Positions 1 through 39,230 of a stretch of DNA of 39,230 nucleotides are shown here, piece after piece. Within the stretch, counting starts at the first letter, position 1. The number at the start of each line of letters is the position of its first letter. A model generated the notes under the pieces. The model saw nothing but the letters and a program-made list of their open reading frames with translations. It was not told the DNA's origin and made no database searches. The stretch comes from Pseudomonadota bacterium (GTDB lineage Bacteria; Bdellovibrionota_B; Oligoflexia; Silvanigrellales; Silvanigrellaceae). The DNA lies in NCBI GenBank assembly GCA_039799905.1, contig JBDLRP010000011.1, forward strand, positions 1 through 39,230, in the 5' to 3' direction. A program made the position numbers and the translations under genes.

Positions 1-2
1 TC

Positions 3-1373
3 GATGGACGCGACGCACCCTGCAACGCACTTGGCGACCTCAAACCAATATCAGAGCCCTTGTCGGTTAAAATTGGCAAAGCTGGCGGCAAAACTCTTTG
101 CATACAAGCTGCTCACGAACGCGGTGCGTTCGGTAAAACAACAACCTATAGCTTCAACAAGAGTGAAGTCTCGGGAAATGGACCGGAGTTGGTCGTAGAG
201 GGGGTGCCGCCAGCTTACACTGCCTCGTCAGCAGCGACACTGAGTGTTGTGAGTCAGGATGCGGTGCAGTATCGGGCCAGTTTCGGCTCAATTTTGAATC
301 CATCCGCGCCCTGCAAAACTCTGGAGAAATTTCCGTGGAAGGATTTGTCGCAGGCCGTTTCTTTGAAATTTGAATACGACGGCCCTTGGCAGCTGTGTGT
401 CGAGGTGCGCGACAGCAACGGACGAACAAGCACTGGGCCCAAAGCATTCCAGTGGACACGTGACATTGTTTATCCCGTCGTGAATCCACTGCCACTCCCG
501 GATGCTGCGACGACTGAAAGCCAATTTCAATTCAACGTCACGGGCAATCTCGTCGATTTTTACCAACACATTCTTGTCGAAGGCTCGAGCACCTGCGCGG
601 GTGTAACGTATCCTGCGCTTGTTCCTGCAAGCACGCCACTGAACCTGCAAATTCCAAAAGATGGTCTGTGGACGCTCTGCCTGGTGACAGAAAGTAAAAA
701 TGGCCAGCGCCAACAGCTACCTTTCGTAAAAGAAATCCGGAAGGTCAGTCCGGTTGTGACGCCGCCGGTTGTAAACAATCCGCAGCCAAACACCGGTGAG
801 ATCGGCAATCCCGTGGCGGTCGTCAGCCTGACGCCGGTGGCACTCAACAATGCGCGCGTTCCGCTGTCTTCGTCGCGCTCGTTTGTTATTTCCGGAGTAA
901 GTGTCACGCACTACAAGTCGTTTACTTATGACTTTTCCAACACATGTCCAGATTCGCCCCCGGCAACCGAGGCAACTGCCGCAAGTACACCTGTCAATGT
1001 GTCTTTTTCTGCCGGAGGCATCAAAACGCTCTGTATCTGGGGAATCAATCGCGCTGCAAACGGCTCCGAGACGACACAGGCAACTGCGACTTGGTTCCGC
1101 TTTTACAACGACACCAATTTCTCGTCGGTTGGAAAGAACATCGCAAACCCAACGGCCATGACCGCAAGACAGGCAGCAAATTCGTGCAGCTGCCACGATT
1201 TTTTCTTCATCTCCGATTGGACAAAAAGAGCGGTTTCGGTTTCGCAAAGGCTGCGAAACGACTCCATGCCGCCCGCCGGCTGGTTTGGTTTGGATGCCGA
1301 AAAAGCTTCGTTAATGGCATTTTTGGCGACCGTTCCGGGATATCCGATCGACCTTCCCATCGCGCCAAAGTAA
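3..1373 (+). CDS. 5'-truncated surface/secreted protein with four Cys-paired beta-rich repeats and a C-terminal cytochrome c-like domain (CSCH...MPP)
   Basis: The frame is open from the window edge (gat gga cgc... DGRDAPCNAL...), so the TTG at 60 is probably not the true start. Four C-x(~22-27)-LC units, each ending G-x3-LC, are visible. The C-terminus reads NSCSCHD...W-x15-MPP...KASLMAFL. Confidence 0.75.
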   Translation, partial: DGRDAPCNALGDLKPISEPLSVKIGKAGGKTLCIQAAHERGAFGKTTTYSFNKSEVSGNGPELVVEGVPPAYTASSAATLSVVSQDAVQYRASFGSILNPSAPCKTLEKFPWKDLSQAVSLKFEYDGPWQLCVEVRDSNGRTSTGPKAFQWTRDIVYPVVNPLPLPDAATTESQFQFNVTGNLVDFYQHILVEGSSTCAGVTYPALVPASTPLNLQIPKDGLWTLCLVTESKNGQRQQLPFVKEIRKVSPVVTPPVVNNPQPNTGEIGNPVAVVSLTPVALNNARVPLSSSRSFVISGVSVTHYKSFTYDFSNTCPDSPPATEATAASTPVNVSFSAGGIKTLCIWGINRAANGSETTQATATWFRFYNDTNFSSVGKNIANPTAMTARQAANSCSCHDFFFISDWTKRAVSVSQRLRNDSMPPAGWFGLDAEKASLMAFLATVPGYPIDLPIAPK

Positions 1374-1451
1374 TTCCTTCGCCGAACGGCATCAGGATCA
1401 GTGACAGTGCGCATCTCGCACTTATTTTTTTTTTCGAAAACGTACCGACAA

Positions 1452-1493
1452 GCATTTGTTCAATCTGCGAAACGCATGTTCAATTCTTCGAAA
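1452..1493. promoter_or_regulatory. Imperfect tandem direct repeat (candidate operator) upstream of the XRE regulator
   Basis: gcatttgttcaatctgcgaaa (1452-1472) and gcatgttcaattcttcgaaa (1474-1493). The TGTTCAAT cores are 20 bp apart in an AT-rich intergenic region. Confidence 0.35.
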
Positions 1494-1592
1494 TTACAGG
1501 ACAAGTTAATTGTAAATGACAAGAATGAATAGTTGAATGAAAGGTCAAGACTTTTCTATTCTGACGTAAAGTAACGCTGCGACGGGGACTCA

Positions 1593-1931
1593 ATGAATTC
1601 TAAAAGCGACACGGGCGGACTGCCGTTCGGCAAAATCCTGAGCAAGCTGATGAAGGAGCGTCAGCTGACAATTCAGACGATTGCAGACCTCGCAGGCGTG
1701 AACAAGAGTGTCGTGCATGGCTGGATGACCGGCACGACACCTCACGACCTGCGCGCCATCGGCAAGCTATCACGCGCATTGGGAGTTGGTTTTCGCGAAT
1801 TGCTTCTGGGCGAAGCCGAAACACCAGTGACGCTGTCAAATCTGGAAATTCTTTTCGACAAACAAGACGTGTTCGAGGGGCTTTGCGAGATCCGTATCCG
1901 CAAAATCGTCGCCAAGCCAGAGGCGACCTGA
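1593..1931 (+). CDS. XRE/Cro-family helix-turn-helix transcriptional regulator
   Basis: LSKLMKERQLTIQTIADLAGVNKSVVHGWMTGTTP...LSRALGVGFRELLLG is an HTH_3 pattern. GGGGA precedes the ATG. Confidence 0.9.
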   Translation: MNSKSDTGGLPFGKILSKLMKERQLTIQTIADLAGVNKSVVHGWMTGTTPHDLRAIGKLSRALGVGFRELLLGEAETPVTLSNLEILFDKQDVFEGLCEIRIRKIVAKPEAT

Positions 1932-2005
1932 GCTGCGCCTTGCAGCGGCTGCTCAGGAAAACTCAAACTAGAAAGCGACAGTCACGAGCCGGAACCACGG
2001 GCTGC

Positions 2006-3331
2006 TCAGACGACAGGCAATGCCCAATTCTCGAGTGTGTTTTTCACTGTAGACAAGAACTTACCGCTGTCGGATCCATCAATCACACGATGGTCGAAGC
2101 TGAGCACCACGTGGCACGTGGTACGGATTGCAATTGCATCATTGACGACAACAGGCTTTTTCACCATCGCACCGATTCCCATGATGGCAACCTGCGGCTG
2201 ATTGATGATCGGCTGGCCGATGATTGTTCCGAATCCGCCAAAGTTCGAGATCGAGAAAGTTCCACCCTTCACATCATCCGGTGCAAGTTTCTTGTTGCGC
2301 GCCTTGGTTGCAAGATTCTCCATCTCGCGGGCGATTCCAACAAAGCTTCGTTCGGTCGAATTTTTGATCACGGGAACAATCAGACCCCAGTCGAGAGCGA
2401 CCGCGATTCCGAGGTTGACATCTTTTTTGTAGACGATGGTGTCGCCGTCAACACTTGCGTTCACGATTGGAACCGCTTTGATTCCCTCAAGCGCTGCATG
2501 CATAAAAAACGGCATGAAGCTCAGCTTGAAACCGTGAGTCGCCTCAAATTTATCTTTAAACTTCGCGCGCAGATCGACGACTTTTTGCAAATCAACTTCG
2601 ATGACACTGGTGACGTGCGGGCTCGTGCGCTTGCTCATCACCATGTGCTCGGCGATCTTCTTGCGCATCTGGGTCATTGGCACACGCTCAACGCGGACAC
2701 CGTCTGCGACACCGCTGATCTGACCGCCAGTCGAGTCGACCGCAGCTGCAGGCGCTGTTTTAACCGGAGACAATGCGGCCTGTGCAGCCGAAGCAACAAG
2801 ACCACTTCCGGTGCTCTTGGCAGCCTCGATAAAGGGAGCCAAGTCCTGCTTGTTGATGCGCCCGTTCTCGCCGCTGCCCTGCACTTTCGACAAGTCGATG
2901 TTGTGCTCGGCTGCCATTTTGCGAACAAGAGGACTGCTCTTGACGCCGCGACTGGCATCCGAGCTGTCAGAGTTCGATGCCACGGCCGCAGTTTCGACCA
3001 CCGGAGCGGCTTGTTTCGCAGGCACGGAAGCTGCGGCGGGGGCGGCAGATGCTGCTTGCGCTGGTGCGGCTGCAGCCGTCGATGCGCCGGCGCCGCTTTC
3101 ATCCACGATGGCAACAACCGAGTTCACGGCGACAACCGTTCCTTCGGCAGCCAGGACCTGAACAAGCACACCGCTCACAGGAGATGGAATTTCGGTATCG
3201 ACCTTGTCGGTCGAGATCTCGAAAAGAATCTCTTCGCGCTGCACTTTGTCGCCGACCTTTTTATGCCACTTGGTCAGCGTTCCCTCATTGATAGACTCAC
3301 CCATCTGAGGCATCAAAACATTAGTGGCCAT
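2006..3331 (-). CDS. sucB: 2-oxo acid dehydrogenase E2, dihydrolipoamide acyltransferase (probably succinyltransferase)
   Basis: Lipoyl domain MPQMGESINEG...STDKVDTEIPSP, Ala/Pro linker, E3-binding domain SPLVRKMAAEHNIDL...GSGENGRI, catalytic FDHRVIDG. sucA is in the same window. Confidence 0.88.
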   Translation of the reverse strand: MATNVLMPQMGESINEGTLTKWHKKVGDKVQREEILFEISTDKVDTEIPSPVSGVLVQVLAAEGTVVAVNSVVAIVDESGAGASTAAAAPAQAASAAPAAASVPAKQAAPVVETAAVASNSDSSDASRGVKSSPLVRKMAAEHNIDLSKVQGSGENGRINKQDLAPFIEAAKSTGSGLVASAAQAALSPVKTAPAAAVDSTGGQISGVADGVRVERVPMTQMRKKIAEHMVMSKRTSPHVTSVIEVDLQKVVDLRAKFKDKFEATHGFKLSFMPFFMHAALEGIKAVPIVNASVDGDTIVYKKDVNLGIAVALDWGLIVPVIKNSTERSFVGIAREMENLATKARNKKLAPDDVKGGTFSISNFGGFGTIIGQPIINQPQVAIMGIGAMVKKPVVVNDAIAIRTTCHVVLSFDHRVIDGSDSGKFLSTVKNTLENWALPVV

Positions 3332-3348
3332 GATCGTTTGTTCTCCAA

Positions 3349-4764
3349 TCAGATATGAATCGCGTGTCCCTTGGCTGCGTGAGCCGCCTCAAGGATTGTC
3401 TCGGAGATGGTCGGATGCGGGTGAATGGTGTGAGCCAATTCATCGATCGTCATCTCGAGGTTATTGCCCAAGCTGAATTCTGCAATGAGTTCTGTCGCTT
3501 TGGCATGCACAATATGCACGCCAAGAATTTCACCATATTTTTTGTCGGTGAGAATTTTCACGAAGCCGTCTGAGGCGTCTTCGATGCGCGCCTTGGCAAT
3601 CGCAGAGAACGGGAATTTACCAACACTGTACTCACGACCCTCTTTTTTGAGGTCCTGCTCGCGATGTCCAATGCTCGCAACTTCGGGATAGGTATAAATT
3701 GCACCAGGGTTGGTGAGATAGTTGATGGGGCTGCGCTTCTTGCCGGCAATGACGTCGACGGCAAACATAGCTTCAGCCGAGGCGGTGTGCGCCAGCTGCG
3801 GAGTCGGGATGATGTCGCCCACTGCGTAAATATTTGCGGCGGTGGTTTTATACGTCTTGAGATCAACAGGAATAAAGCCGCGTGCGTCAGCTTTGATTCC
3901 AACCGTTTCAAGGCCGATATCCTCGGTGACCGGTGCGCGTCCAACACTGATGAGAGCTTTCTCAAACACGCGCGGAGCCGCCTCGCCCTCGACCTGAACT
4001 TCAACCTTGCCGCCCTTTGCGGTGATGCTTTTGACTTTGACGCCCGTGAAGATTTCCACATTTTGCTTTTTGAGCGCTTTGGCAAGCTCCGCAGCTGTTT
4101 CGAAGTCTTCGCTCGGGACAAGCTGCTCGCTCATTTCAAAGATGGCAACTTTGGAACCAAAGCGGCCGAAGCACGACGCAAATTCTGATCCGACGACGCC
4201 ACCGCCGAGAATAGCGAGGCTCTCGGGGACTTTGTCGATGTACAGGATGTGATCGGAGCTCATGATGTCTTTGCCGTCGATTTTGATGTGCGGCAGCTCG
4301 CGCACCTTGGAGCCGGTTGCGAGAATAATGTTTTTCGCAGCGAGTTTGCTCTTGCTGCCGTCGGCTGCGGTGACTTCAACCTGGCCTGCACCGGCAAGCC
4401 GGCCCATACCGCGGATCACGTCGACCTTGTTCTTCTTCATAAGAAACGCAACGCCGCCATTCACATGCTTGACGATCTCATCCTTGCGCTTGTTGACCTG
4501 CGGAAAATCGAGGGTGATGCCGCCGGGTTTGTCGGCGCCCGCGATCTTGACGCCGTAGCTGGCGAGTTTGGCGGCTTTGTCGAACATCGCAGCCGAGTGA
4601 AGCATGGCTTTGGTCGGGATACAGCCAACATTCAGGCACGTTCCGCCCAGCCAATCTTTTTTCTCAATCAGGGCTGTCTTGAGCCCGCACTGTGCTCCAT
4701 GAATTGCTGCAACGTAACCGGCAGGACCGCTGCCAATCACCACGAGGTCGTAAGATGTGGACAT
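3349..4764 (-). CDS. lpdA: Dihydrolipoyl dehydrogenase (E3)
   Basis: GSGPAGY FAD motif, GGTCLNVGCIPTK redox disulfide, GGGVVGSE NAD motif, HPHPTISE C-terminus. Start moved to the ATG at 4764 (MSTSYDLVV), which follows AGGAG. Confidence 0.96.
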   Translation of the reverse strand: MSTSYDLVVIGSGPAGYVAAIHGAQCGLKTALIEKKDWLGGTCLNVGCIPTKAMLHSAAMFDKAAKLASYGVKIAGADKPGGITLDFPQVNKRKDEIVKHVNGGVAFLMKKNKVDVIRGMGRLAGAGQVEVTAADGSKSKLAAKNIILATGSKVRELPHIKIDGKDIMSSDHILYIDKVPESLAILGGGVVGSEFASCFGRFGSKVAIFEMSEQLVPSEDFETAAELAKALKKQNVEIFTGVKVKSITAKGGKVEVQVEGEAAPRVFEKALISVGRAPVTEDIGLETVGIKADARGFIPVDLKTYKTTAANIYAVGDIIPTPQLAHTASAEAMFAVDVIAGKKRSPINYLTNPGAIYTYPEVASIGHREQDLKKEGREYSVGKFPFSAIAKARIEDASDGFVKILTDKKYGEILGVHIVHAKATELIAEFSLGNNLEMTIDELAHTIHPHPTISETILEAAHAAKGHAIHI

Positions 4765-4863
4765 TTTTTCTCTCCTGCGTAATAACACGCGGGCCTTTGG
4801 CGCCCAGCCGAGGTAGATAGACCTGCCGTCCAAAAAACGCAACTCACCCGCTGGATTACGCCC

Positions 4864-5517
4864 ATGCCATATACGCCGGTACCAGAGCCATTTATCCACC
4901 AGCTGATGCTGCGGACAATTCCGCTGCGTATGGAGTTTTCGACCTCAGCAAGCAAGATCGAAGAGCTGCCGCCGGCAGACGTACCCGAGATTGCAATCGT
5001 CGGACGCAGTAATGTAGGAAAAAGCTCTTTGCTTAATTTTCTTGCAGGACAAAAGCAGCTCGCGCGTGTGAGTTCAACACCCGGACGCACGCAGTTGATG
5101 AACGTTTTTAATGTGGAACGCGGGATATTCCGCCTCATCGACCTTCCCGGCTATGGTTTTGCAGTATCTCCCCGCGAAACGCAGGCGCACTGGGCGGGTG
5201 CCATGCGGACCTTTTTTGAAAAGCGCGGCTCGCTTGTCGGACTTCTCTTCCTCATGGACGTCCGTCGCGAGGTCGGCGAAGAAGACGTCAGTCTCGTGCA
5301 GTGGTTTCTCGCTCACAACCTGAACGTTCTGCTCATCCTGACCAAATGCGACAAACTGACAAAAGCTCAGATGGGCGTAGTTGTCCGACAGCGCAACGAA
5401 CAGCTGGGACTCCCCCCCGGAATGGTGGTCACCACCAGCACTCTGCAAAAAAATGGCCTGCCGGAAGTCATGAGCGGACTGGCCGGTCTGCTCCAGAACG
5501 AACCCAGAGAAGCATGA
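4864..5517 (+). CDS. engB: Ribosome biogenesis GTPase YihA/YsxC
   Basis: GRSNVGKSSLLN, SSTPGRTQ, DLPGYGFA and TKCDK motifs. Confidence 0.95.
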   Translation: MPYTPVPEPFIHQLMLRTIPLRMEFSTSASKIEELPPADVPEIAIVGRSNVGKSSLLNFLAGQKQLARVSSTPGRTQLMNVFNVERGIFRLIDLPGYGFAVSPRETQAHWAGAMRTFFEKRGSLVGLLFLMDVRREVGEEDVSLVQWFLAHNLNVLLILTKCDKLTKAQMGVVVRQRNEQLGLPPGMVVTTSTLQKNGLPEVMSGLAGLLQNEPREA

Positions 5518-6443
5518 ACTCGCTGCGCTCGGGCAAGAAACTCCGCCGCAGAGGGCGCAACACTGCGCGTGGTTGGCTTGCGCAGGCCCTCAAAACTTAT
5601 CTGCGCGCGCTTGAGTCTTCCAGCCCCGATGTGCCACGCAAAGAGCTCACCGCTCAGATATCTGAATTTACGGCACAGGTTCTCGCCAGCGGTGCCGACG
5701 AGCCGCGCTGCTCGGCACCTGTCAGCGACATTCTCGACGAAACCGCAGAATGGCTGGTCAGGGAATTCGCACCTGCCGATGCGCAGCTGCTGAACGCCAT
5801 GATCGAACGACGCAAGAAATCGCCGACACTCGAGGCGCAGACGGTCGAACCCTCGTTCAAGGGCCTCTCTCCGCTCAATCAACTGCCGCACACGCCTCCG
5901 CTGACTGAATGCCCACAACTTTTCCGCGATGATGAGGGGCATCTGACAAAAGAAACTGTAGCCTCGTTGCGTGATTTTCATCCGGAGATTGTCCTCATCT
6001 CTCCACAGATTCCACCCAATACGGGCACCATCGCACGGCTGTGTGCGGCGCTCACCTGCAGGCTGCACCTGATCGAGCCGATTGGCTTCGACGTCAGCGA
6101 GAAGAGCTTTCGCCGCGCGGGGCTGGATTATTGGCAGCACGTTGAACTTTATGTTCATGCATCGTGGGATGAGTTCATCAAAATGCGTCCGCAGCGGCGC
6201 ATCATCTGTGTCGAAACCGGTGGGCAAAAATCGCCCTCACAGTTCACCTTCCACGCAGGCGACCTTCTTGTCTTTGGCGCAGAAACGTTCGGCATACCAG
6301 AGAACATTTTAGCCCAGTGTTCGGAAAATCAACGTGGGCATCTTGTAACGATACCGATGTTCGATCGGGGTGTGAGAAGCTTGAATCTGGCAAATAGCGT
6401 ATCGATTGTCGCGCATTGCGCTTTGGCAAGCATTCATAAGTAA
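5514..6443 (+). CDS. trmL: tRNA (cytidine/uridine-34 2'-O)-methyltransferase TrmL with a ~155 aa N-terminal extension
   Basis: PQIPPNTGTIARLCAA, RRAGLDYW, FGAETFGIP and RSLNLANSV (SPOUT/TrmL motifs). The ATG at 5514 overlaps the engB stop (ATGA). Confidence 0.9.
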   Translation: MNSLRSGKKLRRRGRNTARGWLAQALKTYLRALESSSPDVPRKELTAQISEFTAQVLASGADEPRCSAPVSDILDETAEWLVREFAPADAQLLNAMIERRKKSPTLEAQTVEPSFKGLSPLNQLPHTPPLTECPQLFRDDEGHLTKETVASLRDFHPEIVLISPQIPPNTGTIARLCAALTCRLHLIEPIGFDVSEKSFRRAGLDYWQHVELYVHASWDEFIKMRPQRRIICVETGGQKSPSQFTFHAGDLLVFGAETFGIPENILAQCSENQRGHLVTIPMFDRGVRSLNLANSVSIVAHCALASIHK

Positions 6444-6478
6444 AAGTTGCCCGCAGGCCGCGAGAGGAGATCACAGGA

Positions 6479-8287
6479 ATGCGCTTCGGCACACGTCCGA
6501 TGGTGGAACGTGGATCATATTTGGCGGCGGAAATGCTGACCCTTGGTCTGGTCATTGCAGCCGGCATTGCCCTTGCGCACTTTGTTGCCGTCGGCAGTGA
6601 GCCATTTGCAGAAAGCGTTGAGGTCAGTCCAGACATCAGGTACTTGCCCCAGTACGCAGGACTCTCGCTGGTGCGCAGCTTGCTCGCACTCGCCATCAGC
6701 TACAGTTTTTCTGTTCTCTACGGAACAATCGCCGCTCGGAATGAACGCAACGAACGAATCATGATACCGATGCTGGATGTTTTGCAGAGCCTGCCGGTGC
6801 TGACTTTTCTTCCCGGATTCGTGCTTGCTCTCACGCGGCTTTTTCCAGACTCTCGTTGGGGTCTTGAGATCTCGTGCATTTTGATGATCGTCACCGGACA
6901 GGTGTGGAATCTCGTTTTTGCATATTACGAAAGTCAGCGCTCGCTCAGCAATGAGCTCAAGCAGTACGCATCCGTTGCTCGGCTCAGTCCGGTCGAGAAA
7001 CTCCTTCGACTTGATTTACCAAGCGCGCTGGGCCCGCTCGTTTACAACGGAATGATGTCGATGGCGGGCGGATGGTTCTTTCTGACGCTGTGCGAAGGAT
7101 TTATTTTGGGCGACAAGAACTATCGACTGCCTGGCCTCGGCAGTTTTCTCAGCGTCACCTTCGAACAGCAGAATTATCATTCTTTCGCCGCAGGTCTGTG
7201 CGCGCTTTTCGTGATGGTTTGGGGAGTCGACTTCCTGCTCTGGCGTCCGCTGATTGCATGGAGTGCACAATACCGCGAGAGCCTTGATTCCGAAATCAAC
7301 GAACGCTCCGTCTTTCTGGGACTGCTGAGAAAATCCAAAATATCACAGACGGTCGGCCACTTTTTTGCTGAAGTCAGTCATGCACTTAAAGAAATGAAAC
7401 TTTTGATGTCCACTTTGTTCGTGCGTGCACTTCCCGACGAAGGAAGCGACCGCCAGCAGGCTCTGCGCTGGAAGATCATCACCAGCCCTTCATCAATTCT
7501 TGAAGCCAAGACACGCGTGCGTCTGGGAGAGCAGATCCGTGCGCTCATCCGCTGGCTGTCGGGATTTTTTGTCGGAGGTTTGGTCTTTCTTTTGTTGCCG
7601 AGTCTGCCCAACGTTGCGGCCAGCATGGCCACGGTCACACGTTCAGACTGGCTCGAGCTCATTCACGCACTGTCACTGACCTTCGTCAAAGTGCTCGGTG
7701 TTATTTTTATCGCCACACTTTGGACAGTACCGGTTGGAATCTGGATTGGAAAATCGCCGTCCGTGCGAAGAATCATCGCACCCTTGATTCAGAATCTTGC
7801 GGCATTTCCCGCACCGGTGCTTTACCCGCTCATTGCCATGAGCCTCGCCAAAGCCAACATGAATCCCCTGCTGGTGGCCACACTGCTGATGACCATCGGC
7901 AATCAGTGGTATCTGCTGTTCAACGTCATCTCCGGAGCAAGCCGTATTCCGCAGGAGCTCATGACGGTGGCCCGTGTGATGCGTTTTTCACTGCGTGAGA
8001 GGTTTGTTAAACTCTATTTGCCATGTATTTTTCCTTCGCTGCTGACGGGCTGGATCACCGCCGCCGGAGGCGCTTGGAATGCCAGCATCGTCGCTGAGAT
8101 TGTGGAATTCCCCGGTGGAAAAATCCGCGCCGACGGCATCGGGGCCGAGATCACCGAAGCAACCACCCACGGCCACTACCAGCGGCTGGTCGCTGCCATT
8201 ATCGTCATAACGATCGCATTGATCATTTTGAACCGCACCGTGTGGCGCTCGCTGCACCACACGGCCGAGGAGCTGAAACTGCAATGA
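6479..8287 (+). CDS. ABC transporter permease, NitT/TauT family, with two tandem transmembrane modules
   Basis: Many TM segments. Two BPD_transp_1-like halves (LDVLQSLPVLTFLP...MMSMAGGWFFL; AAFPAPVLYP...GWITAAGGAWNASIVAE). Confidence 0.9.
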   Translation: MRFGTRPMVERGSYLAAEMLTLGLVIAAGIALAHFVAVGSEPFAESVEVSPDIRYLPQYAGLSLVRSLLALAISYSFSVLYGTIAARNERNERIMIPMLDVLQSLPVLTFLPGFVLALTRLFPDSRWGLEISCILMIVTGQVWNLVFAYYESQRSLSNELKQYASVARLSPVEKLLRLDLPSALGPLVYNGMMSMAGGWFFLTLCEGFILGDKNYRLPGLGSFLSVTFEQQNYHSFAAGLCALFVMVWGVDFLLWRPLIAWSAQYRESLDSEINERSVFLGLLRKSKISQTVGHFFAEVSHALKEMKLLMSTLFVRALPDEGSDRQQALRWKIITSPSSILEAKTRVRLGEQIRALIRWLSGFFVGGLVFLLLPSLPNVAASMATVTRSDWLELIHALSLTFVKVLGVIFIATLWTVPVGIWIGKSPSVRRIIAPLIQNLAAFPAPVLYPLIAMSLAKANMNPLLVATLLMTIGNQWYLLFNVISGASRIPQELMTVARVMRFSLRERFVKLYLPCIFPSLLTGWITAAGGAWNASIVAEIVEFPGGKIRADGIGAEITEATTHGHYQRLVAAIIVITIALIILNRTVWRSLHHTAEELKLQ

Positions 8288-8293
8288 ACCCAC

Positions 8294-9757
8294 GTGTCGA
8301 ACAAAAACGGAGCGGCTGACAGTATGCAAACACAGCCAAAAAGCCAGGCTCCGGAAGCAAAACGGCCACGGGATGTGCGCAAGAGCGTGCTATCCGTGCG
8401 CTCGCTTTGCCGCGATTTTGTCCGCCCGAACGGGAACGTTGTGACAGTGCTTGAGGGCATCAACCTCGACGTCTACGACAACGAATTCCTTGCCGTGCTG
8501 GGAACCTCAGGCTCCGGAAAATCAACCCTCTTGCGCTGTATGGCGGGGCTGCTCAAGCCCACGCGCGGCAGCGTCTCGTTCGCCGAACCGGATACTCCCG
8601 ACGACCCGCTGCTGTCATTCGTGTTTCAATCGTTCGCATTGTTTCCTTGGTTAACGGTGCGGGAAAACATCGAAATGGCCGTGCGAAAGCTGCCCAAGCA
8701 CGAGCGCGATGCGCGTGTCGACGGAATTCTTGAACTCGTTGGATTGGGTGCCTATGACGGTGTCTATCCGCGCGAACTGAGCGGCGGAATGAAACAGCGC
8801 GTTTCATTGGCGCGAGCCATGGTCGACGAACCGATGGTGCTCTTCCTTGACGAACCGTTCAGTGCTCTTGATCCACTGACCAGCGAATCGCTGCGCGCCG
8901 AAATCGGTCGTCTGTGGATGCAGCCGGAACGAAAAATCCGCAGTTCCGTGTTCGTCACACACAGCCTCGACGAAGCCATGCAGCTTGCCGACCGCGTCGT
9001 CATTCTGCAGAGCAACCCCGGCATGATCTACAGGACCTTTGAAGTCAATCTGCCGCGCCCGCGCAATCCAAACTCTCCGGAATTCCGCAAACTCGAGGAC
9101 GAACTCGAACGGGTATTCGGCGAGCTGCAGCTCGGCCGCATGCTGTCGGAACATGAAGAAGAGCACCACTCACCACATTCCGAGACATCCGCCCCGTCCT
9201 TGGCGCCCTCCGCCTCGAGCGCACCGAAGTCAAAGCCCAGCCAAAGTGCGAATGCTTCGGGCAATGGCGAAAGACCACGGCGTGTCAAGCCGCTCATCAA
9301 CACGAGCCTTGTCTTGGTGGAGGGTTTGCTCACTCGTTTGGCAGAAGAGGAAATCGGCATGGATCTGTACGACCTGGCCGACGACATGGGCCAAGCCGTC
9401 GACCACGTACTTCCCGCGGTCGCATCGGGTGAACTCCTTGGTTTGCTTTATACTCCGGGAACTCGCCTGATATTGACCGAGACCGGACGAAAATTCGCGC
9501 AGGAGCAAGATCCGCTGCTCAGACGGGCAATTTTGCGTGACGCTTGCTTGAATCTTCCACTGGTTGCATCCATTTACGAGCTTGTTAAAGGAACAGACGG
9601 TCAAGGATTGGAAAAGAGCATCGCGCTTGAACAGATTGTCATGATGCTGCCCTTTGAAGAACCCGACAACCAATTCGATGCGATGCTCAAATGGTGCCGG
9701 CATGTGAACCTGATGAGCTACGAGGCGTCGAAAGCGTGCTTGTATGCCGAAGATTGA
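8294..9757 (+). CDS. ABC transporter ATP-binding protein, NitT/TauT family, with a C-terminal associated domain
   Basis: Walker A GTSGSGKS, signature LSGGMKQR, Walker B LFLDEPFSALD, VTHS. An extra C-terminal domain follows a low-complexity linker. Start is GTG 8294 or ATG 8324. Confidence 0.92.
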   Translation: MSNKNGAADSMQTQPKSQAPEAKRPRDVRKSVLSVRSLCRDFVRPNGNVVTVLEGINLDVYDNEFLAVLGTSGSGKSTLLRCMAGLLKPTRGSVSFAEPDTPDDPLLSFVFQSFALFPWLTVRENIEMAVRKLPKHERDARVDGILELVGLGAYDGVYPRELSGGMKQRVSLARAMVDEPMVLFLDEPFSALDPLTSESLRAEIGRLWMQPERKIRSSVFVTHSLDEAMQLADRVVILQSNPGMIYRTFEVNLPRPRNPNSPEFRKLEDELERVFGELQLGRMLSEHEEEHHSPHSETSAPSLAPSASSAPKSKPSQSANASGNGERPRRVKPLINTSLVLVEGLLTRLAEEEIGMDLYDLADDMGQAVDHVLPAVASGELLGLLYTPGTRLILTETGRKFAQEQDPLLRRAILRDACLNLPLVASIYELVKGTDGQGLEKSIALEQIVMMLPFEEPDNQFDAMLKWCRHVNLMSYEASKACLYAED

Positions 9758-9849
9758 ATGACTTTTGAATCACTCCGTTATTTGAAGAACGGCGGAGAAA
9801 CGAGAACAGACCAAACCGCAGCCCACGGTTGAAACGGGCGGAGGACGAA

Positions 9850-12726
9850 ATGGTAAGCGAGAATTTTTCGGCCATCTTTCAGGCAAACGCTGCTTTTGTG
9901 GAAGAGATGTTCCTCAAATACAGCGAAAACCCGATGTCCGTCAGCGAAGGATGGCGCGCTTACTTCGAAGGATTCCACGAAGGTTTCGAAACTGCCGTGA
10001 AACTGCAGCCCGAGGCAACACACCTCAACGGCAACGGTCATGCCAACGGCAACGGCCATGCGCATGAGTACACAAACGGCGCTGTGGGTACAGCGGTGCC
10101 GGCCGACCAACTCACCTTCGAAAACAATGTCGCACAGCTCGTTCAGGCATATTGCACGTTCGGCCACTTGCAGGCCAACCTCAACCCACTCGGAATCGAA
10201 CCGGCGGCACATCCGACGTTGGCAGTAGAAACCTACGGACTCGGTTCGGGTGATTTGTCGCGCACAACGGCTGCCGGCGTACCCGCAGGAATTCCCCCCT
10301 GCTCTTTCGGCGATTTATTGGCAGCTCTGACGCGCAGATTTTGCGGAACCATTGGGGTGGAAGTCAGCCACATCGCCAATCCGACCGAACGTCAATTCGT
10401 TTATTCGGCTCTGGATAAACTCTCGCAACCAGCCGACTCACGCACGCAGCTTGCACTCTACACAGAGCTTGCCCGTGCGGATGCTCTGGAAAAAACCATT
10501 GCCACTAAATTTATCGGAAAAAAGCGTTTCTCTATTGAAGGCGCCGATGCGCAAATTCCTGCTCTCGAAACAGTCTTCGATGTGGGTGCGCAACTGGGGG
10601 CAAAAGAATTCGCGGTCGGCATGGCACACCGTGGACGTCTCAATATTCTCGTTAACAGCATTCACAAACCTGTCGAACAGCTGTTCGCAGAATTCGAAGG
10701 ATATCCGCACGACGGCCTGCGCGGCGACGGCGACGTCAAATACCATGGCGGACACGAAACTGAGCGCACGTCGCGCAGCGGTCTGCCGATCCGCGTGTCG
10801 CTGTCATTCAATCCGAGTCACCTTGAGTTTGTCGACTGCATCGTGATGGGTGAAGCGCGCGCCAAACAAATGAAGCATCACGGCGGCGACAAACAGGCCG
10901 TCATTCCAGTCGTGCTTCATGGCGATGCCGCCTTCGCAGGCCAAGGGGTTGTCTATGAAACCCTTCAAATGATGAACCTCGACGGCTACTCCGTCGGTGG
11001 AACCATCCATATCATCGCAAACAATCAAGTCGGATTTACCACCAATCCCAAAGACGGACGCTCGGGTCTTACGGTCGCCGACATTGGCAAAACTGTGCAG
11101 GCACCCGTTTTCCATGTGAACGGCGACGACATTGACGCCGTCTATGGCGTAATGAAGCTCGCAACAGAATACCGCCAGCGCTTCAACAAAGACGTGATTA
11201 TTGAAATTGTCTGTTTCCGCAGACACGGTCACAACGAAACCGACGAACCCCGCTTCACGCAGCCTGTGCTCTACAAGCGGGTCGACGCCAAGGCATCGCC
11301 CTATGAATTGTATGCTCAGGCACTTGCTCAACGCGGGCTCGGAAATGAATTTACGACTGAGGCGCTGCAGAATGTTTACAATGACATTAAAGCAGGCATG
11401 AATGCTGCCTATGACAGCGTGCGCAACGAACACATCATGCTTGAGCAAAATGCACCGCACCGTGGTTTTGCCGAACTGCGCAGGTTTGTCACGGCAGAAG
11501 AAATGCTCAAGCCCGCCACTACCAAAGTGGATGGCGAGACGCTGCGTGAACTTGCGCGCAAACTGATCAACGTTCCCGAAGGCTTTACTCCCAATGCCAA
11601 ACTCGCGCGCATTATTCTGGGCGAACGCCGCGACATGGCGGATGGCAAAAAACGCATCGACTGGGGCATGGGGGAACTGCTCGCGTATGCAACCTTGCTC
11701 AACGAAGGCTACAGCGTACGCCTTGCCGGACAAGATGCCCGCCGCGGTACGTTCAGCCACCGCCACGGCACGCTGAGCGATGCCGAGACCGGAAGACACT
11801 TTACCTCTCTGCAAAACTGCCTGCGCGACGATGCGCGGGTCGAAATCTGGGATAGCCTTTTGTCTGAAACTGCCGCGATGGGCTTTGAATATGGATACGC
11901 GACCCAGCACAGCAAGGCGCTCGTGCTGTGGGAAGCTCAGTTTGGCGACTTTGCCAACGGCGCGCAGGTGATTATCGATCAATTCATCGCATCGGGAGAA
12001 AGCAAATGGGGCCAGTCACAGGGTCTTGTGCTGCTTTTGCCGCATGGATACGAAGGACAAGGACCGGAACACTCAAGTGCGCGCGCCGAACGCTTTCTTC
12101 AACTTGCAGCTCAAGGCAACATGCAGGTGTGCTACTTCAGCAACGTCGGGCAACTCTTCCACGCATTACGCCGTCAGGTCTTGCGTGACTTCCGCAAGCC
12201 GCTGGTGGTCATGACGCCCAAGAGCTTCCTGCGCAATCCACGTGCGACGACAAGTTTCGAGGAACTGGCAACAGGTCGTTTTGAGGAAGTCCTTCTTGAT
12301 CCGCGTTCCGAACTCGCGCCCGATAAGGTTACCCGTGTGCTTTTCTGTACCGGCAAGATGGCGCATGACCTGCTCGACAGCGCCGAAAAGCCAGAATTCA
12401 AAACATCCGCGCAAACGACTGCAGTGGTAAGAATCGAGCAGCTCGCGCCATTCCCCTCTCAGGCTGTTGAAGCGGCGCTCAAGAAGTATCCCAAGGCAAA
12501 GTCGGTTTTCTGGATTCAGGAAGAACCGCAGAACATGGGAGCAGCTACTTTTGTCATGCCCAAGATCCAGAAAGTGCTTGGAAAAATGTCGCACAAAGCG
12601 CAGCTTGAGTACTTCGGACGCAGCGAACGGGCGAGTCCAGCTGTTGGACTTGAGAAACTGCATCTGAAGGAGCAGGAAGCACTCATCAACGCAGCCTGGA
12701 CAAGTTCGGAAGGGCGTGAATTCTAA
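9850..12726 (+). CDS. sucA: 2-oxoglutarate dehydrogenase E1
   Basis: KRFSIEG, GMAHRGRLN, GDVKYH, NPSHLE, HGDAAFAGQG, RRHGHNE, WEAQFGDFANGAQ and PHGYEGQGPEHSSAR. ATG 9850 follows GGAGGA. Confidence 0.97.
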   Translation: MVSENFSAIFQANAAFVEEMFLKYSENPMSVSEGWRAYFEGFHEGFETAVKLQPEATHLNGNGHANGNGHAHEYTNGAVGTAVPADQLTFENNVAQLVQAYCTFGHLQANLNPLGIEPAAHPTLAVETYGLGSGDLSRTTAAGVPAGIPPCSFGDLLAALTRRFCGTIGVEVSHIANPTERQFVYSALDKLSQPADSRTQLALYTELARADALEKTIATKFIGKKRFSIEGADAQIPALETVFDVGAQLGAKEFAVGMAHRGRLNILVNSIHKPVEQLFAEFEGYPHDGLRGDGDVKYHGGHETERTSRSGLPIRVSLSFNPSHLEFVDCIVMGEARAKQMKHHGGDKQAVIPVVLHGDAAFAGQGVVYETLQMMNLDGYSVGGTIHIIANNQVGFTTNPKDGRSGLTVADIGKTVQAPVFHVNGDDIDAVYGVMKLATEYRQRFNKDVIIEIVCFRRHGHNETDEPRFTQPVLYKRVDAKASPYELYAQALAQRGLGNEFTTEALQNVYNDIKAGMNAAYDSVRNEHIMLEQNAPHRGFAELRRFVTAEEMLKPATTKVDGETLRELARKLINVPEGFTPNAKLARIILGERRDMADGKKRIDWGMGELLAYATLLNEGYSVRLAGQDARRGTFSHRHGTLSDAETGRHFTSLQNCLRDDARVEIWDSLLSETAAMGFEYGYATQHSKALVLWEAQFGDFANGAQVIIDQFIASGESKWGQSQGLVLLLPHGYEGQGPEHSSARAERFLQLAAQGNMQVCYFSNVGQLFHALRRQVLRDFRKPLVVMTPKSFLRNPRATTSFEELATGRFEEVLLDPRSELAPDKVTRVLFCTGKMAHDLLDSAEKPEFKTSAQTTAVVRIEQLAPFPSQAVEAALKKYPKAKSVFWIQEEPQNMGAATFVMPKIQKVLGKMSHKAQLEYFGRSERASPAVGLEKLHLKEQEALINAAWTSSEGREF

Positions 12727-12939
12727 GAGAAGCTGCCTATCACGCCGAATTGTTTAATTATTTGAGAAAACACAGCCTAAATTGTACGAACGATGCCCGC
12801 TGCTTTGCACGGGCATTCTTTCTTGTTCGGAAGAATTAGCAGCCGAACGTTGCCGGCTGGCCGGCCGTCTGCAAAAGAAACTATCAGAAATCAAATTTGC
12901 TCTGCGTTGCATTCCTCCACGACACCCGAGGTATCAGCC

Positions 12940-13677
12940 ATGCTTACACCTGCCCGAACTGAACAAACCGAGGCACCGAACTTCCGCTGTGTTTCGGACA
13001 ACGTTGCTTTCGTCATGCTGAGCGAAGTGTTGCGTGCGCGCAGCTTTGAGCTCACGGAACAACTCAGACAGCCGAGCCCCGATCTTGGCGTCGCCCGCAG
13101 GCTGGCGCTGAATATGCATTTGTCGACAGACAACCTTGTGCAGGACGCCGGTCTGGTGAGCCGGGCAAACGATCGGAGCCTTTATGAGAACCAAACGGCC
13201 GAACCGGCATCGCTGTCGTCGGTGATTGATTTGTGTTGCATTGCCGCCCGACATCGGCTGCGGGAAATGAACATTAGTCTCAACGTTCATTTCCCGCAGC
13301 CGAGTGAAATTTTTCTCAGTGGAAATCCGTGGGAGCTAGCATACGCATTCTTTTTTGCGATCGTCCGCAGCGGCCGATATCTTGCGAGAACAGCAGCAGC
13401 CAGCGAGGAAAGCCGCGATGTGTTGCTCAGCGTCAGACACGAGGCCCAGTTTGCCGATGTGAGTATTTCATCGCCAGTTCCACTGAGCCAATTCAACGAC
13501 AGTTGCAATTCAAACTGCAAACCGACGTCAGCCATCGACGACGCAGAGTGGTGCTGCCTGCAAAAGCTCTGCATCAAAAATGATGTGCACGTTTCTGTGC
13601 AGCAGGGCGAATCGACGCAGACCGGGGCTTTCAACACGGTCTTCAGGCTGGCGACTTTTTCCGCCGGACACGAGTGA
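12940..13677 (+). CDS. Hypothetical protein, possibly a degenerate histidine-kinase-like (HATPase) fold
   Basis: ATG 12940 follows GAGGT. LSSVIDLCC...RHRLREMNISLNV...IFLSGNPWELAYAF resembles the region before the N-box of HATPase_c, but the N and G boxes are absent. Confidence 0.55.
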   Translation: MLTPARTEQTEAPNFRCVSDNVAFVMLSEVLRARSFELTEQLRQPSPDLGVARRLALNMHLSTDNLVQDAGLVSRANDRSLYENQTAEPASLSSVIDLCCIAARHRLREMNISLNVHFPQPSEIFLSGNPWELAYAFFFAIVRSGRYLARTAAASEESRDVLLSVRHEAQFADVSISSPVPLSQFNDSCNSNCKPTSAIDDAEWCCLQKLCIKNDVHVSVQQGESTQTGAFNTVFRLATFSAGHE

Positions 13678-13682
13678 ATGTT

Positions 13683-14732
13683 TCAGCGAATCCTTGAATT
13701 CGTCTGCGCTGCATTGATCATCTCGTCCCAAGCCTCAAGTGACTGCGGATCGCCCTGAAATTTGCGCCCGTTGACAAACACAGTCGGAGTTCCGGACACT
13801 CCAACCCGCTCACCCTCGCGCATGTCAGCATCGATGAGCTTTGCAGTCGCGTCATCACTCCTGCATTTATCAAATTGAGCCACATTCAGACTCAGTGTCT
13901 TCGCCATCTGTGAAAATATTTTTTCTTCCGCGAGTTTTTCCTGCGCCTCAAAGACCCAGCTCTTTGCCTCGCTCAACTTGCCCTGCACAGAAGCACAATA
14001 TACAGCTGCCGCCGCATCACGGGCCTGCTTGTGAAAACTGAGCGGGTAATGCCGCACTTCCCAGACAATCTGCCTGCCGTATTTTTTCAACACGGTCGAA
14101 CTGACGTTCGACATCTTCTTACAGTAAGGACATTGAAAATCAGTGAATTCGACAACACGGATTGAATTTTTCGGATCGCCAAGAACGGCCTGCGCGCTGC
14201 GGGCGATTTCAACAAGCGGAGCTTCCGGTTTGTTCAGCGCAATATTTATCTCACCCTTTTCAATTGCCTTGTCGGTAACCTCAGTGAGAAACTTCATGCG
14301 CTTTTGTGAAGCCAGATAGCGGGCAATCACTTTTCCACGCTCTGCTGCAGGCAGCTGCTGCAACTGACGCTCGTCTTTGAAAGTCTCGAGCGCCTTGTCA
14401 ATTTCGCTGCTGGCCGGCTCGAAGGACAACTTCAGCCACTTTTCTTCCGCGGCAAAAGGATTGTCCTTGCTGTTGAGCGATGAAAACGGAGCGGATTTAA
14501 GCTCGACAAAGCGCTGTCTAGCCAGCCCCTCGATCGCACGATAGCGGCTCAGTTCGATTTCATACAAACGATTTTGTTCTGCCGGCGCAACATCCTTCAG
14601 AGAGAACTGTCGTCCGTCGATCTGAAAAAGCAGATCAGTCTGCTGTTTGTCGGATGCATGCGAACGCGAAGTCAAAAACACTGAAACTAAAGGCAACGAG
14701 AGTACAAAAACCCTCTGCAAAGCATAAACCAT
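13683..14732 (-). CDS. DsbA-family thioredoxin-domain protein (exported)
   Basis: Signal peptide, VEFTDFQCPYC, RHYPLSFH and GVSGTPTVFVNG. ATG 14732 follows AGGAGGAG. Confidence 0.92.
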   Translation of the reverse strand: MVYALQRVFVLSLPLVSVFLTSRSHASDKQQTDLLFQIDGRQFSLKDVAPAEQNRLYEIELSRYRAIEGLARQRFVELKSAPFSSLNSKDNPFAAEEKWLKLSFEPASSEIDKALETFKDERQLQQLPAAERGKVIARYLASQKRMKFLTEVTDKAIEKGEINIALNKPEAPLVEIARSAQAVLGDPKNSIRVVEFTDFQCPYCKKMSNVSSTVLKKYGRQIVWEVRHYPLSFHKQARDAAAAVYCASVQGKLSEAKSWVFEAQEKLAEEKIFSQMAKTLSLNVAQFDKCRSDDATAKLIDADMREGERVGVSGTPTVFVNGRKFQGDPQSLEAWDEMINAAQTNSRIR

Positions 14733-14838
14733 GGAGCTCCTCCGCCTGTGTGTGGAGTGCCCATTAAAAATCATTCCGCAAGATTGACAAGAGGCGAATC
14801 GCGCAAAAACGTGAGATTCTGATCAAACAGCTGGCAGA

Positions 14839-15315
14839 CTACTCCGCGTTCCCGCGCGGACGCGTGCGGGATTGTCCGCGCGCGATGCGCTTGAGAAAAT
14901 AACTCTGCCGGACAGAAAGCTCAGTCCGCTCGGCTTCAAAAGTTAGCAGACGGGCACGCGAAATCCCGAGCACCACTCCGGTCAAGAATCCAAAGACAAG
15001 AGCCACTGCAGCCAAAGCAATAAGCACTGGCATGACAAATTCCTGCGACTCGACAGACAGCACATTTGTGAACCATTCGGGCTTCAGCCGATACAGCCGC
15101 TTGACGACAACTGCGACAAGCGCAAAAGGCGCCGCAAAAACCAAAGACGAAAAAAGTGGATACGTCAGCAAAACCCAGCGTGCGGCCCTGCGCCACGAAA
15201 CGACCCGACGGAAGTGTTCAACATAATTTTTCTTCATGTAACGTTGAAACGGTGTTTCGACGATCTTGCCTACCTGTGACTTCTGCGGTCTCTGCGACTT
15301 CGTCTTTTCCGCCAT
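14839..15315 (-). CDS. Hypothetical membrane protein (two TM segments)
   Basis: Two hydrophobic spans flanked by basic residues. Start placed at MAEKTK (15315) to avoid overlap with the upstream gene. Confidence 0.65.
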   Translation of the reverse strand: MAEKTKSQRPQKSQVGKIVETPFQRYMKKNYVEHFRRVVSWRRAARWVLLTYPLFSSLVFAAPFALVAVVVKRLYRLKPEWFTNVLSVESQEFVMPVLIALAAVALVFGFLTGVVLGISRARLLTFEAERTELSVRQSYFLKRIARGQSRTRPRGNAE

Positions 15316-15461
15316 GCTCGGGCGCGGCTTTTCGGAGATGCGCGATTCAAATTCACGATCAGAATAATGTTCACGTGCCACAATCGTATTCCCCGCCGAT
15401 TTCGCATTGTAAATCCAGCGCCCAGCATACGCCGGCCCGACTGCCGACGCCAGCGTGAGCG

Positions 15462-16883
15462 TCAGGCGGGCCGGATGTCGCCTCCCGAACTGCGCCTTGT
15501 ATAATAACCGCGTGCGGCGCGATCGCGCTCGATTGTTTCTTTGTTGACTGTGTCGATCTTGCTCATCACAGCCTCGCTCATTCCTCGCCATTCACCAATC
15601 ACTTCACGCCATCCACGCGGAAAAAACAAACGCAGTTTGGCCAGTCGCCAGTAACCCGGAAAATAATTCCCATGCTCGGTGGAAAGCAATCCGAGAAACA
15701 AAATCATAGGTCCCGACAGAAGTCCCACCGTCAACGCCAACGTTGAATTGAGATCGGGCCAGATGGCTAGGAGAATTTTTTGAACGCTCAGAGTTCCAAG
15801 ACAGATCCAAATCAAGAAAACATACAGTCCATGGCCGATTTTCATGGTTGCTAGCACATCCCTGTCGCGAGTGCTGATGTCGGCAAGAAATCCGGCAAGC
15901 CGCTGCGGAATGAACCAGACCAGCATACTGAGGTACTCGATTGGCGCTGCAATAAGCCAGTAGAATATCCCTTGGGTCAGAATCATTTTGAAGAATGAAC
16001 GCTTCTGTTCATGCGCCTCGCCCCAGACAATCTGGGAGGGTGAAATATTCATGGCCAGCAGCATGCGGCGCATCGTCTGAATGCGTGCGAGGAAAACCGG
16101 ATCCCTGTTGAATTCCGGACGGTATGTATCGACAAAGAGACGAAACTCACGCGCACTTTGCGGCGCACGGCCGTATGCAATTTCAAACAAAAAGAGCCAG
16201 TTTCTTTTTTCGTCCCAGCTGGAGAACTGTGCCAAGGCTTCAAGCAGAGAGCCCTCGAGCGCCGTCATGAGGTCTTCAACCGAAGACTCACTGCTGGTCA
16301 CTGCAATCGGTTCACAATAGTGAATGGAAATATCCGACCGGTATTCATCCTTTTCAAAATAATCGATCGCGACCGGCTGAAGGACCACTCCGAAATCTGT
16401 GGTTTTTGCATGTGCCATTGCCTGCAGGGCCATGCGCGCAATGCCTGTTTTGAGTTTCTGCAAATACGGTGCGTCGTGGCTCACACCTTCGGGAAAAATT
16501 AGAATTCTGTCGCCTGCAAGCAACGCATCGGCGACCGACTGAAAAGCCTCACTATTGGCACTGGCCCGCCATTCCTTCTCGCTGACCCCACGCTCCAACG
16601 CCTGCTTGTGGGCTAAGGCCTCTATCATCATGTCCTGCGTCCGGCGCACCGGAATTGCATTTGCAAGCGTCAACAATGGACGCATGACCGGGTGGCTGAA
16701 CAGGGTATGCTTCGAGATCGGGCGTAAAGGAACAGGCGCGATGCCGAATAAAACCGCAGGATCGACGATTCCGCTTTGATGGTTTGAAGCCCAAATCGCG
16801 CTCGGACCGATGTAGGGAGTGCCGGAGACGGAGATTCTCCGAAAAAAAATGCGACAAACCAAATAAGCAATAACTCTCAGCAT
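15462..16883 (-). CDS. Glycerophospholipid acyltransferase (PlsC/LPLAT superfamily) with C-terminal TM segments
   Basis: NHQSGIVD (HX4D), IPVRR and IFPEGVSH...KTGIARMAL. Confidence 0.9.
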   Translation of the reverse strand: MLRVIAYLVCRIFFRRISVSGTPYIGPSAIWASNHQSGIVDPAVLFGIAPVPLRPISKHTLFSHPVMRPLLTLANAIPVRRTQDMMIEALAHKQALERGVSEKEWRASANSEAFQSVADALLAGDRILIFPEGVSHDAPYLQKLKTGIARMALQAMAHAKTTDFGVVLQPVAIDYFEKDEYRSDISIHYCEPIAVTSSESSVEDLMTALEGSLLEALAQFSSWDEKRNWLFLFEIAYGRAPQSAREFRLFVDTYRPEFNRDPVFLARIQTMRRMLLAMNISPSQIVWGEAHEQKRSFFKMILTQGIFYWLIAAPIEYLSMLVWFIPQRLAGFLADISTRDRDVLATMKIGHGLYVFLIWICLGTLSVQKILLAIWPDLNSTLALTVGLLSGPMILFLGLLSTEHGNYFPGYWRLAKLRLFFPRGWREVIGEWRGMSEAVMSKIDTVNKETIERDRAARGYYTRRSSGGDIRPA

Positions 16884-17007
16884 GCCGGCTCCGATGTTTT
16901 GTTCTCCTCTGAATTTATCGTAATATGGGCCTTCACTGCAGTTAGGCTGTCAAAGCTTCCCACTGCAACCGAGAATCCGCCCGCTGTCATCGAAAGGGAG
17001 AGCCATT

Positions 17008-17703
17008 TTGCCGCAGGATAAAGTGTCAAACGTCCTCCGCTGGACACAATCCGGCGTCGAAAAGCAAATCACAATCCCGCTGGAAGGCATCGTGCGGCAG
17101 AGTTCCGCAACCCCCAAGCGGGTCATCTTTGCCTTGCACGGCTTTGGCGACAATGCGGCCAACTTCTCCGAGCTCACCAAAGAGCTGCCACTCGCAGATA
17201 CACTCTGGATTATGCTGCAGGCACCGGAAAATCTGCCTTTCGCCGGCGACGGTGGGCAGTGGTACGAGCTGTTCGGCAATCCGCATCCCCAGCTCCGCTC
17301 CTCATGCGACAAAATCCAAAAAACAATTCATCTCTTGCAAGCTACCGGCAACTTTGACTGGACAAATATTTTGCTTTTTGGGTTTTCACAAGGAGCTTTT
17401 GTTTCTTTATACACAGGAATCACCTTTCCTCACGAACTCGGTGGAGTTGTTGCTCTGAGCGGATATCTCGGACAAGCACACCGCCTCAGGCTTCCCGACG
17501 AACGAAGGAACAAGCTGCCGGTTTTTCTCGCACACGGACTGAGCGATCAGGTCGTCTTTCCAGCACAGCACTACGAAACTCTCGACATCTTGAACCACCT
17601 CGGATTCACTCAGGTCACCGCCAAAACTTACCGCGGCGTTGCGCACAGCCTGTGCGCAGAAGAGCTTTTTGACATTCGTTCATTCATCGAGGGAATCTCT
17701 TGA
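17008..17703 (+). CDS. Phospholipase/carboxylesterase (alpha/beta hydrolase)
   Basis: LHGFGD, GFSQG nucleophile elbow, LSGYL, AHGLSDQVV and His in VAHSL. Confidence 0.9.
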   Translation: MPQDKVSNVLRWTQSGVEKQITIPLEGIVRQSSATPKRVIFALHGFGDNAANFSELTKELPLADTLWIMLQAPENLPFAGDGGQWYELFGNPHPQLRSSCDKIQKTIHLLQATGNFDWTNILLFGFSQGAFVSLYTGITFPHELGGVVALSGYLGQAHRLRLPDERRNKLPVFLAHGLSDQVVFPAQHYETLDILNHLGFTQVTAKTYRGVAHSLCAEELFDIRSFIEGIS

Positions 17704-19166
17704 GCCACAAACTCATCCCTGACGCCAAGTCCATCAACCTGCGGAGCGATGACCTGTCGATGCTCTCGGAGGTTGAACGTTCACTGGCGCTTGAGCAGGC
17801 CCGCTTGCAGTTGGAACAACGCTCACAAGGCGGCATGAACGCCTACCTTGTCAGTGTCGAGCTGATTGATGACGACCCTCAACAAATTCAAGAAAGCTTG
17901 GTTGAGCTCGGCAGTCTTGTGCGTTCGCTTGGCGACGAACCCGTCGGAGTGACGGTGCAAAAGCGCTCGCGCATCGTGCCGGCCACGCTGATTGGCACCG
18001 GCAAGGCCGAGGAACTGCGCAATTCGGCCAAAGAACTGAAAATCGATTACGTCGTTTTTGATCAGGAACTTTCGCCTTCGCAAGTGCGCAACCTCGAGCA
18101 AATCATCGAACGGCCGATTCTCGATCGTGCCGGAGTCATCCTGCAGATTTTTCGTAAAAACGCCAAAACCCGCGAGGCCAAGACTCAAGTCGAAATTGCG
18201 CATCTCGAATACCTCGCGCCGCGTATTTCCAACTCGTGGATCGCATTCGAACGGCAGCGCGGTGGCGGCTCGGGCGGCACCCGCTTGAAGGGTGCGGGCG
18301 AAACCCAACTCGAGCTCGACAAACGTCGCATCCGCGAAAAAATCGCGTCACTTCGCAAAGACCTCGAACGTATCCAGACCGAACGCAGCACCCAGAGGAA
18401 ACTGCGCTCGGAGGAATTCAACGTTGTGCTGGTGGGCTATACAAACGCCGGAAAGACAACCCTTATGAACGCTCTGACGGACAGTCATCTGTCTGCCAAA
18501 GACGCGCTTTTTGAAACCCTCGATTCAGCGGTGCGCACGCTCAAGGGTTCGCACAATCCGCGCGTGCTGGTCACCGACACCGTTGGCTTCATCCGCAGCA
18601 TCCCGCATGGCTTGGTTGCAAGCTTCCGATCGACGCTGCAGGAGGCAGCACGCGCGGATTTGCTGATTCACGTCGTTGATGTCAGCCATCCGCGCTACAA
18701 AGACCACATCCGTGTGACCGACGACGTGCTCAAAGAAGTTGGTGCCGGAGACGTCGACCGCATGTACGTCTTTAACAAAATCGACTCGCTGAAAGGCGAA
18801 CCGCGGTTGGCAAAAATTCTTGCGCGCGCCTACAAAAACGCAGTCTGCGTCAGTGCACAACAACCCGACGACATCCGCAAGCTGCGCGACGCGCTGATGG
18901 AATACTTCAGCCGCAATATGCTCGAAATTTCCCTCAATGTTGCATACGACGACAGTTCCCTTATGGGGCATATCTATGCGCACTCACGCGTCATGGCCAC
19001 CGAATGGACCGATGCCGAAGCCCGCTTCCGTATCCGCATCTCGCGCGCCAATGCGCGCCGTTACTTTATAACCCACATGTCGGCTGCCGACTTGACCCGC
19101 TACGGACTCAACCAAGACGATGAAGATGAACACACCAGTGTCGTACCGGAGACGATGAGACCATGA
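17700..19166 (+). CDS. hflX: Ribosome rescue GTPase HflX
   Basis: IGTGKAEEL, LSPSQVRNLE, GETQLELDKR, GYTNAGKTT, DTVGFI and NKID. The TTG start overlaps the upstream stop. Confidence 0.96.
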   Translation: MSHKLIPDAKSINLRSDDLSMLSEVERSLALEQARLQLEQRSQGGMNAYLVSVELIDDDPQQIQESLVELGSLVRSLGDEPVGVTVQKRSRIVPATLIGTGKAEELRNSAKELKIDYVVFDQELSPSQVRNLEQIIERPILDRAGVILQIFRKNAKTREAKTQVEIAHLEYLAPRISNSWIAFERQRGGGSGGTRLKGAGETQLELDKRRIREKIASLRKDLERIQTERSTQRKLRSEEFNVVLVGYTNAGKTTLMNALTDSHLSAKDALFETLDSAVRTLKGSHNPRVLVTDTVGFIRSIPHGLVASFRSTLQEAARADLLIHVVDVSHPRYKDHIRVTDDVLKEVGAGDVDRMYVFNKIDSLKGEPRLAKILARAYKNAVCVSAQQPDDIRKLRDALMEYFSRNMLEISLNVAYDDSSLMGHIYAHSRVMATEWTDAEARFRIRISRANARRYFITHMSAADLTRYGLNQDDEDEHTSVVPETMRP

Positions 19167-19519
19167 CAAATCAACAAATCCAAACAATTGCACCGGCTGT
19201 CATCGGCGACAAAACCGTGCCCGAGAGCATTCATGAAAAGACACTCGAGTTGAGAGAAGTAGAAACCAGACTGGGTCATTTGCCCGCTGAAACATGGGCC
19301 GTTTCGGATCTGCACAAGCGCTTCAGCGATCCTACACAGCTCTCGCACACGTCGTTTTTGGAGCAACGCACCGATCAGCTGTTTCGTGAAATCGCAGGCG
19401 AGCTGCATGATCTTGGTTGGACGCTTGCCGAAATTGTTCAGGCCATCAACTCGGTGGTCTGCTATTCAGGCGGTCCCAAATACTGCAACGAACAAGAGGT
19501 TGCAGAGGTCCTCGGATGA
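19163..19519 (+). CDS. Hypothetical protein (118 aa) coupled between hflX and murB
   Basis: ATGA overlaps with both hflX and murB. No family recognised. Confidence 0.75.
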   Translation: MTNQQIQTIAPAVIGDKTVPESIHEKTLELREVETRLGHLPAETWAVSDLHKRFSDPTQLSHTSFLEQRTDQLFREIAGELHDLGWTLAEIVQAINSVVCYSGGPKYCNEQEVAEVLG

Positions 19520-21174
19520 CATCGGAGCGCATTCCGGAATCCATTGTTGGATCGAAGGCTGTTGCCTCGATCACCTACTACGGCATCGGCGGGCACGCAG
19601 AGCATTTTGCACAGCCCCGCTCACTGCGTGAATTGATTGATTGCATCGAGTGGGCCAAAGCAAAGCAACTTCCGATTGCGTTGTTCGGTTGCGGGAGCAA
19701 TTCTTTGCTCGCCGATGGTCCTTTCAACGGGCTCGTCCTGACCCTGTCGCAGATGACCGCCTGTTATTGGGAAACCGAGGACATTCTCTACGCCGAAGCA
19801 GGCGTCAGCAACACTGAAATTGCGGAAATCTGCTTGGATGCCGGCCGCAGCGGCGCAGCGTGGATGTACCGCATGCCGGGTCATCTGGGTGCCACAGTGC
19901 GCATGAATGCGCGCTGTTATGGAGGAGAAATTTCGCAAATCTGCGAAGAGGTTTTCACCCTCGATCTGCAAGGCAGGCTGCGCGTCTACCGCGGCACCGA
20001 TGTGTTTTACGGATACAAGAAAACCCTCCTGATGGACACTCCTGAGGTGGTCGTCGCTGCGCGACTGAGGCTCTCAGAAAGTGCGGAACACGCGTCCATT
20101 CTCAATATCATGCAGTCATGTGAGGCGGACAGACACCGCAAGCATCACTTTGATTTGCCAAGCTGCGGTTCAACCTTCAAAAATAATTATCAGGTCGGCC
20201 GCCCGAGCGGACAGGTGTTTGATGAATGCGGACTCAAGGGAGCGCGCATCGGTCGCTCCGAAGTCAGCCAGTACCACGCCAATTTTGTGTGGAATCTGGG
20301 CGGCGCGAGCGCACGCGACATGCTGTCGCTGGCGGCGCACATGCGCGAACGCGCCCTGACGATGCGTCATGCAGATCTCGAACTTGAAGTGCAGCCCGTG
20401 GGGCTGTTTGATGATCCTCTGTTTTCAGCCTGTGCAATGAACAAACTCGGCCCTTCCGTGAGTGAAGGAAATTCGCATTGGGTCGGGTTGCTATGGCATC
20501 CGGCGAGCGTACAGCAAAAAGAATCGCTTCCGGATTTTCCGCATTCACTTCTACAATCCCCGTTCCAACACTATTTCCGAACTCCCCTGTCTGGCCAACC
20601 CGACGTCCGCGTCGAACTCACCCAACTGATGAGTTTGAGCGATGCCGAGCTTCAACCTGACCGACCGTTTTTGCGCTGGGAGACAATCACTCCAAGTGCC
20701 GAGCACACCAGCAGGCTCTTTCAAGTACGCCCGCAGTCGCCGGTCGGATTTTTGGATGAATTGTGGAACTACAGTGTGAGTGAATTGTTTGTCGCGCACG
20801 GAAACGCCGACAACGGAGAGTACTACGAATTCGAAATGACCCCCGACGGACACTGGATCGCCATTGCATTTGATGCTCCGCGCAAACGCAAGGCCGAACA
20901 CACACGTCCCGACAAACATCACTGGAACGGTATTTCAATCAAGCAAGGACAAACAAAATTCTCTGCGGAATTCAGCTATAGCCTGCTCAAACCACTGATT
21001 CATCTGGGCCAATTGCGAATACAGGCGTGTCTGAGTCTGGGCGGTGAAGGCTGGTATCTGGCACCCCATTGGTCGCCGTCCGGCAGCCCAGAGTGCTGGG
21101 ACACACAACATAAACCCGATGTCAAACCAGATTTCCATCAGCCGCAGCGCTTCTGGCGTGTTGCATTGCACTGA
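19516..21174 (+). CDS. murB: UDP-N-acetylenolpyruvoylglucosamine reductase MurB fused to a C-terminal DOMON-like domain
   Basis: GCGSNSLL, MPGHLGATVRMNA, PSCGSTFKN, HANF and LELEV. The C-terminal LWNYSVSELFV...YYEFEMTPDGHW...PDFH pattern is DOMON/CBM9-like. ATG 19516 overlaps the upstream stop. Confidence 0.9.
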   Translation: MTSERIPESIVGSKAVASITYYGIGGHAEHFAQPRSLRELIDCIEWAKAKQLPIALFGCGSNSLLADGPFNGLVLTLSQMTACYWETEDILYAEAGVSNTEIAEICLDAGRSGAAWMYRMPGHLGATVRMNARCYGGEISQICEEVFTLDLQGRLRVYRGTDVFYGYKKTLLMDTPEVVVAARLRLSESAEHASILNIMQSCEADRHRKHHFDLPSCGSTFKNNYQVGRPSGQVFDECGLKGARIGRSEVSQYHANFVWNLGGASARDMLSLAAHMRERALTMRHADLELEVQPVGLFDDPLFSACAMNKLGPSVSEGNSHWVGLLWHPASVQQKESLPDFPHSLLQSPFQHYFRTPLSGQPDVRVELTQLMSLSDAELQPDRPFLRWETITPSAEHTSRLFQVRPQSPVGFLDELWNYSVSELFVAHGNADNGEYYEFEMTPDGHWIAIAFDAPRKRKAEHTRPDKHHWNGISIKQGQTKFSAEFSYSLLKPLIHLGQLRIQACLSLGGEGWYLAPHWSPSGSPECWDTQHKPDVKPDFHQPQRFWRVALH

Positions 21175-21228
21175 CCGTCGGGTCACAATAACGCTCTGAG
21201 AAGAGTTTTATTCACAACGGGTGCACAT

Positions 21229-22734
21229 ATGCTCAGCCTCGGACAGCGCAAAAGCATTCACATTCTGAAAGCCGGCACCGCGACCTGCACATTCGCACTT
21301 CTCGCATGGTCGACGTCCTGTAAGCCGCGCGCCTACAACGACAACCAGACACAGTCCAAAAATGGCCGTCCAACATTGAGTAAAACAGCAGAGGCGCAGG
21401 CGCAGTCACTGCTTCCATTTTGGCCGGTCCCACAAAACATCAGCGAAGTCCGAGCGCTGCCAATGGTCACAGCTCTCGGTGTCAGCACCCAGACATGGCA
21501 AAAGCTTTTGTCGGAGGCGCTGAGCGACAGCACCGGACGAACGATGACTTTGTCGAACCCCGAGTGCGCCCTCTCAGCCGACTCTTGGCGGATTTCAGCG
21601 GCCCGACTGGCCCTGTATGAAATCGATCTCCCCGGCAGTGTGACTTCGTGGCAGACTTTTGCGTTGCAACGGGAAACCGATCTCTCGCAACGTGTGCAGC
21701 TGCATGTCAGCATTCAGCCATGGTGCACCAGCCAACGTTTGGGACGCGGCGACTTTATTCACACGCTTGATCATGCCTTTTTGCTCACGTTTGACCTCAG
21801 CACTCAATTTTTATCCAAAAACTACCTGAGCTGGCTCGAAGAATTGCTCAACAAGAGCAATCAGCAAGACGCCCTCACCACGCTACCAGAGAACAAGGTC
21901 CTGCCATTTGCCCGAGCTTTGCTCGACGTGAATGACGGCCGCCTGGGCCGGTCTGAGATCTTGCGCGCTTGGAATCAGGCTCTGCTTGTAAAAGAGCTCA
22001 CATCACGGTCGGCCCTGCCCTCGGCCGGCTGGACGTTCTATAAGCAACAAACCTCGAACGGGCAGATGCTCGCTCAGCAGGCAGATGGCAGCGGCGAGCT
22101 TTCACATCCGGCCCTCAAGGCATCTTCCATCGCGTTGAACAACTTTTTCAATACCTTTGTCTCGGAAAAGAACCTCATCCGCGTGCGTGCTCACGTCACC
22201 GAGGGTCTCGGGTCTTCTCAGCGCTTTCTCCGTTGGGAACGGCAGGAAAGCAAAATAGTACGTTTCCCGATGCAAACCGTCGCGTCTCAGTGGGACCGCT
22301 CGGCGCGTACCGTAAGTCTTAACCCGTTGCTGAGCTCGCCGCAAAAAGTGGTGAGTGTCGGAACCGAACAACCCGTTGCAGGACAGCAAAAATCTCAGCT
22401 GCTGCGCGACGTCGATCTCGAGGCCACGCCACTGGCGAATGATATTGCAGTTCCCGAACTGCTTTCCCTGAACGATAAAATTGTGGATTCCGAGCGAACA
22501 TCAGTACATTCAACTCGCTGCGTCAGCTGCCACGGACTCGATGATGCATTGCGCATGGCGCGTGATGGACGTCCTGTTTCGCAACGCGGCATAGCTCCGG
22601 CGCAACTCACTCTGTTTGGCGTCAGCGCGGACGGGAAGCAAGTGACTAACACCAGAACCATGCGCGCCGCCGAAGGCGATGCGCGCCGTAACGAAGAAGA
22701 AGCCATCAATGCCCGACAGCCTGCCCAACGATAA
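21229..22734 (+). CDS. Lipoprotein with a single C-terminal c-type heme motif (CVSCH)
   Basis: Lipobox-like LLAWSTS-C(KPR). CVSCH at 22519-22533. Confidence 0.75.
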   Translation: MLSLGQRKSIHILKAGTATCTFALLAWSTSCKPRAYNDNQTQSKNGRPTLSKTAEAQAQSLLPFWPVPQNISEVRALPMVTALGVSTQTWQKLLSEALSDSTGRTMTLSNPECALSADSWRISAARLALYEIDLPGSVTSWQTFALQRETDLSQRVQLHVSIQPWCTSQRLGRGDFIHTLDHAFLLTFDLSTQFLSKNYLSWLEELLNKSNQQDALTTLPENKVLPFARALLDVNDGRLGRSEILRAWNQALLVKELTSRSALPSAGWTFYKQQTSNGQMLAQQADGSGELSHPALKASSIALNNFFNTFVSEKNLIRVRAHVTEGLGSSQRFLRWERQESKIVRFPMQTVASQWDRSARTVSLNPLLSSPQKVVSVGTEQPVAGQQKSQLLRDVDLEATPLANDIAVPELLSLNDKIVDSERTSVHSTRCVSCHGLDDALRMARDGRPVSQRGIAPAQLTLFGVSADGKQVTNTRTMRAAEGDARRNEEEAINARQPAQR

Positions 22735-22945
22735 GCACATTCAGTTTGACACGCTGACGAACCAACAACGCCATGACATCAAGGCAGCGCTGCTGTCGAT
22801 CAAATGGTCGGCCGAACTGCTCAAACCGCCAGACGGCTCGCAACCCCCGTGTGAGCTCATCTCAGATCAGCTCACACACGCCTTCGAAATATTGCGGCCG
22901 CTCGTCGAACAGATCCTTACTGCGAAAGGAACAGGCAGCGAATGA
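22709..22945 (+). CDS. Small stand-alone HisKA (DHp)-like protein
   Basis: RHDIKAALLSIKWSAELLK resembles an H-box helix and is followed by a second helix. It overlaps the upstream gene and has an ATGA overlap with the response regulator. Confidence 0.6.
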   Translation: MPDSLPNDKHIQFDTLTNQQRHDIKAALLSIKWSAELLKPPDGSQPPCELISDQLTHAFEILRPLVEQILTAKGTGSE

Positions 22946-24405
22946 TTTCTCTTTTTCATCTTGATGACGATGCATTATTTTTGCATCGCTGCGCGCAGGC
23001 ATTTCGTAACTCACCGCATGCGGCGCACGTCAATTACACTTCGGTACGTACTGCCGATGACTTTCGCAAGGAATTTGCCGCAGCACGACCAACTGCAGTT
23101 CTGCTCGACCTGAGCTTCGGCGGACATGCACTGCGCGGAATCGAAATTCTCAAGGAAATCCGTGGACAGGGTTACAACGGCACAGTGATAATGATGTCAG
23201 CCCTGAGCTCTTCGGACGTCATTATGGAATGCATCCGCGCCGGTGCAAATGACTTTCTCTCCAAAGGACTCGACGAATCGGAAATGACCTTCCGAGTCGC
23301 CCGACTTTTGCAGAGCAGCCGAGTCGATCCTTCCTCCGGAGAGCCGGCTGGTCCGATACTCCCCGCACATGTGAGCGGGCGCTCTCTCCGCGAGGTTCAG
23401 CAGCGTCTCAACCGCATCCGCAATTCAACGGTTAAAACCCTTCTTGTGTCTGGAGAGAGCGGCACCGGCAAGGAAATGGTGGCGGAAATTTTACGTCTGC
23501 AACTCCCACAGGGAACGCCTTTTGTTTCGGTGAACTGTGCCGCACTGACACCGTCGGTCGTCGAAGCTGAAATATTTGGTTACGAAAAAGGTGCCTTTAC
23601 TGGCGCCAACACTTCAAAAATCGGCCTCTATGAAGCAGCCGATGGCGGCTGGTTGTTTCTTGATGAAGTGGCGCGTCTCAGCCCGTCCGCTCAGGCAGCA
23701 CTGCTCAGGGCACTCGAAAACGGTGAAGTTCGGCCTGTCGGAAGTACCCGGACTAAAAAGGTAAACGTACGAGTTGTTGCAGCCACGAATGAACCGCTCG
23801 ACACAATGATCGATCGCGGAGAATTCCGTGCGGACCTGCTCACACGCCTGCGCGGCTACGAGATCTGCCTGCCGCCACTGCGCGCACGCAGCCATCAGGA
23901 ACGGCAGGAAATCATCGAATCTCTTTTGTCGCGACTCAACGAGTCGCTCGGCTTGGACGAACAGGAGTACCGCATCGCATCGAGTTGCCTTTCAGTGCTG
24001 ACAGATCTTCCTTGGTCACAGGGCAACGTGCGCGAGTTATGGCAGACTCTTCAGGCCATGAGTGTCGATGCAACCGACGGGGTCATTACGCTTGAGCACC
24101 TTCCCAAACGCTATCTGGATGCGCGTGCCAAGGCAGCTCCCAGCGTCCCCAATCAACCTGAAGACATCGCACAGCTCGAAAAAGACTTGCCGGCAGACTC
24201 ACCTCGGCGCCTGTCCGCCGTTCTCAGGCCGAGCTTTCCCTGCAACTTTGAGGGAATGGTGGATGTCATATTCGAACACGTTTACGCCCAGCTGTGCAAA
24301 TCACTGGGCGACGAAACACCCAGTCAGCGGACCGTCGCACAGCTGATGAATATCAGCCGCCACGAGGCTGCTCAGAGGGTGGCCCGTCTGCAAAAGACTC
24401 CTTAA
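22942..24405 (+). CDS. Sigma54-dependent NtrC-family response regulator (REC-AAA+-HTH)
   Basis: REC (HLDDD...LLDLS...MMSA...FLSKG), GESGTGKE, GAFTGA, LFLDEV, GNVREL and a C-terminal HTH-like segment SQRTVAQLMNISRHEA. Confidence 0.95.
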   Translation: MISLFHLDDDALFLHRCAQAFRNSPHAAHVNYTSVRTADDFRKEFAAARPTAVLLDLSFGGHALRGIEILKEIRGQGYNGTVIMMSALSSSDVIMECIRAGANDFLSKGLDESEMTFRVARLLQSSRVDPSSGEPAGPILPAHVSGRSLREVQQRLNRIRNSTVKTLLVSGESGTGKEMVAEILRLQLPQGTPFVSVNCAALTPSVVEAEIFGYEKGAFTGANTSKIGLYEAADGGWLFLDEVARLSPSAQAALLRALENGEVRPVGSTRTKKVNVRVVAATNEPLDTMIDRGEFRADLLTRLRGYEICLPPLRARSHQERQEIIESLLSRLNESLGLDEQEYRIASSCLSVLTDLPWSQGNVRELWQTLQAMSVDATDGVITLEHLPKRYLDARAKAAPSVPNQPEDIAQLEKDLPADSPRRLSAVLRPSFPCNFEGMVDVIFEHVYAQLCKSLGDETPSQRTVAQLMNISRHEAAQRVARLQKTP

Positions 24406-24457
24406 GCCTGTCCGTAGAAGTTCCAGTGACGACGTGTATCGATGGAGAGAGAGAATC

Positions 24458-25465
24458 ATGAAACAAATTCGAATCATTCCAGCCACAGTCATCGTCGCCT
24501 CTCTCCTCTTCGCAACTTCCGCATGCAAACAGAGGACTTTTTCAAACAACAAATCCGGAGGAGTCGTCAATCCCGACGCACCTCAGGTCTGTACCGAAAA
24601 ACTCGACAAAGATGCTCCCTATTCTGCTGGTGAATTTAAGAAGAAGCTCGTCGAGGCCTTTCACAAGGCCGTGAAAAGTGGAAACCTCAGGGAAGAGAAT
24701 CTGCGCGACTTTTTATTTGCTGATGAGGTTGAGGCTGCGCTCAAGGGACAACTCGAAATCTCCATCGATGACTGTGCCCTCACCCGCACCATCAACGAAT
24801 CTCTGACAAAGCCTTCCTACTTTTACTGGCTCTCCGGCAACGGCCGCACGACCGAGGGAGGCATGACGCTCTATAAAGGCACTGTGTATGCGGAGGGCTT
24901 TTACCGTTGTCGTGCTGCCGGCGTCACCAGTGCGATTTTTCCACGCCGCGCATACAATCTTAAAGAGTTGATGACTCAACAGCCTTGGCTCGAATGGAAC
25001 AAGGAAACACGTTCATTCAATGCCCGTGTCGGCTCTCCTGTCGCCCGTATTGTACAGGCCATCCAAGAGGATCAGGGCAACAACTCTATCACCCTGCACC
25101 GCGGTACCAACACAGTTTATTCAGCCAAAGAAAAGGCTCTTGCGACAGCCAACAGCTTCCGCTTTGGAGATTTCGGCGGCATATTCACGACACCCTCTTA
25201 TGAAGCCGCAAAGGGATGGGCGAATCCAGTGGTGCTGAGTGCGAAAATTGATCCGGGCGATTTTATAAAGGCCGCCACAACTGCCAATCCGGACAAGGGT
25301 GATGTTCCGAGTATTTACGTCGGAATCGAATATAGCTACCCGGAAATTGCATTTCTGTATGAAGCTGGTGACAGCAGCAATTTATTCTTCAACTCTATCA
25401 GGGCAAAATGCGTTACAGAAAAAGCGCAGGGAGCTGATAAAAACTTCGCCCAGCCGTGCAAATGA
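24458..25465 (+). CDS. Lipoprotein with a putative C-terminal ADP-ribosyltransferase-like domain
   Basis: Lipobox FATSA-C. C-terminal TLHRGT, GIFTTPS and IEYSYPEI motifs. ATG 24458 follows GGAGAG. Confidence 0.6.
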   Translation: MKQIRIIPATVIVASLLFATSACKQRTFSNNKSGGVVNPDAPQVCTEKLDKDAPYSAGEFKKKLVEAFHKAVKSGNLREENLRDFLFADEVEAALKGQLEISIDDCALTRTINESLTKPSYFYWLSGNGRTTEGGMTLYKGTVYAEGFYRCRAAGVTSAIFPRRAYNLKELMTQQPWLEWNKETRSFNARVGSPVARIVQAIQEDQGNNSITLHRGTNTVYSAKEKALATANSFRFGDFGGIFTTPSYEAAKGWANPVVLSAKIDPGDFIKAATTANPDKGDVPSIYVGIEYSYPEIAFLYEAGDSSNLFFNSIRAKCVTEKAQGADKNFAQPCK

Positions 25466-25579
25466 CTTTTACTTTACAAAAATGCCGTCCAGCCGAAGAG
25501 AGTTTGCCGCAGATCCTCATTACAGCAAACGGTCGGCGGTAACAGGATTGTTTCAACGCATCAACGTCAGGGGTGAGCA

Positions 25580-26188
25580 ATGTCGAATGTCAGGTCCACG
25601 GGCTTTTTTCTTTCTTTATTCATTCTAGTGTCGGGCGCGGTTGGCTGCAAAAAGCCTCAAGGCGATCCGTCACAGGATTCCAATCCGGCATCCATCGAGA
25701 ACGTGACCGGATGTGAAGAAGGACTGGCACGATGGTTGTGTCGACCCAAATCTGAAATCTTCTTTGCTGTGCGGATTGACAATGATTATTGTTTTTACAT
25801 CACCCGATACGTCGGGAATTTTGGCGAAACCGATGCGCGGCACGTGGCCGATTTATACAGAAACAGCAAATTCACGACACAGTTCCCAAAATTCCAGCCG
25901 AAAAAGGTAGGCCGGAACTACATCCTTTCGAGCCTCAAGAATTCAATCGAACAATCGGGAGAGGACACTGCCTATCTCAAAAACAAGTATCTGGACGTTC
26001 TCAAGACCGAGCTCGATTATGCGGATAAGACGCCGGGCAAAGTCAATCTCAATGCGAAGTACGTTAAGAAAGTGGGCGACGTACACATCGAAGGGCTGGC
26101 AAATTGGACCGTTCAACTGATGCGAGAAGCCCCTCCCACCTCGGGACGGGCTTGTCCTCAGCCTCAGGACCTGCAGGGCAGTCGCTAG
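25580..26188 (+). CDS. Hypothetical lipoprotein
   Basis: Signal peptide with lipobox GAVG-C(KK). Four further Cys. GGGG/GAG precedes the ATG. Confidence 0.75.
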   Translation: MSNVRSTGFFLSLFILVSGAVGCKKPQGDPSQDSNPASIENVTGCEEGLARWLCRPKSEIFFAVRIDNDYCFYITRYVGNFGETDARHVADLYRNSKFTTQFPKFQPKKVGRNYILSSLKNSIEQSGEDTAYLKNKYLDVLKTELDYADKTPGKVNLNAKYVKKVGDVHIEGLANWTVQLMREAPPTSGRACPQPQDLQGSR

Positions 26189-26367
26189 GCCCGCTTCATT
26201 TGCGGGATCTGCAGAAGCTTTTCACACAGCAATCCTTGCGGCCTATTGTATGCAAACGGAACAATGCCGTAGAAACCCTGCGCAGCGAACGCCTGCCATT
26301 GGCGGGCATCGTGACCCCAAACCTGCCTGATGCCGAAGTGCAACTGAAAGATAAATTGGCGACCGCA

Positions 26368-26393
26368 TCGCAATGCTCAAAGCTGCATTGCGA
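26368..26393. promoter_or_regulatory. Perfect 9-bp inverted repeat upstream of a lipoprotein gene
   Basis: tcgcaatgc-tcaaagct-gcattgcga, followed by an AT-rich tract. Confidence 0.35.
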
Positions 26394-26432
26394 CAAATCA
26401 TATATTTCATTCTCTTAAGTTTTTTAATCATT

Positions 26433-27041
26433 TTGACGACCAATAAACGAGTTTTTGGTCGAGGGCCAATCATGATGATGTCTGCAGGCACCGCTTTAGC
26501 ACTCGGAGTGATCGTGTTTACAGGCTGCCGTGACGGAGAAACGGCTGCAGATGCCGACGCACAGGCGATCAAGCGCTACCAGAGCAACGGACAGTTCGTG
26601 ATAGCAGCACAAAAACCAGACGACATGTCGATTGTCGACGCCGGCAACAGACAGGTGTCTTTCCGCACCGCAACCGGAAAAAACGGAACCATCTCCTTCA
26701 TCAACAATGGCGAATATTACCTCATTTCCATCCGGCAGGCACTCGCCGACGGACTGGGGGCGTGGGTTTCAGGTCAGGCCATGCGTGATGTGTTTTTGAT
26801 ACCGAAAGTCAACGGACGCAAGGACCCCAATATCAGCGCCGCAAAGGCCGAAAACTGGAAAATTGAACGCATCGTTTCCGATTCAAAAAGTTTCGCAGAC
26901 ATAAAAGGGATCAAAATCTATTGCCCCACGCGCATTGAGTTTCGTAAAAAAGACGGCAAACCACACGTTTCAGAGTTTCCGGCGCGCGCAAATTGCGCAG
27001 ACGACATCAATGCAGACATTGCCTCAGTGACTTACAAATAG
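26433..27041 (+). CDS. Hypothetical lipoprotein
   Basis: ALALGVIVFTG-C(RD) lipobox. Start uncertain: TTG 26433 gives a basic n-region, ATG 26472 is the alternative. Confidence 0.7.
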   Translation: MTTNKRVFGRGPIMMMSAGTALALGVIVFTGCRDGETAADADAQAIKRYQSNGQFVIAAQKPDDMSIVDAGNRQVSFRTATGKNGTISFINNGEYYLISIRQALADGLGAWVSGQAMRDVFLIPKVNGRKDPNISAAKAENWKIERIVSDSKSFADIKGIKIYCPTRIEFRKKDGKPHVSEFPARANCADDINADIASVTYK

Positions 27042-27091
27042 ATACAGGTCTGCACGTGACACGTCACCGCTTAGAGTGCAACAATTAATGT

Positions 27092-27814
27092 TCAAAGGCT
27101 GTTAATGTACTCAAGAAGATCTTTCCGCTCTTCTGCCGACAGCGTCTTCCTTCGCGGCATTGAACCGCTCCTTACTTCCTTGCGGATGTCACCTTTCTTT
27201 CTACGCCACTGGCTCACTGTTTCCAGCCGTGGGCTCTCCCCACCTGCTGAATGACAACCAATACAAAGCAACCTTGCAGTCTCGAATGTAAATTTTGCTG
27301 CCTGAGCCGGCGGCGCTGGTTGAGCAGCTGAGCCCGCAAGAAGTTTGTCCAAAAATGCGATCATCCTTGCTTTATCAGTCGCTGAAAGTGTCTGCGGAGG
27401 AGGAGGCATACGGTCAGATACGACTGCAGATCGTGATGCATTTGCAAACGCGGCCCAGTCGGCCTCATTTCCACCTGCTTTATCCCAGACACGTGCGCCT
27501 GACGCTCCTGGCTGATGGCAGGCAACACACCTTGCCTTGGCCTCGTCCAACGTCATCGCATTCGCTGAGTTACCTGAACCCGGATTACCTCCGCCATTTG
27601 CAGAACCCGGAGGAGGGTTTTCTGCTGCCGGTGGGGAACCCGACGGAGCGTTTCCGGAAGCACCATCCACATGACCGGAATCTTTTTTCGAACTAACCGT
27701 CGGCACCTGTTTTGATTCGAGTTTCTTTTGAGCTGCATCGCCTGTTGTCGGAACCTGACCACAGGCACTCAGAGCGGCCAGCACAAAAGCTGACAAAAAC
27801 AATGATAAACCCAT
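27092..27814 (-). CDS. Diheme c-type cytochrome lipoprotein
   Basis: Lipobox LSA-C, a Gly/Ser/Pro linker, then two modules CVACH...MPP and CIGCH...MPR. Start ATG 27814 or TTG 27826. Confidence 0.85.
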   Translation of the reverse strand: MGLSLFLSAFVLAALSACGQVPTTGDAAQKKLESKQVPTVSSKKDSGHVDGASGNAPSGSPPAAENPPPGSANGGGNPGSGNSANAMTLDEAKARCVACHQPGASGARVWDKAGGNEADWAAFANASRSAVVSDRMPPPPQTLSATDKARMIAFLDKLLAGSAAQPAPPAQAAKFTFETARLLCIGCHSAGGESPRLETVSQWRRKKGDIRKEVRSGSMPRRKTLSAEERKDLLEYINSL

Positions 27815-27934
27815 TCCTGCCCCCAATAAGAGCCGTATCGGATCTGTTGAAATCCCGATTGAGTATTTTCACAATTCTCTTTTTTCTCAGAGATTTATCA
27901 TGAACTTTTCCGGACAGAAAATTTCGCAAAAATC

Positions 27935-28660
27935 TCAATATCGCGGGTATGGGTCAATTCCGGAGTTTTTTAAAAATGTTTCAACCTTGATCAGACGACG
28001 CTTTTGATCGGCGCGGATAAGCGACTCATCATTGTTGAAACGCCCGACGTCCTCGAATGCATTTGAATCTGGATCACGGTAGGAATCGACCGACAGCTGG
28101 ATGAGTGTCTCGAGTGAAATCCCTTGCACCTTGAGGGTCGACATCCGGTCCAAGAATCCTTTGCGATCGGTCGCTGCAAGCGGACTTTGTGTGAGCAAAG
28201 TAAAGAACGCGCCGGCCAGCATCGGATGATTTGCGGGAAGCAGTGCTCCGCGTGCCGCATCCGCGAATCGAGCTCTGAGCGGCTTGATCTTGGCATCCAG
28301 ATAATACTGATCAGCCTCTTCTGCCGACCTTTCGCCACAGACAATGCAACTGAACAGACCAACATTGCGTCGCCCCGAATCACCGTGACCATAATATGCC
28401 TGTGTCGGCGAACCGTTGAGGTTGATTGTGCCCTCGGCGTGTCCAATTGCGAGAATCAAAACAGATTTGGGCGTGCGAATAGCCTCGCTCACATCGAAAT
28501 CAATTGTGACAGAGGCATCACGCTGCGGGCCGACCGGAGCTGCCGGCCGAGCCGTTGCCACAGGCGCAACGCGGCGGCCAACCCTCAGTGTGTTCTGGCA
28601 AGCGGCAACAAAAAAACAGACAGGTACGATGACCGCCACCAGACTGTTTTTCATCAACAT
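27935..28660 (-). CDS. Hypothetical lipoprotein, possible lysozyme-like fold
   Basis: Lipobox FVAA-C. Conserved-looking AIGHAEGT...AYYGHGD...NVGLFS and DQKRR motifs. Confidence 0.7.
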   Translation of the reverse strand: MLMKNSLVAVIVPVCFFVAACQNTLRVGRRVAPVATARPAAPVGPQRDASVTIDFDVSEAIRTPKSVLILAIGHAEGTINLNGSPTQAYYGHGDSGRRNVGLFSCIVCGERSAEEADQYYLDAKIKPLRARFADAARGALLPANHPMLAGAFFTLLTQSPLAATDRKGFLDRMSTLKVQGISLETLIQLSVDSYRDPDSNAFEDVGRFNNDESLIRADQKRRLIKVETFLKNSGIDPYPRY

Positions 28661-28687
28661 AAAAACTCCGCTGAGGGATTATTTTTT

Positions 28688-30262
28688 TTAATCACGCAGA
28701 GGACGGCGTCCGCCCGGAGCAATCCACTCCTTGTAACGCGCCATTTCTTGCGGAGTCGGATTCGCCTTGCGGAACTTCTTGCCGTTCAGAGAAACCTCAA
28801 TGCGTCGATTTGCCGCACGCCCCTGTTTGGTTGCATTGCTGGCGATCGGAAAACGGAACGCAGAGCCCGATGTCGTGATGATTTCCGGAGTGACGTCCCG
28901 CTCGATCAAAGCCTTGCGCACTGCATCCGCACGGCGCTTCGAGAGAGCCATGTTGACGTCCAGTGAACCGACAGAGTCTGTATGGCCTTCGATGTGAATC
29001 GCTGTCGGCTTTTCGATTTCAAGCCGGTCTTTGAGCTCCTGAATTGTTTTCATCGCCTGCGGCGTAAGCTCAGCACTGCCAAATTTGAATCTGACGTAAC
29101 CAACATCAACAATCTGGCCACCCACCAGCAGCTTGAGAAGACTTTCATCGCTCGCCAGCTGCCGCGGTGCCTCTTCGGCACGGCTGTCAGCAAGAATCCG
29201 ATCAAGGTCGACATCAGAATAGGCGGGCAAGGCATCGCGTGGATCAAAGACATCCACCGATTCCGACTCCTTCACGCCGCCGGATGTATAGCGAAGACCA
29301 GCCATAACTCGAAACAAGGGCGATCCGACTCCACGCCCCAAGGCAGTGCCCACAGACGCGTGATACGTCATGTTGGTTTCTGCCAGATATCGGGCACCGA
29401 AGGCCCATTCCCATGGGTTGCCCGCACTGCTCAATGAAAGAAATCCCTGACTGAACTCGGCTTTAAGTCCAGCTTCCAGCGAAAGATGCCCCTTTGTCCG
29501 CGGCGTTCCCTGCAGACTCCATTGAAAACTGCTGTCCCAGCTCACAGCATAGCTGCGTGCCAAAAGTGTTTTTCGCCCGCCAGTGAAGCCAGTTTCTCCG
29601 ACAACTCTTTCACGATCACCCCAAATGATGATCCCAGGGGTCAGGCTGACTTCCCAATCACCTGTCGTTGAAAACAGCGAACTCGGAATGCTGATTTTGG
29701 TTCGGGTCGTTCCGTCCGAAAGAAGCGCTTTTCTGTCGCCCAACGGCAGACGAATCTCACCTGAAATGGCGTGTGTTCCAGCCAGGTCAGTTCCCCAGTC
29801 AAGGAGTTTGTATTTGAGCCCGATCCGCGGATCGGACAAAAGTAAAAACTGCCGCGAGCCGCCGACCTCGAGAAGATAATTTTCCGGATTTTCGTGAATG
29901 TTCAACAGCGCAATCGGCAGCACTCCGGACAACTCGATCTCAGGCAACAACGCATAGGCGGCCGACGCATGAGTCATCAACAGATGATCGACAACTCCAA
30001 ACCGTGTGTCCTTGCCATCACCCAACTCAACCGGCCTGAGAACATAATCCACCGTCGCGCCGTACATCCATGCCTTATGTGGAATGACGTGCGGTGTCTC
30101 GTTGAGCAGTGCCGAGGAGTTACCTGCGGCAGGCGCAAAGTTCTCGGAATTGAAACCAAGGGCGTGTGCCTTTTGCACAACTGGCGCCGAGACGCAAAAA
30201 GCTGCAAGTTGCAAAAGCCGGAAAGCGGATCTCAAAACTTTTCTACTCTTGTCTGAATTCAT
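28688..30262 (-). CDS. Outer-membrane beta-barrel protein with a C-terminal OmpA peptidoglycan-binding domain (TraB-like architecture)
   Basis: Signal peptide (AHA-LG), amphipathic strands ending FRVMAGLRY, then OmpA_C motifs IEGHTDSVG...NMALSKRRADAV...NATKQGRAANRRIE. ATG 30262 overlaps the upstream stop. Confidence 0.88.
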   Translation of the reverse strand: MNSDKSRKVLRSAFRLLQLAAFCVSAPVVQKAHALGFNSENFAPAAGNSSALLNETPHVIPHKAWMYGATVDYVLRPVELGDGKDTRFGVVDHLLMTHASAAYALLPEIELSGVLPIALLNIHENPENYLLEVGGSRQFLLLSDPRIGLKYKLLDWGTDLAGTHAISGEIRLPLGDRKALLSDGTTRTKISIPSSLFSTTGDWEVSLTPGIIIWGDRERVVGETGFTGGRKTLLARSYAVSWDSSFQWSLQGTPRTKGHLSLEAGLKAEFSQGFLSLSSAGNPWEWAFGARYLAETNMTYHASVGTALGRGVGSPLFRVMAGLRYTSGGVKESESVDVFDPRDALPAYSDVDLDRILADSRAEEAPRQLASDESLLKLLVGGQIVDVGYVRFKFGSAELTPQAMKTIQELKDRLEIEKPTAIHIEGHTDSVGSLDVNMALSKRRADAVRKALIERDVTPEIITTSGSAFRFPIASNATKQGRAANRRIEVSLNGKKFRKANPTPQEMARYKEWIAPGGRRPLRD

Positions 30263-32019
30263 GAATGAAGCCTCCCGGAACGATCCGCAGAGCGTCTCCA
30301 CGACCTGCGCACAAAAAGCAGAGGCACGGCGAGAAGTAGAAGCATCAGATGCGTGGCCCGTCCCGATGGGGTATTGGTTTTATCTTCGCCAATCACACCG
30401 CAGTTTCCGGTTCCACCCTGCAGGCGGAGCCGGCTGAACGATTCAAGACTGTCCGACTCACCGACAATGCCAAACTCATTCGCCAGCCGATTTCCCTCGT
30501 CGGCATTGCGATAATCACGCAACTGACCCGACGGCGAGGGAGCCGCGTAGAATCCATCCCCCTTGGGATCTTTGCTGCCAATCAAATCGCCGTCCACAGT
30601 GCGGCCCTCGTCGATGGCCTTGCAGGTCATCGTGTTGTCTGTCGAATTTCCGACAACGATTGTGAACGTCGACGATGCTGACGAGTTTCCATCCTGATAG
30701 ACAGGCGTAACCTTCACGGTGTTGCTGCCATCTTGCAGACCAACAAACTTGATATCAAAGTTGCTTCCCGGCGCTGAGGGCGACACGGCGTTGTAGGTCA
30801 GCTTGCCGCCGGATGCCGGCGTGACTTCCACACGCACGAAGCGCAGGGCGTTCTTGTCGAATTGGGCAAACAATCCATCAAGACCGGCAGTCAGCTGCGA
30901 CTGCCCGCGCGCATAATTGAACTTCACCTTGCCGTTGCCGGTGCGCGCGCTGTTTTCAATCAAAAATCCAGCCGGATTCAGTGTCGCCTTGCCTTCATCA
31001 TCAAAATCAAAATAAGCCACCTGATTCTCGGTAAAGAGAATGTGGTGAACGTTCACCTCGCCGTAGGGTGCCGTCAGAGCTTCCGTATGCGCGGCAGCAA
31101 TCGACTGTGGCGCCTGCCTGTCCACACAGTATTCCTGCACCCTGCCCAATCTTTCGCCGCTGACAATCGCCTCGTTTTTGAGACGCGGCGAATTGCGGCA
31201 GGTAGCTGCGGCGACATATTTGGGAACATTCGGAAGACCATCAGTCACCACAATCACGTTGCGGCCGACGCCTGCTGCGTTGTTCACCTTCTCGTATGCC
31301 TTTTTTGTTCCCCTGAAAAAATAGGTGAAATCCGTTGAGCCGCGCGGCATCCGCACTGCGAAGTCAACAAAGCTCTTCATGTTGTTGATGGCCGCAGCAT
31401 CGGCGGCGGATGCAAACGGCAAATTTTCGCAGATGGAGATTTTAGACGAGTCGGCAGGCGTTCCCCAACGGGCCGTTGCATTCGAAGAAGGAAATATGTC
31501 GGTCGTCTCAGTGCAATAATCCGGTTCGAATCGAGCGTTCAAAACATCTTCAGGCTGATCGGAGAACTCGGTCCCGGAGCGTCCGTTGTAGTTCGTCACC
31601 GCCAGCTGCGGGTACGATGCATTTCCCGGGGCAACTCCTGAGCTTTGGGCAGCAGTCACAAACTTCGAAATGAATTCCTGCACCGCGGGTCCACGTTTGG
31701 CGCCCACATCGGTGGTTTCCTCGCTTTTGGAGTTGTCTACAATGAGCATCACCTGACCGCGCATCTGATTTGCGGGCTGGAAACAGTTGCTCACCGACCA
31801 GTTGAACGCCACCGGACCGGTGGCGCCAGTCGCGCGGCTGATGTTGATGGTCGCATTGTTCACGAGATTCGTGGCTGTCCCGCTGCCGGGAATACAATCA
31901 CGCGTGCTGGCCACAGGTTCGCAGCGAGAAAAGCTCGCTGCGGAGGCAGAGGCGGGCAAGACAGCCAGAGCCACTCCGGAAAGAAGCTTCACGGGACACG
32001 GCTGCAAAATCTTCCTCAC
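30259..32019 (-). CDS. Secreted VWA-domain surface protein with a MYXO-CTERM-like C-terminal sorting signal
   Basis: Signal peptide (ASA-AS). MIDAS D-x-S-x-S (LIVDNSKS, 31723-31737), T (GSTDF) and D (VVTDGLP). C-terminus GGTGNCG-spacer-hydrophobic helix-RRSWRR. GTG 32019 follows AAGGAGG. Confidence 0.82.
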   Translation of the reverse strand: MRKILQPCPVKLLSGVALAVLPASASAASFSRCEPVASTRDCIPGSGTATNLVNNATINISRATGATGPVAFNWSVSNCFQPANQMRGQVMLIVDNSKSEETTDVGAKRGPAVQEFISKFVTAAQSSGVAPGNASYPQLAVTNYNGRSGTEFSDQPEDVLNARFEPDYCTETTDIFPSSNATARWGTPADSSKISICENLPFASAADAAAINNMKSFVDFAVRMPRGSTDFTYFFRGTKKAYEKVNNAAGVGRNVIVVTDGLPNVPKYVAAATCRNSPRLKNEAIVSGERLGRVQEYCVDRQAPQSIAAAHTEALTAPYGEVNVHHILFTENQVAYFDFDDEGKATLNPAGFLIENSARTGNGKVKFNYARGQSQLTAGLDGLFAQFDKNALRFVRVEVTPASGGKLTYNAVSPSAPGSNFDIKFVGLQDGSNTVKVTPVYQDGNSSASSTFTIVVGNSTDNTMTCKAIDEGRTVDGDLIGSKDPKGDGFYAAPSPSGQLRDYRNADEGNRLANEFGIVGESDSLESFSRLRLQGGTGNCGVIGEDKTNTPSGRATHLMLLLLAVPLLFVRRSWRRSADRSGRLHS

Positions 32020-32063
32020 GCCGACATCCTCCTTTCCCATTCAGTTGAAAGTTGCGGGGTTTC

Positions 32064-32078
32064 ACAAAAATATTGCCA
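32064..32078 (-). promoter_or_regulatory. Candidate sigma54 (-24/-12) promoter of the VWA/OmpA operon
   Basis: The minus strand reads TGGCAATATTTTTGT versus the consensus TGGCACGNNNNTTGC. It lies about 45 bp upstream of the GTG. Confidence 0.45.
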
Positions 32079-32227
32079 TGTTTGCCCGCACCCCAACACC
32101 CCTGCCGCTGCGAGAATCTGAGCCGTGCATCAGAGATTTGACACACCTCCGAGATTGAGCGAATTTGCTGTCATTCCCACAAGCAATCCGGCCACTGGTT
32201 GCAAAAAGCCAACCAACGGCCTCATGG

Positions 32228-34429
32228 ATGGACAACAGCATGACTTCTGGCGAACGCCCGACATCTCCGCAGCCGCTGCAGGTGACTGTCTATCTGGACT
32301 GCAACGCAACAACCCACACACATCCCATTGCACTGCAGGCTGCACGCGAGGCCATGGAGCTTTGTTACGGCAATCCAAGCTCCACCCACATGACAGGTCT
32401 GCATGCCAAATCGTTTTTGGAAAGTGCACGCGAGGCGGCGGCACAGGCCGTGGGCGCTGCTTCGGCCGACGAAATCATTTTCAACAGTGGTGCGACGGAA
32501 GGAATTCAATCTTCCATTTTTTCAGTGCTCATCCATCTGCTCGATCAGTTCCGCGAACACGGCCGACTCTCGCGTTGGAGAATCCTCTACGGCGCGACCG
32601 AGCACAAGGCAGTTCCTGCGGCCATCCATCACTGGGCCGAGCTTCTGCGCATTCCCGTTGAAATTGAAGCGATACCTGTTGATGCCGAAGGAATCCTCGA
32701 CATCGCATTCATCGAAAACCGAATCAGCGAATGCGCGCTGATCTGTACGATGGCCGTCAACAACGAAACTGGTGTCATTCAACCACTCGATCAATTGGCT
32801 CATCTCCTGAAGCAGAGTGATGCCGCTGGTTGTTTGTGGTTTGTCGACGGAGTGCAGGCGCTTGGAAAAGTACCGCTCAGTCTTGGCGATTTGGGTGCGC
32901 ACTACGCCTGCTTTTCAGGTCACAAACTCAATGCCCCCAAAGGCATCGGTTTTCTTTGGGTTCACCGTGAAGCGCCTTACACTGCAATGATCGTGGGCGG
33001 CGGCCAAGAGCGCGGCAAACGCTCGGGCACGGAAAACCTGCCCGGAGCGGCCGCATTCGGACGAATCCTGAGTGCACTCAATTCAGAAACACGTTCGATT
33101 TTCCTCAGCCACGATCAGCTCAATCAGTGCAGAGAAAAACTCATTTCAACACTCTCCCGCTGCTTTCCCACTTTGGTCTGGAATGCGAATCTGCACCGCT
33201 GCGTACCAACAACTCTCAATTTTTCGGTGGAAGGCATCTCAAGCAGAGAGCTCATGAATGCTTTTGATGCTGCTGGCGTCCGGGTCTCCGGAGGTTCTGC
33301 CTGCAGCTCGGGGCAGTCCACCGGCAGCCACGTGCTGACAGCCATGCAACTTCCAAAATGGCGCACGCTCAATTCCATCCGGCTTTCATTTGGTCCGGCC
33401 AGCAGTGAAACCGAAATCGACGCCGCCTGTCAGGCGTTGCAGCAGGCTGGTGAGGCGTTACGCGCCAGCTGCATGATTCCGAACCTCCCCGCACGCCTCG
33501 ATCAAATGAACGAAACAGTGCCCTTTGACTCAACCGGCATCAGCGAATTGCGCGCGCTGGACGGGACCCGTGCTTGGCTGCTGATGTGCCGCAATGGTGA
33601 ATCCTTTCTGGTATCTGACTGCGACCGTGCGCTCAGCGAACTCAAAACAAAACTCGCCTGTCGCGGCCTGCAAAACACGCAGATTCTTCTGATGGACGAC
33701 AGCACGGTCCAACACCCACTCACTTCCGGCTGGCGAAGGCTCAAGAGCGCTTCTGGCAACTCATTGGTTTTTGAAACCGGCGAACATCTGCTCAAAGATT
33801 CAAACAGTGCGCCGGCACTCGTTCTCTTCGCTCCCTACAAGGATTGCCTCGCGGAACTGCTGGCAGGTAAAGACGCCGGAATATTTTCAAATAAATTACT
33901 GCTCGCCTGCTTCGCCTGCGAACCAACTGCACTGACCGCCTACGAGTTTCAAGCCAATTCCGCCGGCGGTTTGGCAAAGCACAACTCATCAGCCTCCGGC
34001 GGGACTCCTCCGCAGACAGGAATCGAATGTAACAAGGTGGAACTGGCCACACGCTTGCAAAATCAATCATTCACGGTTCTCGATGTGCGCGAGGCGTTTG
34101 AGGCCGCCACCTGTCACATGGACGATATCCTGCAGCAAATTCTTGCTTTGCCCAAGGCTGAAAACAACGCGGCGAGCTCCGCATTGAACTTCAAAGTCGT
34201 GCCTCTCTCGCGTTTTGCGCAGTTCATTCTTGAGCGCCTGAGCGAACCGCGGCAGGAGAGAATTCTCTGCATTTGCCGCAGCGGACAGCGCAGCCTGCAG
34301 GCAGCCGAGCTGCTGCGCCGAATCGCAGGTTGCGAGGCTTACAGCCTGCGGGGCGGGTTGGCGGATCTCCTTGCACCCAACCTGTCTTTGCCGCCGCGCA
34401 CAGCGGACAGAGGCCTTCATGACCACTGA
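32228..34429 (+). CDS. Cysteine desulfurase (IscS/NifS-type class V aminotransferase) fused to a C-terminal rhodanese domain
   Basis: YLDCNATT, YGNPSS, EHKAV, NNETG, DGVQALGK, SGHK, RSGTEN and catalytic SGGSACSS. Rhodanese LDVRE...CRSGQRS...LRGGL. Start uncertain (32165, 32228 or 32240). Confidence 0.92.
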   Translation: MDNSMTSGERPTSPQPLQVTVYLDCNATTHTHPIALQAAREAMELCYGNPSSTHMTGLHAKSFLESAREAAAQAVGAASADEIIFNSGATEGIQSSIFSVLIHLLDQFREHGRLSRWRILYGATEHKAVPAAIHHWAELLRIPVEIEAIPVDAEGILDIAFIENRISECALICTMAVNNETGVIQPLDQLAHLLKQSDAAGCLWFVDGVQALGKVPLSLGDLGAHYACFSGHKLNAPKGIGFLWVHREAPYTAMIVGGGQERGKRSGTENLPGAAAFGRILSALNSETRSIFLSHDQLNQCREKLISTLSRCFPTLVWNANLHRCVPTTLNFSVEGISSRELMNAFDAAGVRVSGGSACSSGQSTGSHVLTAMQLPKWRTLNSIRLSFGPASSETEIDAACQALQQAGEALRASCMIPNLPARLDQMNETVPFDSTGISELRALDGTRAWLLMCRNGESFLVSDCDRALSELKTKLACRGLQNTQILLMDDSTVQHPLTSGWRRLKSASGNSLVFETGEHLLKDSNSAPALVLFAPYKDCLAELLAGKDAGIFSNKLLLACFACEPTALTAYEFQANSAGGLAKHNSSASGGTPPQTGIECNKVELATRLQNQSFTVLDVREAFEAATCHMDDILQQILALPKAENNAASSALNFKVVPLSRFAQFILERLSEPRQERILCICRSGQRSLQAAELLRRIAGCEAYSLRGGLADLLAPNLSLPPRTADRGLHDH

Positions 34430-35273
34430 TTCGGGATCTCTGCCGCTCGCGCTGCCGGTAAAAGATTTCAGTTTGAATCAGTTGACCTGCCAACTTCTCG
34501 AAACGGCCGACGGCAGCTACTCATTGCGTGTTGGAACACAACAACACAATCTGAGCGAACCAATGCACAGCTCCAAAGGCGCGTGGTCTGAGACCGTTTC
34601 TATTTACTTGCCCGCACTTGAGCACTCGCTGCCCACACGAATGTGCACGGCTGCGGGTGTTGAGTCAGGTCAACTCTGGACTATTGCCTCCGTGGGCTTG
34701 GGCCTTGGCTATAACGAGATAATGGCAGCGGGCCTCGCCCTAAAAGAATCGCTATCCGCGCACCAACTCTATATTGAATCCTATGAGGAATATTGGGAAC
34801 TAGCAGATTCTTTCCGCCGCCACTTCATCGGCACACAGCGACTGCCCAAAGACCACCCTCTGAGCACAGTCTATGCGGACACCTGCCGCCGGACAGCAGA
34901 GCTTTTCGGGATTTCCGAAACGACACTTCACAAATTCATCAACCAACTTTTGATTGAAGGAAGAATAATTCTTAATTCCCGACTCGACACAAAGACTTTG
35001 AACGTCACCGACGCGTCAAGAGAGAAGTTCGGATGCATCCTGTTTGACGCATTTAGTCCGGCGTCGAGTCCGGATTTGTGGGAGGCACACTTACTGGAAT
35101 CAATGGTCACATCAATGCCAGCCCAGACTTGCGTCTTCGCAAGCTATGCAAGCAGGACGGTGCTAAAAAAGATTCTCCGCACAGCAGGTTTTGTGGTTCA
35201 CAAACGAACAGGTTTTGCGGGAAAACGTGAATCCACTTTTGCAGTGCGCGAGCATAAAAGTCCTTCGGAATAA
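34419..35273 (+). CDS. MnmC/MnmD-type SAM-dependent methyltransferase (tRNA mnm5s2U34 family)
   Basis: TADGSYSL...EPMHSSKGAWSET, VGLGLGYN, LFDAFSPASSPDLW and GFAGKRES. ATG 34419 overlaps the end of the desulfurase gene. Confidence 0.85.
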   Translation: MTTDSGSLPLALPVKDFSLNQLTCQLLETADGSYSLRVGTQQHNLSEPMHSSKGAWSETVSIYLPALEHSLPTRMCTAAGVESGQLWTIASVGLGLGYNEIMAAGLALKESLSAHQLYIESYEEYWELADSFRRHFIGTQRLPKDHPLSTVYADTCRRTAELFGISETTLHKFINQLLIEGRIILNSRLDTKTLNVTDASREKFGCILFDAFSPASSPDLWEAHLLESMVTSMPAQTCVFASYASRTVLKKILRTAGFVVHKRTGFAGKRESTFAVREHKSPSE

Positions 35274-35302
35274 AAAAAACCCGGCAGAAGCCGGGTTTTT
35301 TT
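35272..35302. terminator. Bidirectional rho-independent terminator
   Basis: A8-cccggc-agaa-gccggg-T7, located between convergent genes. Confidence 0.92.
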
Positions 35303-35340
35303 GCTGAACCCGCCTCGCGGCGGGGGCAACCTTACTCAAA

Positions 35341-35640
35341 TTACTGAGCAGGAGCAGCAGCAGGAGCTTCTGCAGGTGCAGCAGCAGGAGCAGCGGCGTC
35401 AGCTGCAGGAGCTTCTGCAGGAGCAGCCTTCTTAGCCTTCTTCTTGCTCTTCTTAGCTGTCTTCTTAGCCTTCTTAGAAGCCTTTTCTTCCTTCTTAGCT
35501 TCAGCTGCAGGAGCAGCGTCAGCAGCAGGAGCCGCAGCAGCAGGAGCTGCGTCGGTAGCAGCTGCAGGAGCAGCAGCTTCGTTAGCCAGAGCAGTTGAGA
35601 ACGCGAAAACGGAAGCGATAGCAACAAGAGCTAATTTCAT
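35341..35640 (-). CDS. Small secreted Ala/Pro/Lys-rich low-complexity protein
   Basis: Signal peptide MKLALVAIASVFAFSTALA, GGAGG RBS, strongly biased GCT/GCA/AAG codons, and a terminator downstream. Confidence 0.85.
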   Translation of the reverse strand: MKLALVAIASVFAFSTALANEAAAPAAATDAAPAAAAPAADAAPAAEAKKEEKASKKAKKTAKKSKKKAKKAAPAEAPAADAAAPAAAPAEAPAAAPAQ

Positions 35641-35663
35641 GAGAGACCTCCAATGAACAATCG

Positions 35664-35680
35664 TTCAAAGCTGCTTTGAA
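35664..35680. promoter_or_regulatory. Perfect palindrome upstream of the small secreted protein
   Basis: TTCAAAGC-t-GCTTTGAA, 24-40 bp upstream of the minus-strand ATG. Confidence 0.4.
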
Positions 35681-35810
35681 GAGTTCTGGCTCCATGCCCG
35701 ACCACCCGAGAACAGCTTCTGCAGGGAATACGACCCAGCGACAGCATTTATTCCGCGAAACATTTTTTTTTTCAACAAATGGGGAAAAAAGTTTCTAGCG
35801 GAAAGATGCA

Positions 35811-37094
35811 TCAGGCCTTTGCGGCCTGAACTTCGATCTTGGCCAGACCCACAAGATGCTTGAGCACCTTGTCGACAAGAACCTTGCCGCGGAACTCTTC
35901 AATCACCTGCTGACCATAGTTGCGCAGAAGATCCTGCGGACGCATTCCAGCTTGCATTGCAAAGTTTGTCAGCTCCTGTCCGACTTCACGATCATCCACA
36001 GTCAGGCCTTCCTGACGTGCGATGTGGCCAAGTGCGAGAACTCCCTTCACTTCGCTCAACGCCCATTCGCGATACTCGTTGCGTACCTTCTCGTCATTGC
36101 TGTCAAGCTGCTGGCCTTTTTCGCGACGGCTGTTGGCGTCTGCGATGGCGCGGTCGATGGTTCCCTCAATCAGGCTCTCGGGCACGTCGAAGGTGTTCTT
36201 TGCCAGAATCTGCTTGATGATTTCGTCCTTGAACTTGGCCACCTTGTTGCGGTCGTTCATGGATTCGATCTGGTTGCGCATTGCCGAACGCAGAGCGTCG
36301 AGGTTTTCGGCTCCAAAGCGCTTTGCAAACTCGTCGTCGAGCTTGGTCAAATCAAAAACGCGGATGGAGTTCAGACGGACACTGAATTCGGCCGTCTTGC
36401 CCTTGAGGTTTTCATCGCTGACGGTGTCAGGGTAGTTGACCGAGATCTTTTTGCTGTCACCGGTTTTCATGCCGATGATGCCTGTCTCGAGCTCAGGCAG
36501 CGTGCTGCCGTCGAGGTGCAGGGTCACGTCCTTGGCAGAGCGTTCGCCGAGTTCCTTGCCGTCAACGCTGATGGAATAGTCGACCTTCACTGCATCCTGC
36601 TTTGCTGCAGCGCGACCAGAAGTTTCTTCGGCCAGCTGACCGGCATCGGCCGCGAGCTGACGCAGCGTGCGATTGAGCTGCTCATCGAGCTCCGGTTCCT
36701 TTTCTGCAGTGGTCAGCAGAAGTTCCTTATAGCCTTGGATCTCAACCTTTGGGTTGATGTCGACAGTGGCCGTGAAGGTGAACTGTTTACCTTCTTCAAA
36801 TTGACCCTCGACGTCGATCATAGGGAAGCTGACGATCTGAAAATCGACCGTCTTGATGGCTTCACCGTAGGAATCATTCACTGCTTTTTCGTAGGCCTTC
36901 TTGGCCACGTCCTGAGCAAAGAATTTGCGCACGAGAGCCGGCGGTACTTTGCCTTTGCGGAAGCCTTTGATTTCGGCAGACTGCTGAATTTCGCTCACGG
37001 CGGAATCAAATGCCGACTTCACAGAAACGGATGGAACTTCGATGCGAAACTTGCGGCGGGTTGAATTGATTTCTTCGATCTGTGGTGTCGTCAT
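35811..37094 (-). CDS. tig: Trigger factor
   Basis: Ribosome-binding signature KGFRKGKVP, an FKBP-like middle domain and a C-terminal chaperone domain. Confidence 0.96.
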   Translation of the reverse strand: MTTPQIEEINSTRRKFRIEVPSVSVKSAFDSAVSEIQQSAEIKGFRKGKVPPALVRKFFAQDVAKKAYEKAVNDSYGEAIKTVDFQIVSFPMIDVEGQFEEGKQFTFTATVDINPKVEIQGYKELLLTTAEKEPELDEQLNRTLRQLAADAGQLAEETSGRAAAKQDAVKVDYSISVDGKELGERSAKDVTLHLDGSTLPELETGIIGMKTGDSKKISVNYPDTVSDENLKGKTAEFSVRLNSIRVFDLTKLDDEFAKRFGAENLDALRSAMRNQIESMNDRNKVAKFKDEIIKQILAKNTFDVPESLIEGTIDRAIADANSRREKGQQLDSNDEKVRNEYREWALSEVKGVLALGHIARQEGLTVDDREVGQELTNFAMQAGMRPQDLLRNYGQQVIEEFRGKVLVDKVLKHLVGLAKIEVQAAKA

Positions 37095-37240
37095 GGAATT
37101 GCTCTCACTTCCAACGGGGTTTCAATCTGGCCGCACAAGACACTCGTCCTGCCGGACCTGAACTTCTATCAAACGCTCTTGCTTAATCCACGTCACAACG
37201 CTTGGCAACGCAGTGACCCATGCTTTTCTTTGGTTTTGAT

Positions 37241-37792
37241 TTATTTTGGAGCAAAAGAAACAAGACTTTCCCACACGCGGGCGCGCCATTCAGGAAACGC
37301 CTCGAGCTCCCTGACGTCTGGCAGGACAAGTATTTCCAACGAACCCAAACCATCAGCCTCGCACAGCAAGGGCTGAAATGCCTCGGGCGGAATGGCGAAT
37401 GGTTGCCCCACGACCACCGACAAAACATGCGCCGCACGCCATCCGAAACACGCGATTCTGTGCACACCGCCCTCCTCAATCAGAGCACGCAGACGGGCAA
37501 CGCTCGCCTCGTCAACCGGATCGCATTGCGGCGACTTTGGTTGGCCTTCGACAGAGGCACACAACTGAACACTTCCTCCCCAAGCGAGACGCTCGATCAA
37601 ACGCCGCAGAATCGGCGGAGCGACTTCCTGAGCAGCGGAGGGAGTCCAAAAATCATACAGAAAGAGACTTGCCCCGCTGCCGCTCGAAACATGCGCGGCA
37701 CGCGGCAGAGGTTTGGGCAAACGTTGCACACCCGCAGCTCTCAGGGCATAGTAAATCTCCAAGATTTGCTTCACAGAAGGTTTTTCTGCCAT
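37241..37792 (-). CDS. Hypothetical protein, possibly a degenerate uracil-DNA-glycosylase-like fold
   Basis: Clean ORF. RIACFGWRAAHVL and C-terminal PEWRARVWESL resemble structural segments of UDG family 4. No catalytic motifs seen. Confidence 0.55.
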   Translation of the reverse strand: MAEKPSVKQILEIYYALRAAGVQRLPKPLPRAAHVSSGSGASLFLYDFWTPSAAQEVAPPILRRLIERLAWGGSVQLCASVEGQPKSPQCDPVDEASVARLRALIEEGGVHRIACFGWRAAHVLSVVVGQPFAIPPEAFQPLLCEADGLGSLEILVLPDVRELEAFPEWRARVWESLVSFAPK

Positions 37793-37830
37793 TTGGTCCG
37801 CACCCCTTCCACGTTGCGCAGGGTTTAATC

Positions 37831-39230
37831 ATGCTTTTGAATGGCCTGAACTTAACAGACGACGAAAAGCTCTTCCAAAAATCGCTCGAGCCAATGCGCG
37901 CTATCCTGACCCGACAAGTCCGCTCACCTGTAACGTCGCAACGGGTGATGCGCAACTGTGCAATCCTCGATAAGTTTGCCGAAAAAATTCGCGAAAACGA
38001 AGACAAACTGGCGCGAATGATGGTGGAACAAACGCACAGGCCCCTGTCTGCGTGTCTGACCGAGGTCAAACGCTCCGTCCAGACGCTTGAAAAAACCCGA
38101 GATGCTGCGCATCGTTTGTGCGAACCGCGGGCTTACGACTTTTCAGATGCGCTGCAGGGCGCACACACCGCCATGTCGCAGCGCTTTACCTTTGCCCCAC
38201 TGTTCGCCATCACACCGTTCAATTTTCCCCTCAATCTGACCCTGCACAAAATCGCTCCGGCTATCGCTCTCGGATTGCCGTTTATATGTAAGCCTCCATT
38301 GCAGGGCCTCGAACTCTTCGCACTCATCAGCGATTGGCTGTGCGAGGCGGGCGCCGAAAAGGATTCCTTCGCCTTCTATTTTGTCAGCAACGAAGGCGCC
38401 GCCAAAGCTCTTGAACGCCTGCCTGCGCCACTCATCAGCTTTACCGGCAGCCGCAAAGTGGGCTTCGAACTCCGACAAAAATATTGGGACCGCAAACTCA
38501 TTCTCGAGCTTGGCTCGACGGCGCTCAGCCTTGTGTGCGGCGATGTTCCCAAATGGGAACTCGAACGCCTGAGTCAGGACCTCGCCCGCAGCGGCTTCGG
38601 AAATTCAGGCCAGTCGTGCATCTCGCTGCAGCATCTGTTGCTCGAAAACGAGATCTGTGACGACCTTGTCGCACATCTCAAACACACGGCGGCGGGCATC
38701 GCGCGCGAACGCAACCCGCAGTCACCGGACACGCTTTCGGGTCCTCTGGTGGGTCGTGCCGCCTTTGAGAAGACCATGCAGCTGCTCAATCAGGCTCTCG
38801 AGTGCGGCGCACAGGTCTGGAGTGCCGGCGAGCACAATCCGAGCGAACACCACATCGCACCGACGCTGGTTATCTACCCCAACACACAGGGCAAAACCCT
38901 CGAACAAATACAGCTGACCCGCGAAGAAGTCTTTGCACCGGTCATTTGCATCCATCGCGTTCCGTCCAACACAACGACAGAGAAACTCAACGACGTCCTA
39001 CAAAAGTTTGATGCCAACATCCATTCGTCGATTTTCACATACCAGAGCAAACGCGCCCGCCAATTCTATGAGTCTATTCCCTCGCGTACTGTCTTGTGGA
39101 ACGAAATCCCGAGCTGGCGTGCCGACGAAATGCCCTACGGCGGGGTCGGCCTGACGTGGTCGGATGGTCACTTGCAAAACGCCGGTCTTCTGGGTGATGA
39201 AGGCCCCTACCAGACAATGCTGGAGCTGAC
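37831..39230 (+). CDS. Aldehyde dehydrogenase family protein (runs off the window end; not in the ORF track)
   Basis: Manual translation from ATG 37831 gives AITPFNFPLNL...HKIAPAIA...KP, ISFTGS, LILELG, GNSGQSCIS (catalytic Cys), EEVFAPV and WRADEMPYGGV. Confidence 0.93.
   Translation, partial: MLLNGLNLTDDEKLFQKSLEPMRAILTRQVRSPVTSQRVMRNCAILDKFAEKIRENEDKLARMMVEQTHRPLSACLTEVKRSVQTLEKTRDAAHRLCEPRAYDFSDALQGAHTAMSQRFTFAPLFAITPFNFPLNLTLHKIAPAIALGLPFICKPPLQGLELFALISDWLCEAGAEKDSFAFYFVSNEGAAKALERLPAPLISFTGSRKVGFELRQKYWDRKLILELGSTALSLVCGDVPKWELERLSQDLARSGFGNSGQSCISLQHLLLENEICDDLVAHLKHTAAGIARERNPQSPDTLSGPLVGRAAFEKTMQLLNQALECGAQVWSAGEHNPSEHHIAPTLVIYPNTQGKTLEQIQLTREEVFAPVICIHRVPSNTTTEKLNDVLQKFDANIHSSIFTYQSKRARQFYESIPSRTVLWNEIPSWRADEMPYGGVGLTWSDGHLQNAGLLGDEGPYQTMLEL

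Follow-up and report, generated by a model that had tools for sequence, protein, structure and literature searches.

On the minus strand of the window, the whole 39,230-nt stretch of DNA analyzed here, two adjacent genes, termed A and B, were found that with a probability of approximately 60% constitute a single-copy, vertically kept and dedicated attachment module, in which A would act as a metal-dependent VWA adhesin and the barrel of B would dock it and tie it to peptidoglycan. Gene A (30259..32019, minus; 586 aa) encodes a predicted surface adhesin, in which a signal peptide precedes an Ig-like sandwich with an inserted VWA domain, a stalk, and a Cys-containing C-terminal tail of sorting type. 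Gene B (28688..30262, minus; 524 aa) encodes a signal peptide, a TraB-type outer-membrane barrel, an acidic linker, and an OmpA_C domain. Both ORFs overlap by ATGA at 30259..30262 (minus), as a first-pass annotation had reported, with the TGA ending A, the ATG starting B, and a GGAGG upstream of the latter. An AAGGAGG Shine-Dalgarno sequence adjoins the GTG at 32019 just upstream, which is why this codon is likely the true start of A.

The 4-nt overlap is not conserved, and relatives show other overlaps, gaps, or fusions. The linkage is conserved: B lies directly 3′ of A in all 19 genomes where A was found, and one further genome (G006) carries B at a contig end. Together with the fusions described below, this synteny bears out the earlier suggestion of a coupled pair. 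Both genes are single-copy, and nifS adjoins them in 17 of 18 loci. The carriers are uncultured freshwater Silvanigrellaceae; the relatives, all told, belong to Silvanigrellaceae and Oligoflexia, and the module was correctly placed outside the myxobacteria. Plasmids searched with the barrel gave no match, and a promoter and terminator scan of the locus returned no more signals than shuffled sequences did. RNA-library contigs overlap pieces of A and B (four contigs in X19, one in X20), but as this comparison had no silent-stretch control, they were not counted as evidence of expression.

In A, a signal peptide, likely of type I, was recognized by eye at approximately residues 1–26 (31942..32019, minus; end ...ASA/A), in agreement with the annotation, and coincides with a low-confidence N-terminus in the model. 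The VWA domain (residues 83–389; 30853..31773, minus) carries the DNSKS motif (D95, S97, S99), T229, D260, and two Cys-bearing insertions. After it, residues 390–458 (30646..30852, minus) form the C-terminal half of a beta sandwich of Ig-like type, assigned from the secondary structure in the model and from Foldseek, and residues 459–530 (30430..30645, minus) an Asp/Gly-rich stalk. Strands at residues 29–77 ahead of the VWA domain likely complete the sandwich, as in integrin-beta and pilus-tip adhesins.

The Pfam model VWA_2 matched A weakly and below its cut-off (E 0.004), and a sequence search of solved structures with A found nothing. The AlphaFold2 model (pLDDT 81.8) has a VWA fold, matching SpaC (6m48) with a VIA Z of 18.4 and an rmsd of 3.0 over 208 aligned residues, and its best Foldseek matches were SpaC, PitA, and integrin beta. 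D95, S97, S99, and T229 are kept in 30 of 30 rows with a residue at the position and D260 in 31 of 31; motif and position suggest that these five residues form a MIDAS. With the predicted fold matching and this set intact, the call of a complete MIDAS VWA domain could be maintained. Like the pilus-tip proteins SpaC, PitA, RrgA, and Mfa5, the integrin beta headpiece, and myxobacterial CglB, A combines a VWA domain with MIDAS and insertions within a beta sandwich; unlike the pilus-tip adhesins, it comes without pilus or sortase, and identities are only 8–19%. Overall, the build of a surface adhesin is supported for A.

The annotation had set this VWA receptor apart from the PA14-like, Cys-rich TraA of myxobacteria, and rightly so. 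The TraA models TIGR04566 and NF033759 gave no match on A at E values up to 1, and TIGR04566 was found in none of 131 genomes, in a search without positive control. The Cys-rich repeat stalk of TraA holds more than 70 cysteines, whereas A has 10 in its 586 aa and no repeat-family match. Across 55 proteins (1485 pairs), head identity tracked stalk identity, and none of the 244 pairs with stalks at least 90% identical had heads below 85% (the lowest head identity was 89%), though many of the sequences came from 90% clusters, a source in which highly divergent alleles would go unseen. The VWA polymorphism expected of a kin-recognition receptor was hence not seen, the head being no more variable than the stalk.

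At its C-terminus, A carries the near-invariant motif LRLQGGTGNCG with the tag cysteine C540 (residues 531–541; 30397..30429, minus), followed by a hydrophobic helix (556–572) and an Arg cluster (573–578; together 30286..30354, minus). The GGTGNCG, helix, and RRSWRR elements reported earlier are all present, and their proposed likeness to MYXO-CTERM stands for the tripartite build of Cys motif, helix, and Arg cluster; it does not extend to the score. The cut-off of TIGR03901 was reached by none of 26 collected tails, the best (17.4 bits vs. 20) belonging to a distant relative, and the tail of A itself gave no match. All 26 tails share QGG..CG, and among 24 close homologues the 11-residue motif has a mean identity of 98% compared with 30% for spacer and helix; QGG..C occurs in non-TraA tails as well. 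The myxosortase model NF040914 exceeded its cut-off in none of the 131 genomes and peaked at 21 bits (cut-off 100) in G000, which is 94% complete. This genome carries two generic CPBP proteases, at C26:76471-76776 and C29:128442-128792, and besides A it has at most one or two candidate tails of this type. A type II secretion system is indicated by GspD (426 bits vs. a cut-off of 351) inside a gspC-D-E-F-G cluster, the GspC, GspE, GspF, and GspG matches staying below their cut-offs.

The order of a beta-barrel and then OmpA_C in B was confirmed. The barrel (29279..30160, minus) is predicted, from VIA, Foldseek, and the TraB profile in relatives, to have 12 strands as in FapF and COG4313, and its N-terminal GxNxE segment is conserved. 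The peptidoglycan-binding OmpA_C domain occupies residues 391–486 (28805..29092, minus; PF00691, E 2e-19). The barrel model (pLDDT 82) matched FapF (5o65) with a VIA Z of 22.6 (rmsd 3.5, 241 aligned) and the COG4313 protein Pput2725 (4rl8) with a Z of 21.4 (rmsd 3.5, 249 aligned), while autotransporter structures remained below both (Z ≤19.3). Unlike these two outer-membrane barrels, to which it is only 10–11% identical, the barrel of B continues into OmpA_C and has a tagged adhesin as its partner. A sequence search of solved structures with B returned OmpA domains only, and a full-length search of 1.84 billion representatives was likewise dominated by OmpA, with approximately 14 family members among the best matches listed; two barrel-directed homologue searches yielded at least three and at least two proteins.

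Similarity to TraB is carried by the relatives of B. The TraB model NF033763 scored 65.8 bits on full-length B against a cut-off of 700, and the barrel of B alone had no family match. However, NF033763 was matched by 10 of 18 barrel-only relatives (best E 2.5e-10), and the barrels of OmpA-less relatives align to its positions 12–309. Because the relatives match the barrel region of the TraB model, the link proposed for B is real; the homology is by profile, the barrel tree having been computed without TraB. Some relatives also match PF13557. The TSP3 repeat DxDxDG, noted earlier as not visible, is absent from the linker of B and from nine homologues.

Further evidence for a coupled pair comes from natural fusions. 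In-frame A-B fusions occur in two of the 19 genomes (G013 and G014) and in three database proteins (P0033, P0034, and P0038), where the junction reads CG-helix-basic-helix-AxA, i.e., it runs via a second signal peptide. In the barrel tree, fused G014 and split G020 are sisters (support 100/99). Beyond the family, 20 weaker barrel matches from other families include seven fusions that lack OmpA and share the QGG..CG junction, distributed over three other families of the class. Two of the seven have a VWA domain over the Pfam cut-off; the passengers of distant fusions align only weakly with A (hhalign probabilities of 10% and 4%, E 0.003 and 0.01). In metagenomes, a Cys-tagged partner was found with the TraB-type barrel in 18 of 45 scorable loci and none was seen at the other 27, so such a partner is not a constant feature of TraB-type barrels. 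Since most tagged partners are unrelated passengers, the layout of adhesin and barrel does not by itself imply exchange. The combination of a Cys-tagged adhesin with a TraB-type barrel is a general design. As a lead only, an atlas look-up led to clusters found most often in Myxococcota (0.96), with a value below 0.9 for a fused relative.

The closest described counterpart is MXAN_5598 of Myxococcus xanthus, an adhesin with an internal MYXO-CTERM fused to a barrel and OmpA (PMC11980579). Going by that description, the five fused relatives share its order of adhesin, internal Cys tag, barrel, and OmpA; they differ from it in a much smaller VWA passenger, the copy in the window is split, and OmpA is missing from the fusions of other Oligoflexia families. 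The layout is thus already in print, and the earlier label of a possibly undescribed module applies only to this lineage and the VWA head. A literature search, thin on subscription journals, found no paper on the A-B pair in Oligoflexia.

By analogy with TraA/TraB, the attachment module may work as follows. Sec would export A, and the C-terminal helix would halt it in the inner membrane. C540 would be lipidated, and the helix would either be cut off by a protease other than a recognizable myxosortase or be kept. The type II secretion system of the genome could then move A to the surface, where the Cys-tagged tail would hold the adhesin and A and B would form a 1:1 complex, as M. xanthus TraA and TraB do (PMC12045341). 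The ligand of the MIDAS would be a conserved one, borne by a surface, by a prey cell, or by a neighboring cell, rather than an allele-specific self ligand. In the fused relatives, a hairpin of helix, basic loop, and second signal peptide would let signal peptidase free the barrel, so that a single chain would yield the same pair of products. The complex prediction suggested for the pair returned weak support, with a score of 0.56 compared with 0.00 for the best of three controls, agreement in at least 73% of contacts between runs, and a partner pLDDT of at least 85. The mark used is reached by 116 of 157 solved pairs and 2 of 215 mismatched pairs, and at scores ≤0.60 only 18 solved pairs and both mismatches fell.

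One alternative, which we regard as unlikely, would make A the substratum adhesin of an Agl-Glt gliding machine in place of CglB, held in the outer membrane by B. Two Glt-like clusters are present in G000, where a CglB search, again without positive control, gave no match; the CglB model weakly matches four of six scanned A homologues (E 0.0008–0.027), and within the family GltC and A-B co-occur in 20 genomes, whereas all 13 genomes of genus g5 lack both. However, this joint absence is probably one loss event, and the CglB scores, 13–18 bits with the cut-off at 200, are such as any VWA domain would give; the model, NF033757, did not match A itself, and the homologues stay below the cut-off. 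Moreover, GltC is present in 112 of the 131 genomes of the class compared with approximately 27 for the tagged module, the A-B locus lies away from the glt clusters, and an OmpA domain bound to the wall would presumably impede an adhesion that has to move. CglB is also, unlike A, a lipoprotein by its NCBIfam description.

A TraAB-like membrane-exchange system, as first proposed, is unlikely too. Here, A would bind A on a neighboring cell, B would fix that contact to the wall, and outer-membrane lipids and lipoproteins would be exchanged between gliding cells, as described for the outer-membrane-exchange pair TraA/TraB of M. xanthus (PMC3325183, PMC6372800, PMC6626042, PMC12045341). The resemblance comprises a two-gene operon with the partner directly downstream, a first gene that starts with a signal peptide and ends in a tail of Cys motif, helix, and Arg residues with the QGG-x3-CG spacing of the TraA tail (PMC11980579, Fig. 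1F legend), a homologous barrel with OmpA_C that is kept in the A-B family, and single-copy, vertical inheritance as reported for traAB (PMC6372800). Exchange depends on motility (PMC12045341), and gene clusters of gliding type are present in the genome. Against this stand a VWA/Ig head that is not hypervariable in place of the PA14-like variable domain, the missing TraA domain and Cys-rich stalk, a partner without TSP3 repeats and far below the TraB cut-off, a tail under the TIGR03901 cut-off with no myxosortase over its own, a host in Oligoflexia rather than myxobacteria, and the many unrelated passengers on the same layout. In addition, OmpA is missing from the closest relatives outside the family, and M. 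xanthus TraB without OmpA keeps adhesion and loses exchange (PMC12045341). The claim of kin recognition or membrane exchange was consequently not supported. Its boldest form, gliding Oligoflexia running TraAB-like contact and exchange with an integrin-like VWA receptor taking over from the variable domain of TraA and the barrel itself, with no myxosortase, reading an almost private Cys tag, is a long shot.

Finally, it is quite unlikely that B is the export channel of A, threading the tail or the whole unfolded chain out by a two-partner route that bypasses type II secretion. In its favor, the closest solved fold is a polypeptide transporter (FapF), the motif of A is nearly invariant with no myxosortase found, and the barrel stays with the passenger even where OmpA is lost. 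Against it, FapF ties with a small-molecule channel in a common fold that shows no function, and A, probably disulfide-folded in the periplasm because of its 10 cysteines, would be too large for a 12-strand pore. The genome also has a type II secretion system, and in M. xanthus neither TraA nor TraB needs the other to reach the outer membrane (PMC12045341).

Neighboring lipoproteins had been put forward as cargo. A predicted lipoprotein of no known family (27935..28660, minus; no Pfam or NCBIfam match) starts 27 nt downstream of B and is directly downstream in nine of 11 close-relative loci (L029–L039), the other two ending there, and in none of seven more distant loci; it may be a third cistron that is restricted to this genus. 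The domain PF09544, presumably linked to sit toxin loci, was not found in G000 in a search without positive control. Most of the lipoproteins are not syntenic and myxobacterial exchange is described as bulk transfer, and a role as exchange cargo was rejected; the single, genus-restricted synteny is uninformative on cargo.

As A and B form a linked, sometimes fused pair with a TraB-related barrel, the known myxobacterial design of adhesin plus anchor likely extends to another bacterial group. The TraB barrel family is a general partner for Cys-tagged surface proteins, a pairing that reaches Oligoflexia, where TraA and a recognizable myxosortase were not found, and TraAB would be recast as one specialized case of this wider design. 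The small, single-client version described here bears on the binding partner of the TraB barrel and on tag processing without MrtX, for which the near-invariant 11-residue motif, the natural fused and split pairs, and the natural OmpA-less forms offer ready comparisons. For the uncultured freshwater bacteria themselves, A is a candidate attachment factor.

Genes A and B, coding for the predicted adhesin and the barrel protein, form a real, conserved module. Gene A (30259–32019, minus strand, 586 aa) starts in the window sequence at a GTG codon with a good Shine–Dalgarno site and overlaps gene B (28688–30262, minus strand, 524 aa) by the stop-start sequence ATGA, as the first-pass annotation had read it. 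The same annotation's description of A as a VWA protein with MIDAS-type residues and a tail of cysteine motif, helix and arginines agreed with model, alignment and sequence. The VWA domain was matched weakly by Pfam and was clear in the AlphaFold2 model (pLDDT 81.8), for which Foldseek returned SpaC, PitA and integrin beta as top matches; the VIA of residues 83–390 reached a Z of about 18 against many VWA domains. The DxSxS, T and D residues were present in all aligned rows having a residue there, and the tail runs from LRLQGGTGNCG through a spacer and a hydrophobic helix to an Arg cluster. The homologues P0026–P0031 carry a 30-residue Cys/Pro-rich stalk insertion and additional VWA loops.

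Relatives were mostly Silvanigrellaceae, Silvanigrellales or Oligoflexia MAGs, and the sequencing runs containing the stretch were mostly freshwater or aquatic metagenomes. A was present in 19 of the 61 genomes searched, all from one family, with B directly downstream in each (19/19). The 20 strong matches of the barrel profile were these genomes plus G006, where B reaches the contig end. Both genes are single-copy in the host genome. The identity of A drops alongside that of trigger factor (91, 63 and about 48% vs 97, 88 and 81% for tig), consistent with vertical descent. In 17 of 18 loci, nifS adjoins the pair on the gene A side, in divergent orientation. In the window (32165–35273, plus strand), a 754-aa NifS-type cysteine desulfurase with a C-terminal rhodanese domain is encoded by a gene overlapping a Methyltransf_30 (MnmC-like) gene. 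The stretch from a sigma-54 regulator to the A–B unit holds three family-less predicted lipoproteins and a di-haem cytochrome c (24434–27826); as most close relatives lack these genes there, the site is a variable insertion site. Further away (19417–21174, plus strand), about 250 C-terminal residues of a 585-aa MurB had no Pfam match.

The best-supported reading, to which we assign a probability of roughly 60%, is a dedicated adhesin-plus-anchor unit. The analysis demonstrates its architecture, linkage, fusions and homology; for all its processing and binding steps we infer that A would be exported, probably lipidated at C540 and carried to the outside by the T2SS, which is present in the host genome, while B would sit in the outer membrane, likely bind A and anchor to peptidoglycan; the MIDAS of A would likely grip a conserved ligand. 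The complex prediction weakly supports an A–B complex: it scored 0.56 vs 0.00 for the best control, with contacts agreeing to 73% or more and a partner pLDDT of 85 or higher. Scores in that range came from 18 of 157 solved pairs, and also from both false passes among 215 mismatches. That A is instead a gliding adhesin in place of CglB appears unlikely: among the genomes searched, neither the pair nor GltC was found in genus g5 (A in 0/13), which we take to be that of the cultured Silvanigrella-like species, but GltC was present in 112 of 131 genomes. CglB had no match in the host genome. Two Agl-Glt-like gliding clusters there (C41, about 67000–77300; C25, about 18500–25400) each hold a barrel, GltC, a long TPR protein and a GltE-like gene, the former adding GltG-like and TolQ-like genes; T4P PilQ and a third secretin were also seen.

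Kin recognition and membrane exchange as in TraAB, proposed in the first pass, were not borne out and now seem improbable. The A tail shares its QGG-x3-CG spacing with the TraA tail given in PMC11980579; though the architecture is right, none of 26 tails passed the cut-off of the MYXO-CTERM model TIGR03901. TraA, as defined in PMC6372800, combines a PA14-like domain that is polymorphic with Cys-rich repeats and a MYXO-CTERM tail; A lacks the first two. Head identity tracked stalk identity across 55 A proteins, and no divergent head (<85% identity) occurred among 244 close pairs (stalks at least 90% identical), in a test limited by sampling from 90% clusters. No myxosortase scored above cut-off in the host or in 131 genomes; two generic CPBP proteases are present in the host. 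Without OmpA, TraB is described in PMC12045341 as keeping adhesion and losing exchange, and the nearest relatives in other families lack OmpA. The pair falls outside the TraAB family.

Returning to the adhesin-plus-anchor unit, gene B was confirmed as a barrel followed by OmpA_C, the former by predicted model and the latter by Pfam, and the sequence lacks TSP3 repeats, as annotated earlier. The window's barrel alone matched no NCBIfam model; the TraB model NF033763 was matched by 10 of 18 barrel-only homologues (best E 2.5e-10) and, over positions 12–309, by 5 of 7 OmpA-less fusions. It is thus the barrel that carries the homology to TraB, and OmpA does not account for these matches; judged from these profile matches of relatives, the barrel of the family is homologous to that of TraB. 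The nearest folds of the predicted 12-strand barrel are FapF and the COG4313 channel; a FapF-like private export channel is a quite doubtful reading.

An adhesin with its anchor is also encoded as one piece: A and B are one ORF in two genomes (G013, G014) and are fused in proteins P0033, P0034 and P0038. The junction leads from QGG..CG through a helix, a basic loop and a second helix with an AxA-like end to the conserved barrel start. In a barrel tree of 45 rows, drawn with a midpoint root and with TraB left out, split and fused forms came out as sisters, which makes repeated switching between the two states likely. Weaker barrel matches occurred in 60 further Oligoflexia genomes, from which 20 regions were fetched: 13 were stand-alone barrels and seven were OmpA-less fusions with the same junction (families f4, f9 and f17; one truncated by a contig end). 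VWA was above the Pfam cut-off in two of their passengers and weak in one, of which three others were full-length homologues; outside the motif, likeness to A was weak. Stand-alone barrels of other Oligoflexia families (L084–L086, L088–L096) formed a separate clade (support 100/100), mostly with OmpA, and a rough check saw no Cys-tail gene directly upstream of them.

TraB-type barrels were also surveyed in metagenomes by a pattern on the last strands (119 matches, 80 loci taken); removal of 3 weak loci, 7 duplicates and 25 with less than 700 nt upstream left 45. A Cys-tail protein was fused to nine barrels, directly ahead of nine and not seen at 27, in a sample biased by our self-made pattern and tail rule, the latter firing on 30 of 1002 ORFs in the same loci. 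The passengers were diverse (TSP3-rich, MtsC-like, Ig repeats, ice-binding, TolB-like), with two tails above the MYXO-CTERM cut-off and one CFI-box-CTERM; no TraA was among the tagged ones. In L128 (1667–4069), a TolB-like propeller, a CFI-box-CTERM tag (99 bits) and an OmpA-less barrel follow one another, the same barrel type being served by a different tag family, and in L159 (1453–3705) an ice-binding-protein domain is joined to the barrel via a Cys tag. In the host itself, a 758-aa protein (C1:77707–79983; L122 5708–7984) matches M36 peptidases weakly and ends in a WGCG-spacer-helix-basic tail; it is possibly a second Cys-tag client and has no adjoining barrel. A GlyGly-like tail occurs at C41:13213–15045.

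In PMC11980579, MXAN_5598 is described as adhesin, internal MYXO-CTERM, barrel and OmpA and likened to TraA plus TraB; with this precedent in print, the design of Cys-tagged adhesin and barrel is already known. No description of the pair in Oligoflexia or Bdellovibrionota was found in the literature searched, of which coverage was incomplete. The A–B pair is a variant of the Cys-tagged adhesin and TraB-type barrel design, its lineage and head both undescribed in the literature searched.
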